In this document: positions 1 through 64,000 of the stretch, piece by piece | Layout of the letters: the number at the start of each line of letters is the position of its first letter | Position numbering within the stretch: position 1 is the stretch's first letter | Source of the DNA: an uncultured bacterium | Lineage (GTDB): Bacteria > Patescibacteriota > Patescibacteriia > Magasanikbacterales > GWA2-37-8 | DNA: 64,000 nt | NCBI GenBank assembly: GCA_937903605.1 | Contig: CALCZC010000025.1 | Coordinates: forward strand, 206,618 to 270,617 | Direction of reading: 5' to 3' | The notes under the pieces: model-generated | Databases searched by the model: none | Told to the model about the DNA's origin: nothing | Seen by the model: the letters and a program-made list of their open reading frames with translations, nothing else | Made by a program: the position numbers and the translations under genes

Positions 1-272
1 CTAAACCAGACAGATGTTCTTTTAATCTCTTTTTTAAATTTGTAGTAAAACCAATATACCAACTTTTATCAATTTTATTTTCCAAAAGATATACAAATTG
101 CATATAATATATTAACATTAACATATTGTATCACAAAAAATAAGCCACGAAAAATGCTTTGCCTTTGGCAAATCATCTCGTGGCTAACGTAAACAAATAC
201 TTCGTATTTTACGTGGCTGCGCCACGTGATAAAACAAAGCACCCTGTTTAGGATGCTTTGTTTTATTTTACG

Positions 273-346
273 TGGTTCCGAGGCTTGGAATCGAACCAAG
301 ATAGACAGCTTCAAAGGCTGTTGTCCTACCTTTAGACGACCTCGGA
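273..346 (-). tRNA. tRNA-Gln (anticodon TTG); 3' CCA is genomically encoded
   Basis: Hand-folded cloverleaf on the reverse complement: acceptor TCCGAGG/CCTCGGA, anticodon loop CTTTGAA, T-arm CTTGG-TTCGATT-CCAAG, then A-CCA. The track ORF 75..350 overlaps it and is spurious. Confidence 0.8.
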
Positions 347-352
347 TCAAAC

Positions 353-1261
353 CTATACTTTCAGTTGTTTTCTCATTGCCAAGCCGCTACTAACAAAGGT
401 TAACAACAACACACTGACAAATTGAATTCCAACTAGCCAAATAATATGCGAATTATAATAATTTGTCAAGGTAAAGCCGTTACTAAAAACTATGGATAAA
501 TAAGGGTCTAAAAATCTTAACCCCAAATAAATAAGCCCAAAAGTTATGGCTACACTTAGTAAAGCAAAAACAAAAGCCTCCACAATATAAGGACCACGGA
601 TAAACCAAGTAGACGCACCAACCAATCTCTTGATGGAAATTTCTATTCTTTGAGTATAGATAGCCACCCTGACGGTATTAAAAATAATCAAAAAAGAAAT
701 AATGGCAAAAAGCGCCGCCAGACCGAAACCGACTCTTTCAATACGATTGGTTATATTTTGTAATTTTTCTATCCCCTCTTCATTACCTTCAAAACTTTTT
801 GTTTCAATCAAAGCATCATATTCCGGAACATCAACCGCTTGTAATACTTTTTTATAATCTTCCGGTTCTCGAGTTTTGATAATTAAAGTTGGTCCAAAAG
901 GATTTTCATTTAATTCTTCCAAAGCTGATAAAACTTCTTTACTCATTTGGTGACGGATTTTAAAAGATTCCAAAACCTCCTGTCTATTAACAAGCGTCAT
1001 CTCTGTAATCTCAGGTAAAATACTCAGGTATTTTTTAATTTCGGTCAAATTATCATCGGTAGCTTCCGCTTTAAAATAAAGTGAAATATTTATCTGTTCT
1101 TTGACAATACTGGTAGCCTGTTGGGTTAAAATATCCACACTCCATAAAATATTCACCGATAGAAGCATTAAAATCAAAATAAAAACGGTCATCGAAGAAA
1201 GTCCGAAATTTCTCCCTAAATCTTGAAAAGCATATTTAGTTACTCTATAAATTGATCTCAT
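353..1261 (-). CDS. ftsX: cell division ABC transporter permease FtsX
   Basis: 302 aa; N-terminal TM, periplasmic domain and C-terminal 3-TM FtsX fold; immediately downstream of ftsE. Confidence 0.8.
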
Positions 1262-1263
1262 AT

Positions 1264-1944
1264 TTATAAACGATATTTACCTGTTATTTCATCACTAACT
1301 ATTTCTCCACCACGTAAAGTAATCACGCGACGACGAAGTTCGTTAACTATCTCACGATTGTGCGTAGCCAATAAAATAGTAGTTCCAAATTCATTGATTT
1401 TTTTCAAAATTTCAATAATTTCCACAGTATTAAGAGAATCGAGATTACCTGTAGGTTCGTCGGCAATGATTATTTTTGGTCGATGTACCAGAGACCTTGC
1501 TATTGCCACTCTCTGTTGTTCTCCGCCTGAAAGTTGTCGCGGATAACGATTCATTTTATTTCCCAAACCAACTATATCCAAAACTTGCGGCACGATTTTT
1601 TCAATATGAGTGCTTTTTTCACCCGCTACTTCCAAAGCAAACGAAACATTTTCATAAACGGTTTTTTTGGGTAAAAGTTTAAAATCTTGAAAAATAACTC
1701 CTATTTGACGACGTAAGTAGGGTATTTCACCGGCGGGAATTTTGGTAATATCCCAATCACCAATAACAATCTTGCCTTTAGTAGGTTTCTCTTCGGCTAT
1801 TAAAAGACGAACCAAGGTGGTTTTACCAGTCCCACTTTGACCGACAATAGAAACAAATTCACCGGCTTTAATATGCAGATTAATATCACGTAAACCGACA
1901 GATTCGGTACTATAAATTTTAGTAACTCCTTCGAGTTTGATCAT
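1264..1944 (-). CDS. ftsE: cell division ATP-binding protein FtsE
   Basis: Walker [13 protein letters not shown] signature [15 protein letters not shown], Walker [12 protein letters not shown]; paired with ftsX. Confidence 0.85.
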
Positions 1945-1982
1945 AAATTAAAATTTCGTTTATAGTGAATATATTATAACAT

Positions 1983-2014
1983 AAAAAAAACAAACGGGCT
2001 AACTCCGTTTGTTG
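1983..2014 (-). terminator. intrinsic terminator downstream of the tRNA-Thr/tRNA-Gly pair
   Basis: On the minus strand: hairpin CAAACGGAGTTAGCCCGTTTG followed by T8. Confidence 0.55.
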
Positions 2015-2036
2015 TGGACAATTTTAATAAATTTGA

Positions 2037-2108
2037 GCCATCTCGGGGATTCGAACCCCGGACCTACGGTTTACGATACCGTTGCTCTACCAGCTGAGCT
2101 AAGGTGGC
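2037..2108 (-). tRNA. tRNA-Thr (anticodon CGT)
   Basis: Reverse complement GCCACCTTAGCTCAGCTGGTAGAGCAACGGTATCGTAAACCGTAGGTCCGGGGTTCGAATCCCCGAGATGGC; anticodon loop ATCGTAA; no encoded CCA. Confidence 0.8.
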
Positions 2109-2113
2109 AATTT

Positions 2114-2186
2114 TGAGCGGGATACCGGAGTCGAACCGGCCTCTTATCCTTGGGAAGGACACATACTACCGATGTACTAATCCCGC
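2114..2186 (-). tRNA. tRNA-Gly (anticodon CCC)
   Basis: Reverse complement GCGGGATTAGTACATCGGTAGTATGTGTCCTTCCCAAGGATAAGAGGCCGGTTCGACTCCGGTATCCCGCT; perfect 7-bp acceptor, anticodon loop TTCCCAA; no encoded CCA. Confidence 0.75.
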
Positions 2187-2189
2187 AAC

Positions 2190-2222
2190 AAACCCCGCCC
2201 CTTTTATTGGGGCGGGGGGAAA
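2190..2222. terminator. GC hairpin terminator (CCCCGCCCC-TTTTATT-GGGGCGGGG) after the PPIase gene
   Basis: Perfect 9-bp GC stem directly after the stop at 2224. Confidence 0.5.
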
Positions 2223-2223
2223 T

Positions 2224-3291
2224 TTATTCTGTAACAGTTGTTTCGCTGGCGCTCACTTCAAAAGGATTATGAATTTTGGAATAAAATCTTATTTCTGCGT
2301 TCTTTAGATAATCATCCATGTATTTTTCAAAGCTTGGTAAAAGAAATAAAATATGACTGGCTTTAACTTTTGGTTCGTTTACCCAAACACCGCTTTCATT
2401 TTTTACTCTTTCTGTTTTAGTATCATAAACTTTCACAATATGATAACCGAATTCTGTTTCTACCAAATCTTTTGCTAATTCACCTTTTTTCAAAGCAAAA
2501 ACCGCTTCTTCAAATTGTGGAATCATTTCTCCTTTTCCAAACCACCCCAAATCACCGCCTGTTTGTTTAGTACCATCTTCACCATGCAAAGCGGCCATTT
2601 CTGCAAAATCAGCACCATTTTTGATTTCTTCCAAAACTCCTTCGGCTTTTTGTCTGATTTGAAGTAATGCTTCTTTGTCGGTTTGAATAAGTTCATTAAC
2701 TTTATTCTGTAAAACAAAGGGTCTGATAACCTTGGCTTCATAAGCAGACATATTCCAACCATAACGCTTGATCAATTCTTTTTCCAATTCCGCTTCAGAA
2801 TCAAATTGCTGCAAAACCTCTTCTTTCAATTTTGCAATATCTTCCTTTTCCACTTTTACCCCGAGTTTATCAGCCACTTGAGCAACCATCTTATTATTTA
2901 CTAAACGCCAAATAACCTGGTCCGACATCTGATCTGCAGTTAATTCATAAACCGCACCTTCATTGTTTGTTTCTTCATAGGTTTTCATGGTTTGAATAGC
3001 TTCCATATCATCTAGGTAGTCGACATAGGAAATTTTTTGCCCATTAACCGAGATTAAAGATAAATGCATAAACTTGGCAGAATAATAAGCAAACGTGTCG
3101 GTTGCTCCTGCACGCACTCGTATAAACCCAAAAATTCCAGCAATCACTATAGCGCCGATAATCAAAGCGCCAAAACCATATAAAAAAATCTGTTTATTTT
3201 TTGAAACTATGTTGTTATCTTGAACAACCGTTTCACCGGCTTCTTTTTTCTCCTCTACGGGTAAATTTTGTTTTTCGTTTGAATTTTCCAT
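2224..3291 (-). CDS. membrane-anchored parvulin-type peptidyl-prolyl cis-trans isomerase (PrsA/SurA/PpiD-like)
   Basis: N-terminal TM helix; C-terminal PpiC rotamase motif GGDLGWFGKGEMIPQFEEAVF...GYHIVKV. Confidence 0.7.
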   Translation of the reverse strand: MENSNEKQNLPVEEKKEAGETVVQDNNIVSKNKQIFLYGFGALIIGAIVIAGIFGFIRVRAGATDTFAYYSAKFMHLSLISVNGQKISYVDYLDDMEAIQTMKTYEETNNEGAVYELTADQMSDQVIWRLVNNKMVAQVADKLGVKVEKEDIAKLKEEVLQQFDSEAELEKELIKRYGWNMSAYEAKVIRPFVLQNKVNELIQTDKEALLQIRQKAEGVLEEIKNGADFAEMAALHGEDGTKQTGGDLGWFGKGEMIPQFEEAVFALKKGELAKDLVETEFGYHIVKVYDTKTERVKNESGVWVNEPKVKASHILFLLPSFEKYMDDYLKNAEIRFYSKIHNPFEVSASETTVTE

Positions 3292-3313
3292 AAATTATAT
3301 ATTAGAAAATTAA

Positions 3314-3703
3314 TTATTTTTTAAAAAAATAGTCCCACCATTTTTTATAATTTGGCAAATCAGATTTTAACATATTATCCTTTGTTTGTCCACCGGTTTC
3401 TTCATTCAAGCCTTTTACTACCGCTACTTGCTCACCGGGTTTTACCAGATTCATTTCTAAACGAGCTCTTTTTTCTAAAAACTCATCCGATTTGAAATAT
3501 GCCAACAATTCAAAAGATTTAAACTTTTTTTCCTCCAAAACAGCCGCTTCCTTTTTTAAACGATCAATTTCTTTTTTAACTTGATAGTCTTGGTAATAGG
3601 AACGTACAAAAGCGACAGAAAAAATAAAAAAAATACCTATCATCAAAAAAAGAAACCAGTAGGAATAGAAAAATCTTTTTATTTTTTTACCGCTTGCAGA
3701 CAT
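3314..3703 (-). CDS. ftsB: septum formation initiator family protein (FtsB/DivIC-like)
   Basis: 129 aa; single TM then coiled coil; C-terminal LEMNLVKPGEQVAVV matches the FtsB/DivIC signature. Confidence 0.6.
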   Translation of the reverse strand: MSASGKKIKRFFYSYWFLFLMIGIFFIFSVAFVRSYYQDYQVKKEIDRLKKEAAVLEEKKFKSFELLAYFKSDEFLEKRARLEMNLVKPGEQVAVVKGLNEETGGQTKDNMLKSDLPNYKKWWDYFFKK

Positions 3704-3712
3704 AAATAAATT

Positions 3713-4339
3713 TTATTTTTTTCGTTTGATAATATTTTCCTCTATACATTCTTTTATCTCTTTTAAATCTTGGGTCTCAATAAGTGGTACATTATTGATA
3801 AACATATCTATAATTTCATCTATATCCAAATCTTTTTCTTTTAACCAAAAATCATTTTTTAATCTATTAACCAAATGAAATATTTTTTCCGGAGAAGATA
3901 TCTTGTTTAAGCGCAAAAGCTCTTGACGTTGATTATTTTCCAACGACAAATCTCCGTAATTAAAAATTTTGGCCAAGAATCCTTTTTTAAAATATAAAAT
4001 ATTTTGAATTTCGTAAAGATTGACTTCCAGTATCGCTTCATTAAAAAAACCTTCACCTTTGAAATCAATCACCCTTTTATCAGTCAAAACACTAAAATTT
4101 TTAGTTCGCTTCATCAGTGTTTTTGAAAACAACAAAACCCCAATTAAAATTGAACACCCGAAAGCAAACAAACCATATTTACCTTGAGCAAACAACCAAA
4201 AAGCAAAGTATGACGGTATCAAAATAAACAGCAAACCCAAAATCATCAACCACATATCGTTGAACAAACTTTTATGAATAACAGCCAAAATATTTTCGTC
4301 TTTTTCTAAATTTATTTTTTTTTCCAAAGACATAAACAA
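3713..4339 (-). CDS. membrane protein with bacterial PH (bPH_2/YdbS-like) domain
   Basis: Two N-terminal TM helices followed by a bPH-like segment (DKRVIDFKGEGFF...). Confidence 0.4.
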   Translation of the reverse strand: MFMSLEKKINLEKDENILAVIHKSLFNDMWLMILGLLFILIPSYFAFWLFAQGKYGLFAFGCSILIGVLLFSKTLMKRTKNFSVLTDKRVIDFKGEGFFNEAILEVNLYEIQNILYFKKGFLAKIFNYGDLSLENNQRQELLRLNKISSPEKIFHLVNRLKNDFWLKEKDLDIDEIIDMFINNVPLIETQDLKEIKECIEENIIKRKK

Positions 4340-4356
4340 GGGTTGTTTGCTATATA

Positions 4357-5652
4357 TTATAAAGTTTTCAAAATTTTTCGCGCCACTTCTCTATCGTCCC
4401 AAGGAATTTTCTTTCCGCTTCCAACCACAATACAAGGTTCAGTACCTTTAGCAGTTATCGCTACAGCATCCCCCGCTTTAGCTAAACTTAAAGCTTTTTT
4501 AATTGCCTGTTCTCTATCAATTATAACAAACAGGTTTTCTTCGTCTTTTTTACCAAATTTACGCACACCGACTGCCAACATTTCCGCGATACTTTTTGGA
4601 TCTTCATCAAAACAATTTACATCAGTAACTATCACATAATCGCAGAGTTGACCGGCGATTTCTCCCATTTTTTCCCTTTTAGTTTTATCTCTACCACCGC
4701 CATCACTACCAATAATCGCGATGATTTTTTTATCTCTTACCAAATTACGTAGAGTTTCAAACAAAGAGGTCAAACTCATACTTTCATGAGCGTAATCAAC
4801 TACCACGTTAAAATTTTGCCCTTCGTTTATAAATTCCATTCGTCCCTCTACTTTTTTTACTCCGGCAATTCCTAAACCTATTTTTTCCAATGGCAGTGAA
4901 AATATTTTACCGATCGCAATTGCCGGCAAAGCATTGTAAACATTGAAAGCTCCGGCCAGATTTAGGTTAAATAAAAAATTGTCAACTTGAAACTCGGTTT
5001 TTTGACCTTCTGCTTTCAAAATTCTGACACCCAGAAAATGTTCTTTTTTCACCAGATACTGATCTCTTTGACCGAAGGCTATTTTTTTATCAGCTTGGAA
5101 CTGTAAAAAATATCCGGCATTTTCATCGTCAGTGTTGGCGATAATTACTTTTTCTACTTTTTTGCCGTCAATAATTTTTCTTTTGTCTTTATTTAAACCG
5201 GCAAAAATTTTTCCTTTATCTCTACGCAGGTTTTCAAAACCGCCATGACGTTCTTGATGTTCAGTACCCAAATTAGTAAAAACGCAAATATCATAATGCA
5301 AACCGAAATGACGAAATTGCAAAATACCCTCAGACGATGTTTCTATCACCGCATATTTACAACCGTTTTTCAACATTTGTGCCATCATTTTATGAATTTC
5401 ACCACGACCAAGCATGGTCATCTTCTTATCATTTAAATAGCGATTACCGCCATCTTGAAACTCAACTGTGGACATCAACCCGACTTTGACACCGGTTTGC
5501 TCCAGTACCGAAGTAATAAAACGGCAAGTGGTGGATTTGCCTTTGGTGCCGGTAACTCCGATAACAATCATTTTTTTTGCCGGACGACCGTAATACCAAT
5601 AAAAAAAGACTGAAACCAAATAATGATAAAATTTCTTTAAAAAACTTAACAT
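4357..5652 (-). CDS. Mur ligase family protein (MurE-like central and C-terminal domains, lacks the canonical N-terminal domain)
   Basis: P-loop GVTGTKGKSTT only ~30 aa from the N-terminus; ETSSEGILQFR...FTNLGTEHQERHG and DYAHES motifs typical of Mur ligases. Confidence 0.6.
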   Translation of the reverse strand: MLSFLKKFYHYLVSVFFYWYYGRPAKKMIVIGVTGTKGKSTTCRFITSVLEQTGVKVGLMSTVEFQDGGNRYLNDKKMTMLGRGEIHKMMAQMLKNGCKYAVIETSSEGILQFRHFGLHYDICVFTNLGTEHQERHGGFENLRRDKGKIFAGLNKDKRKIIDGKKVEKVIIANTDDENAGYFLQFQADKKIAFGQRDQYLVKKEHFLGVRILKAEGQKTEFQVDNFLFNLNLAGAFNVYNALPAIAIGKIFSLPLEKIGLGIAGVKKVEGRMEFINEGQNFNVVVDYAHESMSLTSLFETLRNLVRDKKIIAIIGSDGGGRDKTKREKMGEIAGQLCDYVIVTDVNCFDEDPKSIAEMLAVGVRKFGKKDEENLFVIIDREQAIKKALSLAKAGDAVAITAKGTEPCIVVGSGKKIPWDDREVARKILKTL

Positions 5653-5654
5653 AA

Positions 5655-6230
5655 TTATTCAAATTTCAAACTAACTTCATAAACTACTTGTTGCAATTTA
5701 TTCAAAGCTTGTTTGGCCTGATCAAACTTTTGACGATTATAACCGGTTAAATTCATATCTACCAATTCATTGATTATTTCTTCTGTTGTTTTATAACAAC
5801 GCTTAACTTCGGAAATATTTCTTTCCGTTGCTGATTTTATGGCAAATCTCAATATTTCACCCGGCACATCGCATAATCCACCGATATAAATATCCGAATC
5901 TATTTTTAAATCTCTGATTCTGCTTATTTTTTTATCCTCTACAAAAGACAAAAAAAGTTCGGCTTCTACATATTCTTCCAAAGCTGCTTTAAAAGACCCT
6001 TCATCAAACAGATCAGCGGTGGTTTTGTACTTTTTACTTAGAGTTATAAGTATTTTTTTAGCTTCGTTTAAAGAATTTTTTGCTTCCTTTGTATTTCCTC
6101 CCTGGAGAGAAAAAATGGTTTTTTTAGCCAAAAATTGAGCATCACCGGCAAATTTTATGACATCTCGTCTCTTTTGTGCATAATTTAAAAGTTCTTTACG
6201 AACTGTTTGAAAAAAGCTTTTATCCAACAT
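5655..6230 (-). CDS. hypothetical protein, possibly translin family
   Basis: 191 aa, all-helical; YIGGLCDVPGEILRFA resembles the translin GGLxDxxGEL motif. Confidence 0.35.
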   Translation of the reverse strand: MLDKSFFQTVRKELLNYAQKRRDVIKFAGDAQFLAKKTIFSLQGGNTKEAKNSLNEAKKILITLSKKYKTTADLFDEGSFKAALEEYVEAELFLSFVEDKKISRIRDLKIDSDIYIGGLCDVPGEILRFAIKSATERNISEVKRCYKTTEEIINELVDMNLTGYNRQKFDQAKQALNKLQQVVYEVSLKFE

Positions 6231-6348
6231 ATAATATAAACAAAAATTAACTTATCCACTGTTTTTAAAATCAGGGACTTGATTTTTTTCTAAATTTAGT
6301 ATATCATAACGAGCGTTATTTTGTCTAATCCAAGCCAAGATAAAATAT

Positions 6349-6712
<364 letters not shown>

Positions 6713-6812
6713 CAAAACACATTATCTAAAATAAAAGATAGTGTTGTTTTTAGGAAAACAACAGGGTTAATAAGGATATATTAAAGTTCATTAAAAAAAA
6801 CTCGGAGGGAAC

Positions 6813-7052
6813 ATGTGCAATCTTAAGGTTGAAATTGCAAAGAAAGAGAAGAAGCTTCGCGGTCTCAGAAATGAGATTGCAAAAACAGGCAACAGTCTTT
6901 GCAACGCCACCAAAAAGCAAAATTTTAACATTGAGGAGATTCAGAAAATTACGGTTAAGCTTCATGACCTTACGGAAGAGGCCGATAATCTGGAAAGAGA
7001 GATTAATCTTTTGAAAAATCCTCAACAGGAACCCCAGCTTTCCCCCGCCTAA
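6813..7052 (+). CDS. small coiled-coil hypothetical protein
   Basis: 79 aa; GGAGGG RBS 5 nt upstream; an intrinsic terminator overlaps the stop codon. The antisense ORF 6750..7100 is rejected. Confidence 0.45.
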   Translation: MCNLKVEIAKKEKKLRGLRNEIAKTGNSLCNATKKQNFNIEEIQKITVKLHDLTEEADNLEREINLLKNPQQEPQLSPA

Positions 7053-7070
7053 CCAGGCGGGATTTTTTAT
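7042..7070 (+). terminator. intrinsic terminator CCCGCCT-AACC-AGGCGGG followed by T6
   Basis: Perfect 7-bp GC stem followed by a T-run. Confidence 0.7.
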
Positions 7071-7108
7071 TGCCAAATTTTGTTTTTTTGTTATAATCAA
7101 TCCAATGT

Positions 7109-8305
7109 ATGCAAATATCCTATCTTACTTTTGGCTGTAAACTTAATCAAGCGGAAACAGATTCCTTGCGCAGAGCTTTGGAAAATTTCGGTTATCAAAC
7201 CGTTGATTTTGATTCTGGAGAAAATGTTTGCATTATCCGCGCTTGTGCAGTTACGTGTGGCGCTTCTTCTACCACTCGCGAACACATTCGTCGTGCCAAA
7301 AGACAAGGTTCTCATGTGATTGTCGCCGGTTGTCTGGAAAACAAAGAACTGTCGGAGATTGATTTTGTCGGGCAAACCAACGAAATGATTATTGAGCATC
7401 TTTTGGAAAATTTTTATCCACAATCACAAGTTTCAAAATGCAGAACTTTATCAGTAGACAAAACTCGCGCTTTTGTAAAAATTCAAACTGGATGTAATTT
7501 TCAGTGTGCTTATTGTATTATTCCCTCTTTTCGAGGAAAATCTATAAGCCGCAAAACTGAAGAAATTATCACCGAATTAAAAATGTTGGAAAAACAGGGT
7601 TACAAAGAAGCGGTTTTAACCGGTGTAAATATTTGCCAATACCAGGACGGACCGGATAAATTGGCCGATTTATTGGCAGAGATTTTAAAAAAAACCAAAA
7701 TTCCGCGTTTTCGCTTGGGATCGCTTGATCCCCGCCTTATCGATGATAAGCTGATAAAAATTTATAAAAACCCTCGCCTACTTCCTCATTGGCATTTATC
7801 ACTACAGTCTGGTTCTGATAATGTTTTAAATTTGATGAGACGCGGTTATGGCACTGCTACTTATAAAAAAATTGTAGATAAAGTCAGAACTTTTTATCCT
7901 GATTTTTCCTTTACCACTGACATTATTGTCGGCTTTCCCGGGGAAACAGAAAATGATTTTCAAGAAACTTTGGACTTTGTAAAAAAGATTCAATTTACCA
8001 AAGTTCATATTTTCCCGTTTTCTCCCCGACCCAATACTCCGGCCAAAGATATGAAACCGGCGGTACAAGATAAAATTAAAACCGAGAGAGTAAAAATTTT
8101 AACCGACCAAACTTACAAAACAGCTCAAAAATTTGCAAAAAATTTTTACGGTCAAAATAAAAAAGTTCTTTTTGAACAAAAAAAATCGGGCTACTGGTTT
8201 GGTTACTCGCCCGAATATTTTAAAATAAAAATAAAAGCTAACAAAAATTTACACAATAAAATAATTACTGTCAAACTTTCCGAAAAAAATCTTATTATCG
8301 AATAG
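7109..8305 (+). CDS. radical-SAM tRNA methylthiotransferase, MtaB/MiaB family
   Basis: N-terminal TFGCKLNQAETDS (MTTase domain), radical-SAM CNFQCAYC, short TRAM-like C-terminus. Confidence 0.75.
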   Translation: MQISYLTFGCKLNQAETDSLRRALENFGYQTVDFDSGENVCIIRACAVTCGASSTTREHIRRAKRQGSHVIVAGCLENKELSEIDFVGQTNEMIIEHLLENFYPQSQVSKCRTLSVDKTRAFVKIQTGCNFQCAYCIIPSFRGKSISRKTEEIITELKMLEKQGYKEAVLTGVNICQYQDGPDKLADLLAEILKKTKIPRFRLGSLDPRLIDDKLIKIYKNPRLLPHWHLSLQSGSDNVLNLMRRGYGTATYKKIVDKVRTFYPDFSFTTDIIVGFPGETENDFQETLDFVKKIQFTKVHIFPFSPRPNTPAKDMKPAVQDKIKTERVKILTDQTYKTAQKFAKNFYGQNKKVLFEQKKSGYWFGYSPEYFKIKIKANKNLHNKIITVKLSEKNLIIE

Positions 8306-9374
8306 CAGCTACTTCGTTAATCAAACTGATTATTTTTTCTTTCTTGGTAATTGGCAAAACCGCATGCAAGCGTTCACCTAAATTTTGACGCTTGTTTTTA
8401 TTTTCAAGCAATTCTTGAGCGGTTTTACCGAGTTTCAAACCATTATCCCAAATTTCATTCATCAATATTACGGCATTTTTTTGCGCCAAATATAGCGCGT
8501 TTTCCAATTGATGAGAATCTGAAATTGGCAATAAAATAGCCGGCTTTTTTAATAACGCCAATTCTGTAATAGTTCCAAAACCCGCACGACACACTACTAG
8601 ATCCGCGGCCGCATAAGCATATTTCATCTCTTCATCAAAAAATTTATACATCTTATAATTAGGAAAAAATTTAACCGCTTTTTCCGCCATATCGGAAGGG
8701 CGTTCCTTGCCAACCAGATGGATAATATGCCAAGTTTTGGGCCAATGATTCATAGCTTCCAAAATCATTTTATTTACTTTAAAAGATCCGGTACCTCCGC
8801 CTAATGCAAAAACGACCGGTTCATTGTCATTTATTCCCAATTTTCTTTTTGCTTCCGCAATATCATCAAATTTTAAGTCCCTGGCCGGATTACCTATCCA
8901 TTCGGATTTTATCATGGGGAAATATTGTAAACTTTCATTTATTGCCACAGTTACTTTGGTGGCCGCGTGACTCATCAATCTGTTAGCCAAACCCGGACGC
9001 ACATCCTGTTGGTGTACCCAAGCTGGAATTCCCAAAACTTTACCGGCAAAATGAACCGGCACACTCACAAAACCGCCAGCAGAAATCAAAATATCCGGTT
9101 TCTCTTTAATCAAAAAAAATAAAGAGTGTAAAAAAATAAACCCAAATTTAAATAGATCATGGATATTTTTGATTGAAAAATAACGTCGCCATTTGGCCGT
9201 AAAAATAGCACGATATTTTATGCCTCGCTTTTCAATAATTTCTCTTTCCGGGCCTTTTCGTGTTCCTACCCAGATAAATTCCGCGTCCGGATAAGCTTGT
9301 TTATAAGTTTCATACACTGCCAAAAGCGGTGTTACCGGCCCTAATGTTCCCCCACCGGATAAAACTATTTTCAT
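8295..9374 (-). CDS. murG: undecaprenyldiphospho-muramoylpentapeptide beta-N-acetylglucosaminyltransferase MurG (GT28)
   Basis: 359 aa; N-terminal IVLSGGGTLGPVTPLLAV and GT28 C-terminal domain. Confidence 0.8.
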   Translation of the reverse strand: MKIVLSGGGTLGPVTPLLAVYETYKQAYPDAEFIWVGTRKGPEREIIEKRGIKYRAIFTAKWRRYFSIKNIHDLFKFGFIFLHSLFFLIKEKPDILISAGGFVSVPVHFAGKVLGIPAWVHQQDVRPGLANRLMSHAATKVTVAINESLQYFPMIKSEWIGNPARDLKFDDIAEAKRKLGINDNEPVVFALGGGTGSFKVNKMILEAMNHWPKTWHIIHLVGKERPSDMAEKAVKFFPNYKMYKFFDEEMKYAYAAADLVVCRAGFGTITELALLKKPAILLPISDSHQLENALYLAQKNAVILMNEIWDNGLKLGKTAQELLENKNKRQNLGERLHAVLPITKKEKIISLINEVAAIR

Positions 9375-9399
9375 ACATTATTTATAAGTTCGTAGAAAT

Positions 9400-10764
9400 T
9401 TAATAATCTCTCAACTTGGTGACAATATTCATGTTTTTTATTCTTTCCAAGGCCTTGGCTTCAATTTGACGGATACGTTCGCGAGTTACTCCGAATTCTT
9501 GTCCGACTTCTTCCAGTGTATGGGTTACCCCGTCGCTTAAACCAAAGCGCATTTCCAAAATTTTCTGTTCACGTGGTGCCAAATCTTTGATAGCACTTTT
9601 TACATAGTCGCGTAAAATTTGCAGCCCAGCAGATCTGTCCGGAGAAATATTTTTTACATCTTCAATAAAATCTTGTAAAGAAGAATTATCATCATCATCA
9701 CCGACAGATACTTCAAGAGATACAGTATCTTGAGAAATTTTGATAATATGATTGATTTTATCCACTTCTTCCCCCATTTCCGCCGCCAACTCCTCAGCGG
9801 TCGGATCACGTCCCAAATCTTGAAGTAATCGGCGTTGCACCTGTTGAAAACGATTGATAGTTTCCACCATATGCACCGGAATACGGATAGTACGCGATTG
9901 ATCAGCCAAAGCACGAGTGATAGCTTGGCGTATCCACCAAGTGGCGTAAGTGGAAAATTTATAACCTTTGCGATAATCAAATTTTTTAACCGCTCGAAAA
10001 AGCCCGATATTTCCTTCTTGAATCAAATCGAGCAATGATAGACTCTTACCGACAAATTTCTTGGCAATTGAAACTACCAAACGTAAATTCGCTTCAATCA
10101 ATTTTCTTTCAGCGGCTTTTTCTCCTTTTTCTTTTCTTTTGGCCAAAGAAACTTCTTCTTCGGTATTCAAAAGCGGAATTTTGCCGATTTCTCGTAAATA
10201 CATTTGAATAGAATCCGCAGATATTTGACCCAAATCAAATGGGGTAGCCATATCCGGTTGTTCTCCTTGAAACTCTTTTAATATTTCTTTGTGAGCTTCT
10301 CGGTTACCCAATAATCCTGTTTCATTTTCTACTAAAGAAAGACCGTTTTTTTCTATTAATTCCAGGAACCCTTCATACAAATCCAAATATCTCTCGGGTC
10401 TATTAAAAACAGTGTTTAATTCCACTTCTGTGATAAAACCCCTGCTTCTTCCTTTGTTTATCAAATTCCAAACTCTGTCTTCGCCAGGTTCTTTCACTTC
10501 TTCCAAAACAAAAGCGGGTTTGGTCTTTGCCTTGCTTTTTTTGACGATTTTAAAAACCTTTTTTTGTTTAATCGGTTTCTTGTTTTTTTTAAGTAAAACT
10601 TTTTTAAACGTTTTCTTTTTAGGTTTAACAATCATCTTTTTCTTTATCGGCTTAACAAGTTTTTTCTTAGCAACTTTCCTAGTCACACTTTTTTTCTTGA
10701 TAATCTTTACAACAATTTTCTTCGTCTTTTTGTTCTTTTTTTGTTTTATTCCGGATTTTTTCAT
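9400..10764 (-). CDS. rpoD: RNA polymerase sigma factor RpoD (sigma-70) with Lys-rich N-terminal extension
   Basis: Region 2 [13 protein letters not shown], region 4 helix-turn-helix; N-terminal ~90 aa is a K-rich low-complexity tail. Confidence 0.95.
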
Positions 10765-10770
10765 AAATTT

Positions 10771-12564
10771 TTAAATTTTAATTTTGTTTAATTGTGAAAG
10801 CTCATTAAAATATTTTTCTACTTCTTTAGTATCACCTTTTTCTTGAGCTTCGTTTAATAAAAATTTTATTTTATCTTTTTCAGTTTTTAACCATTCTTTG
10901 CGCATGCCTTCAAAAATTTTACCAATTATTTCTTTTAATTCTTTGTCGTCCTTATCTCCAAATTCTTTTTCCCCTTTCATTAGTAATATTTCTGCAATTT
11001 CTTTTTGTTTTTGGTCGGGCAAAATCGTTTCTAAATTTTTTAAATCAAAAACGGCTTTATTATTATAACTGTTTTTAATATTTTCGTAAAGTTCGCTAAA
11101 TTCCGGCAAAGAAAAATAATTTCTGTCCATTTTTGATAAAATTTCTATAAAAAATCCCTGTTTTTTCAATAAAATAGCTAAGAATTGTTCTTCTAAAACA
11201 CGGCTACGACTATTAAAAAGTTCAGAAAAATTACTTTCTCCTTTTTCTATTTCTTTTTTAGTTTTATTAAATTCTTTTTTATTTAAACTTCTCATGGTTT
11301 GTCGCAATAGTTCTGTTTGAACACTAAATTTATCCGACATCTTTTGCAACCAGTAGTCTTGTTCTATTTGCTCGGGAATTTTACTTATTTGTTCCAACAA
11401 TTCCCCAGCAGCTTTCTTTTTTTGCTGTGAATCTTGTAAAGAATATTTTTTTAATATATTTTCAAAAAACCATTCCATGATGAATTTGGCTTCTTCCACG
11501 GATCTAAACCAAACTTCCGGATTTTTTTTCAAACACTCATCCGCATCTTTTCCGGAATTTTCCGGAATTTGAATAACTTTTACATTCATCCCCTGAGCTA
11601 TGGCTGTGTCTATCCCGCGCTTGGCTGCATTTTCTCCGGCGCTGTCTTTATCAAAAGCCATAGCTATATTTTTTGTAAATCTTTTAATCAGACTTATTTG
11701 TTCCGCCGTCAAAGCCGTACCTGAAGCTGCGATCACATTTTTCATTCCCGCCTGATGACAAGCCAATACATCCATCTGACCTTCCACTAAAACAACCAAA
11801 TCTTTGTTTTTTATTTCTTGTTTTGCTTTATTTAAACCGTATAAAACTCTAGATTTATCATAAATTTCCGTTTGCGGCGTATTAACATATTTACCCCCGG
11901 AATTTTCCGTTTCTATCAAAACTCTTCCTGTAAATCCGACAACATTACCATGCACGTCAAAAAGCGGAAACATGATTCTTCCACGAAAACGATCAAAATA
12001 TCCCGAACCTCTTTCTTTTTTGAGCGATAATCCTGCGGCTATGATATCATCTACATTAAAACCTTTTTTCAATAAATATTGGGTCAATAAATCCCATTGA
12101 TCAGAAACAAAACCTATTTGCCACTCCTTTATCATCTCTAAGCTTAAACCTCTTTTTTCTAAATATTCCCGCGCCGGTTTGGCTTGGATCATCTCCAATA
12201 AAAAGTGGTGAAAAAAATTAGCAGCTTTGGAATTTATTTCCAACAATCTGTTTTTCTTGTCCTTATTAACTTCAGTAACAAAATTTTGAGTTAGTTTTAC
12301 TCCGGATCTATCCGCTAACAATTTTAAAGCTTCCGGAAAATTTATACCCTCTATTTCTTGTAAAAAAGAAAAGATATCTCCACCCTTACCACAACCAAAA
12401 CAATGCCAGATTTGTTTTTCCGGGGAAATCATAAAAGAAGGAGTTTTCTCGTGATGAAAGGGGCAGTTAGCTTTCCAATAAGCACCTGCCTTTTTCACCG
12501 GTATATACTCCTCTATAAGTTGCTTGATATCTATCTTGTCTTTTATGGACTGGACATCAGACAT
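10771..12564 (-). CDS. dnaG: DNA primase DnaG
   Basis: CHC2 zinc finger CPFHHEKTPSF...HCFGCG; Toprim domain; directly upstream of rpoD (classic operon). Confidence 0.95.
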   Translation of the reverse strand: MSDVQSIKDKIDIKQLIEEYIPVKKAGAYWKANCPFHHEKTPSFMISPEKQIWHCFGCGKGGDIFSFLQEIEGINFPEALKLLADRSGVKLTQNFVTEVNKDKKNRLLEINSKAANFFHHFLLEMIQAKPAREYLEKRGLSLEMIKEWQIGFVSDQWDLLTQYLLKKGFNVDDIIAAGLSLKKERGSGYFDRFRGRIMFPLFDVHGNVVGFTGRVLIETENSGGKYVNTPQTEIYDKSRVLYGLNKAKQEIKNKDLVVLVEGQMDVLACHQAGMKNVIAASGTALTAEQISLIKRFTKNIAMAFDKDSAGENAAKRGIDTAIAQGMNVKVIQIPENSGKDADECLKKNPEVWFRSVEEAKFIMEWFFENILKKYSLQDSQQKKKAAGELLEQISKIPEQIEQDYWLQKMSDKFSVQTELLRQTMRSLNKKEFNKTKKEIEKGESNFSELFNSRSRVLEEQFLAILLKKQGFFIEILSKMDRNYFSLPEFSELYENIKNSYNNKAVFDLKNLETILPDQKQKEIAEILLMKGEKEFGDKDDKELKEIIGKIFEGMRKEWLKTEKDKIKFLLNEAQEKGDTKEVEKYFNELSQLNKIKI

Positions 12565-12588
12565 AAAATAAACTAAAAAGTTTAAAAT

Positions 12589-12690
12589 CCTAAGCTCTAA
12601 TTTCTAATTTCTAAATAATATTATCCACCATGGCGGACAAATATCAAAATTAAATATTTGATATTAGATATTGTTTAGAATTTAAGGCTT
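12589..12690. repeat. solo inverted-repeat pair of the AGCTCTAAT/TTTAGAA 7-bp-periodic family around a ~45-bp spacer (cargo-less version of the 13990-14444 cassette arms)
   Basis: CCTAAGCTCTAATTTCTAATTTCTAAATAATATT ... ATATTGTTTAGAATTTAAGGCTT. Confidence 0.45.
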
Positions 12691-12738
12691 TATTTTACTT
12701 AACTATCACAGATTTAAGCCAAAAAGTCAACCATCTGA

Positions 12739-13983
12739 CTATTCTTTCCTCAATGCTTCAATTGGATTTAAATTCGCCGCTTTTTGAGCGGGATAAAGTC
12801 CAAAAATTAAACCTATAATTCCTGAAAAACCAACTGCCAAAATTATAGATGAAAGTGGTACAATATAAACCCAAACAAAATTATAAGAAACAGCTACTAA
12901 GTAAATAATTAATGCAAAAATCGCACCCAAAATAATTCCCAAAATTCCACCACTTAATGTCAAAATAACAGCTTCAGATAAAAACTGCCAAAGAACATCT
13001 TTGTTGGTAGCCCCAACCGCTTTGCGTAAACCTATTTCAAAAGTTCTCTCAGAAACGGAAACATACATGATATTCATAATTCCAACTCCACCAACCAAAA
13101 GAGAAACACAGACTAGAGCGACTAATAGCAAAGTCAATCCATCCACTACACTTCCGAGCATCTGTGCCGCTTCTTCCATAGTGTTTACAGCAAAATCATC
13201 TTTGTTGGGATCGGTAATATCGTGGTTATCTCGCATTATTTCTTCTATTTCCGCTACTGTTTCTTTAATTTTTTCCCGATCTTTTACTTTGGCTATAATA
13301 TTTATAAAATAATCAACCCCTAAAATTCTCTTTTGCATGGTTTTAGCCGGCAAAATTATCAGGTTATCCATATCAAAACCGAAAGTCGCGCCACGTTTGG
13401 CCGCCACTCCGACAACTTTAAACGGCTTACCTTTTATATACACGGTTTTACCCACCGCTTCATCTTCACCAAAAAGAGCGTCTTTGGTAGCGTGACCTAA
13501 AATTGCCACTTGAGAAAGGGACTCTTCCTCTTCTTTAGAATAAACTCGACCGGAATCCAATTGAAATTTTTCCACTTCGGGAAAACTATAACCCTGTCCC
13601 CATAGTAAAGTTGTTTTATTTTCACTTTGGTATTTTACCACCGCTTGCCCAATAACAAGCCCGTAAGCTGATTCTATATTTCTATGTTTCCCCACATCTA
13701 TCAAGTCTCTTTCTTTCAAAGTGGTGATAGTAATTCCGGTAGCCATACCCATCGCATTTTCACTGGAGGTTTTTTTGGTCGCCGGCACTTTTACTTCCAC
13801 GGTAATGGTATTGGGTGAATAAATTTCTAACTGACTCATTACCATCTTATCCAAGCCTCGTCCCGCAGACATTATAGCAATAACCACCGCAATACCAATA
13901 CTCACTCCAAGAATTGTCAAAAGAGTGCGGGTTTTCTGCGCCAACAAAGCTTTAAATGCCAGTTGTAGTGAAGTTTTATTCAT
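12739..13983 (-). CDS. ABC transporter permease, MacB-like (MacB periplasmic domain plus FtsX 4-TM)
   Basis: 414 aa; N-terminal TM, large periplasmic domain, C-terminal FtsX-type TM bundle ending NPIEALRKE. Confidence 0.75.
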   Translation of the reverse strand: MNKTSLQLAFKALLAQKTRTLLTILGVSIGIAVVIAIMSAGRGLDKMVMSQLEIYSPNTITVEVKVPATKKTSSENAMGMATGITITTLKERDLIDVGKHRNIESAYGLVIGQAVVKYQSENKTTLLWGQGYSFPEVEKFQLDSGRVYSKEEEESLSQVAILGHATKDALFGEDEAVGKTVYIKGKPFKVVGVAAKRGATFGFDMDNLIILPAKTMQKRILGVDYFINIIAKVKDREKIKETVAEIEEIMRDNHDITDPNKDDFAVNTMEEAAQMLGSVVDGLTLLLVALVCVSLLVGGVGIMNIMYVSVSERTFEIGLRKAVGATNKDVLWQFLSEAVILTLSGGILGIILGAIFALIIYLVAVSYNFVWVYIVPLSSIILAVGFSGIIGLIFGLYPAQKAANLNPIEALRKE

Positions 13984-13989
13984 AACTTA

Positions 13990-14444
13990 GTAGAAATTCT
14001 AAGCTCTAATCCCTAAATCCTAAACAATATTTAATATTAAATAAAAAATTAATCTTTGAATATGATAGAACCGAATATTTTCATTAATTGTGTAGCTTCA
14101 TCTATTAAACTTTTTTGATTTTCTTCTTCTAGAGTTACAGATAATCTTAACCATAAAATAGATTCTTTTGCTTCTTTACGACAAATTTTAATTCTCATCA
14201 TAAAATCTTTTTGACTCAACGCTTCACAAGCCTCTATATAATTTGCCGCCACAGAACCGGATGATCTAATAAGTTGTTTACCATATTCAATATTAGAAAT
14301 AGTTCTAGGCAAGCTTTTAATAAAATCTCTTACATTTCTTGCAAAAATAAAAGTTCTTTCTTCCAAATCGTAGTTTGTTCTTTTTTGTTTTTGAATTTCC
14401 TCCATTTTATATTGTTTAGAATTTAGAGCTTAGAAATTAGAGCT
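13990..14444 (-). mobile_element. IR-bracketed cassette carrying a four-helix-bundle (23S-IVS-type) protein gene, inserted between two MacB-like permease genes
   Basis: Left arm AAGCTCTAATCCCTAAATCCTAAACAATAT (13997-14030) and right arm ATATTGTTTAGAATTTAGAGCTTAGAAATTAGAGCTT (14406-14442) are imperfect inverted repeats that differ by one 7-bp unit. Confidence 0.5.
14049..14405 (-). CDS. four helix bundle protein (TIGR02436; 23S rRNA intervening-sequence protein family)
   Basis: 118 aa; ...GKQLIRSSGSVAANYIEA...EAKESILWLRL... matches the family signature. Confidence 0.8.
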   Translation of the reverse strand: MEEIQKQKRTNYDLEERTFIFARNVRDFIKSLPRTISNIEYGKQLIRSSGSVAANYIEACEALSQKDFMMRIKICRKEAKESILWLRLSVTLEEENQKSLIDEATQLMKIFGSIIFKD

Positions 14445-15680
14445 TCACTCGTAACGTAGTGCTTCTATTGGATCAAGTCTGCTTGCTTTACGCGCCGGAA
14501 TAATTCCAAAAACCAAACCTACTCCGACAGAAACAAAACAACCCAAAAATATCGCAGAAAAAGAAATAATGAATTCCCAATCATAACCCAACCCTTGAGC
14601 TATCCTAGCTACAACAAAAGAAATCATAACTCCCAAAAAGATTCCTATGATTCCACCAAGCGAGGTTATCATTACTGACTCTATCAAAAATTGAATGGTG
14701 ATATTTTTGTTTTTTGCACCCACTGCTTTACGCAACCCTATTTCTCTGGTTCTTTCTTGAACTGCGGCAAGCATAATATTCATAATTCCGACTCCACCCA
14801 CAAGCAGCGCGATAGCGGCTACGGCCACCAAAAACATAGTTAGGGCGTCAGTTATTTGTGTAACCGATTCCAATCCTTGCGCCATGGAACGAATGGAAAA
14901 ATCATCATTTTCCGGATTATCTATATCATGTCGCTCGCGTAAAACTATTTTGGCTTGATCCACCGCACTTTCTACATTTTTTGCTTCGTCAACTTTCAAT
15001 CTGGCAAAACTGACATGATCTATCCCAAGCAATAATTTTTGCGCCGTGGTCAAAGGGACAAAAATCTGGTCATCTTGATTTTGCATCCCGGAAACTCCTC
15101 TTTCTATCATCACCCCAATAACAGTAAAGAAGGTTTTTTTAATTTTTATTTGTTTACCGAGCGGATCTTCGTCCAAAAAAAGATCTCTGGCTGCATCATA
15201 GCCCAATACTGCTAATCTAGAATTTGTCTTTTCTTCTTCCTGAGTAAAAAATCTTCCTTTTTCAACTTTAGTGTCTTCCACCAAAAGATATTCGGCATTG
15301 ACACCGGTAAAATTAGTATCTATTTTTTGATCTTGCCAAGAAACAGTGTCTGTGCCTTTGACATAACCGGTACCGGCAATAAAATAAGGGATTTCTTTGA
15401 TCAGTTCTTTTATGTCGCCGTCAGTTAGAGTTGTTATAACCACACCCATCACCGAAGCCGGCGGACCTTTTTCATCCGCTTTACCTGGGAGTATACCTAC
15501 CAGATTTGTTCCCATACTTTTTACTTGATTGAGAATCAGACTTTGCGCCCCAGCACCAACTGACATTACTACAATCACCGACATCACGCCGATAACAATT
15601 CCAAGCATCGTCAAAAACGACCGAATTTTATTTCGGCCGATTATATGCCAAACATTTTTGATATTTTCAAAAATATCCAT
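14445..15680 (-). CDS. ABC transporter permease, MacB-like (second paralog)
   Basis: 411 aa; same architecture as 12739..13983; ends PIEALRYE. Confidence 0.75.
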   Translation of the reverse strand: MDIFENIKNVWHIIGRNKIRSFLTMLGIVIGVMSVIVVMSVGAGAQSLILNQVKSMGTNLVGILPGKADEKGPPASVMGVVITTLTDGDIKELIKEIPYFIAGTGYVKGTDTVSWQDQKIDTNFTGVNAEYLLVEDTKVEKGRFFTQEEEKTNSRLAVLGYDAARDLFLDEDPLGKQIKIKKTFFTVIGVMIERGVSGMQNQDDQIFVPLTTAQKLLLGIDHVSFARLKVDEAKNVESAVDQAKIVLRERHDIDNPENDDFSIRSMAQGLESVTQITDALTMFLVAVAAIALLVGGVGIMNIMLAAVQERTREIGLRKAVGAKNKNITIQFLIESVMITSLGGIIGIFLGVMISFVVARIAQGLGYDWEFIISFSAIFLGCFVSVGVGLVFGIIPARKASRLDPIEALRYE

Positions 15681-15684
15681 AAAA

Positions 15685-16410
15685 TTATTTTGCCAACTCT
15701 GTAGCTATTTGCGCGATCTGACGATTAATAACTTTTTCATCGCTTTCTATAACTCCGTCTTTGATACGTAAAATCCTTTTGGCATGTTCGGCAGTATAAC
15801 GTTCATGAGTTACCAAAATTATGGTTTTTCCTTCTTCGTTTAACGATTGTAATATTTTCATAATTTGTAATCCAGATTTACTATCTAGATTTCCTGTTGG
15901 TTCGTCCGCAAAAATAATTGAAGGGTTGTTAACTAAAGCACGGGCTATCGCCACTCTTTGTTTTTCGCCACCGGATAATTGCGAAGTATAATAATTTAAA
16001 CGATGTTCCAGTCCCACATTAACCAAAGCTTGTTTAGCTTTATAAACGCGGATATTACTATTACTCACCCCATCATAAAGGAGCGGCAACATTACATTTT
16101 CCAATACCGTAGTTCGCGGTAAAAGATTAAAAGATTGAAAAACAAAACCTACTTCTTTACTCCTCATCTGTGCCAATTCATCATCATTTAACTTACTGAC
16201 ATCTCTGTCTTTAAAAAAATATTTTCCACAGCTGCTTTTATCCAAAAAACTCAAAATATGCATAAGCGTGGATTTACCTGAACCGCTCGGACCCATTATC
16301 GCCACAAATTCACCTTCTTCTATTTGAAAGCTCATTTTATGAAGTACGGGTGTCACTACCTCGTCATTCACATACTCTTTACATAAATCTGTAACTTTTA
16401 TCAATGACAT
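15685..16410 (-). CDS. ABC transporter ATP-binding protein (MacB/LolD-type)
   Basis: [37 protein letters not shown]. Confidence 0.85.
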   Translation of the reverse strand: MSLIKVTDLCKEYVNDEVVTPVLHKMSFQIEEGEFVAIMGPSGSGKSTLMHILSFLDKSSCGKYFFKDRDVSKLNDDELAQMRSKEVGFVFQSFNLLPRTTVLENVMLPLLYDGVSNSNIRVYKAKQALVNVGLEHRLNYYTSQLSGGEKQRVAIARALVNNPSIIFADEPTGNLDSKSGLQIMKILQSLNEEGKTIILVTHERYTAEHAKRILRIKDGVIESDEKVINRQIAQIATELAK

Positions 16411-16411
16411 A

Positions 16412-18136
16412 TTAACGAGTTGAAATGATTATTTCTTCGTCTTGTTGTAGACCTTCTAGGATTTCCACCTTACCGTCATCAGCTCGTAAACCGGTAACAA
16501 TCTGTCTATCCTGAGCTTGGCCGTTTACCAAAACCCGCACAAAACGACCGTTATCTCCGGACCTTAACGAACGACTCGGAATATACAAAACATTTTCACG
16601 TTTATCGGTTTTCAAAACGACGTTGGCGGTCATCCCGGATTTTATCTCCTTGTCAGTTTCTTCCAAAGCTACCTTTATTTTATAATAAACCACATCCTGA
16701 ATCACGGTAGCACTATAATCAATATTAACGAGTTTACCGACAAATTTTACTTCATCACCATAAGCGTCTAGAGTTATTTCCGCCGCATCATTTAATTTTA
16801 TTTTTGCTACATCGGTTTCGGGAATGTCCACAGTAATTTCAAAATGCGGTGTCAATAAATTGACCATTTTTTCCGACGGCATTATTTGTTCACCGACTTT
16901 TTTATTTATTTTAGCTACCACCCCGTCAATCGGTGCGCGAATAATAGCTTTTTCTCTGTTGGCTTGAGCCTGATACAATAAAGCTTTCAAAGCCGCTACA
17001 TCAACTTCTCTTGGCGGATTTACCCTGCTTTGATAACTAGCCAAAGCCTGATTATAGGAAGCTTGTTTGATATTAATATTATTGGTTACTGTATTTTTTA
17101 CAGTATTCAAATCGCTAAGCGCTTTATCATAAGCCAGCTTATAAGTACTATAACTGTTTTTGGCGTTAAAAATATTTTGTTTTTGTAAAATAATATTAGA
17201 GTAGTTGGTGGCAATAGTTGAGCGCTGAGTTTCGATAGTGGTTTTCTTGGCATCAAGCGCAGCTTGGGTCAAAGTACCAACCGGCGGAGTTGCGCGCAAA
17301 ACATCACCGACCATAGTTAGTAAAGTATTCATAGAAGAAAGAGCTTCTTCAATAGCATCCAGACCGTTATCAATCTCTATATAAACACTCTGTGAAGTCA
17401 AAGACAAGGTTTTATTTTTTGCCTCATTTATTTTTTCTTTAGTCAAAGGGTACTGATTTTCCGCTTGAATTTTTTTACTACTATCAAGCGCGGATAAATA
17501 AGTTTCAAAATCGTCATTGGCTAGCTTATTATCAATTCCCAAAATATTATCCGCCTGGGTCAAAGCGCTATCCAAAGCACTGCCGGCGGTTTTAATATAA
17601 GCCACGGCAGTTTTGTAAGCACTATCGACTATAGCACTACTATCGCCGCCTTCAGCCATTTTTAAATTATTTTTAGCAGTTTCCAAAGCTGTTTCCGCTT
17701 GGGCTACGGCGCTTAGAGAATCTACTCTGGCTTGATCCAAAGCTGCTTTGGCTGCATCCACAGCTGCCGCATAATACCTTTTGTCTTCGTCAGAAATTCC
17801 AGTTAAACGTTGTTGTAAATTAGCATTGGCTTGAGCCACAGCAGCATTGAGATCATCAGCTTTAAGTTCAGCCAAAATCTGGCCGGTTTTTACTTCCGCG
17901 CCTTCACTAACTAAAATTCTACCGACCGTACCGGACATCTCAAAATTTAATTTCAGATCTTGCGAAGATTCTATTTTACCGGTTGCATCCACTGTTTGTA
18001 CCAAATCACCGCGCATTACTTTCACTGTGTCGTATTGCGGCTCAGAGGGCGCTTTGAAGCGACCATAAGCAACAAAGGCAACGATAAGACCGACAATAAT
18101 TATCGCATAGAATTTTTTTTGTTTGTAAAAAGACAT
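16412..18136 (-). CDS. HlyD/MacA-family periplasmic adaptor (membrane fusion protein) with long coiled coil
   Basis: 574 aa; N-terminal TM, extended alpha-helical hairpin, C-terminal beta-barrel; first gene of the efflux operon. Confidence 0.7.
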   Translation of the reverse strand: MSFYKQKKFYAIIIVGLIVAFVAYGRFKAPSEPQYDTVKVMRGDLVQTVDATGKIESSQDLKLNFEMSGTVGRILVSEGAEVKTGQILAELKADDLNAAVAQANANLQQRLTGISDEDKRYYAAAVDAAKAALDQARVDSLSAVAQAETALETAKNNLKMAEGGDSSAIVDSAYKTAVAYIKTAGSALDSALTQADNILGIDNKLANDDFETYLSALDSSKKIQAENQYPLTKEKINEAKNKTLSLTSQSVYIEIDNGLDAIEEALSSMNTLLTMVGDVLRATPPVGTLTQAALDAKKTTIETQRSTIATNYSNIILQKQNIFNAKNSYSTYKLAYDKALSDLNTVKNTVTNNINIKQASYNQALASYQSRVNPPREVDVAALKALLYQAQANREKAIIRAPIDGVVAKINKKVGEQIMPSEKMVNLLTPHFEITVDIPETDVAKIKLNDAAEITLDAYGDEVKFVGKLVNIDYSATVIQDVVYYKIKVALEETDKEIKSGMTANVVLKTDKRENVLYIPSRSLRSGDNGRFVRVLVNGQAQDRQIVTGLRADDGKVEILEGLQQDEEIIISTR

Positions 18137-18195
18137 ACAAAATCAATTTTTAATTTTTAATTTAAAATTTTTAATTAGTTTTCAATATTCAATAT

Positions 18196-19647
18196 TTAAT
18201 TTTTTTCCCAATCCTGCGTTTCAACCATATATTCATTTTTTATCTTTTCAAAATAACTTTTCGCTTCTTCGTAGTTGTTACCTATCTTCCCGTCTAGAAT
18301 AGCTTCTTCGATATCTTTTTTTATTTTTCCGACTGTCGGCCCGGGTTTGAGATTACACTCTTTCATAATCTCATCTCCACGCACCGGTGATTGAAAAGCT
18401 CGCATCTTATCTATCTCCAGAACTTCGGCTATTCTTTTTTCCAAGTTATCATAATTTTTCAAACGCTGTTCTTTTTTATTAGGATTTCCAGTAGTAATAT
18501 CGCATCGCCCTAAAATCAATAATTCCGGCAAATTATCTCCCAAACCGACAATGAGACGTCGCACAGCAGAATCTGTAACACCACTATCCATTAGAGCTAT
18601 TGGGTGTTGATGCCAACGAACAATCTTAGTTACAAATTTTGCTTCTTCTTTGGACGTTTTCAGACGTCGACAAATATCATAAGCCATTTTCCGACCCAAA
18701 TGTTCGTGCTGATTAAAAGTCCAACCGGTTTTGGGTACAAACTTTTTTGTTCCCGGTTTACCAATATCGTGAAGTAAAGCGGCAAAACGTAATAAAACAT
18801 TTTCCGAATACAAAGCTACATTATCCACTACTTTGAAAGTGTGGACCAAATTATTTTTGTGCTGATGACCATAAACTTCTTCCACTCCGTCTAATTTACT
18901 AACCTCCGGTAAAACCATATCCATCAACCCAGTATGAAACATCAAAATCAAACCTATTGAGGGCTCTTTGGTAGAAAGAAGTTTAAATAATTCTTCTTTT
19001 ACCCTCTCTGCAGAAATTATCTTTAGTCTGTGACAATTTTTATTGATAGACTCCAAACATTTTTTTTCAATAGAAAAGTTTAGTTGCGAAGCAAAACGAA
19101 CCGCTCGTAACATCCGCAACGGATCTTCGCTAAAAGTTTTATCCGGATCAAGCGGGGTTTTCAAAACTTTTTCTTTTAAATCTAGCTGTCCATCAAAAGG
19201 ATCAATGACGTTTTTTTTAAAAATAGTCGGAGTAATTTTTTTTAACATTATTTCCACGGGTATAGCCATGGCATTAACGGTAAAATCACGTCGTAGTAAA
19301 TCTTGCTCTAAAGTTGTCGGACTAACTTGGGGTTTACGTGATTTTTTTTCATAGCTTTCGGTTCGCGCACCAGCAAACTCCAGCTCTACTTTTTCTTCTC
19401 CTTCTCCCAAAATATAACGAGCAGTATCAAAATCGGAAAATTCTACCAGACTCCCGACTTGTTTCATCTTTTCATCCAATGCTTTGGCAAAAGAAAGACC
19501 ACTTCCTACCACCACAAAATCCAAATCTTTTTTTTGTTCTCTACCAAGCAATATATCTCTTACCGCTCCACCAACTAAAAAAATAGGCGTCTTTTCTTTT
19601 TTCGCCACCGTAACAATCACTTTTAGAGCTTTGCTGTTCCAATCCAT
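18196..19647 (-). CDS. cca: CCA-adding tRNA nucleotidyltransferase with HD domain
   Basis: PolyA_pol head LVGGAVRDILLGREQKKDLDFVV; HD motif LLHDIGKP. Confidence 0.75.
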   Translation of the reverse strand: MDWNSKALKVIVTVAKKEKTPIFLVGGAVRDILLGREQKKDLDFVVVGSGLSFAKALDEKMKQVGSLVEFSDFDTARYILGEGEEKVELEFAGARTESYEKKSRKPQVSPTTLEQDLLRRDFTVNAMAIPVEIMLKKITPTIFKKNVIDPFDGQLDLKEKVLKTPLDPDKTFSEDPLRMLRAVRFASQLNFSIEKKCLESINKNCHRLKIISAERVKEELFKLLSTKEPSIGLILMFHTGLMDMVLPEVSKLDGVEEVYGHQHKNNLVHTFKVVDNVALYSENVLLRFAALLHDIGKPGTKKFVPKTGWTFNQHEHLGRKMAYDICRRLKTSKEEAKFVTKIVRWHQHPIALMDSGVTDSAVRRLIVGLGDNLPELLILGRCDITTGNPNKKEQRLKNYDNLEKRIAEVLEIDKMRAFQSPVRGDEIMKECNLKPGPTVGKIKKDIEEAILDGKIGNNYEEAKSYFEKIKNEYMVETQDWEKN

Positions 19648-19653
19648 AATAAA

Positions 19654-20688
19654 TTATATTTTTTTATTGCTACTGATATATTGTTTAGCAACTTCCTCGT
19701 CTATCAAACCTTGGCTGGAATAATTTTCCAAAACTTTTTCCATGGTAATCATACCGTCTTTGGCACCGGTTTGAATAGCAGACTTGATTTGATTAATATT
19801 GTTTTCTTTTATCAAATTGGCTACTGCCGGCGTATTAACAAAAATTTCTCGCACAGCTATTCGTCCGCCGCCTTTTTTTGGTAACAGATGTTGAGCAACT
19901 ACCCCACGCAATACCGAAGATAATTGGATGAGAATCTGACGTTGTTTACTACCATCAAAAACATCCACGATTCTTTCTACCGCTTCAGCCGCACTGTTGG
20001 TGTGTAAAGTGGAAAAAACCAAATGCCCGGTTTCCGCCGCTGTTAAAACAGTGGCGATAGTTTCCGGATCACGCATCTCACCGACAAATATAATATCCGG
20101 ATCTTGGCGCAATACATATTTGAGTGCGCTGGCAAAACTTTTGGTATCTACTCCGACTTCACGTTGTTCTATCAAACTTTTTTTATCTTTAAAAACAAAT
20201 TCTATTGGATCTTCAATGGTCACGATGTGTGCTTTCTTGGTTTTATTAATTTCTTCAATCATAGAAGCAATGGTACTAGACTTGCCACAACCGGTCGGAC
20301 CGGTAATCAAAACCAAACCATCATTGATATTGGTAAATTTCAAAATTGTTTCATCAAAACCAAGTTCTTGCGGAGTAGGAACTTCGCTTGGAATTATTCT
20401 CGCAGTTAGCCCAATTTTTCTGTCTTGACGATGTAAATTGATACGAAAACGAACTCCTTCTATCTCATAACCTATATCCAAATCTTTTTCTTCCAAAAAA
20501 CGACGTTTTTGTTCGGTGGTTAAAATAATAGATAAAACTTCTTCTAGTTCATCATTATCTATTTTTTCCTCTGAAATTTCTACCAGTTCTCCGTCAATCC
20601 GAAGCATTGGCAATTCTTCGCCAACCAAATGAATATCCGAAGCTTTTTTCTGTATCCCTTCCTTAAAAATTTTCTGCAAATTTATCAT
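19654..20688 (-). CDS. pilT: type IV pilus retraction ATPase PilT
   Basis: 344 aa; Walker A GPTGCGKSST; TLHTNSAAEAVERI; PilT-sized. Confidence 0.85.
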   Translation of the reverse strand: MINLQKIFKEGIQKKASDIHLVGEELPMLRIDGELVEISEEKIDNDELEEVLSIILTTEQKRRFLEEKDLDIGYEIEGVRFRINLHRQDRKIGLTARIIPSEVPTPQELGFDETILKFTNINDGLVLITGPTGCGKSSTIASMIEEINKTKKAHIVTIEDPIEFVFKDKKSLIEQREVGVDTKSFASALKYVLRQDPDIIFVGEMRDPETIATVLTAAETGHLVFSTLHTNSAAEAVERIVDVFDGSKQRQILIQLSSVLRGVVAQHLLPKKGGGRIAVREIFVNTPAVANLIKENNINQIKSAIQTGAKDGMITMEKVLENYSSQGLIDEEVAKQYISSNKKI

Positions 20689-20760
20689 AAAAATAAGTTG
20701 AAATTACCAAAAATATAGCTCGTTGTGAGCTCCCCGATATTATACCACTTCTACCCCCTC

Positions 20761-20789
20761 TTGAAAAGGGCGGAAAAGTGTGTTAAAAT
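20761..20789 (+). promoter_or_regulatory. sigma-70-like promoter TTGAAA-N17-TAAAAT upstream of tRNA-Pro(GGG)
   Basis: Hexamers with 17-nt spacer end 18 nt before the tRNA. Confidence 0.45.
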
Positions 20790-20807
20790 AGCCCGGAAGT
20801 TAAATTT

Positions 20808-20881
20808 CGGGCTATAGCGAAGTTGGCTATCGCGCATCCATGGGGTGGATGAGACCGTGAGTTCAAGTCTCACTAGCCCGA
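20808..20881 (+). tRNA. tRNA-Pro (anticodon GGG)
   Basis: CGGGCTATAGCGAAGTTGGCTATCGCGCATCCATGGGGTGGATGAGACCGTGAGTTCAAGTCTCACTAGCCCGA; anticodon loop ATGGGGT with G37. The track ORF 20751..21080(-) overlaps it and is spurious. Confidence 0.8.
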
Positions 20882-20892
20882 CTAATTCTTTT

Positions 20893-21150
20893 ATGAATAA
20901 ATTAAAAATACTACGAAAAAAGATAGATGGAATTGACACAAAAATCATTTCTTTATTATTGCAAAGAGAAAAAGAAGTAAAAAAGATTGCTGCGTATAAA
21001 AAAAGCCATAATTTGTCAGTGGTTGACAAACAAAGAGAAGCTGGTGTTTTGAAGAGAGCGATCAAGAAAAGTAAGTGCAAATTATCAAAAATATTTATAA
21101 AAGACTTGTTCCAAAGGATAATAAAATATTCACGAAAGTTGCAAAAATAA
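20893..21150 (+). CDS. chorismate mutase (AroQ class, CM_2)
   Basis: 85 aa from the ATG at 20893 (the track ORF starts inside the tRNA): LRKKIDGIDTKIISLLLQREKEVKKIAAYK...DKQREAGVLKR matches the AroQ helical signature. Confidence 0.55.
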   Translation: MNKLKILRKKIDGIDTKIISLLLQREKEVKKIAAYKKSHNLSVVDKQREAGVLKRAIKKSKCKLSKIFIKDLFQRIIKYSRKLQK

Positions 21151-21174
21151 AAAACACCAGATAGGTGTTTTTTG
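21150..21174 (+). terminator. intrinsic terminator ACACC-AGAT-AGGTGT followed by T6
   Basis: Hairpin and T-run right after the chorismate mutase stop. Confidence 0.55.
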
Positions 21175-21179
21175 TATAG

Positions 21180-21253
21180 TCGGGGTACCGGGACTCGAAC
21201 CCGGAACCTTACGCACCCGAAGCGTACGCCCTAGCCAATTAGGCCATACCCCG
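21180..21253 (-). tRNA. tRNA-Pro (anticodon CGG)
   Basis: Reverse complement CGGGGTATGGCCTAATTGGCTAGGGCGTACGCTTCGGGTGCGTAAGGTTCCGGGTTCGAGTCCCGGTACCCCGA; anticodon loop TTCGGGT. Confidence 0.75.
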
Positions 21254-21393
21254 AAAATAAAGCATGCTAATTATAAATCAAAAAAATTAAAAAGTAAACA
21301 TTGTTAAAAATCGCTAATTTTAGCGGTTTTTTGTTTATTTTTAAACAATCTTGCAATCTTTCAATCTTTCAATCTTGTAATTTTATCCTAGGG

Positions 21394-21422
21394 CTTGACA
21401 AAATCTTCAAAATATGCTATAC
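21394..21422 (+). promoter_or_regulatory. perfect sigma-70 promoter TTGACA-N17-TATACT driving the large ncRNA
   Basis: TTGACA 21394-21399, 17-nt spacer, TATACT 21417-21422. Confidence 0.7.
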
Positions 21423-21429
21423 TGTGCAG

Positions 21430-22262
21430 TCGCTCAAATTGACGAAAAGACCCCTGTGTCTTCAGTCAAATCGGCGAAAGTTCGTTTCAAAACACCAAAA
21501 CCCGCTCGCCAAGGAGGTTCAGATGAACCGTACGAGAGATCGACCGTAAATTTCCCGGTCCAAAACTGAGATCTTTTTTTTAAGAAAACGTCGCAGATCC
21601 AGTAGGACAAATCTCATCGGCAAAGTTCGGTTTTCCAGGACATGTTCCCGGAAGCCTTAACCTGAACCGCCCAATCGGCGCGCCAAACAGCGCAATAAAG
21701 CGCAGGAGGTGTAGGATGTCCAGCATCCGCGATGGTCCCAAGTAATACAATCGTAACTGAACAACCATCTACGAAAAAAGTTTTGATGTTCCGTTCCTCC
21801 CGCCGTCGCCGACGCCTAGAATGGCGCCCCGTGCCCCGGCTTTCGTGGCACTTTTCCGGCGGGTTAAACACGCGAAGGCTAAACGGCATGTCGACGAGGT
21901 TAGGGTCGAGAGATTTCGACCTGGGCTACGTTTTTTTGTACCTCGCGGCAAAGACCGTTTTGGCCCATATCCGGCGTCAGGTCAGCCTCTCTGTAACTTT
22001 TGGAAATGTGTTCCTATGTCCAAGTGACGAGGAGACACTTTCCACTTTCAAAAAAGTTAGAGAGGCTGACACGCCGAGCGAAAATTGCGGATAAACCGGA
22101 TCAGCTTAAAAAACCGGTGATCTCCGCACCAACGTCAAGGCGATTTCTAGGCTTCCGGATCGCCCACGGCTCATCTGCCGTGTACAGTGAAGTCACATTT
22201 TCCCCGGTCTGCGATCAACAACTGAGCGCTCAGTGTTGATTCGCAGCCGGGGCGTTTTTTTT
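21430..22262 (+). ncRNA. large (~0.83 kb) GC-rich structured non-coding RNA of unknown class, flanked by tRNA-Pro genes
   Basis: GC ~50% against ~33% background; only overlapping Arg-rich pseudo-ORFs on both strands; bounded by a consensus promoter and a strong terminator; many local and long-range helices; internal hairpin plus T8 at 21533-21580. Confidence 0.6.
22201..22262 (+). terminator. strong intrinsic terminator (~24-bp interrupted stem followed by T9)
   Basis: CCCCGGTCTGCGATCAACAACTGAGCG / CGCTCAGTGTTGATTCGCAGCCGGGG then CGTTTTTTTTT. Confidence 0.8.
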
Positions 22263-22342
22263 ACATACGAATAAATAGATACTAATATACAAATTGTACT
22301 AATGATACGAATGCTATACGAAAATTTATACGAATGAACAAA

Positions 22343-22417
22343 TTTTAGATTTATGATTTTTGATTTATGAATTACCGTTTTTGTCATTCTAAAATCTGCA
22401 ATCTAAAATCTGAAATT
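22343..22417 (+). repeat. ~75-bp AT-rich composite repeat, copy A (TTTAGATTTATGATTTTTGATTTATGAATTAC...TGTCATTCTAAAATCTGCAATCTAAAATCT)
   Basis: 7-bp periodicity; near-identical copies at 24216-24293, 26158-26234 (inverted) and 49671-49794. Confidence 0.7.
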
Positions 22418-22464
22418 AGTTAATCTTTCAATCTTTAAATCTTGTAATCTTTAAATTTTTTACC

Positions 22465-22493
22465 TTGCAATCTTGCAATTCATTTTATATAAT
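22465..22493 (+). promoter_or_regulatory. promoter TTGCAA-N17-TATAAT for the U32 peptidase gene (places the TSS within ~2 nt of the ATG; possibly leaderless)
   Basis: -10 ends 8 nt before ATG 22502. Confidence 0.45.
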
Positions 22494-22501
22494 TAATTCC
22501 T

Positions 22502-23725
22502 ATGAAACCAAAACAAACTCATAAACCCATCCTCCTCGCTCCCGTCCGAGACGAGGTCTCTTTTACCGCCGCTATTGATGCCGGAGCGGATGCGGTTTAT
22601 TTTGGTATTGGTGAACTAAATATGCGATTAAGCTCCCGTGGGATAAATTTGAAACAACTCCCCCGCTTTGTCAAAAAAGCTCATCAAAAAAATGTTTTGG
22701 TTTATATCGCTCTGAATGTGATTGTTTATGAAAATGAACTGGCGCGAGTAGAAAAAATCCTCAAACAAATCAAAAAATCCGGAGTTGATGCCGTGATAGT
22801 TTCAGATTTTGCTATTATCTCTCTTTGTCAAAAACTCAAGATTCCTTTTCATCTTTCCACTCAAGTTAATATCAGTAATAGCTCTGAAGTGAAATTTTTT
22901 GAACGTCTCGGCGCCAAAGCCGTAGTACTCGCGCGCGAATGTACTCTATCTCAAATCAAAGAGATAAAAAAGAAAAGTAAAATCAAAATAGAAGTTTTTG
23001 TTCACGGTGCGATGTGTGTCTCTGTTTCCGGTCGTTGTTATATGTCGGAATTTACTTCTTGCAAATCCGCCAACCGCGGGCAGTGTTTGCAACCTTGTCG
23101 TCGTGAATATGAAATCAGAGACACCCAAACCGGTGATGAACTCGTCATTGGCAAAGGTTATGTGATGAGTCCGAAAGATCTTTGCACTTTACAAATCCTA
23201 GATAAAGTCATTGCAACCGGCGTGGACATTTTAAAAATAGAAGGCCGTAGTCGATCTCCGGAATATATCAAAACCGTAGTATCTGCTTATCGCCAAGCCA
23301 TAGATGCTGTAGCTACTAAAAAGTTCAACAAAAAACTGACTGACGAACTAATACAAAAAGTTTCTGGGGTGTATAATCGCGGATTTTCTACCGGCTTTCT
23401 TTTTGGCGCACCTAGTAGTGAAGGTTGGGCGAGAATTTCCGGAACTGCATCTAAAATAAAAAAAGAACGCCTCGGATACGTGCGTAATTATTATAGCAAA
23501 AATAAAATTGGGGAAATTTATCTGGAAGCCAATACTCTAAAAGCTGGTGATAAAATTCAAGTAGAAGGTCCAACTACCGGTGTTATTGATTTTGTTATCC
23601 TAGAATTTTGGGTGGATGATAAACCAGCCAAGAGCGCTAAATTGAAAGATGCGATAACGTTTAAGTCGCCGGTTGTTTTGAGAAGGAAGGATAAAGCATA
23701 TAAAATTACAAGATTACAAGATTAA
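22502..23725 (+). CDS. peptidase U32 family protein
   Basis: 407 aa; N-terminal PVRDEVSFTAAIDAGADAVYFG and central EIFVHGAMCVSVSGRCYMS, typical of U32. Confidence 0.7.
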   Translation: MKPKQTHKPILLAPVRDEVSFTAAIDAGADAVYFGIGELNMRLSSRGINLKQLPRFVKKAHQKNVLVYIALNVIVYENELARVEKILKQIKKSGVDAVIVSDFAIISLCQKLKIPFHLSTQVNISNSSEVKFFERLGAKAVVLARECTLSQIKEIKKKSKIKIEVFVHGAMCVSVSGRCYMSEFTSCKSANRGQCLQPCRREYEIRDTQTGDELVIGKGYVMSPKDLCTLQILDKVIATGVDILKIEGRSRSPEYIKTVVSAYRQAIDAVATKKFNKKLTDELIQKVSGVYNRGFSTGFLFGAPSSEGWARISGTASKIKKERLGYVRNYYSKNKIGEIYLEANTLKAGDKIQVEGPTTGVIDFVILEFWVDDKPAKSAKLKDAITFKSPVVLRRKDKAYKITRLQD

Positions 23726-23859
23726 AAGATTGTAAGATTGGACAATTTTAGATTTTTGATTTTTGATTTTAGATTGGTAATTGTCCGCCAAAGGCGGATC
23801 CGCCCGTGGCGGAAAAATTAATTAAAAATTGTAAAATTAAAAATTTAAAATTCTAATTA

Positions 23860-23888
23860 AAAAACTGCTCTTACGAGCAGTTTTTTAA
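23860..23888. terminator. bidirectional intrinsic terminator AAAAACTGCTCTTACGAGCAGTTTTTT between the convergent U32 and rplU genes
   Basis: GCTC-TTAC-GAGC hairpin with A-run on one side and T-run on the other. Confidence 0.65.
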
Positions 23889-24215
23889 TTAGTTGATTTT
23901 TACTTTGGTAAACGGTTGACGATGTCCGTAAGCTTTGTGGTATCTGACTTTTCGTTTGAATTTTTCCACAAGAATCTTTTTGGCACGGCCTTGCATTTCT
24001 ACACTGGCTTCTACGGTCATTTCCAAATATGGAGTACCGATTTTAACATCAGAACCGTCATCTTTGGCAGTCAAAAGGACTTTGTCAAAAACAACTTTCT
24101 CACCTTCTTTAACGGCAAGTTTTTCAATTTTAATGGCATCGCCGGTTTTTACCAAATATTGTTTACCGCCGGTTTCAATAACTGCGATCATAGTTTTGTG
24201 ATTAAATTTATCCAA
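23889..24215 (-). CDS. rplU: 50S ribosomal protein L21 (bL21)
   Basis: MIAVIETGGKQYLVKTGD... is the canonical L21 N-terminus; the true start is probably the internal Met at 24191. Confidence 0.9.
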   Translation of the reverse strand: MDKFNHKTMIAVIETGGKQYLVKTGDAIKIEKLAVKEGEKVVFDKVLLTAKDDGSDVKIGTPYLEMTVEASVEMQGRAKKILVEKFKRKVRYHKAYGHRQPFTKVKIN

Positions 24216-24293
24216 TTTTAGATTTATGATTTTTGATTTATGAATTACAGTTTTTTTGTCATTCTAAAATCTGCATTCTAAAATCTAAAATTC
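24216..24293 (+). repeat. ~75-bp AT-rich composite repeat, copy B (in the rplU 5' leader)
   Basis: Same sequence family as 22343-22417. Confidence 0.7.
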
Positions 24294-24339
24294 TTTGATA
24301 TTTATAGAATGTTTAAAAACTATATAAAAACAAGTTTTT

Positions 24340-24368
24340 AAATCCCCAATACTATACTAAAAACAGGC
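24340..24368 (-). promoter_or_regulatory. sigma-70 promoter TTGACA-N17-TATAGT for rplU (minus strand)
   Basis: Reverse complement reads TTGACAAATTGGCCTGTTTTTAGTATAGT. Confidence 0.6.
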
Positions 24369-24383
24369 CAATTTGTCAAGTGC

Positions 24384-24869
24384 TTAGCGTTTAAACTCTA
24401 TTTTATCTCCGATTTTAACCTCATATTTATCCAAAAAACCGGCCGGTAACTCCAAAACCATATTATTTTTAACCCTGGCAATATATGGGGTTAGTTCGGT
24501 TTCGGTTTTACCAGGTTCTGGTTGTAAGTTTTTGGCCATATCCACAATTTCCGTTCCATCTAACCACAGCATGTCCAAGGAAAAACGCATATTACGCATT
24601 ACCATAGGGTGTTGGCCATAATTACCAAAAACAAAAAGCATTCCATCGTATTTTCCTAAATTATCTTTATTACTGCAACCCTCATACAATCGTGCTGGAT
24701 TTTTGGCGACCAAAACTTTTAGATTTTGCCCAGCCAAAACAAGTTCGGCTTTAGGCCAATAATATTTTTGATAAAAATGTAGACAAACAGCGCAGACTAG
24801 AAGACCGACGATGATAACAACATTAAACTTGTTAACTTTTTTTTCTGTTTGTTCCGATTTGTTAAACAT
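24384..24869 (-). CDS. DUF192 domain-containing protein
   Basis: N-terminal TM; MRNMRFSLDMLWLDG matches the DUF192 (COG1430) core. Confidence 0.5.
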   Translation of the reverse strand: MFNKSEQTEKKVNKFNVVIIVGLLVCAVCLHFYQKYYWPKAELVLAGQNLKVLVAKNPARLYEGCSNKDNLGKYDGMLFVFGNYGQHPMVMRNMRFSLDMLWLDGTEIVDMAKNLQPEPGKTETELTPYIARVKNNMVLELPAGFLDKYEVKIGDKIEFKR

Positions 24870-24904
24870 AAATTAATTATTAGAAATATTGAATATTAAA
24901 TATT

Positions 24905-24975
24905 GGATATTAACCACCCCTCGCCCCTCCTTCGTAAGGAGGGGAAAATATTCAATATCCAGTATTCAGTATTAA
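24905..24975. repeat. GC hairpin element CCCCTCCTT-CGT-AAGGAGGGG flanked by inverted AATATTGAATATT repeats, copy 1
   Basis: Core at 24924-24944; second copy at 48257-48276; three tandem variants in-frame inside rarA at 48877-48971. Confidence 0.65.
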
Positions 24976-26024
24976 ATATTTTGTTTATTTTTTCTCGCCA
25001 ACCAAAAACCCAAACACAGCATAGCCACACACAACAATCCCAAAACCAAAAGCTTTTGCCAGCTTTGTAAAAATAAAGTAGTAAAACCAAAGGCAAAAGC
25101 AATGATATAAAATAATATTACACTTTGACGATGGCCCAGTCCTGCATCAACAAGTTGAAAATGCAGATGTCGTCTATCGCCTTTATAAAAAGGTTGTTTG
25201 TGTAAAATCCTCATGAAAATAACTCGCGCTAAATCCAAAATCGGAATTGCCATTACCAAAAGTGCGGTAGCAATTTTTCCGCCAGCGATAACTGCGAGTA
25301 CTCCAAGCAGAAATCCGAGCAGTAATGATCCACCTTCGCCCAAAAATATTTTTGCCGGATAAAAATTAAAAAATAAAAATCCCAAACATGCACCTGCCAA
25401 AATCAAAGCTAACGTGGCAGTTTCAGGTTGAAAAAATTTGGCAGTATTGGAAAGTGAAGCGATCATCAAAGCACCGATAAAAACTATCCCTGTAGTTAAA
25501 CCATCCAGACCGTCCAAAATTTTTGTAGTGTACATCATCCCGAGTAACCAGAAAAAAACTATTAGATCAGCTAAAATAAAAATATGACCGTAGCCAAATA
25601 AATCAAGCCCAAAAATTTCCAAATTAATAATTCCACCAAAAGGATTTGTGACCATTTGTAAATCTACTCCACCAAGTACAGCGATAGCTATAGCCGCGCA
25701 AGTTATCATTAATCTTTTCTTGGCTGATAAATTTTCTTTATCATCAAAAAATCCCAAAATCATCAAAATGACACTTCCCAAAAATACCCCTATAAATTCA
25801 CGAGGTTCAATATGGCGATGAAAAATATCGGTAAAAAAAGACAAATACCCTACTACTGACCAAAAACTCAAAAATATTGCCAAACCGCCCAAAAGTGGAA
25901 CATTGCGACCGTGAAGTTTGCGAATTCCTTCGGGTTTATCCACAATATCCAATTTTTTAGCTAATTTTAGCGTAAAAAATGTAAAAATAAGGGATAATAT
26001 GAAAGTTATAAGAAAATATTGCAT
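24972..26024 (-). CDS. GT4-family polyprenyl-phosphate N-acetylhexosamine-1-phosphate transferase (WecA/TagO/MraY family; WecA-like by N-terminus)
   Basis: 350 aa, ~10 TM; KLDIVDKPEGIRKLHGRNVPLLGGLAIF resembles the WecA N-terminus. An MraY assignment cannot be excluded by eye. Confidence 0.6.
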   Translation of the reverse strand: MQYFLITFILSLIFTFFTLKLAKKLDIVDKPEGIRKLHGRNVPLLGGLAIFLSFWSVVGYLSFFTDIFHRHIEPREFIGVFLGSVILMILGFFDDKENLSAKKRLMITCAAIAIAVLGGVDLQMVTNPFGGIINLEIFGLDLFGYGHIFILADLIVFFWLLGMMYTTKILDGLDGLTTGIVFIGALMIASLSNTAKFFQPETATLALILAGACLGFLFFNFYPAKIFLGEGGSLLLGFLLGVLAVIAGGKIATALLVMAIPILDLARVIFMRILHKQPFYKGDRRHLHFQLVDAGLGHRQSVILFYIIAFAFGFTTLFLQSWQKLLVLGLLCVAMLCLGFWLARKNKQNI

Positions 26025-26064
26025 ATTTTTATTATTGTTTAAATTCTATCAAATTTCCGCTCTA

Positions 26065-26093
26065 TTGACAAACGGGTTAATATTAGTTATACT
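26065..26093 (+). promoter_or_regulatory. sigma-70 promoter TTGACA-N17-TATACT for rpmA
   Basis: Perfect -35, 17-nt spacer, TATACT; ~150-nt leader contains repeat copy C. Confidence 0.6.
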
Positions 26094-26157
26094 TTTTGGG
26101 ATTCTAATATATTATCAAACATAATCAAAGTATTCAAAAATCTAAATGTTTTACATA

Positions 26158-26234
26158 TTTTAGATTTTAGAATGCAGATTTTAGAATGACAAAAAATGAT
26201 AATTCATAAATCTTAAATCATAAATCTTAAATTT
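26158..26234 (-). repeat. ~75-bp AT-rich composite repeat, copy C (inverted; in the rpmA 5' leader)
   Basis: Reverse complement matches copies A and B. Confidence 0.7.
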
Positions 26235-26242
26235 ATTAAAGT

Positions 26243-26521
26243 ATGTCCCATAAAAAAGCCGGTGGCTCAACGCGGTTGGGTCGAGATAGTATAGCCAAAA
26301 GACTTGGTATCAAAGTTCATGACGGACAAGAAATCAAATCAGGCATGATTATCGTAAAACAAAGAGGTACAAAAATTCATCCTGGAACCAATGTAAAAAA
26401 AGGAACAGATGATACATTGTTTGCTCTTACCCCAGGTAAAGTAAAATTTACCAACAAGAAAAGAATGCGTTTTGATGGAAAACTCAAAATTGCAAAATAC
26501 GCAAATGTAGTGACGAAATAA
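26243..26521 (+). CDS. rpmA: 50S ribosomal protein L27 (bL27)
   Basis: [16 protein letters not shown]...[14 protein letters not shown] is canonical L27. Confidence 0.9.
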
Positions 26522-26547
26522 TACTGAATACTAGATACTGAATATTA

Positions 26548-26585
26548 AAAAACATTCGTTTTAAAACGAATGTTTTTTGTTTTTA
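26548..26585. terminator. bidirectional terminator AACATTCGTTTT-AAAACGAATGTT followed by T-run
   Basis: Perfect 12-bp palindrome between the rpmA stop and the epimerase gene stop. Confidence 0.65.
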
Positions 26586-26641
26586 ATCAAACTTTTCTTC
26601 AACTCGTCAATATCCAATATTTAATATTCAATATTTTCATT

Positions 26642-27553
26642 TTACAATCCAAACTCTTTTTTAAGCATTGCGATTCCTTCTTCCAGTTTTACTGTCGGTT
26701 CCCAACCCAACATACTTTTCGCTTTACTGAAATCCGCATGAGTTTGACGAACATCACCTGGTCGTTCAGGGACAAAAATATGTTCTCCGCCGATAAGTTT
26801 AACTAAATCATTTACTGAGTGCGGATCGCCGTTACCAATATTGAACACTTCCCCACTTCCGACTTTACTATTTTCCATCGCCAAGATATTGGCACGAGCG
26901 ATATCGTCCACATGAGTATAATCACGGAAATATTCCCCATCTCCACACACGGTCATAGGTTCGCCGTTTTTGACCTGTTTGATAAATTTACCAATAACTA
27001 GCGCATAAGCCCCTTCTGGGTCAAAATAAGGGCCATAGACGTTGAAATAACGCAAAGAAACGGTTTTCAGGCCATAAAGCTCGTTAAATAACCGGCAATA
27101 ATGCTCACCTATGAATTTATGCAAAGCATATGGGCTTATCGGGGAAACTACAAAATCTTCTTTGAATGGCACAGCGTCTTGATTGCCATAAACTGAGGAC
27201 GAAGAAGAAAAAACTACTTTGTTTATTTTATTTTCTTTGGCAGCCATCAAAACATTTAGTGTGCCGTTTACATTCACGTCGTGAGTCAGAATAGGATTTT
27301 CTACAGAATAAGTGACACGAGGAAGTGCGGCCAAATGGAATATTCCGTCAAAACCTTCGGCACAAATTACGTTCAGAGCTTCTAAATTCCTGATATCCAA
27401 ATCAACATATCTAGCTTTTGGCTGAATGCGATTTTCTTTGTATCCCCCGGCATAGTTATCAACAACAACAACTTCGTGACCTTTTTCTAAAAGCATTTTG
27501 ACTAGGTTGGTTCCAATAAATCCGGCTCCGCCGGTTACTAAATATTTTGCCAT
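26642..27553 (-). CDS. NAD-dependent nucleotide-sugar epimerase/dehydratase (SDR, GalE/WbpP-like)
   Basis: GGAGFIGTNLV Rossmann motif; YALHK catalytic Y-x3-K. Confidence 0.75.
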   Translation of the reverse strand: MAKYLVTGGAGFIGTNLVKMLLEKGHEVVVVDNYAGGYKENRIQPKARYVDLDIRNLEALNVICAEGFDGIFHLAALPRVTYSVENPILTHDVNVNGTLNVLMAAKENKINKVVFSSSSSVYGNQDAVPFKEDFVVSPISPYALHKFIGEHYCRLFNELYGLKTVSLRYFNVYGPYFDPEGAYALVIGKFIKQVKNGEPMTVCGDGEYFRDYTHVDDIARANILAMENSKVGSGEVFNIGNGDPHSVNDLVKLIGGEHIFVPERPGDVRQTHADFSKAKSMLGWEPTVKLEEGIAMLKKEFGL

Positions 27554-27604
27554 AGTATTAAGTATTATGTATTAAGTATTAAGTATTAAGTATTATGTAT
27601 TTTT

Positions 27605-27678
27605 TGTCATTCCCGCGAAGGCGGGAATCCAGTGGCCGTTTTGATTTTTCCTGGATCCCCGCCTTCGCGGGGATGACA
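27605..27678. repeat. GC-rich nested-hairpin palindromic element (TGTCATTCCCGC-GAAG-GCGGGAATCCAG ... CTGGATCCCCGC-CTTC-GCGGGGATGACA)
   Basis: ~28-bp terminal inverted arms, each itself an 8-bp GC hairpin with a tetraloop; related copies at 42790, 46690, 47491 and 51009. Confidence 0.7.
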
Positions 27679-27699
27679 CTTTATATCACTTTATAAACT

Positions 27700-29112
27700 T
27701 TACGAACTTTGTGAACTTTTTTTTGTTGGGCTACCGACGGCAATAACATCGTATCCCAAATTATTTAATTCTTCAAATTGATCTGTCAACATACGACGGC
27801 CGTCCATTATCAAATAGGGAGTCGGACAAACATTCTTAATAATCTCCCCAAGTGAACGAAATTTTGCCCAGTCGGTTAAAATCAAACAAGCCTGACTATT
27901 TTCTAAAACACTTTTTTCATTATCAAAATATTTTATTTTCGCAAATCTTTTTTCTTTATTTGGATCAAAATTCTTCTGGAAAATATCCATAGCTGCCGGA
28001 TCGTAAACCCTTATTTCTTCTACACCCTTATCCAACAAAAATTCTACCGCATCAATAGCCGCGGAATTACGAATATCGTTTGTGTCCCTTTTAAATGCCA
28101 AACCCAAAATGGCTATCTTTTTATTTTGCCAATCGAATTTTGCTTCCTTTTGCGCGCGGGCAAAAAAATTATCCCTTTGAAAAGCATTGCCGGATAAAAC
28201 CCTTTGCACCTGTTCTGTGTTTGCTCCGGTTTCCGATAATTGTTTTTTAAGCGATTTGGCATCCTTTATCAGACAACTACCCCCAGCATAAAGACTATCA
28301 TAAAAACCCCATTTTCCTATCCTCTCGTCAGTAGTTAAAATTTGCCTTAGATTTTCAAAATGAATATCACCAAAACTCTCCGCTACCCTACCCACCACAT
28401 CATAGACCGATACCAATCTGGTAAAAAGCAAGAAGTTGGCTAATAATTTACCGGCCGCCGCTTCTTTGGGATTTACTTCAATATATTTTACTGTTGGAGA
28501 ATTATAAAAACGCTGGTAAATCCGACGCATTATTTCAAAATCTTGCTGATTCCAAGCACCAATTACTATCCGGTCAGGTTTTAAAGATCCGTCTATAGCC
28601 TTGCCTTCCACCAAAAATTCCGGATTAGAAACTACACCATAATTTTTCACTCCGTATTTATCCATTATCTTTTGTGTTTCATCCACCATATTTATCGGCA
28701 CCGTGCTTTTGTTCACAATCACTAAATAATTTTCTTGACTGTTATTTTTTCTTTTTACCAAATCAAGTGCCAATTTTTCAGCCGCCGCATAATAATAACT
28801 CAAATCCGATTCCCCTTCGCTATCCTTTTTTTCTGGCGTAGGCAAACACATAAAAATCGCTTCGACTTCATCTAAATATTTTATTACTTTTTCATAATCA
28901 CCGGTAAAAGTAATATTTTCTTTGTTACGCACAATCATGTCTCCCAGTCCTTTTTCAAACAGACATTGTTCAATGGTATCCCTGTCGCCCGAACTAAGCA
29001 TTTTTATTTTATTTTCATCAATATCATAAACCAAAACACGATGGCCGCTATCCGCCGCCACCGCTGCACTACAAGCCCCTACAAATCCGGCTCCGATATA
29101 TAAAATCCTCAT
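27700..29112 (-). CDS. nucleotide-sugar 6-dehydrogenase (UDP-glucose/UDP-ManNAc dehydrogenase family)
   Basis: N-terminal GAGFVG Rossmann; catalytic GGSCLIKD motif. Confidence 0.75.
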   Translation of the reverse strand: MRILYIGAGFVGACSAAVAADSGHRVLVYDIDENKIKMLSSGDRDTIEQCLFEKGLGDMIVRNKENITFTGDYEKVIKYLDEVEAIFMCLPTPEKKDSEGESDLSYYYAAAEKLALDLVKRKNNSQENYLVIVNKSTVPINMVDETQKIMDKYGVKNYGVVSNPEFLVEGKAIDGSLKPDRIVIGAWNQQDFEIMRRIYQRFYNSPTVKYIEVNPKEAAAGKLLANFLLFTRLVSVYDVVGRVAESFGDIHFENLRQILTTDERIGKWGFYDSLYAGGSCLIKDAKSLKKQLSETGANTEQVQRVLSGNAFQRDNFFARAQKEAKFDWQNKKIAILGLAFKRDTNDIRNSAAIDAVEFLLDKGVEEIRVYDPAAMDIFQKNFDPNKEKRFAKIKYFDNEKSVLENSQACLILTDWAKFRSLGEIIKNVCPTPYLIMDGRRMLTDQFEELNNLGYDVIAVGSPTKKSSQSS

Positions 29113-29117
29113 AAATA

Positions 29118-29861
29118 CTACTTAAAGATAAACTGGCCAACTTTATTTAAAATCCGCAACGGAATTATAAATCGGGGAATTTGCTTGGAGTTGGTTTTCC
29201 ACGCCCTTTTTATTTCTTGCCAACCGGACACTCTTTGTTTAAAACTCTTTGCACTATGTCCGCCCTCACGCATACAAACAAAGGTTTCCGGAATATAGGC
29301 CACGGAAATCCCCTTCAACAAAAACCGCAACATCAACTCGTAGTCAGCGGCAATTTTAAAAGAAAGATTGAATAACCCAAAACGCTCGTAGATTTCTTTT
29401 TTTACAAAAAATGTCGGATGTGGCATTATCCAGCCACGGAATAGTTTGTTTGCATTATACGATCCCGCTCTCCAATATCTAACCTGCTTAGAAACGTCAC
29501 GACGGTCAACATAAGCCAAATCGCCATAACAAGCGTCCGCTCCGGTAGAAATACTGTGTGCTACTTTACTCAATACTTTATTGTCCGCATAAAAATCATC
29601 GGAATTTATAATCCCGACTATATCGCCGGATGCCAACTTGATACCTTTATTCATGGCATCGTAAATTCCCTTGTCCGGTTCGGAAAATACTTTTGCAATT
29701 TTATCTTTATATTTGCCGACAATACCCAAAGTGCCGTCGGTAGACCCGCCATCAATAATAATATACTCCAAATCCGCATAATCCTGATTGATTACGCTTT
29801 TGATAGTGTCTTCGATTGTACCGACGCTATTGTAGCAAACGGTTATAATTGAAATTTTCAT
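29118..29861 (-). CDS. glycosyltransferase family 2
   Basis: IITVCYNSVGTIEDTI...IIIDGGSTDGT. Confidence 0.75.
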   Translation of the reverse strand: MKISIITVCYNSVGTIEDTIKSVINQDYADLEYIIIDGGSTDGTLGIVGKYKDKIAKVFSEPDKGIYDAMNKGIKLASGDIVGIINSDDFYADNKVLSKVAHSISTGADACYGDLAYVDRRDVSKQVRYWRAGSYNANKLFRGWIMPHPTFFVKKEIYERFGLFNLSFKIAADYELMLRFLLKGISVAYIPETFVCMREGGHSAKSFKQRVSGWQEIKRAWKTNSKQIPRFIIPLRILNKVGQFIFK

Positions 29862-30946
29862 TTAAAAAATTCTTTGATTTTTTCTATAATTTTACTCTGT
29901 TCTTCGTCGGTTAAGAAAGGATAACACGGCAAAGACAAAATCTCATTTTGAAAACTATCCGTTTTTTCCAAATTAATACCTGAATATTCATCTTTGTAAC
30001 AAGGTTGTTTCGGAATAATGGTTGGATAATGAATCAATGAATCAATTTCTTTATCACTTAGAAATTTTTTCAACTCGTCTCTTTTGTTATTCAAAACTCT
30101 AATCACAAATAAATGGTAAGCAGAAGTGTCGTCAAAATCATTAATTTTTAAATCGGAAATAGAAGACAACTCTTGAATATATCGCTTAGCGATATTTCTT
30201 CTTTTTTCAATAAATTTATTCATTTCTTTGAGTTTGGTATTTAAAAACACACATTGCAGCGAATTTATCCTATAGTTTACACCTTTTATAGTGTGATTGT
30301 ATCTTCCTTCTTGTCCATAATTTCTATAAGAAACAGCAAAATCAAAGACCTTTTTGTCGTTGGTAACTATCGCCCCACCCTCTCCCAAAGCGCCCAAATT
30401 TTTTGTAGGATAAAAACTGAAGGCCTTGGTGTTTACCAAAGATTCACCGGCAAACAAAGCCCCATGAGCTTGGCAAGCATCCTCAATAACTACCAGGTTG
30501 TGTTTTTTGGCAATTTTATTTATCGCTTCCATATTGCAAATTTTGCCAAATAAATGGACCGGCAAAATCGCTTTTGTTTTATCGGTAATCAATTTTTCAA
30601 TTTTGGTTTCATCCATCAAAAAATTGTCGCCGATATCGCAAAAAACCGGCTTGGCTCCCACACTGGAAATTGCCAAAGCGGTGGCTACGGCACTGTTGGG
30701 CACGGTAATAACTTCATCGCCGGCACTGATATTGTAAGCGCGTAAATTAATTTCCAAAGCGGACAATCCCGTAGAAACACCTACGGCATATTGGTAGCCG
30801 CAATAAGCGGCAAAATCTTTTTCAAATTGTTCCAATTCCGGTCCCAAAACGTAAATACCGTTTTGACCGAATTTTTTGAAGCCCGCTACAAATTTTTCTT
30901 CAAAATAACTCCACTCTTTTTTGAAATCAACAAAAGAAATTTTCAT
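29858..30946 (-). CDS. DegT/DnrJ/EryC1/StrS-family sugar aminotransferase (PLP-dependent)
   Basis: 362 aa; family-typical N-terminal and Lys-containing core; adjacent to FdtA-like and RfbB-like genes. Confidence 0.8.
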   Translation of the reverse strand: MKISFVDFKKEWSYFEEKFVAGFKKFGQNGIYVLGPELEQFEKDFAAYCGYQYAVGVSTGLSALEINLRAYNISAGDEVITVPNSAVATALAISSVGAKPVFCDIGDNFLMDETKIEKLITDKTKAILPVHLFGKICNMEAINKIAKKHNLVVIEDACQAHGALFAGESLVNTKAFSFYPTKNLGALGEGGAIVTNDKKVFDFAVSYRNYGQEGRYNHTIKGVNYRINSLQCVFLNTKLKEMNKFIEKRRNIAKRYIQELSSISDLKINDFDDTSAYHLFVIRVLNNKRDELKKFLSDKEIDSLIHYPTIIPKQPCYKDEYSGINLEKTDSFQNEILSLPCYPFLTDEEQSKIIEKIKEFFK

Positions 30947-30947
30947 A

Positions 30948-31367
30948 TTATTTTTTGATTATGGCTAAGAAGTCATCATAATTCCTGATATAGTCCGCTT
31001 CATCATATTCCATACTCGCCAAAACCATCAAAATTGTACCTGGTGTAAAATCCCTCATCACATGCCAAACATACGGTTCCAATTTCACCCCTTGGGTAAA
31101 TTTATCCAGTTTGACACTATCTTTTTTGTCTCCATAATCCAAATCAACGGTACAACCGCCATCTAGGGCAAACAAGATTTGTCTGGTTTTGTGGTGAGTA
31201 TGTCCACCGCGAATATCCCCTTCTTTCATATCTTTCATAATCAGCACCCTTTTGATATCAAAACCTACTTTTTGAAACATGCCCAAAATGCCGTTTTTTG
31301 TATCAAAGACCGGAAAATCCAACATCAGACTGTCACCGTCTGTTTGTTCGTTAATATTATTTACCAT
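30948..31367 (-). CDS. sugar 3,4-ketoisomerase (FdtA/QdtA/WxcM-like cupin)
   Basis: 139 aa; His-rich cupin core IRGGHTHHKTRQILFALDG. Confidence 0.55.
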   Translation of the reverse strand: MVNNINEQTDGDSLMLDFPVFDTKNGILGMFQKVGFDIKRVLIMKDMKEGDIRGGHTHHKTRQILFALDGGCTVDLDYGDKKDSVKLDKFTQGVKLEPYVWHVMRDFTPGTILMVLASMEYDEADYIRNYDDFLAIIKK

Positions 31368-32289
31368 ACTTGTTGTTATATAATTTAATTATTTCCGGTA
31401 AATACTGTTTGAGATCCATTTTTGGTTTCCAACCCAAAGCTTTTATTTTTGATGGATCTACACAATAACGTACGTCTTGGCCGACTCGATTATCCACAAA
31501 TTCAAAATGATCTTCCGGTTTACCCATGGCTACCAAGATTTTTTTGATGATTTCCAAATTAGTCAACATTTCACCGGAAGAAATATTATATATTTCGCCC
31601 ATTTTTCCTTTCTCCATGGCCAAAAGTATTCCTTCACAATTATCCCCGGCATAAGTCCATTCTCGGGTATATGAACCATCACCATGAACCGTCATTTTTT
31701 TGTCTTGCATGGTAAATTCTATGGTTCTTGGAATTAATTTTTCTTCGTGTTGACCATAACCGAAATTGTTACTACTACGACAAATAATATATTCCAATCC
31801 ATAGGTTCTACCCCAAGCATACAACAATTGTTCTGCTGAGGCTTTGGTAGCCGCATAAGGATTGGAAGGAATCAAACGAGCGTCTTCCTTTTTAGAACCT
31901 GTCAAAATATCTCCATAAACTTCATCCGTAGAAATTTGTAAAAATTTTGGACGATCAGCCGGGTCTTTCAAACGAACAAGTTCCAATAAATTATAAACTC
32001 CTTTTATATTAGTTTGCAAAAAAACATCATTTGCCAGAATAGAATTATCTACATGGGTTTCAGCAGCAAAATTTACTATCCATTCAATATTGCTTGGCAA
32101 ATGCACCATATTACAGATATCCTCTTTTATCCATTCATAATTTTCATTTTCTTCAAACTTCAGATCGTTTCTTGAAGCGTATGTTTGTTTATCTACATTG
32201 ATAACATAATACCCTCTGTCCAAAGCCAATCGTACAAAATAACTACCGATAAAACCTAACCCCCCTGTTACCATAATTCTTTTTTTCAT
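31357..32289 (-). CDS. dTDP-glucose 4,6-dehydratase-like SDR (RfbB family)
   Basis: GGLGFIGS Rossmann; YAATK catalytic pair; the genomic neighbours suggest a dTDP-3-amino-3,6-dideoxyhexose pathway. Confidence 0.6.
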   Translation of the reverse strand: MKKRIMVTGGLGFIGSYFVRLALDRGYYVINVDKQTYASRNDLKFEENENYEWIKEDICNMVHLPSNIEWIVNFAAETHVDNSILANDVFLQTNIKGVYNLLELVRLKDPADRPKFLQISTDEVYGDILTGSKKEDARLIPSNPYAATKASAEQLLYAWGRTYGLEYIICRSSNNFGYGQHEEKLIPRTIEFTMQDKKMTVHGDGSYTREWTYAGDNCEGILLAMEKGKMGEIYNISSGEMLTNLEIIKKILVAMGKPEDHFEFVDNRVGQDVRYCVDPSKIKALGWKPKMDLKQYLPEIIKLYNNKYGK

Positions 32290-32316
32290 ATTTTTTTTAA
32301 TAATTTTAAAATTAAA

Positions 32317-33276
32317 TTATTTTTTATTTGCATAATAAATTACCACCAAAAACCGCTTGGCTAACTGTTTAATTTTTTCCATAAAACTTTCCGGTTTAGT
32401 ATAACCATAATCGAAGTTTAAATCAACATCTTTTGTCATTTTAATAGCTTTTTGTATTTCTTTGATATACGGCTCATAAATATATTTTTTTACCTGTTTA
32501 CCCAAAGAATAAAAAGATGAATACAAGATAAATTTATTATTCGTAATTATTTTAAAGGTATGAAAATGATAAAATATCAACAAATCTTCATCTACAAAAA
32601 TTTGGTTATTTTTTTCAGTAATTTTATATTGTTCCACGTTCCAAGGAGCAACGTCTCCGCCTTTATGTTTCAAAATATGAACATTTTGATATTTTTGCGG
32701 CCAATAATCCAAGTATTTTTGATCACCAAATCTACCTTCTTCATCTTTGTTATAACACCATTGTATACAATCATTTTTCCAATCTTTTAAACAAGCTTTG
32801 CCAATATCGTCATTTTTAAAAATAACCATCGCCACATTATACAACCCCTTTTTTTCCAAATATTTTAATCTTTGAATATAATTGTGTTTGATAATTAAAA
32901 CGGAATTTTCACCCATTTCATCATAAATTGGCTGAAGCGGAGAATAGAAATACAAATCACTGTCCAAATAAGTGATATGATTCAAACCAGGATTGGTAGT
33001 CAAAACATAATGAGTAAAAACAGAACCCAGGGTCCAGCAATATTCACCATGAGAACGATTATTTTTGGCTACTAACAATTCCTTGTCTTCTATATCTTCT
33101 AGTTTAACTAAAGTAATATTTTGAAAATTTAATTTTGACAATAATTCGAAAGTTTCATTGTCCAAACACAAAATCCAAAGCTGAAAATCTTTACTTTGCA
33201 AAAGTAAGGAATTATACAAAACCAATCCACGGGTTAAATAATTTTTATCAAAAAGAGTGCAGAAATTATGCTTCAT
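32317..33276 (-). CDS. putative glycosyltransferase (GT-A fold with DxD-like YLDSDLYF)
   Basis: 319 aa; no confident family assignment; sits inside the glycan cluster. Confidence 0.4.
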
Positions 33277-33947
33277 ATTTTTTCACACAAAAAAATTGAT
33301 TCTTTGGAAAAGAAATTCGGCCAAATCAAGTCGGCAATTCTACGGAAACAACCCAAATGTTTTACTTGGAGTATTTTGATACGGTTGTTTTTACAAAACG
33401 TTTTGAAATCCCGGATACTTAGCTGGTGGATATGGCCGGTATTGAACCAAGTATATTTGTGAAGCATGGGTCTGGGCATAACTCCGTTAAACAAAAGATC
33501 CAACCTGTTTTCAAAATAAGCGAAATTAGGAAAAGATATGATTTGATATTTGGAAATCCTCATCATTTCTTTTAATAAAATTTCCGGATATTGGACCATC
33601 TGTAAAGTGACGTTGCAAACGGCTACATCAAATTGGGAATCAGCATATCCGGTATATGTTTCCGCTTTGTCTATTTCCCCTTGTCTGGCCTTTAATCCGT
33701 TGTTCAAACAAAAATCCACGCCGGATTGTGCAATTTCAATACCTTCAATTTCAATATTCTTTCTTTCTTTCAGATATTTCATCAAAGAACCGTTGCCACA
33801 ACCCAGATCAATGACTTTGTTTCCGTCTTTCAGCCAATCGGTGATAATCGGAAATTCCGCTCTGGTATAAAAACCTTCATTGCTAAAATCATAACAACGA
33901 TTGTCATTCTGTTCCGGCTTGTCTATATTTGTGCGATTATTTGACAT
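33273..33947 (-). CDS. class I SAM-dependent methyltransferase
   Basis: Motif [12 protein letters not shown]. Confidence 0.7.
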
Positions 33948-34851
33948 ACTTTTTAAAACTTTTGTAATAATATTTTAATCTTGTAAAACCAGTGATCATT
34001 TTTAGCGGCCAGGAATTAAAATACTTTTTAACCGCTTCTTTGGCTTCTTTGTTTTCAAAAATATCAATATTACCGACATTTAGAGATTTTTCAGAAATTT
34101 TAGTATTAAAATGTGTAATTTTACCAGTATGTGTACCACTATTATCAAAACCAGAATTACTGACCAACGACTTTCCAGGATAAAGCGTTAATTTATTTTT
34201 TAAAAAAGCCGAAGCATACCAAAGTATCGCCCAAGAATGGTTAAATCCTTTTATTTGTCCGCTTAACATTTGGGTATAGGGATATGAACCTTCAAAATCA
34301 AACTCATGGGTCAAATTTTTTTCTTTCAACTCCGCCAATAATTTTTGGCCATTTTGTTCAAACAAATCCCAACCCCGCTTCCAGGTCGCCCACCCCCAAC
34401 AATCCGCACCCCTCAAGAAAAAAGTCTCCGGCAATTCTTGTTTAACCGGATAAATATATCCATGGATACTGATTACTTTTTCTTCTTTTTCATACAAATC
34501 CAGCGCCTCGTTCATATATTTCAAAAAATAAGGCGCGGTTACCAAATCATCTTCCAAAACTATAATCTTCCCGTATTGATTTACTATTTCTGTAACTCCA
34601 CCAACAATGGATTTGGCAAGACCAAAATTTTCCGAACGCTCAACAATTCGCACACTTTTGAATCCGGTAATTGTTTTTAGATATCCCCGAACTTCACCGA
34701 CTTTATTCTTCACTTCTTCGTTTTTGGCTCCATCGGAAAAAATAATCAAATCGCTTTGGGTAGCCAATTCATTTTTTTGCAAAGCTAAAATAGTACGGCG
34801 GGTATGCTCCGGGCGGTTGTAAACAAATAAAGCTATGGGAGCAAATGACAT
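33937..34851 (-). CDS. glycosyltransferase family 2
   Basis: N-terminal GT2 signature IALFVYNRPEHTRRTILAL...IIFSDG. Confidence 0.7.
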   Translation of the reverse strand: MSFAPIALFVYNRPEHTRRTILALQKNELATQSDLIIFSDGAKNEEVKNKVGEVRGYLKTITGFKSVRIVERSENFGLAKSIVGGVTEIVNQYGKIIVLEDDLVTAPYFLKYMNEALDLYEKEEKVISIHGYIYPVKQELPETFFLRGADCWGWATWKRGWDLFEQNGQKLLAELKEKNLTHEFDFEGSYPYTQMLSGQIKGFNHSWAILWYASAFLKNKLTLYPGKSLVSNSGFDNSGTHTGKITHFNTKISEKSLNVGNIDIFENKEAKEAVKKYFNSWPLKMITGFTRLKYYYKSFKKYVK

Positions 34852-34852
34852 A

Positions 34853-35968
34853 CTATTTAATCTTTTTTAAAATTTTAGCGATCCTTTCGCTACTTTTTCC
34901 ATCACCATAAGGATTAAACGCCTTGGACATTTTCAAATAAGAAGTTTTATCAGAAAATAATTTAATGCTGGCTTTAACTATTTTTTGTTTATCGTGGCCA
35001 ACAAGAAGAGCCGTGCCTGATTTAATACCTTCCGGTCTTTCGGTTTTTTCCCTGGTAACCAACAGAGGTTTGCCCAAAAACGGCGCTTCTTCCTGAATAC
35101 CCCCGGAATCGGTAATTACAAAATAACTTTTTTTCATAAGCCAAATTAATTTAGAATAATCCAAGGGTTCTAACAAATAAATATTTTTTACAGACCGAAG
35201 CTCTTTATAAACAACTTTTTTAACATTGGGATTAAGATGAACCGGATAAATTATTTCTATTTCCGGAAATAATTTGGCTATATCACGAAGAGCAGAACAA
35301 ATATTTTTCAGCGGTGCTCCAAAATTTTCTCGACGGTGGCCGGTTACAAGTATTATCTTTTTATTAAAATCGATTTTTTTAAAATCTCCGGAAAAATCAA
35401 TTTTATTTTTTTTAATTATTTCCAACCCAATTTTCAAAGCATCAATAACCGTATTACCTACCGTAAAAATTGATTTTTTAAACCCTTCTTTTTTTAAATT
35501 ACCGGAAGCATTGATAGTCGGAGTAAAATGAAAATCAGCCAATTGGCTCACAAGACGACGATTGATTTCTTCAGGAAAAGGCGAAAATTTATCATCGGTC
35601 CTTAATCCGGCTTCAATATGAACGACTTTTATTTTTTGATAATAACCGGCCAAAGCGCCGACAAACGCAGTAGTAGTATCACCTTGAACAACGATTAAAT
35701 CGGGCTGACTTTTTGTTATTATTTTTTCCAACCCTCTTAAACCGTCGGCTGTAATATCGAATAATGATTGTCCTGGTTTCATCAAATTCAAATCGTAATC
35801 GGCTTTTATTTGGAAAAAATCAAGCACATCGTCAAGCATTTTACGATGTTGAGCGGTAACGGCAATAGAAACTTTAAAACTTTTTTTATCTTTTTTAAAT
35901 TCCTTAATAAGCGGCGCCAATTTAATCGCCTCTGGCCGGGTGCCAAAAATAAATAAAACTTTTTTCAT
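34853..35968 (-). CDS. wecB: UDP-N-acetylglucosamine 2-epimerase (non-hydrolysing)
   Basis: 371 aa; N-terminal IFGTRPEAIKLAPL and overall WecB architecture. Confidence 0.8.
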   Translation of the reverse strand: MKKVLFIFGTRPEAIKLAPLIKEFKKDKKSFKVSIAVTAQHRKMLDDVLDFFQIKADYDLNLMKPGQSLFDITADGLRGLEKIITKSQPDLIVVQGDTTTAFVGALAGYYQKIKVVHIEAGLRTDDKFSPFPEEINRRLVSQLADFHFTPTINASGNLKKEGFKKSIFTVGNTVIDALKIGLEIIKKNKIDFSGDFKKIDFNKKIILVTGHRRENFGAPLKNICSALRDIAKLFPEIEIIYPVHLNPNVKKVVYKELRSVKNIYLLEPLDYSKLIWLMKKSYFVITDSGGIQEEAPFLGKPLLVTREKTERPEGIKSGTALLVGHDKQKIVKASIKLFSDKTSYLKMSKAFNPYGDGKSSERIAKILKKIK

Positions 35969-35974
35969 ACGTTA

Positions 35975-37207
35975 TTATTGTAAGTAAAATTTTTTAATTA
36001 ACGGCCAAAACCAAGAAAACGGTTTATAAATCAAAGGATGTTTTCGATATAATTTGGTTCGCCAATTAGACCTTTTATTTTCATATCTTTTTATTTTTTC
36101 AATAACAACATCTTTATTTTCAGCATCAACCTTAACTTCTGAAAAAATTTTTATTAACAAATCGGCATTGTTTTCCCAATTTAAATTAACTTCAGCATAA
36201 GCGCGAGCTTTTATTTTTTGTTCTTTAACCAATTCCGGATGATCCGTATAATACTGTAATTGTTGACATAAATCATTTTCATCCAGTTCGCAAACCGGCC
36301 AGTAATAACCATCTGTGCGAGGTTTGCAATCAATAATTTTTACAAGCCGACCAAATTCCGGAGAAAAAAATTCATTCATTGGCGGATTATCACTAGTGAT
36401 TATGGCCAAACCACAAGCCAATGCTTCCGGTAAAGATAGCCCGATACCATCAAGACGCGAAGGATAGACATAAACATCTCCCAGATAATACAAACCCGGA
36501 GCGGATACGGTTTGAAAATATAATTCTAACCGTCCTTGTTCTAACAATTTATCAATTATACTGACTAAACTTGGGTAAGTTTTTTTTAAATCAATCTGGG
36601 TGTGAATAATAAGCTTGGATTTTCCTTGAATTCGAGCAAAAGCTTGCAAAAGCAAATCCGTTCCTTTTCTCTCCGGACTAAAACCAGCAGAATGAAAAAA
36701 AGTAACAAAATTATTATTAACTAACCCGTTTTGAACTGGTTTAAATAAATTAATATCTGTTCCCCAAGGAATATAGAAAGCGCCGGGATGCCAATTAAAA
36801 ACACTATGATGTCTTTTAGTATTACAAATCAAAAAATCATAAATTTCAAAAAAAGGAATCGTCTCCCTGGTATAGTAGTCGATATAGGCACCGGTTTTAA
36901 CACCCATTTTTTGACACATTAAAACAGGGTCCCACCATTGCTGTTCATTAAAAAAAATAATTTCCAATTTATTTTTTAAAATCCATTTTCTAAAATCAGC
37001 CAAATCCATAGACATAGGCATGTGAATTGGAATTTTTTTACCCCAAGTTATAGATTGATCATCCCAATTTTTATCACCAATGGCATACTTTTCACCACCA
37101 CGCGCATAAATAAAAACTTCGTGTCCTTTTTTTAAAAGGTCACGATATTGACGCGAAACATACGCCGCGCCCCGTTCTTGCCAGGTTGTGACAATACCTA
37201 TTTTCAT
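35975..37207 (-). CDS. glycosyltransferase (GT-B, GT1/GT4-like)
   Basis: 410 aa; C-terminal FFHSAGFSPERKGTDLLL resembles the GT4 donor-binding region. Confidence 0.5.
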   Translation of the reverse strand: MKIGIVTTWQERGAAYVSRQYRDLLKKGHEVFIYARGGEKYAIGDKNWDDQSITWGKKIPIHMPMSMDLADFRKWILKNKLEIIFFNEQQWWDPVLMCQKMGVKTGAYIDYYTRETIPFFEIYDFLICNTKRHHSVFNWHPGAFYIPWGTDINLFKPVQNGLVNNNFVTFFHSAGFSPERKGTDLLLQAFARIQGKSKLIIHTQIDLKKTYPSLVSIIDKLLEQGRLELYFQTVSAPGLYYLGDVYVYPSRLDGIGLSLPEALACGLAIITSDNPPMNEFFSPEFGRLVKIIDCKPRTDGYYWPVCELDENDLCQQLQYYTDHPELVKEQKIKARAYAEVNLNWENNADLLIKIFSEVKVDAENKDVVIEKIKRYENKRSNWRTKLYRKHPLIYKPFSWFWPLIKKFYLQ

Positions 37208-37209
37208 AT

Positions 37210-38064
37210 CTATTCAATAGCAATCAGAGATTTAAAATTATCTAATAATTTATAAATAGTGGCCGGAAAATATTTTTTATCTTTTTCCATATCCAAAACG
37301 CGAATTTGAAAATTTACTTTCGGATCAAACGGATATTTCTTATTTTTAACGGCGTCTTCTAAAATATTTTTATCGGCTAAATGTTTATAATCATGGTGGT
37401 GCCCGTAATAGCCAAGTTTACTGATCATTTCATCAACAGTTAAACACCAAGAAAAATGGCAACCGGCATAATTCTTATAAAGCCAGCCGTCATAACGCCA
37501 ATTAGCCGGATAATGATATTTATAATACTTGGCAAAACAAACAGTAGGGGCGATAAATTTATTATTTTCCCACAAATAATTTATCCTATAATAAAATTGG
37601 TACAACGGTAATTTAATAGCAGGTCTCCACCATTTCAATTGAGATATTATTTTTGGATATTCTTGACCAAAAATAATTTCATCCGCATCAACCGAAAATA
37701 TAATATCTTTATTCTCCAGTTTAATTTGCGAAGCAAAATAACCGCGAATAATTTTTTCATTCACATCATGAATTATACGGCCATCAGTTTCACTAAACTT
37801 AGCAAAAGCAGAAATATCCCCTTTGATATAAATTATCTTTTCTTTTTCTTCCGGCGTAAACTGATTCCAATAATTTTCAAAAATAAACTCTCTTTCCGAA
37901 CCAATATGCGTGCGATTAAACTCACAAATAATAAATTTATCAACGTAAGGGAAAGCCTCGGATAAATTCAATTTCAAAAATTTAATTTCATTGGGAGCGG
38001 AAAATATTGTTTTTAAATAAATCATATTAAAAAGACTTCCAAATGGAATAGTATTGACTTTCAC
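37210..38064 (-). CDS. hypothetical protein in the glycan cluster (possible glycosyltransferase)
   Basis: 284 aa; DADE acidic motif; no confident family. Confidence 0.3.
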   Translation of the reverse strand: MKVNTIPFGSLFNMIYLKTIFSAPNEIKFLKLNLSEAFPYVDKFIICEFNRTHIGSEREFIFENYWNQFTPEEKEKIIYIKGDISAFAKFSETDGRIIHDVNEKIIRGYFASQIKLENKDIIFSVDADEIIFGQEYPKIISQLKWWRPAIKLPLYQFYYRINYLWENNKFIAPTVCFAKYYKYHYPANWRYDGWLYKNYAGCHFSWCLTVDEMISKLGYYGHHHDYKHLADKNILEDAVKNKKYPFDPKVNFQIRVLDMEKDKKYFPATIYKLLDNFKSLIAIE

Positions 38065-38860
38065 TTTTTAATAATTTCACCCAGAAAGTATCGTTTTGGG
38101 CTACTGCATAATCTAACCAACTTTTGGCGTGAATAATTTTTTTATTTTTTCCTAAAATACCGGCAAAAATAGCAAATGTGCTTGGCGATGAAACGAGAAT
38201 ATCACACTGCGACATTTGATAAAGATCATAAATCGCCGATCTCCTATTGTCACTAATATAGTATTCAACATTTAGCGATTTCAAACAATCTACTGTTTTA
38301 GTAAAAGTATCAAACTTTAGATCGTCGGTAAAAATTACAAAAACCAAATTATTTTCTTTTAATTCTTGTAAACAAAAATCAATTGCCGCCTTATAATATT
38401 CAAACTTTAAAGAAGCATTTTCGTTCCAAGCTTTAAAATCTGTCCCTCGAAAATGTAAACCAACAACCGTTTTATTTTCTGTGCCAAAATTAAAATCTAC
38501 TTTGAATTTATCTTTTATTTTAATAAATTCCTCTGGCGGGTAAAATAAATAATCAAAAAATACTTCCCCTAACATTGGTGGATTAAAAACCACATCTTTC
38601 CCTATATTATTCTCTTTTTTTACAAATTCAACTAATTCTTCCGGTTTAAAATTAAGAACTTCTTTGGAAGTTAGAACTGTCTCTTTTTTAAACAAAGAAA
38701 ACGGTCTTTTTTTCTTTTCCATATCTTCAAAATATTTACTATCCGGTAAGTTGGGATGAAAATAATCAAGACCGGTTTTTTTTGATACTTGTCTTAAAAA
38801 ATGGTAATGAAACAAACGATTACCCATACGGCCTTTGGTAATTTTATTAATACCTATCAT
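38027..38860 (-). CDS. putative alpha-1,2-fucosyltransferase (GT11-like)
   Basis: N-terminal GRMGNRLFHYHF resembles the GT11 GGLGNQMFQYAF motif; GDP-fucose genes gmd/fcl lie nearby. Confidence 0.45.
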   Translation of the reverse strand: MIGINKITKGRMGNRLFHYHFLRQVSKKTGLDYFHPNLPDSKYFEDMEKKKRPFSLFKKETVLTSKEVLNFKPEELVEFVKKENNIGKDVVFNPPMLGEVFFDYLFYPPEEFIKIKDKFKVDFNFGTENKTVVGLHFRGTDFKAWNENASLKFEYYKAAIDFCLQELKENNLVFVIFTDDLKFDTFTKTVDCLKSLNVEYYISDNRRSAIYDLYQMSQCDILVSSPSTFAIFAGILGKNKKIIHAKSWLDYAVAQNDTFWVKLLKSESQYYSIWKSF

Positions 38861-38862
38861 AA

Positions 38863-39615
38863 TTATTTAATTGCTTCAACTGAGGCTGTGTGCCAAAGGG
38901 AGAATTTTAACAAAAGCTCATCTGTGTCTCTATTGTAATAATTTGATTCTAAATTATTGAGTTCTTTATATTCACTTTTTCCAGGATTTTCTTTTATTAT
39001 TAAAGAAAATCCGGCATCTTTTAACTGCTGGGATAATGCGCTAAAATTATAATTATATTTATATCCTTTGTCACCTATGACTTTATTTAACAAACTAACT
39101 CCTATTTTAGGTTCTTTTCTATCATCCACACCCATCACTTCACATGCTTTATTAAAAAAAACTTTATCATCATCACTGATTTCTAAAGGATTAACAATAA
39201 GATTAATAAACAAATCTAAGTTGGGTACACTTATTCTTAGCACGCCGCCAGGTTTTAATACTCTATTACATTCACGTAGCAAATTTAACCCATCTTCGTA
39301 AGATAGATGTTCGTGGACATGTTCTGAATATATAAAATCAAAAGAATCTGAGGGAAGTGGCAACTTTTTCCTTAAATCCATAGGTATTATTTTGGGATCA
39401 CTAAACAAATAAGCTTTGAAACTTTGAAATAGATCAACATTTAACCAGTCGCTAAAATTTCTAGCACCACACCCCAAGTGTAGACACCTAACCTTATGAG
39501 AAAACATATAACTTCTCAACATCTTTTCTCTAAAAAAATATATTATAAAACATTCCGATATTAAAGAAAGTACTTTATCAATTACTTTTTTTATTTTTTT
39601 AAAAATTTTTTTCAT
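38863..39615 (-). CDS. class I SAM-dependent methyltransferase (type 11-like)
   Basis: LHLGCGARNFSDWLNVD and VLKPGGVLRISVPN. Confidence 0.65.
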   Translation of the reverse strand: MKKIFKKIKKVIDKVLSLISECFIIYFFREKMLRSYMFSHKVRCLHLGCGARNFSDWLNVDLFQSFKAYLFSDPKIIPMDLRKKLPLPSDSFDFIYSEHVHEHLSYEDGLNLLRECNRVLKPGGVLRISVPNLDLFINLIVNPLEISDDDKVFFNKACEVMGVDDRKEPKIGVSLLNKVIGDKGYKYNYNFSALSQQLKDAGFSLIIKENPGKSEYKELNNLESNYYNRDTDELLLKFSLWHTASVEAIK

Positions 39616-39620
39616 GTCTA

Positions 39621-40325
39621 TTAATTATTTTTTATTAAAACCGCTCTAAAGCAAAAAAGTTTATTTTCTTTTGAATAGACGGCATTTTGAGGAATAGTAA
39701 AATCAACATTGTCAACAAATTTCAAACCTAATTCTGCTACTATCTTTTTAAAATGATTTAAATCAATTGTTGGATAATCAAAAGTCAAAATTATTAATCC
39801 ATTATCTTTTAAAACACGTCGAAATTCTTTTAATGTCTGACGAAATTTATCAAATTTAAATTTTTTTAACCAAGGAAACTGGTTCAGACGTGATAATTTT
39901 CCCTGCCAATCATTAAGATGTTCTAAAACTGATAAACAATAAATTTTATCAAATTTTTTGTCTTCATAAGGCATTTTCGTTAAAGTTGCTTTGGTATAAT
40001 TAATTGTTTTAAAATATTTATCTTCCATTTTTAAAACAGCTTCTTTACCGAAATCATTTATTATATCCTCTTTTATTTTTTCTTCTTTTAATATCCTGGG
40101 ATCACAATCCAACGCGTGTGTTTCTTTACATCTGTCTAATAGATAAAATTTAAACGGATGAGAAATACCACTCGCCGCATCCAACGAAATATCATCGCTG
40201 TTAATAAATTTACTCGCCCATGCATATTCATAAAAACGACTCCACCAAGAAGGGTTTAGTTTAAAGAAAAAAACATCATTTTTTTCATCATTTAAATTAA
40301 AAAATCTTGATTCGTTTAAATTCAT
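39621..40325 (-). CDS. class I SAM-dependent methyltransferase
   Basis: DKIYCLSVLEHLNDW...LKDNGLIILTF. Confidence 0.55.
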   Translation of the reverse strand: MNLNESRFFNLNDEKNDVFFFKLNPSWWSRFYEYAWASKFINSDDISLDAASGISHPFKFYLLDRCKETHALDCDPRILKEEKIKEDIINDFGKEAVLKMEDKYFKTINYTKATLTKMPYEDKKFDKIYCLSVLEHLNDWQGKLSRLNQFPWLKKFKFDKFRQTLKEFRRVLKDNGLIILTFDYPTIDLNHFKKIVAELGLKFVDNVDFTIPQNAVYSKENKLFCFRAVLIKNN

Positions 40326-40356
40326 AAACTTATTACTTATTACGTAAGTTAATTAA

Positions 40357-41691
40357 TTATTTAATATTAAATACTAAAGAATTACAAATCAAATAAATCT
40401 GTTTTCTTGTTTTTTTAAAAAATAACAACGAAAGAGGTACAAGACTGTAAGAGATAACCGTTGCCCATGCAGCCCCTATGATACCAAACTTGGGGATAAA
40501 CAATAAATTCAGTAAGATATTCAGCACAGCCCCAATTAGCGTAATTATAAAATAAATTTTAGTGTAATTTTCTACTACCAAATAATAATTTATTATGATC
40601 ATTAAAAAACTTGGGACTATCGACCAGATATAAATATTAAAAACTACGGCGGAAAAACTATATTGATAGCCAAATAATATTTTTATGATAAAAGAAGATA
40701 ATGCAAAATTTAAAACAGCTATAACAATTGCTAACCATAAAATTATCAAATACATTTTTTTTAATCTATTTTCAAATAACATATTATCAACTTTTTTAGC
40801 ATTAATTATCGCCGGAAACAAAGAAGCACAAATGATACTAGGAATAAAATACCAAATTTCAGATAATTTTACTGCAACAGAATAAATACCAACTGCCACT
40901 TCGTCCATCATGTGTCTTAAAATTACTTGGTCAATTTTTGAATAAATAACCACTGTTATCGTGGTAAACATCAGAGGGATAGAATCTTTAAGAAGGAGTT
41001 TTATCAAATTAAAATTTATAGACCAATTGAAATATTTTTTATAATTCTTATTATAAAGCAACGTTAATCCGATTGCTAAATTTATACTATCAAATAAATA
41101 AACAGTAATTATCCAAAAAACACCGAGATGTAGATATACAAACAATAATTTAACCAACGTTGATAAAAAAGTAATAATTAACTGAACGGAAACAATTTTT
41201 TTTGACAAAACCTGCGATTGAAAAAAAATACTTATAACTGTAAAGCTTTGAAAAACAAAAGTTAGAGAAAAAACAAAAACTAAAAGTCTTGTTAAAGTAT
41301 CTTCATTTGTAAAAAATGAAACAAAATTAATCACAATAATAGCAATAATTCCGCCAATTAACTTTAACCAAAAACTATTACCCAACAACTCATCTTTTTT
41401 TTCAGGATATTTCACTAATTCACGATTTAAAATATTATCAACACCGAAACCAGCTAAAAAACCAAACAGACTAACAAAACTAATTGTGTAACTCATTGCC
41501 CCGTAATTTTTCGGGCCTAAATATCGAGCAATGTAAGCCCCTATAAAAAAAGCCACGATCATGCTAAAAAATTGCCCAAAAAACATCCAACCCGTATTGG
41601 CAAAATATCTTTTAAAACCGCCGTGCTCCAAAACCCAATGCCATTTCTCTGGCACTATCGGTTTAAGTTTTTGAAATAGAATATCCAACAT
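40357..41691 (-). CDS. wzx: oligosaccharide flippase Wzx (MOP/PST family)
   Basis: 444 aa, ~12 TM; polysaccharide-biosynthesis protein architecture. Confidence 0.7.
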   Translation of the reverse strand: MLDILFQKLKPIVPEKWHWVLEHGGFKRYFANTGWMFFGQFFSMIVAFFIGAYIARYLGPKNYGAMSYTISFVSLFGFLAGFGVDNILNRELVKYPEKKDELLGNSFWLKLIGGIIAIIVINFVSFFTNEDTLTRLLVFVFSLTFVFQSFTVISIFFQSQVLSKKIVSVQLIITFLSTLVKLLFVYLHLGVFWIITVYLFDSINLAIGLTLLYNKNYKKYFNWSINFNLIKLLLKDSIPLMFTTITVVIYSKIDQVILRHMMDEVAVGIYSVAVKLSEIWYFIPSIICASLFPAIINAKKVDNMLFENRLKKMYLIILWLAIVIAVLNFALSSFIIKILFGYQYSFSAVVFNIYIWSIVPSFLMIIINYYLVVENYTKIYFIITLIGAVLNILLNLLFIPKFGIIGAAWATVISYSLVPLSLLFFKKTRKQIYLICNSLVFNIK

Positions 41692-41767
41692 AATTAAATA
41701 ATAATTTATACCAATATACTAATCGTACTAATTATACGAATGCTATACTAATCGAAAATAAAGACGA

Positions 41768-42715
41768 CTACATATTTTGATACCAGGTGTAGGCTAGGTT
41801 TAGGCCTTCTTGCAAACTATATTTTGGTTTCCAACCGAGATTATTGACTTTACTACTATCCATCAACCTCCCCGGTGTGCCGTCAGGCCTATCTGTGTCC
41901 CAAACGATATTTCCTTCATAACCAACTGTTTTTTTGATAAGTTCAGCCAAATTTTTGATAGTAATATCTTCTCCGGCGCCTAAATTGACAAAAATCTCAC
42001 CGCTTTCATTTTGTTCTTTACTCGGATTGAAATTTTGCAATAAAAATATACAACCCTCGGCCATATCATCTACATATAAAAATTCTCGTCTAGGATTACC
42101 TGTGCCCCAGAGAGTCACTTCTTGGTCTCCTCTAATTTTTGCTTCATGAAATTTACGAATCATCGCCGGAATAACATGAGATTTTTCTAAATCAAAATTA
42201 TCATTTGGGCCATAGAGATTTGCCGGCATCACGGAAATGAAATTGGTGCCATATTGGCGATTATAACTTTGGCACATTTTGATACCGGCAATTTTAGCCA
42301 ATGCATACGGTTCATTTGTAGGCTCCAGTGTTCCAGTCAATAAATATTCTTCTTTTACCGGTTCAGGCGCAAATTTAGGATAAATACAGACCGATCCCAA
42401 AAACAACAATTTTTTAACTCCATTTAAATAAGATTGATGAATAACATTGTTTTGGATCTGTAAATTTTGATAGATAAATTCTGCCGGATAAGCGTTATTC
42501 GCTCCAATACCCCCAACTTTCGCGGCCGCCAAAATAACATATTCGGGTTTTTCTGATTCAAAAAATTCCGCTGTAGCCTTTTGGTTGGTCAAATCAAGTT
42601 CTTCAAAAGTTCTGCAAACTAAATTATTGTAACCCTGTGATTGCAAGTTACGAACCAACGCTGAACCGACTAACCCTGTGTGGCCGGCGATGTAGATCTT
42701 GGAGGTAAAGTTCAT
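41768..42715 (-). CDS. fcl: GDP-L-fucose synthase (GDP-4-keto-6-deoxymannose 3,5-epimerase-4-reductase)
   Basis: [15 protein letters not shown]-terminus; partner of the adjacent gmd. Confidence 0.85.
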
Positions 42716-42789
42716 AAAGTTTTATAAAGTTTTTCCAATTTATGATTTATGATTTTAGAATTATGAATTATGATTTACAATCGACAAGT

Positions 42790-42880
42790 TGTCATCCTGA
42801 ACCTCAGGTGAAGGATCCCTTAAACAATGTTTAAAAAAATAGTTAAACTACAAGGGATTCTTCGCTCCGCTCAGAATGAC
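42790..42880. repeat. GC-rich palindromic element of the GTCATYCTGAAC...GAAGRATCCC family
   Basis: Arms GTCATCCTGAACCTCAGGTGAAGGATCCC and, reverse-complemented, GTCATTCTGAGCGGAGCGAAGAATCCC; embedded in an AT-repeat copy ending AATCTGCATTCTAAAATCTAAAATT. Confidence 0.65.
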
Positions 42881-42923
42881 GAAATGGTTTACCAATCATC
42901 AATCTGCATTCTAAAATCTAAAA

Positions 42924-43931
42924 TTATTCGCACATCAGTGCGACAAGTTCTTTGAACTTGACTTTCGGTTCCCACCCAAGAATATTCTTCGCTTTGGTGG
43001 CATCACCTAAAAGTAAATCCACTTCCGCCGGACGAAAATAACGTTTATCTATTTCAATAATAGTTTTACCGGTATTTTTATCTATTCCCACTTCCTGTAT
43101 CCCGCTCCCCTGCCAAACAATATCAAAACCGAAATATTTTCCCGCAACTTCAGCAAATTCGCGCACAGTATGAGTTTCTCCAGTGGCAATAACATAATCA
43201 TCGGGTTTATCTTGTTGAAGCATTTTCCACATCGCTTCTACATAATCTTTTGCATATCCCCAATCGCGTTTGGCATCCAGGTTGCCTAAATATAATTTTT
43301 CTTGTTTACCTTCTTTGATATTTCGTAACGCATCGGTGATTTTTTTGGTAACAAAGGTCCCGCCACGACGAGGAGATTCGTGGTTAAAAAGAATTCCGTT
43401 ACAGATAAACATATCATATGACTCGCGATAATTCACACACAGCCAATGCGCGTAAACTTTAGCACAAGCATAAGGACTGCGCGGATAAAAAGGCGTTGTT
43501 TCTTTTTGCGGAGTTTCTTGTACCTTACCAAACATTTCAGATGATCCAGCTTGATAAAATCTGGTTTTTATACCGGTCTCTTTGATAGCGTCCAGCAATC
43601 GTAAAGTTCCCAGTCCATCGGTATTACCTGTGAAAACCGGCATTTCAAAACTTACTTGCACATGACTTTGTGCACCGAGATTATAAATTTCATCAGGTTT
43701 TATTTGCTCCAAAAGGCGAGAAATATTACTACCATCGGTCAAATCTCCATAATGCAAAAACAATTTTACACCGTTCACATGCGGATCTTGATAAAGATGA
43801 TCAATGCGAGAAGTATTGAAAGTGCTGCTACGGCGAATCAAACCATGAACTTCATAGCCTTTAGATAGTAATAACTCGGCTAGGTATGAGCCATCTTGGC
43901 CGGTTATGCCGGTGATGAAAGCTTTTTTCAT
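42924..43931 (-). CDS. gmd: GDP-mannose 4,6-dehydratase
   Basis: [22 protein letters not shown] is the canonical Gmd N-terminus. Confidence 0.9.
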
Positions 43932-43957
43932 ATGTATAATCCGAATAACAATTTAAA

Positions 43958-44434
43958 GATTTAAAGATTGAAAGATTTAAAGATTGTTAAATTGTGTAAC
44001 TATTTTTTGTAATGTAAATTATCCAACAAATAACTACGAAAATTCGATAAATGGGTAGAAATCTTGTATATTTCTTCAATTAAATTTTCTGCTGTTTTAT
44101 TTTCTATATAATTATTATCCAATAAAATATATAGAATCGTTCTGACTTCTCCAGCTGAACCTTTGGCAATATTTATAAAATTAGCAAATTCTTTATTTGA
44201 ACTTCTTTCAAAACCTTCAGCTATATTTAAAGAGATTGAATAGGTCGCTCTTTTTAATTGATCACAGATAGAATAGTCCTTTTTTAATTTTTGATTATCG
44301 TCAATCAACTTATAAATATTAGCAACAAATTTTCTTGAAATTTGCCAAATTGGAATATCTTCAAATTTTTTATACTGCATACCCTCCCTTATTAATTAAA
44401 TTTTTAATCTTTAAATCTTTCAATCTTTAAATCT
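43958..44434 (-). mobile_element. cassette with perfect ~29-bp inverted repeats bracketing a second four-helix-bundle protein gene
   Basis: GATTTAAAGATTGAAAGATTTAAAGATT at 43958-43987; its exact reverse complement AATCTTTAAATCTTTCAATCTTTAAATC at 44406-44434. Confidence 0.6.
44000..44380 (-). CDS. four helix bundle protein (TIGR02436; 23S rRNA IVS protein family), second copy
   Basis: 126 aa; ...ATYSISLNIAEGFER...GSAGEVRTILY... family signature. Confidence 0.8.
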   Translation of the reverse strand: MQYKKFEDIPIWQISRKFVANIYKLIDDNQKLKKDYSICDQLKRATYSISLNIAEGFERSSNKEFANFINIAKGSAGEVRTILYILLDNNYIENKTAENLIEEIYKISTHLSNFRSYLLDNLHYKK

Positions 44435-44441
44435 TGCAATT

Positions 44442-46478
44442 TTACTCGCCCGCTGGCGTAGCCATAATCTGTGCAATAATATTATTTTCATTTTCTGTAA
44501 AAGTTACTCCGTTTTGCTGTGCTAATTGCAAAATATTTAAAGCCTTTTCATTTTCTCCGGCGATTTTATAAACATAAGCCAAACGCCAATAGCTTTCACC
44601 AATTTTAGCATTATCTTTTATCGCTCCGTCAAGCAATTTGATAGCGTCGTTAAATTTACCCATCTGCATCTGCAACATAGAAAGCGAATAAATCAACTGC
44701 TGACGGCGCGGTGATTTATTCAGCGCATCTTTGAGATAATTTTCCGCTTCCGCCATTTTTTGTGGATCATTATTAAGTTGTGCCATCACTTGCGCCATTT
44801 GCGACAGAGTCATCTGATTGCGAATGTCTAGGGGGTGAAGATCTGTATTTTTATGCAGTTCCGTAAAACAAACATCTAGGATTTTTTTTAAGAAATCTTT
44901 TTGTGCTTGTTGATTTTGCATCACGGTATAAGCGATTTGCACTACGGAACGAGAGATATCACTCCTGATATCATCAATATGCGGAGATTGAAAATGCAAT
45001 GCATCCTCCACTACACTCAACGCTATGGTCGGATTTTGATTGAGCGCTTTGATGGCAGTGAGAGATTTACTATTAGCACGAGCGGGTTGAAGATTAAAAA
45101 TTAAGATAAAGATTAAGACCAAAATTCCAGCTACAGAAACCGCACCAAAAGAAATGTTTTTATTAACTGAAGCAACTTTTTCAGTATTTTCATCCGGAAG
45201 CAAAGTAAGACGAGAAACCATAGCCAGCACGAACATAAAATAAATATATGAAGTCAAGTTTTCAAATACTGTAATATTTTCCACCAAATGCGAAATCACA
45301 TAGACTGATAAAACAATAAACAAAATCAAATCAATGTGTTTTTTGCGATACGCGATAGTAAGCGAAAAGAAAGCAATAGCAAAAAGTAGTAGATATACCA
45401 AAATACCAAATGTCCCCTGTACTGCCATAGTGTTGAGTACTATGTTGTGCGCATTATCAAACCAAGTTTCACCATATCCATGATCAAGAGATAGTGGGTT
45501 GTAATGAGTATTAAAAACATAAAAATAGTTGTTTGGTCCCCAACCAAAAACCGGTCTATCTTGCCAACCTTGCAGAGCTATTTTCCAAGCAATCCAACGA
45601 GGAGAAGCTTTGATATCAGAATATGAAGTATTGATAGCACGACCAACAGCTGGAATATTTCGGACAAAATCAGTTTGACGATTCAGATATAAAACTCCGA
45701 ATAACAAGGCAAAAGCTATAAGAGACCCCCAGAGATAAATTTTGGCTTTTGGATTATTTCTAAGTGAAACTGCTAATAAAAAGATGGTAAGCGGAATAGC
45801 TATACCCAAAGCCAAGATATCACCACGGGTACCGGAGAAAAAAATGTTGGCAAAAGCTAACAAAAACATCCCGCCCAAAATCCAACGCCAATACTGCTCC
45901 TTTTCCTTGATAAAAAGCAAAATCGCCATTGACGATAAAAACAAAGCATAACCACCCACATAAATAGGGTTCCCCAATGTACTGGCGACACGATCAGAAC
46001 CTTGGTTGAGTAGTAAATCCGGGTTGCCAACTTGTAAAAACCCGACAAACATCACGCCCATACCGGCGGTCAGGAAAACTTTTAAAGCCAAGCGGTAATC
46101 CGCCCAGGTCTGGAGTACCGCACCGACAATGTAAAAATAAATTACATAATGAGTAATAGTAAAAAACCCGAGCATGCGTTCGTGGTTATCCCAAAAACTA
46201 TGATAAGGGTCTACACCCAAAAAAGTAGAAAGTCCGAAACTGAGCCAAAACAAAAATACAGCGATATTTACCGGGGTAAATTTAGGTTTAAATTCTTTAA
46301 AATCTAAAATCAAAAGTAAACTATAAAGCCCAAGCATCACCATGACTATGGAACGGAAGGCCAAAATCTTTGGCACGATGAAGGGAAAAATAAATGAGCT
46401 TGGAAGTACGATAAGCGGAACGAAAAAACTGGCGTAAATTAGCAGTTTTATCGCCAAAATTACTTTGTCTTTAGACAT
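44442..46478 (-). CDS. O-antigen ligase (Wzy_C) family membrane protein with C-terminal TPR repeats
   Basis: 678 aa; ~12 TM N-terminal half; C-terminal ~250 aa of TPR-like helices. Confidence 0.55.
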   Translation of the reverse strand: MSKDKVILAIKLLIYASFFVPLIVLPSSFIFPFIVPKILAFRSIVMVMLGLYSLLLILDFKEFKPKFTPVNIAVFLFWLSFGLSTFLGVDPYHSFWDNHERMLGFFTITHYVIYFYIVGAVLQTWADYRLALKVFLTAGMGVMFVGFLQVGNPDLLLNQGSDRVASTLGNPIYVGGYALFLSSMAILLFIKEKEQYWRWILGGMFLLAFANIFFSGTRGDILALGIAIPLTIFLLAVSLRNNPKAKIYLWGSLIAFALLFGVLYLNRQTDFVRNIPAVGRAINTSYSDIKASPRWIAWKIALQGWQDRPVFGWGPNNYFYVFNTHYNPLSLDHGYGETWFDNAHNIVLNTMAVQGTFGILVYLLLFAIAFFSLTIAYRKKHIDLILFIVLSVYVISHLVENITVFENLTSYIYFMFVLAMVSRLTLLPDENTEKVASVNKNISFGAVSVAGILVLIFILIFNLQPARANSKSLTAIKALNQNPTIALSVVEDALHFQSPHIDDIRSDISRSVVQIAYTVMQNQQAQKDFLKKILDVCFTELHKNTDLHPLDIRNQMTLSQMAQVMAQLNNDPQKMAEAENYLKDALNKSPRRQQLIYSLSMLQMQMGKFNDAIKLLDGAIKDNAKIGESYWRLAYVYKIAGENEKALNILQLAQQNGVTFTENENNIIAQIMATPAGE

Positions 46479-46560
46479 AATTTATTAAATTTTAACAGAC
46501 AGGGCCTATCCCCGCCTTTTGTATTTATAATCTGGTATATTTTACTACAATCAAATTAAA

Positions 46561-46589
46561 TTGACAAGAAGTAAAATTTTTGCTAAAAT
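46561..46589 (+). promoter_or_regulatory. sigma-70 promoter TTGACA-N17-TAAAAT ~340 nt upstream of tsaE
   Basis: The long leader consists of AT repeats and the composite GC element 46690-46854. Confidence 0.45.
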
Positions 46590-46689
46590 TAGCATAATCT
46601 GATATTTCAGATTTATGATTTCAGATTGATGATTTCAGATTTATGATTAATAAATATTGGATATTAGAATATTAGATATTAAAATAATA

Positions 46690-46854
46690 TGTCATTCCCG
46701 CCTCCGAGCGGGAATCCAGTAGTTCGTCATTCTGAATTTATTTCAGGATCTCCCTTTTGTGGCTCAGTAGGGAGATGCCGAAACAAGTTCGGCATGACAC
46801 TTTGTGCTAATTTTTCCTGGATCCCCGCCTTCGCGGGGATGACACAACCTGTCA
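46690..46854. repeat. composite/nested GC-rich palindromic element (TGTCATTCCCGC...GCGGGGATGACA with an internal GTCATTCTGAAT...GGCATGACAC element)
   Basis: Same conserved termini as 27605-27678, with a second element nested between the arms. Confidence 0.65.
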
Positions 46855-46925
46855 TTCTAAAATCTGCAATCATAAATTGTTTGCTAACAAAATAAAACCC
46901 CTATCAGATTAATAAATATATATTT

Positions 46926-47429
46926 ATGAAAGAGTTATTAATTAAGAATGAGAAGGAAATGCTTGATTTCGGAAAAAAAATCGCCGCTGAACTTAAAAGC
47001 GGAGATGTTTTGTGTTTGTATGGGGATTTGGGGGCTGGAAAAACTACGATAACCAAGGGGGTCGCTCAATATTTCGGGATTAAAAAAAGAATCACCAGTC
47101 CGACATTTACTATTTTTAATGTTTATAAATTATCTACAGAAAATTATAAACCGGATCAACCCGACTTCGCTAAAGCTACGCCGGGCAAGCTAAATTTATC
47201 CGAATGCCCCGAATGCAACAAAAAGCCGAAATTATTGGTGCATATCGATGCTTATAGGGTAAAAGACGAGGAAGAATTGTTGGATGTAGGCATTGATGAT
47301 TATTTGGGAGATAGTGAGACTGTTTGCGTGGTAGAATGGGCGGAAAAAGTACCAGATCTTCTTAAAAAAAAGAAATGTGTAGAAGTACACATTGAACACA
47401 CGGAGACGGGACGAAAAATACGATATTAA
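46926..47429 (+). CDS. tsaE: tRNA threonylcarbamoyladenosine biosynthesis ATPase TsaE
   Basis: P-loop GDLGAGKTT and overall YjeE/TsaE fold, with a ~30-aa insertion. Confidence 0.7.
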   Translation: MKELLIKNEKEMLDFGKKIAAELKSGDVLCLYGDLGAGKTTITKGVAQYFGIKKRITSPTFTIFNVYKLSTENYKPDQPDFAKATPGKLNLSECPECNKKPKLLVHIDAYRVKDEEELLDVGIDDYLGDSETVCVVEWAEKVPDLLKKKKCVEVHIEHTETGRKIRY

Positions 47430-47490
47430 TCTCAAAAGTCAAAACGCAAAAGTCAAAACCAAAACCTTAAATGTCAAAACTAACACAAAG

Positions 47491-47581
47491 TGTCATTACG
47501 AATCCGCAAAGCGGATGAAGTAATCCCACTGTTTTCTGAATTTTGTGGGATTGCTTCGTCATTACACTCCTCGCAATGACA
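47491..47581. repeat. GC-rich palindromic element (TGTCATTACGAATCCGC-AAA-GCGGAT ... TCGCAATGACA)
   Basis: Same family; lies between the convergent tsaE and queH genes. Confidence 0.6.
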
Positions 47582-47586
47582 AGGTT

Positions 47587-48168
47587 TTAAGGTTTTAAGT
47601 TGTAGTTTTGAGATTTGACATTTGAGTTTTGAGTTCGGTTTTCTACCGAAAACCGACATCCACAATAATCCTGCCGATAAATCTTTCTATCAGCAACCAT
47701 CTTCCTTCCCTTCTCCTGTCTTCCTCCTGTTTTCCAATCAACATCTAAAAACTTCAAACCAAGCTTTTTGGCGATACTGCTCCCAAGTGGATGGATAACA
47801 TCCGCTTTTTTGTTTCTACCACTGGTCAAAGTAGTGGCAAAAATATCAAAACTATTTTTAACTGCATATTCTCCGGCTTTTTGAAGGCGTATGACAAAAC
47901 ATTTTACACATCTGACACCACCTTCGGGAGCATTTTCTAAACCTTTGACACTTTCTTCCCATTTTTGCGTTTCATAATCCGCATCAACCATAGGTATTTT
48001 CCATTCTTTACAAACACGAACTACTTCGGCTTTACGTTTTAAATATTCTGACTCCGGATAAATATTTGGATTATAAAAATAAACCGTCAAATCATAGAGG
48101 CCTTTCAATTCATCGATGATAGCGATACTGCAGGGAGCGCAGCATACATGAAGTAAACACCTTTGCAT
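47587..48168 (-). CDS. queH: epoxyqueuosine reductase QueH (DUF208)
   Basis: LLHVCCAPCS and YRQDYCGC cysteine motifs. Confidence 0.75.
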   Translation of the reverse strand: MQRCLLHVCCAPCSIAIIDELKGLYDLTVYFYNPNIYPESEYLKRKAEVVRVCKEWKIPMVDADYETQKWEESVKGLENAPEGGVRCVKCFVIRLQKAGEYAVKNSFDIFATTLTSGRNKKADVIHPLGSSIAKKLGLKFLDVDWKTGGRQEKGRKMVADRKIYRQDYCGCRFSVENRTQNSNVKSQNYNLKP

Positions 48169-48229
48169 AAAAAATTTATAAATTTCAAGATTTAAAGATT
48201 AAAAGATTGAAAGATTTTGATATTGGATA

Positions 48230-48295
48230 TTGAATATTAAATATTAACCACCCCTACCCCTCCTTCGTAAGGAGGGTAATATCCAGTATTCAATA
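48230..48295. repeat. GC hairpin element CCCCTCCTT-CGT-AAGGAGGG with flanking AATATT repeats, copy 2
   Basis: Core at 48257-48276; same as 24924-24944. Confidence 0.65.
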
Positions 48296-48303
48296 TTCAT
48301 TAT

Positions 48304-49653
48304 TTATTTTCGCAAGTATTTTTTATTTTTCAACTCTTCCGGCAAATATTCTTGATCAACAGGTCCGGTGTGATCCGGATTATATTTATAACCATCACCA
48401 TAACCGATATCTTTCATAAAACCCGTCACTGCATTGCGCAGGTGAAGTGGTACACCCAGATGAGAAGTATTTTCCGCATCTTTCATCGCCTTTTCATAAG
48501 CCACATACAACAAATTGGACTTGGTGGATTTGGCGCAATAAACTACAGCTTGAGCTAGATGAACTCCGCATTCAGGCATACCCAAACGATGACAAGCGTC
48601 GTACGCGGCATTGGCTTGGATAAGCGCTTCGCCATTGGCCATACCAATATCCTCACTGGCAAATCTGACCACTCGTCGCGCCACATAAAGAGGATCGGCT
48701 CCACCCTGCAACATTCGAGCTAACCAATAAATAGCAGCATCCGGATCGCTACCGCGCATAGATTTGTGTAGCGCGGAAATGAGGTTATAAAATTCCTCTC
48801 CTTGTTTATCAAAAACCACGTTTACTTTTTGTGCCGCTTCTTTAACAATTTCTTTGGTGATGTCTACCTCACCCCGCCCCTCTCCTTTTAAAGGAGAGGG
48901 TGACTGACCTCCCCCCGCCCCTCCTTCGTAAGGAGGGGATAATTGTCCCTCCTCTCCTTGCGAAGGAGAGGATTGAGGTGAGGTCTTCACCGCTAACTCC
49001 AAAATATTCAATGCTGTCCGCGCATCACCACCGGAAAAAAAGACGATACTTTTAATCACCTCATCATCAATTTTTATTTTTATATCTCCCAATCCTCGCT
49101 CTTTGTCCATCAACGCTCTTTTTATCACTTGAACCAAATCCTCTTCACCAAGAGATTTCAAAACAAAAACTCGCGAACGAGAAAGTAAAGCGCGAATAAT
49201 TTCAAACGAAGGATTTTCCGTAGTAGCGCCGATAAGAATTATTTCTCCCTGTTCTACATAAGGCAATAATGCATCTTGTTGGGCTTTATTCCAACGATGA
49301 ATTTCATCAATAAATAGAATAGTGCGCAAATTTTCTTTTTCTTTTTTTTCTTTGGCCACTATTACTGCCTGACGCAACTCTTCTTTACCGCTCATCACCG
49401 CAGATAGTTGAATAAAGTGAGATTTTGTTTTAGTGGCAATAATTTTGGCCAAAGTTGTTTTACCTACTCCCGGTGGTCCCCAAAAAATCAATGAAGTTAA
49501 ATCATCGCTTTCTATCAAACGGCGCAATATCTTACCCTGACCCACGATATCGGCCTGTCCAAAAAATCCGTCAAAATCAAGAGGACGCATACGCTCGGCG
49601 AGAGGAACAGAGTTTGTTGCTACAGTTTGAATTTTGTTCTGTTTAGGAGACAT
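48304..49653 (-). CDS. rarA: replication-associated recombination protein A (RarA/MgsA AAA+ ATPase) with ~40-aa low-complexity insertion
   Basis: GPPGVGKTTLA, DEIHRWNKAQQD, C-terminal MgsA_C; the insertion SPSQGEEGQLSPPYEGGAGGGQSPSPLKGEGRGE is encoded by three tandem GC hairpin repeats. Confidence 0.85.
   Translation of the reverse strand: MSPKQNKIQTVATNSVPLAERMRPLDFDGFFGQADIVGQGKILRRLIESDDLTSLIFWGPPGVGKTTLAKIIATKTKSHFIQLSAVMSGKEELRQAVIVAKEKKEKENLRTILFIDEIHRWNKAQQDALLPYVEQGEIILIGATTENPSFEIIRALLSRSRVFVLKSLGEEDLVQVIKRALMDKERGLGDIKIKIDDEVIKSIVFFSGGDARTALNILELAVKTSPQSSPSQGEEGQLSPPYEGGAGGGQSPSPLKGEGRGEVDITKEIVKEAAQKVNVVFDKQGEEFYNLISALHKSMRGSDPDAAIYWLARMLQGGADPLYVARRVVRFASEDIGMANGEALIQANAAYDACHRLGMPECGVHLAQAVVYCAKSTKSNLLYVAYEKAMKDAENTSHLGVPLHLRNAVTGFMKDIGYGDGYKYNPDHTGPVDQEYLPEELKNKKYLRK
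48877..48971. repeat. three tandem GC hairpin repeats (CCCTCTCCTTT-T-AAAGGAGAGGG; CCCCTCCTT-CGT-AAGGAGGGG; CCTCTCCTT-GCG-AAGGAGAGG) in-frame inside rarA
   Basis: Same family as the intergenic copies at 24924 and 48257. Confidence 0.65.
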
Positions 49654-49670
49654 AATCTTTATAAAAAATA

Positions 49671-49794
49671 TTTTAGATTTATGATTTATGATTTAAGAAT
49701 TATGAATTATGTAACAAAATACAAAATATTACAAAATTACAAAAAAGATAAGTTGTCCTGTCATTCTAAAATCTGCATTCTAAAATCTAAAATT
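49671..49794 (+). repeat. AT-rich composite repeat, copy D (with a ~45-bp internal insertion)
   Basis: TTTTAGATTTATGATTTATG...TGTCATTCTAAAATCTGCATTCTAAAATCTAAAATTC. Confidence 0.65.
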
Positions 49795-49795
49795 C

Positions 49796-50908
49796 TCAAA
49801 CAATTTTCTTCATCGCACTTCCCCACCACTGTTTAATCTTTTTTACAATCCAAAAATCAGTGAATTTTTTTCGATCATAGAGCACGGCTTGGTTTTTGAG
49901 TTCTTCAAAAATATTGTTCAATTCTTTGACCATATTTTTTTCTTCAAAAATTACGTCCGCTTCTTTGTTGATGTAAAAACTACGGTGAGTAAAATTATTA
50001 CTACCAATAGAACCAAATTTATTATCTACAGACATGGCTTTGCCATGATGCATTCGTGGCAAGAAAAAAAGTTTGGCTCCGGCCAAATGAGTCAATTCAT
50101 AAAAAGCCTGAGACGCCAATTGGATAAATTTATGATCCGGACGATAAGGTAAAATAATATTTATTTCCACTCCGCGTTTTTTGGCTTCAGTCAGAAGTTT
50201 CAAAAACTTCTTGTCAGGGATATAATACGGCGTCATCAAGGTAATAGATTGTTTGGCGGAACGAATAAGTTTGTAATAAAAATTTTTCAGTTTTGACTTT
50301 TCCGCATCAAAAATCGGCGCATGAAAAATAAAATTTATTTTCTTTTTCCAATCGGGTAATTCTTTATATTTTATCGGATGAAACAAACGACGAACTTTTT
50401 TCTTTTCTCCACCGGATTTTACATAACTGCGCGCAAACTGACGGATAAGCGGACGAACACTTTTCCCCTCCAACCGTAAATGTAAGTCTCCCCATTCTTT
50501 TTCTTCCGCCATCACATTTACTCCGCCCAAAAAAGATATTTCCTCATCCACTATCAAAACTTTGCGATGATTGCGTTGCCAAATACGTTTGAACCATTTA
50601 TAAAAATTGAATTGAAATTTAAAAACTTCGTTATAAATCACCAAGTCTATTCCTGCTTGACGTAAATCGTTTTGTTGAGCGCTCGTAAGAGAAAAACTAC
50701 CAAGATGATCGGCAATAATTTTTATTTCCAATCCGGCTTGAGCTTTTTGTATTAATAGGTTTATAAACTTCTGCCCCACTTCGTCATTGCCTATAGCATA
50801 AATTTCCCAAAAAACTGATTTTTGCGCTTCTAAAATAGCTTGATACATAGCATCCCAAGCTTCATTGGCAGTGGTGTAGAATTTGTAGGCAAAGCTTTTT
50901 TCACTCAT
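49796..50908 (-). CDS. phospholipase D family protein, cardiolipin-synthase-like (two HKD motifs)
   Basis: HRKVLIVDE and HGKAMSVDNKFGSIGSNNF HKD motifs. Confidence 0.7.
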   Translation of the reverse strand: MSEKSFAYKFYTTANEAWDAMYQAILEAQKSVFWEIYAIGNDEVGQKFINLLIQKAQAGLEIKIIADHLGSFSLTSAQQNDLRQAGIDLVIYNEVFKFQFNFYKWFKRIWQRNHRKVLIVDEEISFLGGVNVMAEEKEWGDLHLRLEGKSVRPLIRQFARSYVKSGGEKKKVRRLFHPIKYKELPDWKKKINFIFHAPIFDAEKSKLKNFYYKLIRSAKQSITLMTPYYIPDKKFLKLLTEAKKRGVEINIILPYRPDHKFIQLASQAFYELTHLAGAKLFFLPRMHHGKAMSVDNKFGSIGSNNFTHRSFYINKEADVIFEEKNMVKELNNIFEELKNQAVLYDRKKFTDFWIVKKIKQWWGSAMKKIV

Positions 50909-51008
50909 AAATTAAATACTAACGATTGATAAAAATGTTAAACTAAATTTTATATGAATAAACGAATTTCAGATTGTAGATTGCAGATTGATGATTAATA
51001 AAACGTTT

Positions 51009-51126
51009 TGTCATTCTGATCCGCCCAGGCGGAGAAGAATCCCTTGTATTTTAAATGTTTTTAAGAAGCATTGTTTAAGAGATCCTTTCCCAACGGGACC
51101 CCTTTGGGGCACACGTTCAGGATGAC
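51009..51126. repeat. GC-rich palindromic element (TGTCATTCTGATCCGCC-CAG-GCGGAGAAGAATCCC ... GAGATCCTTTCC...CAGGATGAC)
   Basis: Same terminal consensus family GTCATYCTGA...GAAGRATCYC. Confidence 0.6.
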
Positions 51127-51180
51127 GAACTGTCGGTCGTAATTATAAAATCATAAATCTGAAATCACAAATCATCAATT

Positions 51181-53643
51181 TTACAGGTATTCTAAGTATT
51201 TCTGCTCCAAACTGTCAATAAACCGACTTCTGGCTTGTTGTCGCGGACCGTAAGAGCTCAGATAATTATCGCTATAACTTAAATAAATATGTTTTTTTGC
51301 GCGAGTTAAGGCCACGTAAAATAAACGTTTTTCTTCTTCCAAATCACTTTTATAAGCCGGGAATTTGAATTCATTCATCCCGATAATAAATACATAATCA
51401 AATTCCAATCCTTTGGCTTGATGCACTGTAATAATCGGAGTCTTGCCGGATTCCAGTCCAAGAAAATCCAGATTTTTTGCCAAAGCAAAACGACCAACAA
51501 GTTCTTTCAATGCATTCTCACTATCTTTTTCAAAGTCGTCATAATATTTCAAAAAGTTCAATAATTTTTCCACATTTTTTATTTTTTCTCCGGTTTGATC
51601 ATTTTCTTCATAATATTTTTTCAAACCGGAATCTGTAAAAATAAATTCCACCGCTTTGTCCGGTCTAACATCGCGAACCGTTTTTTTCCAATTTTCCATT
51701 TTCAAAGCCAAAGCCAAAAATTTGTTGGCATATTCTTTGAAAAATTTTTCTCGTTCTTTGATATTTTTTTTCAAAATTTGTCCGAGCTTTAACAGTAAGT
51801 CTATAGTAGCCGCTACATCGTCATCTGCGCTATGCGTGGCAGAGCTCAAACCCAAGAGATTAGAAAGAGTCGTGAGTTTGTAATTTTCGCTTTGCAATAA
51901 ACGGCGACTCAAATCCAGGGTATCGTAAAATTCTTTTATTACTTTTTTGAGTCCCAGTCGTTTACAATTTTCCTCCATCATTTTCAAATCAAAATAAACA
52001 TTGTGTCCGACTACTGCGTCTGAACCGATAAATTCATTTATTTTTTGCAATACTGTTTTAGGATCTTGTCCGTGTTCACGTAAAAATTCATCGCTAAGTC
52101 CGTGCACGTCTTGAGAAGAACCGACCGGAACGGAATTTTTCAGATAAAAATGAAGTTTTTCTCCCGGTACACCGCTTTTTACTTCTTGAGCAAAAATCTG
52201 TACGATCTCATCACGCAATGGGTTGATACCCGTGGTTTCGGTATCTAACACCACCAAACGTCCTTTTTCCATTGAGACTAAAAGTTTTTCAAAAGGTTCG
52301 CTACGACCGAAATTTTCAAAAGACAAAAAATCACAAACTCGCAAACCAGAAGGAGAAATTTCTTCTGTCATTTTTTTGAAAGCCGGCGCAGTCATGATTT
52401 TCTCAGGTCTGACTGTCAATCGTGCTGCGCTTTCGGTATCAAATTTATTGAAAATTATTTTTATACAAGCAAGTAAATCTTTGATTTCCTGGCGACGAAA
52501 AAATCGGAATTTATCCACGGTAATAAATGGCTCGTTTTTTTCTTCAAATTTACTCACCGCTTCGCGGATAAGCTGGTGTCCGCGAGATAGTACCGCCACA
52601 CTCACCTGCGGCTCCTCTTGTCTTATCTTTTTGAGCTCTTCAATCACAAAACCGATTTCCTCGTTAAAATCAAAACCCCGCCAAACCGTAATACATTTTT
52701 CTTTACCTCCGTTATTTGGAGTAGTCAATTCACCGGTATGAGTTTTTTCAAAACTATTCAAAAAAGATTTAACTGCTAAAAGCAAATGCGGATTGAAGCG
52801 ATAGTTAACCGTCAGATAATGCTCCGTAACCGGCGCAAAATGAGATTTAAAAATTTGAGAAATAAAAGTAGGATTACTCCCGCGCCAAGAATAAATAGTT
52901 TGATCCAGATCGCCTATGAAAGCAATATTTTTATAAACCTTGGCCAGCTCTTTGACTACCAGATACTCGGACAAGTGCGTGTCTTGAAATTCATCCACTT
53001 GGATAAAACGATATCGAGAACTCCATTTTTGTTTACTTTTTTCTTCCAAATACAGAACTTTCAAAGTATTAACCACCAGCTCGTTGAAATCCAGAACATT
53101 CAAATCAGAAAGTTTTTGCAAATATTTATCTTTGATAATTTCTTCTTCTTTGTTTAGAGGTGTTTGTGCGGTTTTGCAACCGATGAGATTTTCCGTTTCC
53201 GCCAAACGATGACGATAAAGACGGTCAAACAATTTATCATTGCGCGGTTGTTTAAGTTCCGGATAATCATCCAAAATACTTTCGAAAATCTGCATTTGTT
53301 CTTCCTCGTCAATAACAGAAAAATCTCGACTCAACCCCAAAATTTCAGCTTCACTCTTGACCAGATTAGCGCAAAAACCATGAAAAGTTTTGACCGTCAG
53401 TTTTTCCCAAACTTCTTTTTCAGGTATCTGCGATTTTATCCGTTCTAGCATTTCCGTAGCTGCCTTGTTGGTAAATGTCAAACACAAAATCTCCTCGGGT
53501 TTTACCCCCTGTTTCAAAACAGAAAGCACTCGTTGCGCCAAAACAGTGGTTTTACCAGTACCAACCGGAGCGCAAACAAGATGGGCGCCAAAAACCGTAT
53601 CAATGATTTTTTGTTGTTCTTGATTAAAATTCATAAGTTTCAA
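51181..53643 (-). CDS. UvrD/Rep-family DNA helicase with embedded DnaQ-like DEDDh 3'-5' exonuclease domain
   Basis: N-terminal CAPVGTGKTT Walker A; exonuclease motifs VLDTETTG, GHNVYFDLKMM, HSADDDVAATIDLL (~aa 465-620); C-terminal UvrD motif VHQAKGLEFDYVFIIG. Confidence 0.75.
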   Translation of the reverse strand: MKLMNFNQEQQKIIDTVFGAHLVCAPVGTGKTTVLAQRVLSVLKQGVKPEEILCLTFTNKAATEMLERIKSQIPEKEVWEKLTVKTFHGFCANLVKSEAEILGLSRDFSVIDEEEQMQIFESILDDYPELKQPRNDKLFDRLYRHRLAETENLIGCKTAQTPLNKEEEIIKDKYLQKLSDLNVLDFNELVVNTLKVLYLEEKSKQKWSSRYRFIQVDEFQDTHLSEYLVVKELAKVYKNIAFIGDLDQTIYSWRGSNPTFISQIFKSHFAPVTEHYLTVNYRFNPHLLLAVKSFLNSFEKTHTGELTTPNNGGKEKCITVWRGFDFNEEIGFVIEELKKIRQEEPQVSVAVLSRGHQLIREAVSKFEEKNEPFITVDKFRFFRRQEIKDLLACIKIIFNKFDTESAARLTVRPEKIMTAPAFKKMTEEISPSGLRVCDFLSFENFGRSEPFEKLLVSMEKGRLVVLDTETTGINPLRDEIVQIFAQEVKSGVPGEKLHFYLKNSVPVGSSQDVHGLSDEFLREHGQDPKTVLQKINEFIGSDAVVGHNVYFDLKMMEENCKRLGLKKVIKEFYDTLDLSRRLLQSENYKLTTLSNLLGLSSATHSADDDVAATIDLLLKLGQILKKNIKEREKFFKEYANKFLALALKMENWKKTVRDVRPDKAVEFIFTDSGLKKYYEENDQTGEKIKNVEKLLNFLKYYDDFEKDSENALKELVGRFALAKNLDFLGLESGKTPIITVHQAKGLEFDYVFIIGMNEFKFPAYKSDLEEEKRLFYVALTRAKKHIYLSYSDNYLSSYGPRQQARSRFIDSLEQKYLEYL

Positions 53644-53703
53644 ACTTACTTAAATATATCCTAAAAAAGCGAATTTTACAACTTTTTTAACCATTTTAAT
53701 CAA

Positions 53704-53732
53704 TTGACAAAACGGATCGAAGATGTTATGTT
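53704..53732 (+). promoter_or_regulatory. candidate promoter TTGACA-N17-TATGTT for the repeat-protein gene
   Basis: Perfect -35, weak -10; GGAGGTG RBS before the ATG at 53772. Confidence 0.35.
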
Positions 53733-53771
53733 GAAAATAACCAGTTCTTTACACAAACCAAACGGAGGTGT

Positions 53772-54386
53772 GTGATGGTCAGGACTTTTACGGGTTATCA
53801 AACCTTTGAAGAAGCCTCGGACGCCTTTGCGGAAATTATCAAAAAGTATGGGATTGACAAAAGCAAGATCGGCACTGGTTTTCCTTTTTATCAGCTGTAT
53901 TACAAAGAAGATCCGAAATTACCTTCCAACCCACACATTCGCTACGGCAATGTTTGGAAAGAAAAAGATAGTTGGATCGGTTTTTTCAAAAAGAACAAAG
54001 AAGAAATGGGATACTACACTTTTGAAGAAGCTGTGCAGGCCATCCAAAAACTGCTTTTTGTCCCCAAAACTCCGGCGCAATACAGGCAGTGGCGCAAAAA
54101 AGATCCACGGCTACCGAGTAACCCTAGAAAGCATTATTCGGATTTTGAAGACCGCGGCGGATGGGATGCTCTTTTACTGATCGCTGAAATTTATATAAAC
54201 AAAAACCCTCGTTATTACGAGAGTGCGGAAAAAGCCAGACGAGCGGTTCACATCCTGGGCATTGTCAACGAAGAAGATTATCGGTTATCTTGTTGGCAGG
54301 ATTCGTGTTTACCGCCAAATCTGCGGGAATATTACGGAAGCTCCGCTTTTTTGAAAGCGTTTGGTTCAGGCAATAAATTCTCTTGA
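53772..54386 (+). CDS. hypothetical protein with two tandem ~70-aa repeats carrying a F-EA...DP(K/R)LPSNP...Y motif
   Basis: YQTFEEASDAF...KEDPKLPSNPHIRYGNVW...WIGFF and YTFEEAVQAI...KKDPRLPSNPRKHYSDF...GWDALL. Confidence 0.5.
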   Translation: MMVRTFTGYQTFEEASDAFAEIIKKYGIDKSKIGTGFPFYQLYYKEDPKLPSNPHIRYGNVWKEKDSWIGFFKKNKEEMGYYTFEEAVQAIQKLLFVPKTPAQYRQWRKKDPRLPSNPRKHYSDFEDRGGWDALLLIAEIYINKNPRYYESAEKARRAVHILGIVNEEDYRLSCWQDSCLPPNLREYYGSSAFLKAFGSGNKFS

Positions 54387-54388
54387 AC

Positions 54389-55177
54389 TTATTTCGGGAA
54401 ACCATTGGTTTCCCTTTTTTTTATCCAAAAAAATAGAAGTATGGAAAATATAATAAACGGAAGACTAAGCCATTGTCCGGCAGTCAAAATACCTTCCCAA
54501 GAAGTTTGATATTCTTTGAAAAATTCCAATAAGAATCGCGAAGAAAAATAAAGAAATAAAAATAAATTAAAAATTGAACCGGATCGCCAAGTTTTTGAAT
54601 ACTTTTGGTATACAATATACAAAATTACAAATAATATCCAAGCAACAAGCATTTCATAAAGTACTACCGGATGGCGCAAAAGCGGAAATTGTTCTGCGCG
54701 AGCAAAATAAACTCCCCAAGGAACAGATGTAATCCGACCCAAAATCTCAGAATTAAAGAAATTTCCTAAACGGATAAAACCGGCTAATAACGGAACAACC
54801 ACTACAAAAGTATCAGCAATATTAAAAAAAGATATTTTTTTATAATAGCCATAAATAATAACTGTCAAAATAATACCGATTGTCATCCCATGACTACTGA
54901 GTCCGCCGTGATTGATAAAAAATATTTCTATCGGATTTCGCCAATAATAAGAAAAATTATAAAACAAAATTTCGCCTATTCGCGCACCGAGAAGTCCGCC
55001 CAGGATAAGCCAAATACATAAATCCAAAGTTTGATCAGTAGTCCATTTTTTTGCTTTAAAAAGTTTTATCAAAACTAAAACTGCCAACAAAATCCCCAAA
55101 GCCAAAAAAATTCCGTACCAACGGATGGAGATAAAGTTTGATTGAAAGATTATTGGATTGAGATTATTGGTAAACAT
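54389..55177 (-). CDS. lgt: prolipoprotein diacylglyceryl transferase
   Basis: 262 aa polytopic protein; RHPVVLYEM matches the Lgt signature. Confidence 0.8.
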   Translation of the reverse strand: MFTNNLNPIIFQSNFISIRWYGIFLALGILLAVLVLIKLFKAKKWTTDQTLDLCIWLILGGLLGARIGEILFYNFSYYWRNPIEIFFINHGGLSSHGMTIGIILTVIIYGYYKKISFFNIADTFVVVVPLLAGFIRLGNFFNSEILGRITSVPWGVYFARAEQFPLLRHPVVLYEMLVAWILFVILYIVYQKYSKTWRSGSIFNLFLFLYFSSRFLLEFFKEYQTSWEGILTAGQWLSLPFIIFSILLFFWIKKRETNGFPK

Positions 55178-55225
55178 ACCTGGTTAGTATAACAGAAATC
55201 TACTTAATATTAAATATTGGATATT

Positions 55226-55253
55226 AAAAAAGACCTTTGAAAAGGTCTTTTTT
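55226..55253. terminator. bidirectional terminator AAAAAAGACCTTT-GAAA-AGGTCTTTTTT
   Basis: Perfect hairpin with A-run on one side and T-run on the other. Confidence 0.65.
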
Positions 55254-55258
55254 AATTT

Positions 55259-55390
55259 CTATTTTCCACAATCACATCCACAACCGCAAGTTTCTTCTTC
55301 TTTTTCTTCACATTTGCAGTCTGGACCACAGTCACAACCTTCTTTACCACATTCACAAGGTTCTTGTGGTTTTAATTCATCTAAGTTCAT
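55259..55390 (-). CDS. small cysteine-rich metallothionein-like protein (43 aa; absent from the ORF track)
   Basis: Minus-strand translation MNLDELKPQEPCECGKEGCDCGPDCKCEEKEEETCGCGCDCGK*; 12 Cys in CxC and CxCxC arrays; own consensus promoter and terminator. Confidence 0.45.
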   Translation of the reverse strand: MNLDELKPQEPCECGKEGCDCGPDCKCEEKEEETCGCGCDCGK

Positions 55391-55431
55391 AGTTTTTGTT
55401 TACGGCTACTAAAAGTAGCTACTCGGGGTAT

Positions 55432-55460
55432 ATTATAGCACATTTTAGCCTTTTTGTCAA
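55432..55460 (-). promoter_or_regulatory. perfect sigma-70 promoter TTGACA-N17-TATAAT (minus strand) for the Cys-rich small gene
   Basis: Reverse complement reads TTGACAAAAAGGCTAAAATGTGCTATAAT; a CCCCGC-TGA-GCGGGG hairpin sits immediately upstream. Confidence 0.6.
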
Positions 55461-55665
55461 CCCCGCTGAGCGGGGTAAGAATTTTGGCTAAAGAAAGAGA
55501 AAAATACTGTATTTATAAATTATAACTCTCTACTTTTTTTCTGTCACGCTTAGCGTGACAGTTTAAGAGAAGCGGGGTTATTAGATGCGCTCAGCGTATC
55601 AAGGGCTTAATTTGGCTAACTTTAGCCATTTTAGCTAACTTTAGCCTAATTAAATATTGAATACT

Positions 55666-55693
55666 AAAAAATCGCTTACTTCAGCGATTTTTT
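55666..55693 (-). terminator. atp operon terminator (ATCGCTGAAGTAAGCGAT followed by T6 on the minus strand)
   Basis: Directly after the atpC stop. Confidence 0.65.
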
Positions 55694-55698
55694 ATGAC

Positions 55699-56139
55699 TT
55701 ATTTATTTATTTTAATCTTCCTATATTTCTTGCCGACGACCGCGCGGTTCATTTCTTTTTCAATCATTGCTTGAATTCTGGCATATTCTACATCTTCTAC
55801 ATTTTTAATTTGCTTTAACAACTCTTCGGCTCGAGCTCTGGATGCTTCAGCGCGTTCTACATCGATTTCTTCTGCTCGTTCAGCTGAATCAGCAATCAAA
55901 TAAAGCTCGTTGTTGGGTCTCATTTCCAAAACTCCACCGGAAAGAGCCAGGTCGGTTTCATAACCATCTTTATAAATATTAATTTCTCCGGAACGCAAAA
56001 CAGAAACCATTGCTTCATGCTCTGGTAAAATAGTTACTTCTCCGGATTTAGTCGGTAAGGTGACTTTTTCTACATTATCCTCGTAGATAATACCACCCGG
56101 CGTAACAATGGTTAATTTAAATGTTTGTTCTTTGGCCAT
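55699..56139 (-). CDS. atpC: F1 ATP synthase subunit epsilon
   Basis: N-terminal beta-sandwich LTIVTPGGIIYE...PEHEAM plus C-terminal helical hairpin. Confidence 0.85.
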   Translation of the reverse strand: MAKEQTFKLTIVTPGGIIYEDNVEKVTLPTKSGEVTILPEHEAMVSVLRSGEINIYKDGYETDLALSGGVLEMRPNNELYLIADSAERAEEIDVERAEASRARAEELLKQIKNVEDVEYARIQAMIEKEMNRAVVGKKYRKIKINK

Positions 56140-56142
56140 AAT

Positions 56143-58508
<2,366 letters not shown>

Positions 58509-58509
58509 A

Positions 58510-60012
58510 TTATCTTAAAAATTGTTTTTGAAAATCTTCACAAGCGTTTTTTAATTCGGTCTCCAATTCTTCGTTCCATTCATTTTTTGCTATTTTATCC
58601 AACAAACTACGTTTGGCATTATTCATAAAAGCCAAAAATTTTTCTTCTGTTTCTTTGATATTTTTAACTTCAACCGCGTCAAAATAACCGTTGTTAACCG
58701 CAAAAATAGAAACTACTTCTTCTTCAACCGGATACGGTTTGTATTGTGGCTGTTTGAGCAATTCGGTCAAACGCTGTCCTCTGTCAATTTGTTTTTTGGT
58801 TTCCGGATCCAAATCAGAGGCAAACTGAGCAAAAGCTTCCATCTCACGGAACTGAGCCATAGCCAACTTCAATTTACCGGCAACTTTTTTCATCGGCTTA
58901 GTTTGGGCTGAAGAACCGACACGGGATACAGATAAACCAACATTGAGCGCTGGACGAATACCGCGGTAAAATAAATCTGTTTCCAAAAATATCTGCCCGT
59001 CGGTAATAGAAATCACATTTGTTGGAATATAAGCGGAAACATCACCGGCTTGAGTTTCGATAATCGGCAAAGCTGTGATAGAACCGCCACCATTTTCTTT
59101 GTTAAGGTTACAAGCACGTTCCAATAAACGAGAATGTAAATAAAAAACATCACCCGGATAAGCTTCACGACCAGGCGGACGACGAAGAAGTAGAGAAATT
59201 TCACGATATGCCCAAGCCTGTTTGGTCAAATCATCATACACAACTAAAACATCTTTACCTTTATCGGCAAAATATTCGGCCATAGCTACTCCGGCATAAG
59301 GAGCCAAATAGGACATCGGGGCCGGATCCGAAGCACCGGCCATCACTACGACAGTATATTCCATCGCACCGGTTTCTTGAAGTTTTGCCACCAATCTGGC
59401 AATTTTGGATTCTTTTTGTCCGACCGCCACATAAACACAGATCATGTTTTGTCCTTTTTGATTGATAATTGCATCAATTGCCAAAGCGGTTTTACCGGTT
59501 TGTCTGTCACCAATAATAAGTTCGCGTTGACCACGACCAATCGGAATAAGCGCGTCAACTGCTTTGACACCGGTTTGAACCGGACGATTTACTGGTTCAC
59601 GAGTCATAACTCCGGGAGCAATTCGCTCCAAAGGATAAAATTCTTTGGTTTTAATATTACCTTTACCGTCACGAGGATTACCCAAAATATCAACTACTCT
59701 GCCGATAAGCTGTTCGCCGACCGGTACTGACAAAATACGTCCGGTACGTTTTACCAAATCACCCTCTTTGATTTGTTTGTAATCGCCCAAGATAATAGAA
59801 CCGACAGTTTCTTCTTCCAAATTGAGTGCTACCCCGTAAACTCCTCCGGGAAATTCAAGCATTTCTTGCGCTTGGCAATTTTCCAAACCGCTCATACGCG
59901 CAATACCATCGCCAACCTCTATAACTGTACCAACTTCTTCCACTTGCGCCTGACGTTTAAAAGATTCGATATTATCTTTGAGAGCTTTGATGATTTGATT
60001 GGTATTTGACAT
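58510..60012 (-). CDS. atpA: F1 ATP synthase subunit alpha
   Basis: [10 protein letters not shown]-loop; canonical alpha subunit. Confidence 0.95.
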
Positions 60013-60021
60013 AACAAAAAT

Positions 60022-60408
60022 TTATATTAGTTGTTGTTTTAATTTATTTATTTGTGTTTTCAGCCCGGCATCAAAAATCTTATTTCCAACTCTGACCACC
60101 GTACCACCCAAAATTTCTTTATCAATTTCTGTTTTGATTTTACCTTTGAGTGAAAGAAATTTTTTAATTTCTTCAATGGTGCTTGGTGAAAGCTCTCGAG
60201 CACTCTTGATAATCGCCTCTTGCGCCCCTTCTGTCTTGGCAGTGTAAGTTTCAAATTCTTTTATAATATAAGAAATTTTATTTAAACTTTGATTTTTTTT
60301 CAGTAACTCAACAAAAACATTGATATTTTTTTCAAGGTCTTTATCAGCAACATCCACTGTTAGCGCATAAAGAATTTTTGCGTATTGTAAAGGCAAAATC
60401 TTTGACAT
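60022..60408 (-). CDS. atpH: F1 ATP synthase subunit delta (OSCP), unusually short at 128 aa
   Basis: Position between atpF and atpA; C-terminal GGTVVRVGNKIFDAGLKTQINKL. Confidence 0.55.
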   Translation of the reverse strand: MSKILPLQYAKILYALTVDVADKDLEKNINVFVELLKKNQSLNKISYIIKEFETYTAKTEGAQEAIIKSARELSPSTIEEIKKFLSLKGKIKTEIDKEILGGTVVRVGNKIFDAGLKTQINKLKQQLI

Positions 60409-60411
60409 AAT

Positions 60412-60921
60412 TTATTTTTTGATTTTTTCCACTATAGATTTAATATATTTTGCATCATCGGTAGCTTTGAGATTTTCACCAAATATTTTTTCTGTCACCA
60501 AAGAAACTAAACCAACGGTCTCCTGACGTAATTCTTCTACCATTTTTTCTTTTTCCGCTCCAATCGTTTTTTTGGCATCTTCTACTATTTTTTGCGTTTC
60601 TTCTTTGGCTTTTATTTTTGCATTTTCCAGTGTAATTTTTGCTTCATTTTGCGCTTCACCCATCAGGTGGTTTACCATCAAACGACCTTCGTCCACAATC
60701 TGTTTTGCTTCCTGTTTGGCAGAGGAAATTTCAGTTTTGGCTTTTTCAAAATTTTCTTGAGCTTCTTGAGCTTTTGTTTGACGTTCTTGAATAATTTTCA
60801 TCAATGGTGCAAAAGCAAATTTTTTCAAAATCCAAAAAGCCACAAGAAAGTTTATAAGATTAAACAAACTCATGTGCCAATCAAAACCGACTTTACCTAA
60901 AATTTCTAATAATTTTTCCAT
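60412..60921 (-). CDS. atpF: Fo ATP synthase subunit b
   Basis: Single N-terminal TM then long charged helix; operon position. Confidence 0.7.
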   Translation of the reverse strand: MEKLLEILGKVGFDWHMSLFNLINFLVAFWILKKFAFAPLMKIIQERQTKAQEAQENFEKAKTEISSAKQEAKQIVDEGRLMVNHLMGEAQNEAKITLENAKIKAKEETQKIVEDAKKTIGAEKEKMVEELRQETVGLVSLVTEKIFGENLKATDDAKYIKSIVEKIKK

Positions 60922-60988
60922 ATATTATTTATAATTTGTGTTTATGGGCACCGCCAAAAAATTTTTGACGGTAAACAAAACGCAAATT

Positions 60989-61204
60989 TTAAACGATAAA
61001 GAAACAAACGAAAGCGTAAATAGCGGTTGATTCGGCCATAGCTACCCCAATAATCATTTTGGAAAAAATACTTCCTTCCATTTTCGGGTTGCGACCGATA
61101 GCTTCGAGAGCTTTACCGATAAGATAACCTTCGCCAATAGCGGATCCGCCCATAGTGATGGTACAAAGACCCTTGGCGATAAGACGTGCGACTTCAATAT
61201 CCAT
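60989..61204 (-). CDS. atpE: Fo ATP synthase subunit c
   Basis: 71 aa, two TM helices; GRNPKMEG loop and conserved carboxylate (AMAEST). Confidence 0.85.
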   Translation of the reverse strand: MDIEVARLIAKGLCTITMGGSAIGEGYLIGKALEAIGRNPKMEGSIFSKMIIGVAMAESTAIYAFVCFFIV

Positions 61205-61242
61205 AAAAAATAAATTAAATTATTTAATTATATTATTAATAA

Positions 61243-62028
61243 TTAGTTAAGTTTTTCCGTATCCACCGCCAAACTATAAAATGCCGCGACAAGCGATCCA
61301 AACACCATAGTTTGCACCACGGCCGCCAATAAACTCAAGAAAAACCACGGTAACGGTAAAAGTAGAGCAAACATGGAAAATAATATTGCGGTCAATACTC
61401 CACCCGCATACATATTGCCAAAAAGACGAAGCGATAAGGAAATAATCCTGGCGATTTCCGAAACTATATCAAGTAGTCCGATAATAAAATCCACTATCGC
61501 CATCGCCCCTTTTCCAAAACCTTGTTTAAAACCTAAATACACTTCTTTGAATTTGAGATATTTACCGATATGTCCAAACAACCCAGCGTCTCTGATACTT
61601 TCTATCTGAATCAAAAGAATCATTGCCAAAGCCAAGCCAAAAGTAATATTAAAATCACTGGTATGTGTGCGGAAAAAGTAAATCCCGTTGTAAGTAAATT
61701 CGGACAAAATCGGTATAAGACCGAGTAGATTGGATAAACCAATATAAACAAAAAGTGCTCCAACTAAAGGCAGTATTTTGAAGGCAAATTTACGACTACC
61801 ACTAATCTGTTCAATAAGGTTAAAAAAAGCTTCGGTTAAACTCTCTGTTGCGGATTGAAATTTACCGGGAATAAATTTAATTTTAGAAGAAATAATAAAA
61901 CTACCGATAGCGATCAAAAGTAATACAAGCAATCCGGAAGTCATGGAATTGGTAAATTCAAAACCACCAACTTTAAAAAGTGTTTCCGGTTTTACAGGTG
62001 CGACTTGTGATTCAACTTGAAAAAACAT
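61243..62028 (-). CDS. atpB: Fo ATP synthase subunit a
   Basis: LSLRLFGNMYAGGVL with the conserved Arg. Confidence 0.85.
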   Translation of the reverse strand: MFFQVESQVAPVKPETLFKVGGFEFTNSMTSGLLVLLLIAIGSFIISSKIKFIPGKFQSATESLTEAFFNLIEQISGSRKFAFKILPLVGALFVYIGLSNLLGLIPILSEFTYNGIYFFRTHTSDFNITFGLALAMILLIQIESIRDAGLFGHIGKYLKFKEVYLGFKQGFGKGAMAIVDFIIGLLDIVSEIARIISLSLRLFGNMYAGGVLTAILFSMFALLLPLPWFFLSLLAAVVQTMVFGSLVAAFYSLAVDTEKLN

Positions 62029-62031
62029 AAA

Positions 62032-62298
62032 TTAAATTTGTTTGTTATTTTCTTCTTTTTCCAATTCTTTAAATTCACGAGAAATTTTGAAATACAATCT
62101 AAAAGCCAAGAACCAAGAAAAAATAAAAGCCCCCAACAATAGAGGCCATATAATATTAAAACTTACTATTTCTTTTTCTTGTAAATACTTTCCCAAAAAT
62201 AAAGCTCCAAACGCTGGAGCAGCAAAAATTATCAATATTTCAAACATCGCTTTAAATGTTTTATGAACTAGGGCTTGTTTTTTGTCCGAAGTTTGCAT
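62032..62298 (-). CDS. small 2-TM membrane protein at the head of the atp operon (AtpI/AtpZ-like?)
   Basis: 88 aa, two hydrophobic helices; position equivalent to atpI. Confidence 0.35.
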   Translation of the reverse strand: MQTSDKKQALVHKTFKAMFEILIIFAAPAFGALFLGKYLQEKEIVSFNIIWPLLLGAFIFSWFLAFRLYFKISREFKELEKEENNKQI

Positions 62299-62343
62299 AA
62301 TTATTTGCTAATTTTAGCTTTATTTTATTTTTAATCCGGCTTC

Positions 62344-62372
62344 ATTTTACAGGAAATTTAGAAACTCGTCAA
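62344..62372 (-). promoter_or_regulatory. sigma-70 promoter TTGACG-N17-TAAAAT (minus strand) for the atp operon
   Basis: Reverse complement reads TTGACGAGTTTCTAAATTTCCTGTAAAAT, ~45 nt upstream of the first atp-operon ORF. Confidence 0.5.
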
Positions 62373-62378
62373 GGGTTT

Positions 62379-63215
62379 TTAAATTTTGAATAATTTTTTG
62401 GCGTTCTCACCGGTTATTTCAACTACTTCTTCCGTTGTTTTTTGGCGAATTTCAGCGATTTTTTTGGCCACTTCCTCTACCATCCAAGGATCACATCGTT
62501 GACCTCGGTAGGCTTGAGGGGCTAGATAAGGAGCGTCCGTTTCTATCAATAATTTATCCGAGGGACAATTTTTGACTACTTCCAACAAATCTTCCTGGAT
62601 TTTTGGATCAGTCTTTTTTGGAGGAAAAGTAATAACACCGGTAAAACCTATATGTAGCCCGAGATCTAAATATTGTTTTGCATAATTCCAGTCCGCGGTA
62701 TAACAATGGACTACCCCATTAATTTTTTTCTTTAAACTTTTTAATAAATCAATCATTTCTTCATGGGCATTTCTAACATGAATAATTATTGGTAAACACA
62801 GTTCCTGCGCCAGTTCGTATTGTTTAATAAAAACTTCTTTTTGTTTTTGTAATATTTTTTCTTTATTCAAATTTTCAGGTAAATGAAAAAGTTCCAAACC
62901 GCATTCCCCTATGGCTATGACTTTTTTATTTTGTGCCAAAGTTTTATATTTATCATAATCAAAATCTTCTTCGCGCGATTTGAACGATGTTTCTTCTTCA
63001 TCAACGTGCGTTTCAAAAAGATGAATAGGGTGCAAACCGACACTAGCGTAAATGTTTTCATATTTTTGCGCCAAGGCTACAGCACGTTCCGATGTGTCAA
63101 TTTGTGATCCAACTACATTCATTATCATATCTTTATCCCCGCAACGTTGCAGAACTTTGTCAAAATCTTCTTGATAAGTTTTGAATTGTAGATGACAGTG
63201 GGAATCGAATAACAT
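62379..63215 (-). CDS. tatD: TatD-family metal-dependent hydrolase/DNase
   Basis: MLFDSHCHLQF N-terminal signature; conserved His/Glu/Asp ligands. Confidence 0.85.
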   Translation of the reverse strand: MLFDSHCHLQFKTYQEDFDKVLQRCGDKDMIMNVVGSQIDTSERAVALAQKYENIYASVGLHPIHLFETHVDEEETSFKSREEDFDYDKYKTLAQNKKVIAIGECGLELFHLPENLNKEKILQKQKEVFIKQYELAQELCLPIIIHVRNAHEEMIDLLKSLKKKINGVVHCYTADWNYAKQYLDLGLHIGFTGVITFPPKKTDPKIQEDLLEVVKNCPSDKLLIETDAPYLAPQAYRGQRCDPWMVEEVAKKIAEIRQKTTEEVVEITGENAKKLFKI

Positions 63216-63288
63216 ACAATAAATTAAAAAATTGCAAGATTGAAAGATTTAAAAATTATTTGGATACGAAATACAAAAATATACGTAA

Positions 63289-64000
63289 TTACGAACCGAG
63301 GTTAATGACAAGGTTGAAATTATTAAATTGATAATTTTGCAAACGGGAATTTTTTGCGAAGTCATCCATATACTTTTCCGCCTTTTGATATTCCATTAAC
63401 GATACAGCACTGGCTTGTTGCTGAAGCGGAAAAACATGTAAAGATATTTTATTTTCTTTTATAATTAAACCCAAAGCTAATCCTTGTTGGGTGGGAACGG
63501 AAAAATATTGATCAAAAATAAAATTTCCCAAAGAATAAAAAATTGGTTTATTTTGATAAATTTCCATTTCTTGCACTACATGCGGATGATGACCGATAAT
63601 AATATCTGCACCGTTATCTATAAAATAATGTGCGAGCTCGCGTTGATGGGTATTGGAAATTTCTTTGTACTCATATCCCCAATGAATAAAAATAATAATT
63701 TTATCAGAGCCTTTGCTTTTAGCTGAATCAATCAGTTTTTTTACCGCTATTTTTTCCACCGGTAAATTGGTATCGTTGAGTCCGATAAAACCTATTTTAT
63801 AATCCCCTGTTTGTTTAACAATCAAAGATTCATTATCTACTCTATATTGCGAACCAAAATATTCAAAACCAAATTTATCTAGATTTTTTTTCGCTTCATC
63901 AAATCCGGCTTTACTCATATCAAGTGTATGGTTATTGGCCAAACCAAATAAACCAAAATTGTATTTTTTCAATTCCGGTAAAAGCGTAGGGTCAAAACGA
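63289..64000 (-). CDS. CapA/PgsA-family metallophosphoesterase-like protein (N-terminally partial; continues beyond the window edge)
   Basis: GHHPHVVQ and LGNFIFDQ motifs. The frame stays open past the TTG at 63970-63972 to position 64000 (upstream residues ...RFDPTLLPEL). Confidence 0.55.
   Translation of the reverse strand, partial: RFDPTLLPELKKYNFGLFGLANNHTLDMSKAGFDEAKKNLDKFGFEYFGSQYRVDNESLIVKQTGDYKIGFIGLNDTNLPVEKIAVKKLIDSAKSKGSDKIIIFIHWGYEYKEISNTHQRELAHYFIDNGADIIIGHHPHVVQEMEIYQNKPIFYSLGNFIFDQYFSVPTQQGLALGLIIKENKISLHVFPLQQQASAVSLMEYQKAEKYMDDFAKNSRLQNYQFNNFNLVINLGS

Follow-up and report, generated by a model that had tools for sequence, protein, structure and literature searches.

The origin and meaning of rRNA intervening sequences (IVSs) have been a question for more than 30 years. 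IVSs with an S23p/PF05635 ORF are found in Leptospira, Coxiella burnetii, Brucella and Xanthomonas, at helix 25 or helix 45 of the 23S rRNA. These elements are ~430–760 nt in length, lack a promoter of their own, are sporadically distributed and show signs of horizontal transfer (PMC4990558). The 23S IVS of Coxiella consists of an S23p ORF with terminal inverted repeats that form a 28 bp stem, cut mid-stem by RNase III, and three tandem heptamers (GACAGAT ×3) abut the ATG (PMC4990558). According to the account given in PMC4990558, Ralph and McClelland proposed in 1993 that the IVS ORF is a mobility component. ORFs of the 23S_rRNA_IVP family (PF05635) have also been reported in rRNA insertions of CPR bacteria (PMC11270868). 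Elsewhere, PF05635-type genes have been reported in cas loci, and a comparison of Arthrospira described ‘four helix bundle protein’ genes as strain-unique with best matches in Chloroflexi, which fits horizontal transfer. The family is unmentioned in the HEPN survey (PMC3710099), and the literature that we searched held no description of arms or mobility for PF05635 members outside rRNA.

A second described system of relevance is the DGR protein Avd, whose pentameric, positively charged barrel binds structured RNA; in the Avd-bound RNA, distal segments upstream and downstream of the template pair together (bioRxiv 10.1101/2023.10.23.563531).

Here, we describe a PF05635 gene situated between protein-coding genes in a 64 000 nt stretch of DNA from an uncultured bacterium, the whole of which we refer to as the window. 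The window is AT-rich (35 % GC), its closest protein matches are from Candidatus Magasanikbacteria (Patescibacteria/CPR), and no rRNA genes were found within its 64 kb. The gene order on the minus strand is T2SSE ATPase, CCA/poly(A) polymerase, HlyD-type fusion protein (16412–18136), ABC ATPase (15685–16410), MacB-type permease 1 (14445–15680), a 118 aa ORF (14049–14405), MacB-type permease 2 (12739–13983), an intergenic hairpin and dnaG (10771–12564). Both permeases were identified by matches to the MacB_PCD and FtsX domains, giving an operon with the layout HlyD–ABC–permease 1–cassette–permease 2. No RT domain was present in the eight genes flanking the cassette, and no long direct repeat was found near it, so that no template/variable repeat pair was seen there. 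Transposase and recombinase genes were absent from the neighbours of the cassette, both in the window and at the other loci inspected.

The first-pass annotation of this DNA had placed a TIGR02436-like protein between the two permeases, and profile searches bore this out. The 118 aa ORF scored 47.7 bits with PF05635 23S_rRNA_IVP (cut-off 33.8; E 1.9e-12) and 68.9 bits with TIGR02436 ‘four helix bundle protein’ (cut-off 24; E 3.9e-19), and its sequence also matched PDB 2RLD (E 1.3e-9). The AlphaFold model (pLDDT 91.2) contains four predicted helices at residues 2–31, 36–60, 65–88 and 94–117, and its best fold matches were 2RLD (TM 0.76–0.85) and 2GSC, followed at a greater distance by Bordetella phage DGR Avd (8UB7_E and 4DWL). 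In the literature, the 2GSC and 4DWL proteins are homopentameric toroids. PF05635/TIGR02436 proteins share the motif G..R...S...N..E (PMC3936711), seen in the 118 aa protein as R47-x3-S51-x3-N55-x2-E58; S51, N55 and E58 were invariant in both of our alignments (A1 and A2), whilst R47 showed no variation in A1 and a conservation of at least 90 % in A2. Comparison with the copy of the gene at a second locus, L001, gave a dN/dS of 0.09, indicating that the protein is maintained by purifying selection. The absence of a Shine–Dalgarno sequence was considered as a mark of special translation and rejected as uninformative, since only 1 of 51 genes in the window has one.

The imperfect inverted repeats of 7 bp units claimed to bracket this gene were recovered as a pair of 43 nt arms (13993–14035 and 14404–14446) that are 79 % complementary and separated by 368 nt; the two arm strings given in the first-pass annotation lie at 14001–14030 and 14409–14445. 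The arms measure 35–43 nt, and the cassette as a whole ~450 bp. On the minus (sense) strand, the 5′ arm AAGCTCTAATTTCTAAGCTCTAAATTCTAAACAATAT (14406–14446), which is followed by AAA and the ATG, is built from C-T-A-A-A-n-n heptamers and begins at the stop codon of permease 1. Downstream of the gene, an untranslated spacer and the 3′ arm together occupy 13994–14048 on the minus strand. The spacer (14031–14048) consists of AATATT-type repeats, the arm itself is ATATTGTTTAGGATTTAGGGATTAGAGCTTAGAATTT (13994–14030), and 10 nt (13984–13993) separate it from the ATG of permease 2. The folding check suggested in the first-pass annotation gave a minimum-free-energy structure of the sense RNA in which the arms are predicted to pair in a stem of ~45 bp, the inner 20 bp of which are continuous (z = −2.66). 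A scan of the window detected no promoter-like site on the sense strand within or just upstream of the 5′ arm.

A relative of the cassette that lacks the gene lies between permease 2 and dnaG on the minus strand. It had been placed at 12589–12690 and was found at 12585–12690, with 12585–12622 being 84 % identical to 13994–14031 and 12663–12690 being 86 % identical to 14404–14431. The centre of this cargo-less copy is a short GC hairpin (12621–12640) with a terminator-like score. A 23 nt arm probe, allowed up to three mismatches, matched only the cassette and the cargo-less copy within the 64 kb, with 0 matches expected by chance, and the window contains one gene-carrying copy of this cassette type.

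The cassette resembles the 23S IVSs in that it contains an ORF of the same protein family, terminal inverted repeats capable of forming a long stem, and heptamers directly upstream of the start codon. Unlike those elements, it is located between the protein genes of an operon rather than in rRNA, and none of the 80 loci of its subfamily described below lies in an rRNA gene. Another difference concerns the stems: mismatches recur periodically in those of the cassette family, leaving only ~81 % of positions paired, and the stem in Coxiella has almost none. We read the element in the window as an IVS-type cassette placed in an mRNA, a variation on the known IVS design.

The closest relatives of the operon (L164–L171) were obtained by protein search and contig look-ups, and their permease junctions exist in several states. 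In L164, L170 and L171 (76–77 % nucleotide identity), the permease genes share 8 nt (GATATGAATAA) and no sequence intervenes. L165–L167, which share 88 % nucleotide identity with the window and a permease 1 that is 99 % identical at the amino acid level, have a 131 nt element at the junction, in which a GC-centred hairpin of the GAATATT type is combined with a 3′ arm of the TTTAG type that has no partner. A 107 nt relative of the window’s cargo-less element occupies the junction in L168 and L169, and in L027 a different PF05635 subtype with its own arms is found there. None of ~30 more distant two-permease operons among the matches listed had this gene at the junction. The comparison of orthologous operons proposed in the first-pass annotation thus revealed both empty junctions and junctions with a hairpin only (107–131 nt). 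Together with the presence of the same cassette at the L001 locus, this supported the suggestion that a stem-bracketed cassette had inserted into a protein-coding operon, at a point where, in relatives, the two permease genes overlap.

The boundaries of the insertion carry traces of sequence exchange. Until 16 nt short of the permease 1 stop codon, the window is identical to L165. The last 16 nt of this gene (14445–14460, minus strand; A-L-R-Y-E-stop), which form the left edge of an apparently replaced tract, differ from L165 at 9 of 16 positions, all synonymously, and permease 2 departs from L165 to an unusual degree over its first ~38 nt (75 % identity versus >90 % further on). The diverged edges in both permeases look like a replaced tract, i.e. 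allelic exchange by recombination in the flanking genes. The inserts of L165 and L168 are flanked by ATGAATAG and ATGAATTA, which duplicate the 8 nt overlap ATGAATAA of the empty site; in the window, the overlap is recoded. The duplicated overlap could be a target-site duplication, and could equally reflect the sole kind of insertion that keeps both genes intact.

Further upstream, we observed a MazE-antitoxin-like small gene between the poly(A) polymerase and HlyD genes of three relatives (L164:1148–1450, L170:1304–1522 and L171:379–681), whereas the same gap in the window (18137–18195) is only 59 nt in length. This is another small-gene presence/absence polymorphism at an operon junction.

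The same cassette was found at a different locus in a genome syntenic with the window. L001, which is on the same contig as L164, contains a 452 nt cassette including the arms, with 86 % identity to that of the window, between a glycosyltransferase-4 gene and a DUF192 gene. The corresponding site in the window is occupied by a different hairpin. Between the window and L001, dS was 0.70 for the cassette gene and 0.99–1.90 for nine host genes of the same genome pair. The lower value for the cassette fits movement after the genomes split, although with only 69 synonymous sites this is suggestive only. Across the 3′ spacer and arm, 50 of 56 nt match the L001 copy in spite of the ORF dS of 0.70, and identity so far above the synonymous-site level indicates that the non-coding arm is constrained too. 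In other contexts the gene lies amongst cell-envelope genes (L001), in a purine operon (L172–L181) or beside SMC (L003). Recent multi-site transposition was considered and rejected for the exact protein P0052, which was found in the same purK–gene–purM context in 24 of the 24 contigs examined. Taken as a whole, mobility and the unit character of gene plus arms are well supported.

A scan of species-representative genomes for the same protein subfamily yielded 80 loci, mostly with 57–70 % amino acid identity, from many CPR lineages, Planctomycetota (including Scalindua), Desulfobacterota, Chloroflexota, Verrucomicrobiota, Bacteroidota and Methanophagales (ANME) archaea. For each locus, 100 nt on either side of the gene were searched for the best inverted repeat linking the two flanks, and in 85 % of 81 loci this repeat surpassed the 99th percentile of displaced controls. 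The absence of rRNA locations (0/80 loci) and the frequency of significant flanking repeats agree with the view taken in the first-pass annotation, that the cassette is a mobile or selfish module rather than a dedicated rRNA element.

The consensus and register of the arms are conserved across phyla. The 5′ arm comprises four full C-X-A-A-A-n-n units and a partial fifth (five A-tracts at a 7 nt pitch) and its terminal AAACAA is placed exactly 6 nt ahead of the ATG; the stop codon is followed by a spacer of 20–40 nt and then by TTGTTT-X′-G and the complementary units. Arm length is sharply fixed at four full units and one partial unit on both sides, and the heptameric periodicity is evident from a lag-7 identity of 0.55 in the family arms, compared with ~0.3 at other lags. 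The second base of the repeat, X, may be T, G or C and is uniform within one element. It is paired with its complement in the other arm in 86 % of cases, versus 47 % in shuffles, and the covariation score of the whole stem (0.228 versus 0.123) was matched by 0 of 500 shuffles. When the register was slid, only 24–50 % of cells paired. The nearest protein neighbour had the same X (arm) class in 51 of 65 cases, against a chance expectation of 0.38. The gene and its arms travel together between loci and phyla.

The orientation of the cassettes is similarly constrained. The gene upstream pointed the same way as the cassette gene at 69 of 76 loci, and the gene downstream did so at 67 of 77; at 58 loci this held for both neighbours, and at no locus did both point the opposite way. 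The upstream stop codon and the ATG are separated by a median of 51 nt, about as long as the arm itself. With few exceptions, the cassette lies in sense within a host transcription unit running in the same direction, and its arms take up the intergenic space. This orientation bias and the short upstream distance constitute the strongest argument for dependence on read-through transcription.

Other PF05635 genes are organized in a comparable manner. A second cassette (43950–44441, minus strand), with a 126 aa PF05635 gene at 44000–44380, lies in a polysaccharide locus of the window, between an O-antigen-ligase-like gene and a GDP-mannose dehydratase gene. Its arms (43950–43985 and 44406–44441) are unrelated to those of the first cassette, being 36 nt in length, 94 % complementary and composed of 8 nt units (TTTAAAGA), and its gene has a strong Shine–Dalgarno sequence (AAGGGAGGG), unlike nearly all genes of the window. 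In L184, where the ligase-like gene shares 80 % amino acid identity, the same junction contains a different PF05635 subtype with ATAAAGT-type arms; this subtype and arm type also occur at the L027 permease junction, i.e. at two different sites. No cassette follows the ligase-like gene in L182 or L183. With three PF05635 subtypes whose arm types track the gene and not the site, each subtype carries its own arms, and some junctions have been occupied repeatedly. The bracket is not universal among PF05635 genes, since the gene in the planctomycete locus L156 has no arms.

Periodic inverted-repeat hairpins of other sequence types, with 7 or 8 nt units, were present in ~10 of the 27 intergenic gaps of at least 50 nt in the window, and nine gaps reached an inverted-repeat score unmatched by any coding control. 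Gaps with periodic hairpins are located at 22340–22480, 23705–23865, 24214–24292, 24870–24980, 26157–26232, 26520–26640, 42738–42927, 46604–46686, 47428–47635, 48170–48304 and 49670–49793, and their tandem-unit families are TTTAGAT/TTTATGA, GAATATT, CAAAAGT and AAAGATTT. The architecture is therefore common in this genome, whilst the arm sequence of the cassette is not.

Palindromic elements of other kinds were also observed. A GC-rich, near-perfect hairpin (TGTCATTCCCGCGAAGGCGGGAATCCAG / CTGGATCCCCGCCTTCGCGGGGATGACA; 28 nt, 93 % complementary) lies at 27605–27678 and also at 46689–46895, and L004 and L016 have similar hairpins (GTCATTCC...GGAATGAC) at their permease junctions. The MgsA/RarA-like AAA+ ATPase gene (48304–49653, minus strand) has an in-frame insertion of 35 aa at 48866–48984 that is absent from L184 and L182. 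The insertion consists of three GC-rich palindromes (CCCCTCCTTACGAAGGAGGGG and variants), resembling the in-frame palindromic elements of Rickettsia, and CCCCTCCTTACGAAGGAGGGG also forms the centre of the intergenic hairpin at 24870–24971 and of the L165 junction insert. At four loci of the cassette family (L086:2930–3000, L088:2930–3000, and the downstream arms of L110 and L124), a GC-rich palindrome (CCTGCCTACCGGCAGGCAGG or similar) lies within one arm and splits its heptamer array, so that palindromic elements invade cassettes as well.

The pattern of complementarity between the arms bears on whether they are maintained as an RNA helix. Cognate arms have a mean duplex energy of approximately −28 kcal/mol, and complementarity is kept only in the 5 nt core of each heptamer. 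At the two to three variable positions of the heptamer, 52 % of cells were paired compared with 53.5 % in shuffles, giving no excess, and a cognate 3′ arm had no pairing advantage over non-cognate arms of its class. There was no excess of G–U over A–C mismatches, either overall (129 versus 127) or at core positions (11 versus 13), and without this asymmetry a constraint at the RNA level, specific to the sense strand, is not demonstrated. Nor did the 3′ spacer occlude the start codon in a locus-specific manner, with 7.69 of 9 positions paired for cognate and 7.61 of 9 for non-cognate combinations (P = 0.2). The motifs AAGCA in the 5′ arm and GATATT in the 3′ arm are non-complementary yet conserved, which hints at recognition of a sequence and not of a helix. 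The negative pairing tests fit inverted arrays of a 5 nt recognition core equally well.

Several other classes of element share individual features with the cassette. Like MITEs and REP/BIME sequences, it belongs to a population of short, non-autonomous, intergenic inverted-repeat elements in which cargo-less copies outnumber gene-carrying ones and which act as sites of recombination and turnover. It differs from them in that its arms are internally periodic, have a set number of units and stand at a set distance from the start codon, and in that the gene-carrying form combines strict sense orientation to host transcription with the lack of a recognisable transposase. The cassette is reminiscent of integron cassettes in being an apparently promoter-less single ORF with an imperfect inverted-repeat site, inserted co-directionally and presumably expressed from an upstream host promoter, and in that different cassettes may occupy the same site. 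Unlike integron cassettes, it has repeats on both sides of the ORF, is associated with no integrase, attI or attC, and occurs singly, scattered in ordinary operons. The likeness to Avd is one of predicted structure, the modelled four-helix-bundle fold appearing homologous to 8UB7_E and 4DWL. The sequence identity to Avd is ~14 %, and in contrast to the DGR setting, no reverse transcriptase, template or variable repeat lies beside the cassette.

Amongst the explanations for the locus, we regard it as very unlikely that the arms are generic intergenic hairpins (terminators or REP-like) surrounding a gene that lies between them by chance and forms no unit with them. The first-pass annotation had itself raised generic intergenic repeats as an alternative, and in one respect this stood: periodic hairpins are common in the longer gaps of the window, the window’s orthologue of the L001 cassette site has a different hairpin, and the centre of the cargo-less copy scores as a terminator. 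As an account of the arms themselves it failed, because their sequence and register follow the gene in 80 loci from unrelated phyla, whose intergenic repeats must differ. The explanation is also at odds with arms common to the window and L001 at different loci, with three PF05635 subtypes each having its own arms (one of them, the L027 type, at two sites, L027 and L184), and with the different cassette types found at one site in the window’s second cassette and L184, and we consider it largely refuted. The least credible explanation is that the small protein is a dedicated accessory or regulator of MacB-type efflux and the stems are operon-internal regulatory structures. Such a role could account for a gene inside the operon in sense orientation and for the different PF05635 gene at the same junction in L027, but it is highly improbable given that the closest relatives of the operon lack the gene, and that the gene also occurs in unrelated operons (L001, L172–L181, L003 and the polysaccharide locus of the window and L184).

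A reading in which the arms act as DNA is possible, if on balance improbable. The arms would be terminal inverted arrays of a C-X-A-A-A binding motif at a 7 bp pitch, like the subterminal sites of transposons, and the element would move in a MITE-like manner, mobilized by a trans-acting factor or by an arm-binding, pentameric four-helix-bundle protein. Two inverted copies of one double-stranded motif give exactly the observed restriction of complementarity to the 5 nt core, and the missing G–U/A–C asymmetry is in keeping with this. The fixed arm length of four full units and one partial unit, the co-inheritance of arm class with protein lineage, the frequency of cargo-less elements with shared arms, and the duplication of ATGAATAA around the L165 and L168 inserts, if it is a target-site duplication, favour the same reading. 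Against these points, no catalytic motif can be recognised in the 118 aa helical bundle, its gene lacks transposase or recombinase genes in the vicinity, and an orientation bias of 58 to 0 with respect to host transcription is unexpected from DNA transposition alone. The 8 nt duplication is demanded equally by selection on insertion between overlapping genes, and the constant context of P0052 in 24 contigs means that recent bursts of transposition are not evident.

We favour, with a probability of roughly 60 %, the interpretation that the locus is a promoter-less, IVS-type selfish cassette within a protein-coding operon, which relies on host read-through and whose arms fold into an RNase III-type stem. 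Lacking its own promoter, the cassette would be transcribed by read-through from the host operon. By analogy with the homologous 23S rRNA IVSs, for which experiments have demonstrated such cleavage, the arms in the transcript would fold into a long stem that is cut by RNase III; an anatomy shared with the Coxiella IVS, and the PF05635 ORFs in rRNA insertions of CPR bacteria, favour this mode of excision. The cut might free a small mRNA whose ends are paired and protected, while the host RNAs on either side stayed usable, so that the insertion would be tolerated. Spread among related genomes may proceed at least partly via recombination, both within the host genes that flank the cassette and from one repeat arm to another, which would generate the allelic states of one junction: empty, hairpin only and full cassette.

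A more far-reaching proposal, speculative and rather unlikely, is that PF05635 proteins and periodic arms constitute a very large, cross-domain family of minimal mobile cassettes that settle, always in sense, at operon junctions as well as in rRNA, and in which the five subunits of a toroid each read one C-X-A-A-A unit and the protein acts on the RNA of its cassette. It should be noted that the coincidence between pentameric crystals of family proteins and approximately five units per arm is a lead, not evidence. One subunit per unit would account for the conservation of the core only, the fixed number of units and the tendency of arm class to follow protein lineage. The protein would then be the element’s own nucleic-acid-binding factor, with a role in RNA processing, protection or copying parallel to that of Avd on DGR RNA, and the mobility proposal of Ralph and McClelland from 1993 would become testable.

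PF05635/TIGR02436 is one of the big families of unknown function, and the 118 aa query alone reaches 5,248 clusters at 50 % identity. If gene plus arms is a general, orientation-dependent hitch-hiker on host transcripts, the rRNA IVSs become a special case of a broader group of mobile cassettes, and both the family name and the annotation ‘S23 ribosomal protein’ would be misleading. The arms would represent a concrete, conserved nucleic-acid partner with which the protein could be tested, in parallel to Avd in the DGRs. The cassettes and their cargo-less hairpins would, in addition, be a source of rapid turnover at operon junctions in the reduced genomes of CPR bacteria.

Follow-up and report, generated by a model that had tools for sequence, protein, structure and literature searches.

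To our knowledge, each arrest peptide described so far comes from an upstream ORF and turns on the protein gene that follows, and large structured RNAs of bacteria are generally regarded as purely non-coding. In the arrest peptide SecM, the sequence IRAGP forms the critical core, and the motifs RAGP, RAPP, RGPP, and RAPG stall ribosomes (PMC12992588; PMC10987492). The arginine of the motif is irreplaceable, and the variants RADP, RASP, and RGSP are found among SecM relatives (PMC12992588; PMC10987492). A change from Ala to Asp at motif position 2 is partly tolerated (PMC12992588). The majority of proteins containing RAPP-like motifs do not stall (PMC12992588; PMC10987492).

The locus at 21424-22262 of the window (the whole 64,000-nucleotide stretch of DNA that was analysed) is a previously undescribed structured RNA gene, which has its own predicted promoter and terminator and matches no family in Rfam 15. 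We propose, with a probability of roughly 0.4, that it represents a new clade-specific dual-function RNA, in which ribosomes would be captured, and probably stalled, at 5' mini-ORFs upstream of a 3' effector domain that is autonomous. The known versions come from a single small group within the ultra-small CPR bacteria (Magasanikbacteria), and the mini-ORF peptides end in a motif (IRAGP/IRDGP) of the type that arrests the ribosome in the E. coli sensor SecM.

The RNA locus has a GC content of 0.51, compared with 0.35 for the remaining window, in agreement with the jump from ~33% to ~50% over 21430-22260 reported in an earlier note on this DNA. A sigma-70-type promoter with an extended -10 TG is located on the + strand at 21395-21423, composed of TTGACA (21395-21400), a 17-nt spacer, and TATACT (21418-21423). 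With 11/12 matches, it ranks at the top of 15 promoter-like sites in 20500-23000, and it is kept as CTTGACAAAA..AAAATRTGYTATAYT in all 11 of the 11 RNA versions; the TTGACA-N17-TATACT promoter claimed earlier is upheld. Transcription would start at about 21428-21430. At the opposite end, the terminator hairpin (22202-22252, + strand) reaches -34.5 kcal/mol and is followed by U8 at 22255-22262. The next U-run-flanked hairpin in the window has only -22 kcal/mol, which confirms the earlier description as the strongest terminator in the window; the U-run had been given as T9, and several coordinates were shifted by 1-2 nt. Promoter and terminator are kept in all versions, which makes the RNA an independent predicted transcript, as expected of a dual-function sRNA. 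Immediately 5' of the promoter, a hairpin between A and T runs (21306-21331, + strand) looks like a terminator or insulator against upstream transcription, and the same AAAAATCGCTAA-TTAGCG-TTTTT hairpin also precedes the promoter in the related loci L003, L005, L007, and L022. A similar promoter at 55460 on the - strand was considered as belonging to a second RNA and rejected, as it drives a Cys-rich 43-aa ORF instead.

Two tRNA-Pro genes (20808-20882, + strand; 21179-21253, - strand) both lie upstream of the RNA. The locus is therefore not nested between them, as had been stated, and instead has tRNA-Pro on one side and a U32 peptidase gene on the other. Its position beside tRNA genes is genuine and is explained by the insertion of the RNA gene into a conserved tRNA-Pro/U32 spacer. 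In more distant relatives (U32 protein 58-62% identical) the RNA is absent, and tRNA-Pro still adjoins the U32 gene. A stand-alone chorismate mutase, which makes prephenate, also sits in the locus. The 8-nt CAATCTT repeats flanking the gene were rejected as recombination or mobile-element ends, since many intergenic spacers of the genome are full of them.

All six frames of the RNA locus are closed, and the stops TAA, TAG, and TGA all occur. The four ORFs listed in the earlier note exist; a Pfam search of the ORFs of the locus returned no match. No long ORF common to the homologues was found, and the longest ORFs are not conserved. With all three stops present in all frames and the longest ORFs neither conserved nor matched in Pfam, an alternative genetic code or a pseudogene was rejected. 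Indels between the homologous RNAs are not in multiples of three. The earlier term "ORF-free" misses two mini-ORFs, at 21523-21549 and 21716-21745, which are conserved and each preceded by a Shine-Dalgarno site.

Searches with the 4227 models of Rfam 15 returned only tRNAs in the window at the gathering threshold, and nothing relevant on 21200-22500 at the permissive E<=10. Only tRNAs match on eight related loci; no family reaches the gathering threshold on L003, L005, L007, and L008, and none reaches E<=1 on L005, L021, and L022. ARAGORN did not find a tmRNA, and viral contigs and a phage database contain no matches to the RNA. The view that this is not an obvious housekeeping RNA is in line with zero matches among the 4227 models, including the families for which the comparison had been suggested (RNase P, tmRNA, SRP, 6S, GOLLD, ROOL, OLE, HEARO, raiA, and introns).

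The locus folds more stably than shuffled sequences (z = -6.4 for the + strand and -9.3 for the - strand). On the + strand, the RNA begins with the module D0 (21424-21700), a 5' extension that the alignment places in the window and L008 only. It is followed by the multi-branched domain D1 (21700-21960), with helices at 21796-21863 and 21903-21922 according to RNAalifold and pair counts. D1 is closed by long-range helices, in which the Shine-Dalgarno site and the GGUCC of ORF2 pair with 21921-21949, a strand containing the anti-Shine-Dalgarno-like GUACCUC. The internal helices of D1 covary. The closing helices are 96-100% paired and invariant, and covariation is therefore silent on the burial of the Shine-Dalgarno site, the AUG, and GGUCC. 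D2 (21971-22078) is a long irregular hairpin of ~108 nt, whose helices 10-12 contain nine pairs with compensatory changes, and it is present in shortened form in L021. D3 (22076-22262), defined by the covariance model R1 and pair counts, constitutes the conserved 3' core. It is composed of P1 (22087-22127), P2 (22139-22164) with a conserved UUCCGG loop, P3 (22165-22182), the conserved single-stranded motif AGUGAA (22186-22192, also given as AAGUGAA), and the terminator hairpin. A reading of D3 as a T-box or tRNA-binding element was rejected, since a UGGN bulge is missing and Rfam gives no T-box score.

Of the 123 pairs in the RNAalifold prediction, 25 show compensatory changes. In D1 and D2 together, 92.5% of cells are paired, with 18 compensatory pairs (shuffles, 7.4±1.8; slid controls, 2-8). 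In D3, the proportion is 93% and the compensatory pairs number 12 (2.5±1.3 in shuffles, 1-4 in slid controls), counts that lean towards the model structure because the D3 alignment was fitted to the model. For both parts, 0/500 shuffles came up to the real alignment in compensatory pairs or in covariation score. The comparison covers about 7-9 distinct, closely related sequences, and the independent substitution events are accordingly few. Separate minimum-free-energy folds of eight homologues give the terminator and inner P1 hairpin in 8/8, P3 in 8/8, the P1 outer stem in 7/8, and P2 in 6/8. The predicted helices, backed by compensatory changes beyond the controls, are those of a structured RNA. 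Among the elements pointed out in the earlier note, the long-range pairing (21981-22008 with 22043-22070) is genuine and covaries, as does the hairpin described at 21903-21920 (here 21903-21922). The GGATG/CATCC hairpin encloses the start codon of ORF2.

About ten related genomes and metagenome contigs of Candidatus Magasanikbacteria contain syntenic homologues, and eleven RNA versions were compared, including that of the window and those of L003, L005, L007, L008, L021, L022, and L024. Sequence searches could find the RNA family only in this narrow Magasanikbacteria clade. Four of the six matches in a 3'-motif scan of a genome collection (Kiritimatiellae, Verrucomicrobia, Desulfobulbaceae, and Electronema) lie inside protein genes and were rejected as chance, as were the matches L014 and L018 from a metagenome scan. 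A 3' core of ~190-290 nt is common to nine of the eleven versions, and the 5' modules differ by lineage, which accounts for the 0.84-kb size in the window. Model R1 recovers nine homologues at 115-215 bits and has no second match elsewhere in the window, where the RNA is single copy. The shortest version (L021, 275 nt) consists of D2 and D3 only and has no mini-ORF, and the RNAs of L005 and L022 are without D2 and D3; hence no part of the RNA is universal.

All versions except the shortest contain ORFs of 8-13 codons behind a canonical GGAGGU Shine-Dalgarno site. The encoded peptides carry R-[A/D]-x-P at or near the C-terminus (IRAGP, IRDGP, RDRP, RDDP, RDAP, and RAAP). On the + strand of the window, the first unit (21513-21549) contains GGAGGT at 21513-21518 and mini-ORF1 at 21523-21549, encoding MNRTRDRP; the second (21705-21745) contains GGAGGT at 21705-21710 and mini-ORF2 at 21716-21745, encoding MSSIRDGPK. 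The start codon of mini-ORF1 is located inside a GGUUC/GAACC hairpin, which shows a compensatory change. Peptides of this type are MNRTRDRP in the window, MNRTRDAP in L008, and MHRIRDDP in L022, whose RNA is otherwise unalignable. They follow the pattern M-[NH]-R-x-R-D-x-P and then stop, and the codon changes at R3 (CGT/CGC/CGA), D6 (GAT/GAC), and P8 (CCG/CCC) are all synonymous. The start codon of mini-ORF2 is enclosed by the hairpin GGATG-N5-CATCC (21714-21728), the loop of which varies in length in 3-nt steps only. Its homologues encode MKNIRAGP, MIIIRAGP, MRKNIRDGP, and MS[SL]IRDGPQLFL, with synonymous codons for Arg (CGC/CGT), Gly (GGT/GGC), and Pro (CCC/CCG). The divergent L005 RNA encodes MPNARAAPQILKI, followed by a stop, behind GGAGGC.

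Throughout, the Arg and Pro of the motif are invariant and the 3-5 preceding residues vary freely. The spacing between the Shine-Dalgarno site and the AUG is always 4-7 nt, and the AUG is placed in a 5-bp hairpin. Every Pro of the mini-ORFs is encoded by CCC or CCG, which the neighbouring tRNAs decode. Across 154 kb of related DNA, the pattern GGAGG-N3-9-ATG followed by a short ORF selects almost exclusively these mini-ORFs. A Shine-Dalgarno-like motif precedes 0/44 long ORFs in the window, and the sites of the mini-ORFs are therefore exceptional in this genome. They are among the very few canonical sites seen in the window. Judged from a small sample of sequences, the mini-ORFs are conserved as peptides: the changes in Arg, Asp, and Pro codons are synonymous, and the motif is kept in otherwise unalignable RNAs. 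A purely non-coding RNA, as implied by the large ornate ncRNA of the earlier note, is not supported.

The mini-ORF peptides resemble SecM, ApdA, ApdP, ApcA, and YwcI in their R-A/D-x-P ending. Compared with the R-A/G-P/G-P of SecM and RAPP-like peptides, the agreement is exact only in L003 and L008, both of which encode the IRAGP of the SecM arrest core; the others carry RDGP, RDRP, RDAP, RDDP, or RAAP. As in those systems, the ORF follows a Shine-Dalgarno site and lies within RNA structure, which would be opened by a parked ribosome. In contrast, the mini-ORFs lack the tunnel-contacting N-terminal segment that SecM/RAPP-like peptides require, having 3-5 variable residues at this position; at 8-13 codons they are too short for the tunnel contacts needed in SecM/ApdA-type arrest. 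They also lack a signal or transmembrane segment through which force could release the arrest. Whereas known arrest ORFs regulate secA, yidC, or another downstream ORF through a ribosome-binding site unmasked by stalling, no conserved ORF follows within this transcript, and the next gene lies behind the terminator and has its own promoter. The mini-ORFs thus reside in an otherwise non-protein-coding RNA, and their arrest is a prediction.

In the dual-function RNA proposed here, a ribosome would load on the nascent RNA at a Shine-Dalgarno-led mini-ORF and pause or arrest when the pre-Pro codon occupies the P site and Pro-tRNA the A site, in the manner of SecM/RAPP-type arrest. The parked ribosome would keep D1 open, at a structural cost of 17-26 kcal/mol, and, as a 5' roadblock or sensor, could determine how long-lived or abundant the RNA is, comparable to the ermC leader, STAB-SD elements, and attenuator-derived dual-function sRNAs. 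Once the ribosome is gone, the start hairpin and the distal anti-Shine-Dalgarno-like strand would bury the Shine-Dalgarno site and the AUG. The 3' part (D2 and D3) folds on its own and forms the shared core. We infer that it acts as the effector, with the conserved unpaired UUCCGG and AAGUGAA providing a binding surface for a protein or another RNA. When the ORF2 zone is forced single-stranded, the predicted folds of D2 and D3 are unchanged in seven homologues; a remodelling of the effector driven by stalling is therefore unsupported and was dropped. The RNA, a predicted independent transcript, has a modular build, with the 3' part joined in most versions to one or two putative 5' ribosome-capture modules. 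Ribosomes of a lineage without Shine-Dalgarno sites might not recognise the mini-ORF sites at all.

The RNA could also be a dedicated ribosome trap or sensor, a reading that we consider rather unlikely. The gene would be highly expressed in a CPR lineage whose other genes have given up initiation from Shine-Dalgarno sites, and its Shine-Dalgarno-led, SecM-like mini-ORFs would park ribosomes at a Pro codon, coupling the state of translation to the abundance or activity of the effector RNA. The captured ribosomes may be a sub-population able to read Shine-Dalgarno sites, the parking codon would be the Pro codon read by the neighbouring tRNA-Pro genes, and what is sensed could be the supply of Pro-tRNA, the wobble modification made by the neighbouring TrhP-like enzyme, or rescue factors. 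If true, this would be an arrest-peptide device class without a downstream gene.

A purely non-coding RNA would offer an unlikely account, in which GGAGGU, the AUG hairpin, and GGUCC serve only as strands of an internal Shine-Dalgarno/anti-Shine-Dalgarno-like helix, the mini-ORFs are untranslated, and the peptide-like conservation is a by-product of RNA constraint. The pairing of these three elements in 96-100% of cells of the consensus fold agrees with it, as do the lack of Shine-Dalgarno sites in the genome's own genes, the ability of L021 to work without any mini-ORF, and the position of the ORF2 Ile codon within the CAUCC stem. However, the codons for Arg, Asp, Gly, and Pro vary in their third positions, and the first and second positions are fixed even where they are modelled as unpaired. 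Moreover, L022 and L005 retain the Shine-Dalgarno site, the AUG, and R-[AD]-x-P though the remainder is unalignable, the gap to the AUG never leaves the canonical 4-7 nt, and the start-hairpin loop changes in length by multiples of 3 nt only.

More doubtful is a cis-acting leader of the U32 gene, where a ribosome at the CCC/CCG codon would report proline decoding and control read-through of the terminator into a TrhP-like tRNA U34 hydroxylase gene. The RNA always immediately precedes the U32 gene in the same orientation and adjoins tRNA-Pro(GGG/CGG), whose codons are those of the mini-ORF prolines; the best NCBIfam match of the U32 protein is the prephenate-dependent TrhP, and the chorismate mutase is a prephenate source. 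Yet this match is below the family cut-off (214 vs 534 bits), the terminator is strong (-34.5 kcal/mol and U8) and a conserved antiterminator was not found, and in every locus a conserved TTGAC(A/T)-17-TATAAT promoter belongs to the U32 gene itself, with its end 9-10 nt upstream of the ATG. A further promoter/RNA/terminator unit intervenes in L003 and L005 and a 311-aa gene in L024, and the more distant relatives keep the tRNA-Pro/U32 pair without the RNA. An internal attenuator (hairpin 21903-21922 with U7 at 21931; U8 at 21574) was rejected, as neither is conserved and the spacing is poor, as was a trpL-type attenuator, since the terminator lies ~500 nt from ORF2 and occupancy of ORF2 leaves the predicted 3' folds unchanged. 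Inducible-resistance leaders typically have an 8-9-codon ORF, a strong Shine-Dalgarno site, and a start codon in a hairpin, and R-x-R is the macrolide "+x+" stalling pattern. The mini-ORFs of 8-9 codons share these features, and the ORF1-type peptides carry RTR, RIR, or RDR, so a leader of the erm, cat, or ABCF type was considered, which would stall only with a ribosome-binding small molecule and sense for a response encoded elsewhere. It is very unlikely: the RNA is not followed by a resistance gene or any other regulated ORF, the ORF2-type peptides have no +x+ pattern, and no alternative terminator/antiterminator pair is evident. Hardly credible, finally, is a divergent known RNA (RNase P, SRP, 6S, tmRNA, GOLLD, ROOL, OLE, HEARO, raiA, group I/II intron, or T-box) or a decayed, horizontally acquired protein gene. 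The GC-rich sequence beside tRNA genes in an AT-rich genome would suit such an origin, but the region gives no Rfam match at E<=10 and the homologous loci none at the gathering threshold or at E<=1, phage and viral matches are absent, and the RNA is single copy in the window. In addition, the frames are all closed, the indels are not multiples of three, the helices covary, and the L021 version has only 275 nt.

If the proposed dual-function RNA is real, arrest-type mini-ORFs would be built into an orphan structured RNA, in a genome otherwise not using Shine-Dalgarno sites. The locus allows a simple question, namely whether an 8-codon IRAGP peptide stalls ribosomes, and it bears on translation start and ribosome monitoring in unculturable CPR bacteria. 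It adds a new RNA family for annotation and, for RNA evolution, a structured RNA gene whose modules turn over between close species.

The observation behind the earlier note is largely real, with details in part wrong, and its interpretation as a large ornate ncRNA is partly supported: the structured RNA gene stands, and the likeness to GOLLD and ROOL fails on the narrow clade and on a shared core of only ~190-290 nt. The RNA resembles GOLLD, ROOL, OLE, raiA, and HEARO in being GC-rich, highly structured, longer than 0.5 kb, equipped with its own promoter and terminator, and close to tRNA genes. Unlike them, it has a narrow distribution and a conserved core of 190-290 nt, matches none of their covariance models, carries predicted translated mini-ORFs, and has no prophage context. 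With rnTrpL/peTrpL of Sinorhizobium, SgrS/SgrT, RNAIII/hld, and SR1/SR1P, it shares a discrete predicted transcript with an intrinsic terminator, in which a structured part, presumably acting on its own, accompanies a tiny ORF. Unlike these dual-function sRNAs, it is much larger (0.6-0.84 kb), it does not attenuate an operon downstream, and its peptide is marked by an arrest-type motif, not by regulatory codons or the function of a small protein. As in the ermC leader, cryIIIA STAB-SD, and aprE leader of Bacillus, a strong 5' Shine-Dalgarno site is present with or without a short stalling ORF, and a bound ribosome could guard the RNA downstream of it against 5'-end-dependent decay. In the Bacillus elements the protected molecule is an mRNA, whereas here it would be the body of a non-coding RNA, and ORF2 in the window is ~290 nt from the 5' end, unlike the ermC/STAB-SD stabilisers. 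The closest parallel for the initiation sites is rpsU of Flavobacterium johnsoniae, where genes are without Shine-Dalgarno sites and one locus has a perfect GGAGGU at canonical spacing. A perfect GGAGGU in a non-Shine-Dalgarno genome implies a special mode of ribosome recruitment; the rpsU site autoregulates a ribosomal protein gene, whereas the present sites precede mini-ORFs on an RNA gene.

The RNA gene (21424-22262, plus strand) has a GC content of 51% versus 35% in the remainder of the window, matching the GC-rich stretch singled out in the earlier note. It is preceded by the consensus promoter proposed there (TTGACA at 21395-21400, a 17-nt spacer and TATACT at 21418-21423, with an extended -10 TG), which is the top promoter-like site of the neighbourhood. 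The 3' hairpin (22202-22252, plus strand, -34.5 kcal/mol) is indeed the strongest terminator-like element of the window (runner-up, -22); it is followed by U8 rather than the T9 reported previously, and some of the earlier coordinates shift by 1-2 nt. The sequence folds better than dinucleotide shuffles on both strands (z = -6.4 for plus, -9.3 for minus), and the U-tract 3' of the hairpin is present on the plus strand only. TAA, TAG and TGA codons close all six frames, and a Pfam search with the longest ORFs gave no match; the region is therefore free of long ORFs as claimed, but not non-coding throughout, since it carries mini-ORFs behind Shine-Dalgarno (SD) sites. The Rfam 15 search suggested in the earlier note returned tRNAs only at the gathering threshold and nothing meaningful over the RNA region at E<=10, and ARAGORN detected no tmRNA. 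The locus, rightly flagged as a candidate undescribed element, represents a genuine family of structured RNA without a match among the 4227 families of Rfam 15.

The gene downstream of the RNA encodes a U32 peptidase, a protein from which the window can be assigned to Candidatus Magasanikbacteria (CPR/Patescibacteria). Related contigs were gathered via U32 homologues and one DNA-pattern scan each of genome and metagenome collections. In all clade members with at least 78% U32 identity, the tRNA-Pro/U32 spacer contains the same consensus promoter, a GC-rich stretch and a strong terminator, and none of these syntenic versions encodes a long ORF. Versions alignable with the window lie, in the coordinates of each locus, at 2237-3022 (L008), 3274-3950 (L015, minus strand), 6691-7367 (L016), 2936-3615 (L017), 2218-2895 (L020), 602-1302 (L007), 3970-4607 (L003, equal to L012) and about 75-349 (L021). 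Only the promoter can be aligned in L005/L006 (4031-4642) and L022 (419-1030), and these two RNAs likewise fold well (z = -7.1 and -4.5). The RNA is absent from three relatives with 58-62% U32 identity, two of which (L026 and L027, 58-59%; not L023) still have tRNA-Pro(CGG) beside the U32 gene; the RNA gene is thus a clade-specific insertion in a conserved spacer. Nothing similar was found in viral contigs and phage genomes, and a covariance model found no second copy in the window.

The spacer harbors further elements in some relatives. In L003 (4629-4940) and L005 (4705-4965), a second unit made up of consensus promoter, RNA of ~260-300 nt and terminator separates the RNA from the U32 gene; this unit matches nothing in Rfam, and the window lacks an equivalent. 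In L024, a gene for a 311-aa protein without Pfam match (137-1130) precedes the U32 gene and ends in a copy of the RNA's terminator hairpin, which therefore appears to be reused. Fragments or interrupted copies of tRNA-Pro beside intact genes (L003 3606-3710, L007 480-550, L026 3150-3320) suggest repeated rearrangement or intron-like insertions. Directly 3' of the terminator, the window has four copies of ATACGAA (22265-22345), which also follow the terminator in L021 and L024 and may form a protein-binding array. Many intergenic spacers of the window are filled by short AT-rich tandem repeats of period 7, 8 or 14 (for example 21346-21381, 22342-22479, 23705-23863, 24215-24286, 43951-43985, 44396-44444, 46604-46686, 48170-48217 and 49670-49788), with units AATCTTTC, TTTATGA, ATTTTAGATTTATG and CATTCTAAAATCTG; AATCTTNNAATCTT occurs 30 times versus 2.1 expected. 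In addition, a near-identical consensus promoter (TTGACAAAA..TGTGCTATAAT) at 55258-55460 (minus strand) precedes a 43-aa Cys-rich ORF (MNLDELKPQEPCECGKEGCDCGPDCKCEEKEEETCGCGCDCGK), whose product looks like a metallothionein.

The RNA is modular, with four domains in 5' to 3' order on the plus strand. D0 (21424-21700) is present in the window and L008 only, D1 (about 21700-21960) is missing from L021, and D2 (21971-22078) and D3 (22076-22262) are common to the nine alignable versions. L021 consists of D2 and D3 alone, a 275-nt RNA, and L008 has an additional hairpin between these two domains. RNAalifold of eight full-length versions gives 123 pairs, and compensatory changes occur in 25 of these. 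Covariation, the type of evidence asked for earlier, favors the fold: in D3 (covariance model R1, nine sequences scoring 115-215 bits), 93% of cells are paired and 12 pairs are changed on both sides (shuffles 2.5±1.3, slid controls 1-4), and in D1 plus the D2 hairpin the values are 92.5% and 18 (shuffles 7.4±1.8, slid controls 2-8), with 0 of 500 shuffles matching the compensatory-pair number or covariation score in either analysis, for a sample of few, closely related sequences and a D3 alignment fitted to the model. Separate minimum-free-energy folds of eight homologues contain the terminator, the inner P1 hairpin and P3 of D3 in every case; the outer stem of P1 is recovered seven times and P2 six times.

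Two mini-ORFs are located in the 5' part. The AUG of ORF2 (21716-21745, plus strand), 5 nt 3' of a perfect GGAGGT, is enclosed by the GGATG/CATCC hairpin already noticed earlier, whose loop length varies by 3-nt steps only. The peptide, each time ended by a stop codon, is MSSIRDGPK in the window, MKNIRAGP in L008, MIIIRAGP in L003, MRKNIRDGP in L007 and MS[SL]IRDGPQLFL in L015, L016, L017 and L020, with codon variation at Arg (CGC/CGT), Gly (GGT/GGC) and Pro (CCC/CCG). ORF1 (21523-21549, plus strand) encodes MNRTRDRP in the window, MNRTRDAP in L008 and MHRIRDDP in the otherwise unalignable L022. It shows synonymous changes at R3 (CGT/CGC/CGA), D6 (GAT/GAC) and P8 (CCG/CCC), and a compensatory substitution turns GGUUC/GAACC into GGUGC/GCACC in its start hairpin. 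In the divergent L005 RNA, GGAGGC precedes an ORF for MPNARAAPQILKI, whose AUG likewise lies in a 5-bp hairpin, and a degenerate MNLPRDQTVC is also encoded. The feature common to the mini-ORF peptides is R-[A/D]-x-P, located at the C-terminal end or close to it.

ORF1 and ORF2 are the only ORFs of up to 20 codons behind a full GGAGGT in the window, and nearly all such sites in 154 kb of related DNA belong to these mini-ORFs. None of the 44 long ORFs of the window (at least about 225 aa, start codons set mechanically) has an SD-like motif (GGAG, GAGG or AGGA) within 17 nt upstream of the start. Their leaders are AU-rich (for example 22485-22501 and 19648-19664) and a TATAAT box often lies just 8-15 nt ahead of the ATG, which together suggest SD-independent initiation with many leaderless or short-leader mRNAs. 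We conclude that selection acts on the mini-ORFs at the peptide level and that their SD sites are exceptional ribosome-binding sites in a lineage otherwise not using them. A perfect GGAGGT does occur 8 nt ahead of the ATG (53775) of one protein gene (53704-54386, plus strand), which may be mobile or acquired DNA given the integrase repeat units (Pfam INT_rpt) in its product.

The arrest sequence of SecM has IRAGP as its critical core, and RAGP, RAPP, RGPP and RAPG stall ribosomes with a Pro codon in the A site (PMC12992588, PMC10987492). No other residue can stand in for the Arg, Asp in place of Ala is tolerated in part, SecM relatives contain RADP, RASP and RGSP, and the motif without N-terminal context is usually insufficient (PMC12992588, PMC10987492). 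Given these properties, it is reasonable to suppose, at roughly even odds, that the present mini-ORFs arrest ribosomes. In the consensus fold, the SD site, AUG and GGUCC of ORF2 are all paired, with a local hairpin and a distal strand (21921-21949) bearing an anti-SD-like GUACCUC; these helices are 96-100% paired and invariant, and hence lack covariation support. Because of this pairing, ribosomes would load mainly during synthesis of the RNA, and a parked ribosome would keep D1 from closing. Forcing the ORF2 zone single-stranded costs 17-26 kcal/mol in constrained folding and leaves the D2 and D3 folds unchanged, and for this reason we do not propose that the 3' domain is remodeled by stalling. 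We favor, with a probability of about 0.4, a reading in which D2-D3 is an autonomous effector and the 5' mini-ORF modules serve to capture or arrest ribosomes, and would thereby protect the RNA, meter it or report on the state of translation.

A purely structural RNA with fortuitous ORFs is unlikely. Still more doubtful is a leader of the downstream U32 gene (22502-23725; best NCBIfam match the prephenate-dependent tRNA U34 hydroxylase TrhP, below the family cut-off) that senses proline decoding. The locus has a coherent theme for it, comprising tRNA-Pro(GGG/CGG), a stand-alone chorismate mutase, the TrhP-like enzyme and a CCC/CCG critical codon. Speaking against it are the great strength of the terminator, a conserved promoter belonging to the U32 gene itself, which ends 9-10 nt ahead of the U32 ATG, and the other genes or RNAs that intervene in L003, L005 and L024. 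Both tRNA-Pro genes (20808-20882, plus; 21179-21253, minus) lie upstream of the RNA, which is thus not nested between them as first described; the chorismate mutase (20893-21150) sits between the two, near the U32 gene, and may feed prephenate to tRNA wobble modification, not amino-acid synthesis. The mini-ORFs are quite improbable as drug- or ligand-dependent leader peptides, and an unrecognised known RNA or a dead gene is the least credible explanation.

The most interesting feature of the RNA is the pair of SD-led, SecM-like mini-ORFs in a genome otherwise without such sites. The RNA differs from the giant GOLLD and ROOL RNAs, which had been offered as precedents, in its narrow distribution, its modular build and its partly coding nature. 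Its likeness to SecM lies in the R-[A/D]-x-P peptides of the mini-ORFs, with IRAGP itself in L003 and L008.

Follow-up and report, generated by a model that had tools for sequence, protein, structure and literature searches.

Inverted pairs of NTS/SRM-type hairpins, presumed Ssn nuclease substrates, in a Candidatus Magasanikbacteria genome

The closest described counterparts of the repeats reported here are the hairpins targeted by the Ssn nucleases. The Neisseria Transformation Sequence (NTS) has a 28-nt consensus, CGTCATTCCCGCGMAVGCGGGAATCYRG, that contains the dRS3 repeat, while the Ssn-related motif (SRM) is degenerate and is written as HGTCWYN(0-2)YYVSBRHN(0-5)WNVSBRGN(0-2)RNCYNB (Chenal et al., Nat Commun 2025, PMC11893778). 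SsnA is a small single-domain GIY-YIG protein that binds and cuts NTS hairpins only as single-stranded DNA (ssDNA), on one strand only, and is inactive on RNA; for the Neisseria enzyme the GTC before the palindrome was found to be most important for cleavage and the C after it most important for binding (PMC11893778). Four species have been tested, and in each the NTS/SRM motif served as an ssDNA substrate for Ssn nucleases; ssn genes are often flanked by the motif (PMC11893778). Related arrangements in Neisseria are the NIMEs, short variable segments bounded by inverted dRS3 pairs (PMC11893778). Two questions were left open by the Ssn study: the spread of NTS/SRM repeats as mobile elements, and their role outside Neisseria (PMC11893778). 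The main text of that paper mentions neither Patescibacteria nor MITE-like doublets of the motif.

Anatomy of the palindromic elements

The window, by which we mean the whole 64,000-nt stretch of Candidatus Magasanikbacteria DNA that was analysed, was found to carry six palindromic elements (12 arms) across five loci, with one element nested in another. Proteins identical or nearly identical to those of the window are named Candidatus Magasanikbacteria, and the window forms part of the 348-kb contig NODE_23 of ENA ERZ724087. Each element is a doublet in which two arm hairpins, each written (T)GTC-AT…AT-C, are inverted relative to each other, and the arm spacers within doublets are 13-50 nt long. 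The doublets are as follows.

27605-27678, unstranded: doublet c1 (the named element), with left arm 27605-27632 (+ sense), right arm 27651-27678 (- sense) and a spacer of 18 nt
42790-42881, unstranded: doublet c2, with an AT-rich spacer of 29 nt
46690-46844, unstranded: doublet c3 outer, of the c1 type, with arms 46690-46719 and 46817-46844
46725-46799, unstranded: doublet c3 inner, within the spacer of c3 outer, recovered by the inverted-repeat scan
47491-47581, unstranded: doublet c4, with arms GTCATTACGA[ATCCGCAAAGCGGAT]GAAGTAATCCCAC and GTCATTGCGA[GGAGTGTAATGAC]GAAGCAATCCCAC
51009-51127, unstranded: doublet c5, the right arm of which has a longer double apical hairpin

An earlier sequence-only reading had placed five intergenic palindromes at these loci, and all five are real; their coordinates were refined and the third was split into an outer and an inner element, a nesting recognised by comparison with the uninterrupted spacer of c1. 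The right end given for c3, 46854, was corrected to 46844, the excess being five spacer bases and part of an TGTCATTC octamer at 46850-46857. The consensus ends that had been proposed, GTCATYCTGA…GAAGRATCYC, describe c2, c5 and c3 inner but not the others: c1 and c3 outer have the ends GTCATYCCCGC…GCGGGRATCCAG, and c4 has GTCATTRCGA…GAAGYAATCCCAC. The account of the arm hairpins and their loops was correct as it stood.

The general layout of an arm runs (T/C)GTC, AT-xyz, an optional GA, a variable apical hairpin, an optional GA(A), z'y'x'-AT and C(C/T)C. The arms of c1 form a 28-nt inverted repeat that is 93% complementary according to the inverted-repeat scan. Those of c2 read GTCATCCTGA[ACCTCAGGT]GAAGGATCCCTT and GTCATTCTGA[GCGGAGC]GAAGAATCCCTT, and c3 inner has the arm stems ATTCTGAA/TTCAGGAT and ATGCCGAA/TTCGGCAT together with a central stem, ATCTCCCT/AGGGAGAT. 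The string GTCATYCYR occurs 13 times in the window, where 2.0 occurrences were expected. A detector that calls GTCAT followed by a 5-bp self-complementary stem and C returned 11 arms, all 11 inside the six doublets; 200 shuffled sequences gave 2.0 on average and never more than 7. Fold z-scores ranged from -1.4 to -12 depending on the copy, the strand and the energy set, with c5 the weakest. The GC content of the elements (40-58%) is above that of their 100-nt flanks (20-34%). Over the ~78 kb formed by the window and its flanks, seven doublets and one solo arm were counted when the L230 sequence is included. An apparent clustering of doublets in the glycan gene island (27-51 kb) was dropped, as further copies lie just right of the window.

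Arm sequences differ within an element (ATTCC/ATCCC, ATCCT/ATTCT, ATTAC/ATTGC and ATTCTGAA/ATGCCGAA), and in each doublet one or more of these differences is balanced by a matching change within the arm concerned. Within arms, the outer stem positions form 59 of 60 Watson-Crick pairs plus one G-T pair; when the identical positions are paired between arms, seven mismatches and six G-T pairs result. The GTC before the palindrome and the C after it are kept in all 12 arms. Since differences are compensated within arms and not between them, what is conserved is each arm's own hairpin, together with the fixed GTC and C on either side of it, rather than the long palindrome; the intra-arm hairpins are under selection for local folding. 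A regular pairing of an ATT-type arm with an ATC-type arm was also observed.

Relationship to the NTS/SRM motif and to WsnRNA46

Judged by their sequences, the arms are members of the NTS/SRM hairpin family, the targets of Ssn nucleases, here in a host of the Candidatus Magasanikbacteria (Patescibacteria). The left arm of c1 (27605-27632) departs from the 28-nt NTS consensus at its first base only, the other 27 positions being identical. The SRM pattern is matched by three arms (27605-27632, 27651-27678 and 46817-46844), where shuffled sequence gave an expectation of 0.08. It is failed by eight or nine of the 12 arms, one of which has a longer loop while seven or eight combine a bipartite stem (GA…GAAG) with an additional apical hairpin. 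These bipartite-stem arms share the frame of the motif though the literal SRM pattern misses them.

Similarity at the level of the whole doublet was found with an RNA family of Wolbachia. When Rfam was searched in a permissive mode, c1 matched RF02625 (WsnRNA46, Wolbachia sRNA 46) over the full 151-position model at 58.0 bits (E 2e-12 for that stretch) and c3 scored 33.7 bits, both values lying below the gathering score of 65.3 for this family; c2, c4 and c5 gave no WsnRNA46 match in this mode, and a scan of the window at gathering thresholds returned tRNAs only. The WsnRNA46 consensus is itself a doublet, GTCAT…GGATCCAG-spacer-CTGGATTCC…ATGAC. It resembles c1 in (i) its ends, GUGUCAUCC…GGAUGACAC; (ii) its inner junction, GGAUCCAG…CUGGAUUCC; and (iii) a similar start of the spacer (GAAAAAU), so that the likeness extends over the whole doublet.

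The elements thus share with NTS/SRM repeats a multi-copy, intergenic and hairpin-forming character, the combination of GTC, an AT…AT palindrome and C, and the outward-GTCAT orientation of paired motifs seen in the SRM-ssn-SRM units of Shinella and Rhizobium plasmids. The host, like many SRM-rich species, has a reduced genome of symbiont type; it is compact, with ~0.9 Mb and 35% GC. The copies differ from the published SRM-ssn-SRM units in being gene-less doublets, and many of their arms depart from the published SRM pattern by the bipartite stem, tandem GA/GA and variable apical hairpin. The core of dRS3, ATTCCC-N8-GGGAAT, is contained in the arms of c1 and c3; however, compared with the dRS3 repeats and NIMEs of Neisseria, the doublets have far shorter spacers (13-50 nt) of unrelated sequence, and the host belongs to a different phylum.

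Neither the doublets nor their arms are confined to the window. A more distant Magasanikbacterium (L126) also carries doublets of the NTS/SRM-type family, and arms of the type GTCATTCTGA…GAAGAATC were detected in at least 120 IMG/VR contigs. Among the matches listed from these contigs, the apical parts are non-random and GCGNAGC is the commonest apical module; d(GCGNAGC) forms an unusually stable DNA mini-hairpin. Adjacent +/- arm pairs were separated by a spacer of ≤120 nt in 49 of 69 cases among the matches listed, which makes the doublet the usual arrangement elsewhere as well. Eight wider arm pairs in the IMG/VR loci (313-2159 nt apart) enclose no GIY-YIG or transposase-like open reading frame, and a tblastn comparison of the window GIY-YIG protein with the 120 listed arm-bearing viral loci gave no match.

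Presence, absence and relocation among strains

Equivalent regions of related genomes were compared with the window: (i) GCA_036744835.1, a 906-kb contig with ~84% nucleotide identity (L215/L231); (ii) JGI 3300010342, with 85-98% identity over aligned blocks (L218); (iii) L233, in which the epimerase has 92% amino-acid identity; and (iv) L125, which is syntenic at ~80% amino-acid identity. The elements were found to be missing from close strains at four of the five loci. At the c1 site, L233 keeps the order UDP-glucose dehydrogenase then epimerase with a spacer of only 9 nt and no c1, and L231 has AT repeats but no c1. The wzy-tsaE spacer, which holds c3 in the window, is empty in L215 and L125; the block 46590-46910 is entirely missing in L215, and its place in L218 is taken by a c4-type doublet with AT flanks. 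This L218 copy upstream of tsaE spans 189 nt and is 95.8% identical to window positions 47447-47635, AT flanks included. The spacer between tsaE and queH holds c4 in the window and a c2/c5-type doublet in L215, while that of L218 is without a doublet. The pld-uvrD spacer of L215 is without c5.

A further c4-type doublet was found within the queH coding sequence of L218, whereas the corresponding sites of the window and L215 are empty. The insertion is in frame and encodes NNSVIASPQGEAIPQNSESSGIATSSTSRRTPRNDNYCHP, read as …VIASPQGEAIP…TPRNDN…, and the QueH protein is 227 aa long in L218 compared with 193 aa, a net gain of 34 aa (a 40-codon block). The three c4-type copies have near-identical spacers and different apical arm hairpins. 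The elements therefore vary in presence between strains, change position and can enter coding sequence, and are mobile or rapidly turning over rather than fixed regulatory hairpins. Neither of the two outcomes that the sequence-only reading had named as speaking against it, restriction of the copies to the window and conservation of their positions across relatives, was found. Strain-level relocation and an in-frame coding insertion go beyond what was reported for the motif in PMC11893778. The remark of the sequence-only reading that reading frames through the repeats yield peptide strings is borne out by the in-frame translation of this L218 doublet. The palindromic elements of Rickettsia and Wolbachia (RPE and WPE) insert into protein-coding genes, and the queH insertion is like them in placing a palindromic repeat in frame in a conserved gene that is not destroyed. 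WPEs are counted among mobile elements (PMC4898810).

At four of the five loci the elements occupy the centre of a larger AT-rich inverted repeat made up of 7-8-nt periodic words; the repeats referred to here are listed below, together with a lone octamer beside c3.

42742-42927, unstranded: AT-rich outer inverted repeat around c2, with arms 42742-42775 and 42894-42927
46850-46857, + strand: lone TGTCATTC stub, 5 nt past the right end of c3
47428-47629, unstranded: AT-rich outer inverted repeat around c4, with arms 47428-47471 and 47586-47629

The AT-rich repeat at 47428-47629 appears to move together with c4, its flanks being present in the L218 copy. The centre of the AT repeats reads GAATTACA-N7-TGTCATTC, and the TGTCATTC octamer is also central in "empty" AT-rich repeats at 22382, 24257, 26184 (- strand) and 49759. 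Several copies had been described as starting at or inside this octamer; the link is literal for c3 only and does not extend to the other copies. The target-site preference that had been suggested from it was not upheld. A lone TGTCATYC also stands 5 nt beyond the right end of the L218 queH insertion, but in this one clean filled/empty comparison the extra TGTCATCC comes in with the insert, and the TGTCATYC stub, considered as a target-site or footprint signature, showed no enrichment beside 48 unrelated doublets. A lone ATGACA precedes the solo arm in L230.

Target-site duplications were seen neither beside the six doublets nor where filled and empty queH sites were compared, and no clean footprint was resolved; recombination among AT-rich repeats could thus explain part of the turnover. 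In its full form this explanation holds that the elements are immobile and that strains differ because homologous or illegitimate recombination among AT-rich intergenic repeats shuffles the DNA enclosed between them. The AT-rich surroundings of four of the five loci, the AT flanks brought along by the relocated c4 copy and the presence of other GC hairpins in a like AT context in the spacers of relatives speak in its favour. However, c3 inner and the queH insertion are without AT-rich flanks, and the arm family is also found in Wolbachia, Neisseria, Rhizobiaceae and many IMG/VR contigs without AT repeats of this kind. We therefore regard recombination as a process that may contribute to turnover but cannot account for the flank-free nested and coding insertions, and as the whole explanation it is highly improbable.

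Candidate enzymes, alternative readings and a proposed mechanism

Possible candidates for a partner enzyme are small GIY-YIG genes in and near the window, although the doublets may instead be acted on by an Ssn orthologue encoded elsewhere in the ~0.9-Mb genome.

1-103, - strand: N-terminal part of the second 85-aa GIY-YIG paralogue, running off the window; the full gene is at L227 11159-11416
6377-6634, + strand: 85-aa single-domain GIY-YIG gene (Pfam PF01541, E 1e-15), a candidate Ssn relative, adjoining tRNA-Lys
L227 14746-15003: third 85-aa single-domain GIY-YIG gene

The three GIY-YIG proteins align over their full length with 94-aa proteins of Rhizobiaceae at 34% identity, with the catalytic residues conserved. 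For two of the three plasmid copies of these homologues examined (Shinella, Rhizobium), hairpins that fit the SRM pattern exactly stand on either side of the gene, oriented with GTCAT outward. The window doublets look as this SRM-gene-SRM arrangement would, had the gene been lost. The three Magasanikbacteria genes have no GTCAT arms flanking them; each lies next to a tRNA gene, part of the tRNA being duplicated, and is accompanied by an inverted repeat of another kind, an arrangement common to the GIY-YIG homologues of other Patescibacteria. The C-terminal tail (NPxWxDL type) found in the SRM-flanked proteins of rhizobia is missing from the encoded proteins, which score about as well against UPF0213 proteins. 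No motif-flanked Ssn-type gene was detected in the window and 14 kb of flanks, and no autonomous GTCAT-type arm-gene-arm copy was seen in Patescibacteria. CCTCACC ends that seemed to link the GIY-YIG cassette with the MgsA insert were rejected (four occurrences vs 2.5 expected, not significant).

The alternative that fares best, though an unlikely one, is that the doublets are RNA-level features, either a small RNA like WsnRNA-46 or terminator, attenuator or stabiliser hairpins, that are kept for regulation and vary through fast intergenic evolution. It draws on the 58-bit score of c1 against an Rfam sRNA family, the reviews that describe WsnRNA-46 as expressed in Wolbachia (PMC12796755), the strong RNA folds, and the location of c1, c2 and c5 between co-directional genes and of c4 between convergent genes. 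Against it, none of the doublets was called terminator-like and no T-run follows the stem on either strand; the copies occur in both orientations and in contexts as varied as promoter spacers (c3), sequence that follows stop codons (c1) and the interior of a gene (L218 queH); and they are absent at orthologous sites of strains that are 84-98% identical. The unit that is conserved, moreover, is the arm hairpin with its GTC and C flanks, which is needed for Ssn action on ssDNA. Transcription of the doublets would be compatible with a DNA-level origin.

It is very unlikely that the doublets are REP/REPIN-type elements mobilised by a RAYT, that is, an IS200-like Y1/HUH transposase. In REPs the tetranucleotide GTAG is conserved on the 5′ side of the palindrome; all arms here start with (T/C)GTCAT, the 5′ box thus being GTCAT and not GTAG. 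The likeness in kind is considerable, as REP, REPIN and BIME repeats are also short imperfect palindromes with a conserved 5′ box, arranged as inverted doublets, non-autonomous and probably acting as single-stranded hairpins, and the REPIN architecture in particular, with two inverted short hairpins, a short spacer, intergenic location and multiple copies, is matched. Some Patescibacteria contigs (L209-L214) even encode a 239-aa protein with a weak match to PF01797 (Y1_Tnp) beside a GIY-YIG gene. However, the Y1_Tnp gene of L209 has no GTCAT arms around it, the near-exact match of the arms to the NTS/SRM consensus argues for the other family, and the documented partner of the NTS/SRM motif is a GIY-YIG nuclease rather than an HUH enzyme. 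Neither a Y1_Tnp gene nor any other transposase (DDE, Y1/HUH, recombinase or RAYT) was identified among the called genes of the window and 14 kb of flanks (~78 kb), so the RAYT or transposase partner that had been anticipated did not turn up. The earlier suggestion of a MITE or REP/BIME-like mobile family is thus apt as to kind (inverted, self-folding doublets), but the family is NTS/SRM and not REP/BIME. Classical MITEs, moved by cut-and-paste through a DDE transposase that recognises TGTCAT…ATGACA as terminal inverted repeats, would share the inverted termini, small size, many copies and presence/absence polymorphism, but are highly improbable given the lack of target-site duplications at the six doublets and the queH insertion, the lack of a DDE transposase in ~78 kb of genome, and "terminal repeats" that are unlike each other yet internally compensated, as fits selection on hairpins and not a duplex transposase-binding site.

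Overall, the elements are probably inverted pairs of NTS/SRM-type hairpins that are presumed to serve as substrates of an Ssn-family nuclease, with the doubt falling mostly on the enzyme and its chemistry and less on the family. The layout of a doublet is that of an SRM-ssn-SRM unit minus the gene, so the elements would be non-autonomous derivatives comparable to MITEs and REPINs. With the arms facing each other, each strand would carry one forward-sense motif at its own 5′ end. Replication, DNA uptake or cruciform extrusion would expose the region as single strands in which the arms fold locally, and an Ssn-family GIY-YIG nuclease encoded in trans would bind each forward arm. On either strand its nick would fall a few bases 5′ of the bound arm, immediately beyond the element. 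Such nicking could drive excision, copying or spread of the doublet; as in Neisseria, the cutting of incoming ssDNA might also shape recombination. The position at the apex of AT-rich palindromes suggests that insertion may occur into single-stranded hairpin loops. We infer both the acting enzyme and the transposition chemistry in this scheme.

The strongest version of the scheme, which we consider rather doubtful, is that SRM doublets are true non-autonomous ssDNA transposons that depend on a small GIY-YIG nuclease, supplied in trans, for their movement and favour the apical loops of existing palindromes. Insertion into apical loops, if it occurs, would explain why doublets are centred in AT-rich inverted repeats and lie inside one another, and the abundant tRNA-linked 85-aa GIY-YIG cassettes might be the autonomous partners of the doublets. 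To our knowledge, GIY-YIG-driven transposition chemistry of this kind has not been demonstrated for any element. If the doublets were such transposons, the Magasanikbacteria strain series would provide natural filled/empty pairs for defining the mechanism.

The SRM/NTS family was known before, as was the doublet form in WsnRNA46; the host phylum, the evidence for mobility between strains and the in-frame coding insertion are new. For annotation, reading frames through the repeats and in-frame inserts can inflate the count of "hypothetical" peptides in CPR genomes. The doublets vary among strains sharing 84-98% identity, which gives a tractable set of natural insertion/empty-site pairs. The locus bears on both questions left open by the Ssn study, as the motif, even in a doublet of the WsnRNA46 type, occurs in the genome of a Patescibacteria episymbiont.

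Hairpin elements beside and within genes

The GTCAT-arm elements continue into the same-genome sequence that flanks the window on the right (L230), and a hairpin insertion and a run of extra residues were also found, each within one gene of the window:

L230 2642-2733: additional doublet (two inverted arms) of the type at 27605-27678, ~1.8 kb past the window's right end
L230 3306-3334: solo arm, TGTCATCCCCGCGAAGGCGGGGATCCAG, ~1.2 kb past the right end
48866-48984: in-frame nested-hairpin insertion inside the MgsA/RarA gene (48304-49653, minus strand)
around 47140-47225: extra residues in TsaE (tsaE, 46926-47429)
24884-24981 and 48220-48303: AT-rich palindromes with a central GC hairpin

The solo arm was found to be preceded by an ATGACA stub and followed, 12 nt later, by the ATG of the next gene. 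The MgsA/RarA insertion is of a different family from the GTCAT-arm doublets, with outer ends ACCTCACC…GGTGAGGT that enclose three inner hairpins. The insertion is absent from MgsA/RarA of the close strain L215 (GCA_036744835.1; 414 aa versus 449 aa in the window) and likewise of the syntenic relative L125; the close strain L218, whose alignment is continuous through 48985, appears to carry it. TsaE of the window has ~26 additional residues (…KPDQPDFAKATPGKLNLSECPECNKKPK…) that divide its Pfam match into two and that are not present in L125. The central hairpin of the two AT-rich palindromes is CCCCTCCTTCGTAAGGAGGG(G), and that of the MgsA/RarA insertion, CCCCTCCTTACGAAGGAGGGG on the coding strand, is a near-identical variant. 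Hairpins of the CCCCTCCTTCGTAAGGAGGG(G) type are a second GC-hairpin family of this genome.

tRNA-adjoining genes and a putatively structured stretch

Further features were identified in the window and elsewhere:

6349-6713 and 1-346 of the window, 14690-15260 of flanking same-genome sequence L227, L205, and Patescibacteria contig L209: small GIY-YIG genes adjoining tRNA
21560-22265, plus strand: GC-rich stretch of ~700 nt, noted for fold, terminator and base composition
14049-14405 and 44000-44380: PF05635 "23S rRNA-intervening sequence protein" genes

The GIY-YIG genes (84-85 aa) each adjoin a tRNA gene (Lys, Gln, Asn), whose 5′ end is partly duplicated at most of these sites. Next to tRNA-Lys, 11 nt are repeated in this way (GGGCCGGTAGC), and the GIY-YIG gene there carries a separate inverted repeat, CCCTCACCTATGCCTTT / AAAGGCATAGGTGAGGG. 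This layout was found again in other Patescibacteria, and the unit looks like a tRNA-targeting, homing-type cassette. The stretch at 21560-22265 (GC 0.49-0.59 versus 0.35 for the genome; RNA fold z-score −10.6) is closed by a perfect intrinsic terminator, a palindrome at 22203-22252 followed by T8. No credible ORF was found in it, and an Rfam search relaxed to E ≤ 0.1 gave zero matches; the stretch may encode a large, structured non-coding RNA. One of the two PF05635 copies sits within a strain-variable glycan gene cluster.

Palindromes in AT-rich spacers

Periodic AT-rich words of 7-8 nt (AGATTTA/TCTAAAA, AAGATTT, AATATTG) fill nearly every intergenic spacer, form inverted repeats, and vary among close strains. 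Examples, with other small GC-rich palindromes in AT-repeat surroundings, are:

22339-22412, 24214-24292, 26160-26235, 43950-43999 and 49670-49793 of the window: AT-rich repeat spacers
L125 930-1100 and 2893-2977: other palindromes, CCTGCCTGCCGGTAGGCAAGG, and CACCCCTGTGAAAT…ATTTCACAGGGGTG

Since the L125 spacers hold these other palindromes, several hairpin families colonise AT-repeat spacers.

Follow-up and report, generated by a model that had tools for sequence, protein, structure and literature searches.

A candidate intervening-sequence-type cassette with a four-helix-bundle protein gene in a protein-coding glycan operon

RNase III cleaves the stem of the rRNA intervening sequence (IVS) of Leptospira, as has been established experimentally. 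The IVS of Coxiella burnetii, 428 nt long and situated in helix 45 of the 23S rRNA, carries an S23p open reading frame (ORF) in the loop of an inverted-repeat stem, within which RNase III sites have been mapped; three to four tandem heptamers (GACAGAT), variable in copy number between strains, lie just before its ATG (PMC4990558). Older proposals, recorded in the same publication, regard IVSs as transposition relics or mobile elements (PMC4990558). The protein Avd of diversity-generating retroelements (DGRs) belongs to the same Pfam family as the four-helix-bundle (4HB) protein considered here (PMC10053308). All five Avd protomers contact an 11-bp RNA stem-loop, and the sequences on either side of the DGR template base-pair with one another (bioRxiv 10.1101/2023.10.23.563531).

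Here we analyze a 4HB gene and its flanking repeats in a 64-kb stretch of DNA (64,000 nt, hereafter the window) with a G+C content of 35%, whose proteins have their nearest relatives in Candidatus Magasanikbacteria (Patescibacteria) and which is part of a contig of 348 kb in ERZ724087. The closest known kind of element is the S23p-bearing rRNA IVS, of which we regard the window cassette as a non-rRNA variant.

The cassette between the ligase gene and gmd

Three genes follow one another on the − strand: an O-antigen-ligase/TPR gene (Wzy_C+TPR, 44442..46478; hereafter the ligase), the 4HB gene (44000..44380) and gmd (42924..43931). The features of the cassette, in transcription order and followed by two short flanking sequences, are these:

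44406..44441, − strand: 5' arm in the sense of transcription, reading AATTGCAAGATTTAAAGATTGAAAGATTTAAAGATT on the − strand; purine-rich tandem octamer array with a perfect core at 44406-44435
44381..44405, − strand: leader with a strong Shine-Dalgarno (SD) sequence, AAGGGAGGGT (CCCTCCC on the + strand at 44382-44388)
44000..44380, − strand: gene for a 4HB protein of 126 aa (TIGR02436 / PF05635, S23p family), supported by profile matches, selection and a structural model
43950..43985, − strand: 3' arm, reading AATCTTTAAATCTTTCAATCTTTAAATCTTTAAATT on the − strand; pyrimidine-rich tandem octamer array with a perfect core at 43956-43985
43949..43955, no strand assigned: CAATTTA, possible target-site duplication partner of CAATTTTA, overlapping the outer, partly self-complementary end of the inverted repeat; read from the sequence
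44437..44444, no strand assigned: CAATTTTA, possible duplication partner of CAATTTA, including the ligase stop codon

The earlier note had placed a second TIGR02436-like gene between gmd and the O-antigen-ligase/TPR gene, and both annotation and profile scores agree with it: the product of 44000..44380 exceeded the curated cut-offs of PF05635 ('23S rRNA-intervening sequence protein', 111.2 bits, cut-off 33.8) and of TIGR02436 ('four helix bundle protein', 108.8 bits, cut-off 24). The AlphaFold (AF2) monomer model of the 126-aa protein (pLDDT 95.4) has a four-helix-bundle fold like those of 2GSC (Foldseek TM 0.83–0.94, rmsd 1.5–1.6; also matched by sequence at 2e-14) and 2RLD (TM 0.78–0.90), the two pentamers of the S23p family with solved structures. 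With dN/dS of 0.06–0.2 among its homologues, the gene is, by this codon-level measure, under purifying selection and its protein functional. The SD sequence AAGGGAGGGT is placed in the loop, outside the stem, and SD and leader are kept in 4HB homologues from other gene contexts. A phage origin was considered; 2.9 million viral contigs gave one weak match to the 4HB subfamily, which is practically absent from them. Two further candidates were rejected: for a defence system, PADLOC gave no match for the cassette, and for an integron gene cassette, arms are present on both sides and no integrase is found in the window.

The inverted repeat is perfect over 30 bp (43956-43985 / 44406-44435) and lengthens to 36 nt at 94% complementarity (43950-43985 / 44406-44441). 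It had been described as a 29-bp repeat with an exact reverse complement; the exact complementarity is real, but the perfect length is 30 bp, and the arm then quoted, GATTTAAAGATTGAAAGATTTAAAGATT, which is present together with its reverse complement at 44406-44433, has 28 nt and occupies 43958-43985 rather than 43958-43987. Both arms are tandem octamers, (AAGATTKA)n, and hold about 4–5 repeat units, and the start codon of gmd lies 24 nt beyond the end of the 3' arm. When the sense-strand RNA was folded (MFE −106.8 kcal/mol, z = −3.9 versus shuffles), the stem enclosed the whole 4HB ORF in both the MFE and the centroid structure. The IVS arrangement of terminal inverted repeats as a stem with an S23p ORF in the loop is found here as well. 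A purine-rich 5' arm was initially taken to fix the orientation of the ORF, a view that was dropped: the inverted repeat reads the same on both strands, and polarity therefore belongs to the element and not to ORF orientation.

In a consensus scan of 43850-44550, promoter-like sites were no more numerous than in shuffled sequence and the arms contained no terminator; no known RNA family was found at the arms or the GC-rich region. Rfam detected no rRNA in the 64-kb window, which also contains no rnc gene. Arm copy number did not vary among samples with an identical 4HB gene (five contigs). No long direct repeat and no TR/VR pair were found within 43500-44900.

The last result bears on the reading of the gene as a remnant or accessory gene (Avd) of a DGR, which the Pfam family in common with Avd (PMC10053308) and the shared superfamily and fold would favour. 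The model superposes on Avd (4DWL, TM 0.76/0.88) more distantly than on 2GSC and 2RLD, and sequence identity is ~10%; Avd genes are not described with flanking inverted tandem arrays. The window gene has neither a reverse transcriptase (RT) nor a TR/VR pair nearby: no RT occurs among the 55 window ORFs scanned or annotated, in the 20 kb around the gene, or in the contexts of three homologues. We give a DGR origin practically no credence.

Insertion and turnover at gene junctions

We annotated 80 metagenome loci with ligase relatives locally. The order ligase, gmd, fcl was common among them, and 33 ligase–gmd junctions were measurable. The spacer was 1–31 nt long in 24 of the 33 and held neither gene nor arms, and the tight junction is therefore ancestral. 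The closest relatives and a few more distant ones differ in what the junction contains:

L185 (97% ligase identity): identical cassette in arm, leader and the first 64 codons, at which point the contig stops
L184 and L016 (94–95% ligase identity): a 147-aa GxxExxY/PDDEXK_3 gene between its own TACGAAAT octamer arms
L024 and L018 (80% ligase identity): a different 4HB paralog with AAAGTTYA arms
L017 (80% ligase identity): a 101-nt ORF-less hairpin of the GATTT type
L019 (78% ligase identity): three nucleotides

Presence of the cassette at this junction is sporadic among close relatives, as is that of IVSs, and relatives without the 4HB gene here are also without its arms. The case that would have spoken against a cassette, arms kept as a promoter or terminator pair in genomes that lack the gene, was not seen at this junction. 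Comparison of the loci shows that the unit at 44 kb (arms, leader and ORF) is an insertion into an ancestrally tight ligase–gmd junction and that the content of this junction turns over among close relatives, which have a 4HB gene, a different 4HB paralog, a GxxExxY gene or a hairpin alone there, or no insert at all; the comparisons at 94–97% show this turnover to be recent. The GxxExxY genes (TIGR04256, PF13366) resemble the 4HB gene in occupying the same junction between their own inverted octamer arms (L184, L016), which share with the window arm only the first ~13 nt past the ligase stop codon; they differ in their unrelated, nuclease-like fold, two examples having been compared.

The nearest homologues of the 4HB protein (75–82% identity) stand in unrelated contexts (YgjP–4HB–TspO, ?–4HB–Rrf2 and Na_Ca_ex–4HB–?), in every case in the same orientation as their neighbours. 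A tandem array rich in purines precedes each gene and the complementary array follows it, as matched arms of its own. These loci are homologous to one another over the ORF, some 25 nt of leader and, more loosely, the arms; their outer flanks are unrelated. Further copies and empty sites both exist, and the cassette interpretation put forward in the earlier note is supported. Recent transposition of the 4HB cassette is not visible in these data: the exact 126-aa protein was met in one gene context only, and synonymous sites (dS) are saturated between homologues. Given this saturation at 75–82% identity, the events separating those homologues are therefore old.

Three more places in the window carry arms of this general build:

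13993..14446, − strand: first cassette, with a 4HB paralog ORF (14049..14405) between arms at 13993-14035 and 14404-14446 (units TTAGAGCT / TAGAAAT)
12585..12700, no strand assigned: ORF-less twin of the first cassette's arms, with the same left and right arms and a short GC-rich loop
46605..46879, no strand assigned: tsaE–ligase spacer, with arms of GATTT-type octamers at 46605-46648 and 46856-46879 enclosing GC-rich MITE-like palindromes

The first cassette is real, and the cassette at 44 kb, as had been claimed, holds a different paralog between different arms: ORF 14049..14405 scored 68.9 bits against TIGR02436, and the two window 4HB proteins are barely alignable to each other (E = 5e-4). 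In the predicted RNA fold of the first cassette the stem likewise closes the ORF (z = −2.5), and its polarity is reversed, the 5' arm being pyrimidine-rich. This cassette is inserted between MacB1 and MacB2 (MacB/FtsX genes), which overlap by 8 nt in three relatives at 82% and lie 1 nt apart in a relative at 73%. An 84% relative (L176) has a 107-nt ORF-less insert at the same junction; its right part resembles the 3' arm of the window's first cassette. In both the window and L176, the MacB1/MacB2 overlap, ATGAAT(A), is duplicated, with one copy at either side of the insert. The ORF-less twin lies 1.3 kb from the first cassette. At the tsaE–ligase spacer, the orthologous arms of L185 (97% ligase identity) enclose a 120-aa 4HB gene, and this pair of loci shows, at the level of sequence, that loop contents turn over within conserved arms.

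Repeat tracts in the window and arms across the family

The AAGATTKA tract is also found in five further spacers of the window (18 matches versus 0.36 expected); the repeat is therefore far beyond chance, yet the arms are not unique sequences. The octamer scan gave the following tracts:

48187..48216, + strand: solo AAGATTKA tract, without a 4HB gene, 19 nt upstream of queH
63236-63257, 22422-22459, 21355-21376 and 23699-23740: further solo tracts resembling that at 48187..48216

Solo octamer arrays precede queH, tatD, a U32 peptidase gene and a strong promoter, and may serve a purpose that has nothing to do with the 4HB gene. Start codons lie 19–43 nt downstream of several solo tracts, and one tract abuts the strong promoter. 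Nearly all sizeable spacers of the window hold tracts with an 8-nt period, in several flavours (TAGATTTW, AAGATTKA, ATATTGRA, TACGAATN, GTATTAAG and TAGAGCTT), which in many cases make hairpins centred on a GC-rich core or on a GTCATTC...GAATGAC palindrome. One dispersed palindrome is represented by three identical 29-mers in 64 kb and is present in L017 too. The ORF-less hairpins and solo tracts far outnumber the 4HB genes in the window, and six-frame translation of the window revealed no degraded 4HB remnants in ORF-less hairpins at E ≤ 50.

Hairpin repeats or MITEs that occupy bacterial spacers and are processed by RNase III are exemplified by Correia/NEMIS (Neisseria) and REP/BIME. The window's ORF-less hairpins are alike in being short, palindromic, multi-copy, probably co-transcribed with genes and polymorphic in insertion. 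They differ in that the window arms are built of 8-nt tandem repeats and some copies bear a whole gene in the loop.

The abundance of such tracts raises the possibility that they are a generic spacer feature, promoter- or terminator-proximal or REP-like filler, and that the 4HB gene merely lies between an opposed pair by chance. Besides the AAGATTKA tracts at five other spacers and the other 8-nt-period types that fill most spacers, a whole-window scan found inverted pairs around three housekeeping genes (MacB2, U32 peptidase and PLD). Each of these three lies between two copies of complete dispersed palindromes, however, unlike the 4HB genes, each of which lies between the two halves of a single palindrome; the suggestion that the housekeeping pairs undermine the cassette was rejected on this ground. 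The absence of arms from relatives that lack the gene at the ligase–gmd junction also argues against chance, as do the association of arms with 4HB genes in several phyla (78% versus about 3%) and the pairing of arms locus by locus, both described below. Chance juxtaposition is largely refuted by the control and swap tests, and we hold it to be very improbable.

Insertion polymorphism among close relatives would also be expected of a DNA transposon or MITE-like element, whose arms would be terminal inverted repeats (TIRs) for a transposase or recombinase supplied in trans, with a short target duplication and with the ORF-less hairpins as non-autonomous derivatives. Such a reading is about element movement and not about the role of the stem, and is therefore compatible with RNA processing. 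Terminal inverted repeats are present, though as low-complexity tandem arrays. The multi-copy ORF-less hairpins (the three identical 29-mers, also in L017) and the ORF-less twin of the first cassette's arms are consistent with it, and so are the direct repeats CAATTTA / CAATTTTA just outside the core and ATGAAT(A) on both sides at the MacB junction. As a target-site duplication of the cassette at 44 kb, however, the former pair is suggestive only: the direct repeats are short, A/T-rich and partly self-complementary, the duplication-like cases (this cassette and the MacB junction) are few and establish no fixed length, and the duplication at the MacB junction could reflect selection keeping both genes intact. 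Near-identical multiple copies were seen for the ORF-less hairpins only, not for the 4HB cassette, and homologous cassettes are unlike in their low-complexity arms. No transposase, integrase-type recombinase or RT occurs among the 55 window ORFs that were scanned or annotated. The same repeat tracts occur without the gene, and the arms are therefore not classical transposon ends. The earlier cassette reading is qualified in this respect: the arms are not unique repeats of the transposon type, since such tracts also occur solo or as ORF-less hairpins in spacers. We consider the transposon or MITE-like reading unlikely.

We surveyed flanking arms across the family in 80 loci on contigs from one genome per species, with 78 homologues scored. 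The taxa were Patescibacteria, Bacteroidales, Nostoc, Pyrinomonadaceae, Desulfobaccia and other Deltaproteobacteria, and Phycisphaeraceae; selection by two peptide motifs restricts the sample to one large subfamily. For each gene, 110 nt upstream were scored against the reverse complement of 110 nt downstream, and a score of at least 16 was counted as positive. The median was 21 for 4HB genes and 7 for 394 other genes of the same loci, with 78% of the 78 homologues positive versus 2.8% of the 394 controls (Mann-Whitney p = 4e-37). Among stricter controls (spacers of at least 50 nt on both sides, not adjacent to a 4HB gene), 3 of 84 were positive, two of which are another TIGR02436 gene and a GxxExxY gene. 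A GxxExxY member (L098) was one of the top-scoring 'controls' of the survey.

The surveyed arms are ~33 nt long; the upstream one stops ~22 nt short of the start codon and the downstream one starts ~13 nt past the stop codon. Purines dominate the 5' arm in 54 of the 61 positives and pyrimidines in 2; the repeat period is 7–9 nt in 52 (7 nt in 31, 8 nt in 19 and 9 nt in 2). Repeat units vary by lineage: GGGGAAA in Nostoc, GGGGAAAAGG in Deltaproteobacteria, GGGTAAAT in Acidobacteriota, GAGTTCC in Phycisphaeraceae and AAGATTGA in Patescibacteria. When arms were swapped between Patescibacteria loci, in 17 of 21 cases the 3' arm native to a locus outscored 90% or more of those from elsewhere, which marks the arms as matched pairs and not one generic motif. 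Inverted tandem-repeat arms are shown by these flank comparisons to be a hallmark of the 4HB family in the 78 sampled homologues, across several phyla. Three chance-met members of another 4HB subfamily (the first cassette, L129 and L106) also bear arms. In the literature searched, where the papers on the Coxiella IVS and on DGRs and Avd were the relevant ones, we found no description of inverted tandem-repeat flanks for non-rRNA members of TIGR02436/PF05635, nor of arms across the family together with exchange of 4HB genes, GxxExxY genes and MITEs within them.

Arrays of this kind could also be binding sites. The putatively pentameric 4HB protein would bind the repeat units or the stem, as RNA or DNA, in autoregulation, mRNA protection or RNP assembly, and the inverted arrangement would follow from that role. 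The contact of the Avd pentamer with an 11-bp RNA stem-loop and the superposition of our model on Avd are in keeping with this, as are the number of units per arm (about 4–5) and the finding that paralogs differ in unit, whether they share a genome or a junction. Repeat units follow lineage and the base composition of the genome, however, and paralog-specific recognition is therefore conjectural; furthermore, the window's 4HB genes are far fewer than its ORF-less hairpins and solo tracts. We regard protein-binding arrays as a doubtful explanation.

Comparison with rRNA IVSs and proposed processing

Like the rRNA IVSs of Coxiella and Leptospira, the window cassette has a PF05635 ORF in the loop of a long stem of terminal inverted repeats, and it resembles rRNA IVSs in element size (about 430–500 nt) and in its sporadic presence among relatives. 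With the Coxiella IVS in particular it shares short purine-rich tandem repeats in the 5' arm, just before the start codon. Unlike rRNA IVSs, it lies between two protein-coding genes of a glycan operon; it therefore departs from IVSs in location while matching their design. The ORF in Coxiella is in decay and loses its SD to cleavage, whereas the window ORF is intact with a strong SD in the loop, and RNase III processing, shown in Coxiella, is inferred for the window cassette.

We hypothesize, with a probability of roughly 0.6, that the unit is a single-gene cassette of IVS design that resides outside rRNA, in the spacer of a protein-coding operon; its arms would pair with each other in the transcript and probably be cleaved by RNase III. 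Such an IVS-type cassette would comprise a 30–43 bp stem whose loop holds a translatable, selectively maintained S23p/TIGR02436 ORF together with a ribosome-binding site of its own. The 4HB cassette is probably co-transcribed with the ligase and gmd, because it shares their strand and neither a promoter nor a terminator is conspicuous. The arms would pair in the RNA and host RNase III would cut the stem, by analogy with the Coxiella and Leptospira IVSs. Cleavage would free an SD-bearing 4HB mRNA from the flanking messages and leave the ligase and gmd ORFs intact, because the stem starts at the ligase stop codon and ends 24 nt short of the gmd start. Such self-removal at the transcript level would make the insertion nearly harmless and could explain its toleration in operons and rRNA genes alike. 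The tandem-repeat arms, which the scattered ORF-less hairpins have in common with the cassette, may serve as persistent landing or recombination sites at which loop contents are gained, lost or swapped. The short direct repeats outside the arms hint at insertion by staggered cuts, but they are too few and too A/T-rich to be evidence for it. A second, non-exclusive idea is that the putatively pentameric 4HB protein may bind the stem of the arms, as Avd binds its RNA.

Several observations run counter to this proposal. The stem is A/U-rich, and the 381-nt ORF must stay unpaired for the arms to meet. Solo octamer tracts occur without a 4HB gene, and polarity is reversed in the first cassette and in 2 of the 61 positive loci. 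In Coxiella the ORF decays and loses its SD in processing, unlike the window ORF.

If the IVS design is the normal packaging of the family, rRNA IVSs, whose origin and spread have been in question since about 1990, would be one landing site of a much larger class of elements. A broader version of the IVS-type reading is possible, and we offer it tentatively, as rather improbable: 4HB genes, and possibly GxxExxY genes, would be carried by a large class of hairpin cassettes that occurs in many phyla, with arms that act both as RNase III-cleavable stems and as exchange sites. The pentamer would bind the arm stem and may aid mobility, rRNA IVSs would be the special case that was noticed first, and much of the DNA between genes in Patescibacteria would consist of ORF-less derivatives.

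In cyanobacteria, Bacteroidota, Acidobacteriota and the Candidate Phyla Radiation, few small-gene annotations that lack an explanation are as common as TIGR02436. Arms built of tandem repeats may account for breaks in assemblies, two Logan contigs having their ends within the arm, and for spurious 'CRISPR-linked' calls for the 4HB domain. For annotation, operons in such genomes can be broken by small, probably self-excising, cassettes. The turnover of the ligase–gmd junction among relatives at 94–97% provides natural before-and-after pairs for the insertion mechanism. If the IVS design is indeed how the family is normally packaged, the function of the 4HB proteins would be sought in RNA processing or stem binding and not in the ribosome.

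Small genes between inverted repeats

The hairpin arms in the tsaE-ligase spacer are orthologous between positions 46605-46879 of the window and positions 60-520 of L185, a related metagenome locus with 97% ligase identity. In the window these arms enclose GC-rich MITE-like palindromes, whereas in L185 they enclose a 120-aa TIGR02436-type gene. Here the loop contents have recently been exchanged while the arms were conserved. In two loci with 94-95% ligase identity (L184, 2308-2873; L016, 3830-3957), the ligase-gmd junction is occupied by a 147-aa GxxExxY/PDDEXK_3 gene with inverted TACGAAAT octamer arrays on both flanks, and it therefore represents a second small-gene family that is packaged like the four-helix-bundle (4HB) gene and occupies the site of that gene. 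Another GxxExxY gene (metagenome locus L098, 5599-6009) was one of few non-4HB 'control' genes to show strong inverted repeats on its flanks. The window contains a further arrangement of this kind:

6377-6634, GIY-YIG-like ORF of 85 aa
6359-6375 and 6626-6642, perfect 17-nt inverted repeat around this ORF
6349-6359 and 6640-6650, 11-nt direct repeat GGGCCGGTAGC, outside the inverted repeat

The second copy of the direct repeat (6640-6650) forms the 5' end of tRNA-Lys. The whole segment (6349-6650) looks like another small single-gene cassette with inverted-repeat flanks, whose insertion at a tRNA gene left a clear target duplication.

Hairpins and palindromes

A dispersed family of ORF-less hairpins, with arms TTTTAGATTTATGATTT.../...TCTAAAATCTGCATTCTAAAATCTAAAAT, is present in six copies in the 64-kb window, three of which share an identical 29-mer, and occurs also at the ligase-gmd junction of L017 (80% ligase identity). 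These hairpins are MITE-like and insertion-polymorphic. GC-rich palindromic elements are nested at the centres of A/T-rich octamer hairpins and give rise to spurious ORFs.

22340-22420, 24214-24292, 26157-26235, 42742-42927 and 49670-49793, example spacers of the dispersed ORF-less hairpins
27605-27678, 46691-46843, 42770-42890, 51009-51130 and 47490-47586, the GC-rich palindromes, whose ends are of the GTCATTCCCGC...GCGGGGATGAC type

A near-identical hairpin pair (48215-48305, z = -4.0; 24880-24970), found in the regions downstream of mgsA and a glycosyltransferase-4 gene, has a GC-rich stem CCCTCCTTACGAAGGAGGG extended by ATATTGRA octamer arms. These look like intrinsic-terminator cores inside repeat arms.

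A candidate large non-coding RNA

An octamer tract (AATCTT) also adjoins the -35 box of a promoter, which is followed by ~840 nt at 43-59% G+C, compared with 35% for the genome:

21395-21423, plus strand, near-consensus promoter TTGACA-N17-TATACT
22243-22262, plus strand, hairpin and T-run closing the G+C-rich stretch

The sole ORF between 21395 and 22262 (21732..22094) had no Pfam match, and no Rfam family matched this segment, even at E <= 1. This plus-strand segment is a candidate for a large unclassified non-coding RNA.

Possible assembly breaks, array calls and short genes

In Logan assemblies of the short-read runs SRR3330212 and SRR3330209, two independent contigs with the 4HB gene in identical form (L002, L005) both begin within the 5' arm, at GATTTAAAGATT..., and the repeat tracts appear to break assemblies. 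A figure legend in a large clustering study places '23S rRNA IVP' among domains linked to CRISPR arrays (PMC10910872); tandem-repeat arms around such genes could have been miscalled as CRISPR arrays. The ORF list of the window used a 100-aa threshold and may have missed shorter genes, for which three candidate gaps were picked by eye:

23900-24215, minus strand
26240-26520, plus strand
55240-55395, minus strand

These look as if they hold a ribosomal protein L21-like gene, an L27-like gene and a small cysteine-rich ORF. If real, they would be ordinary genes, and some of the long 'spacers' would hold genes.
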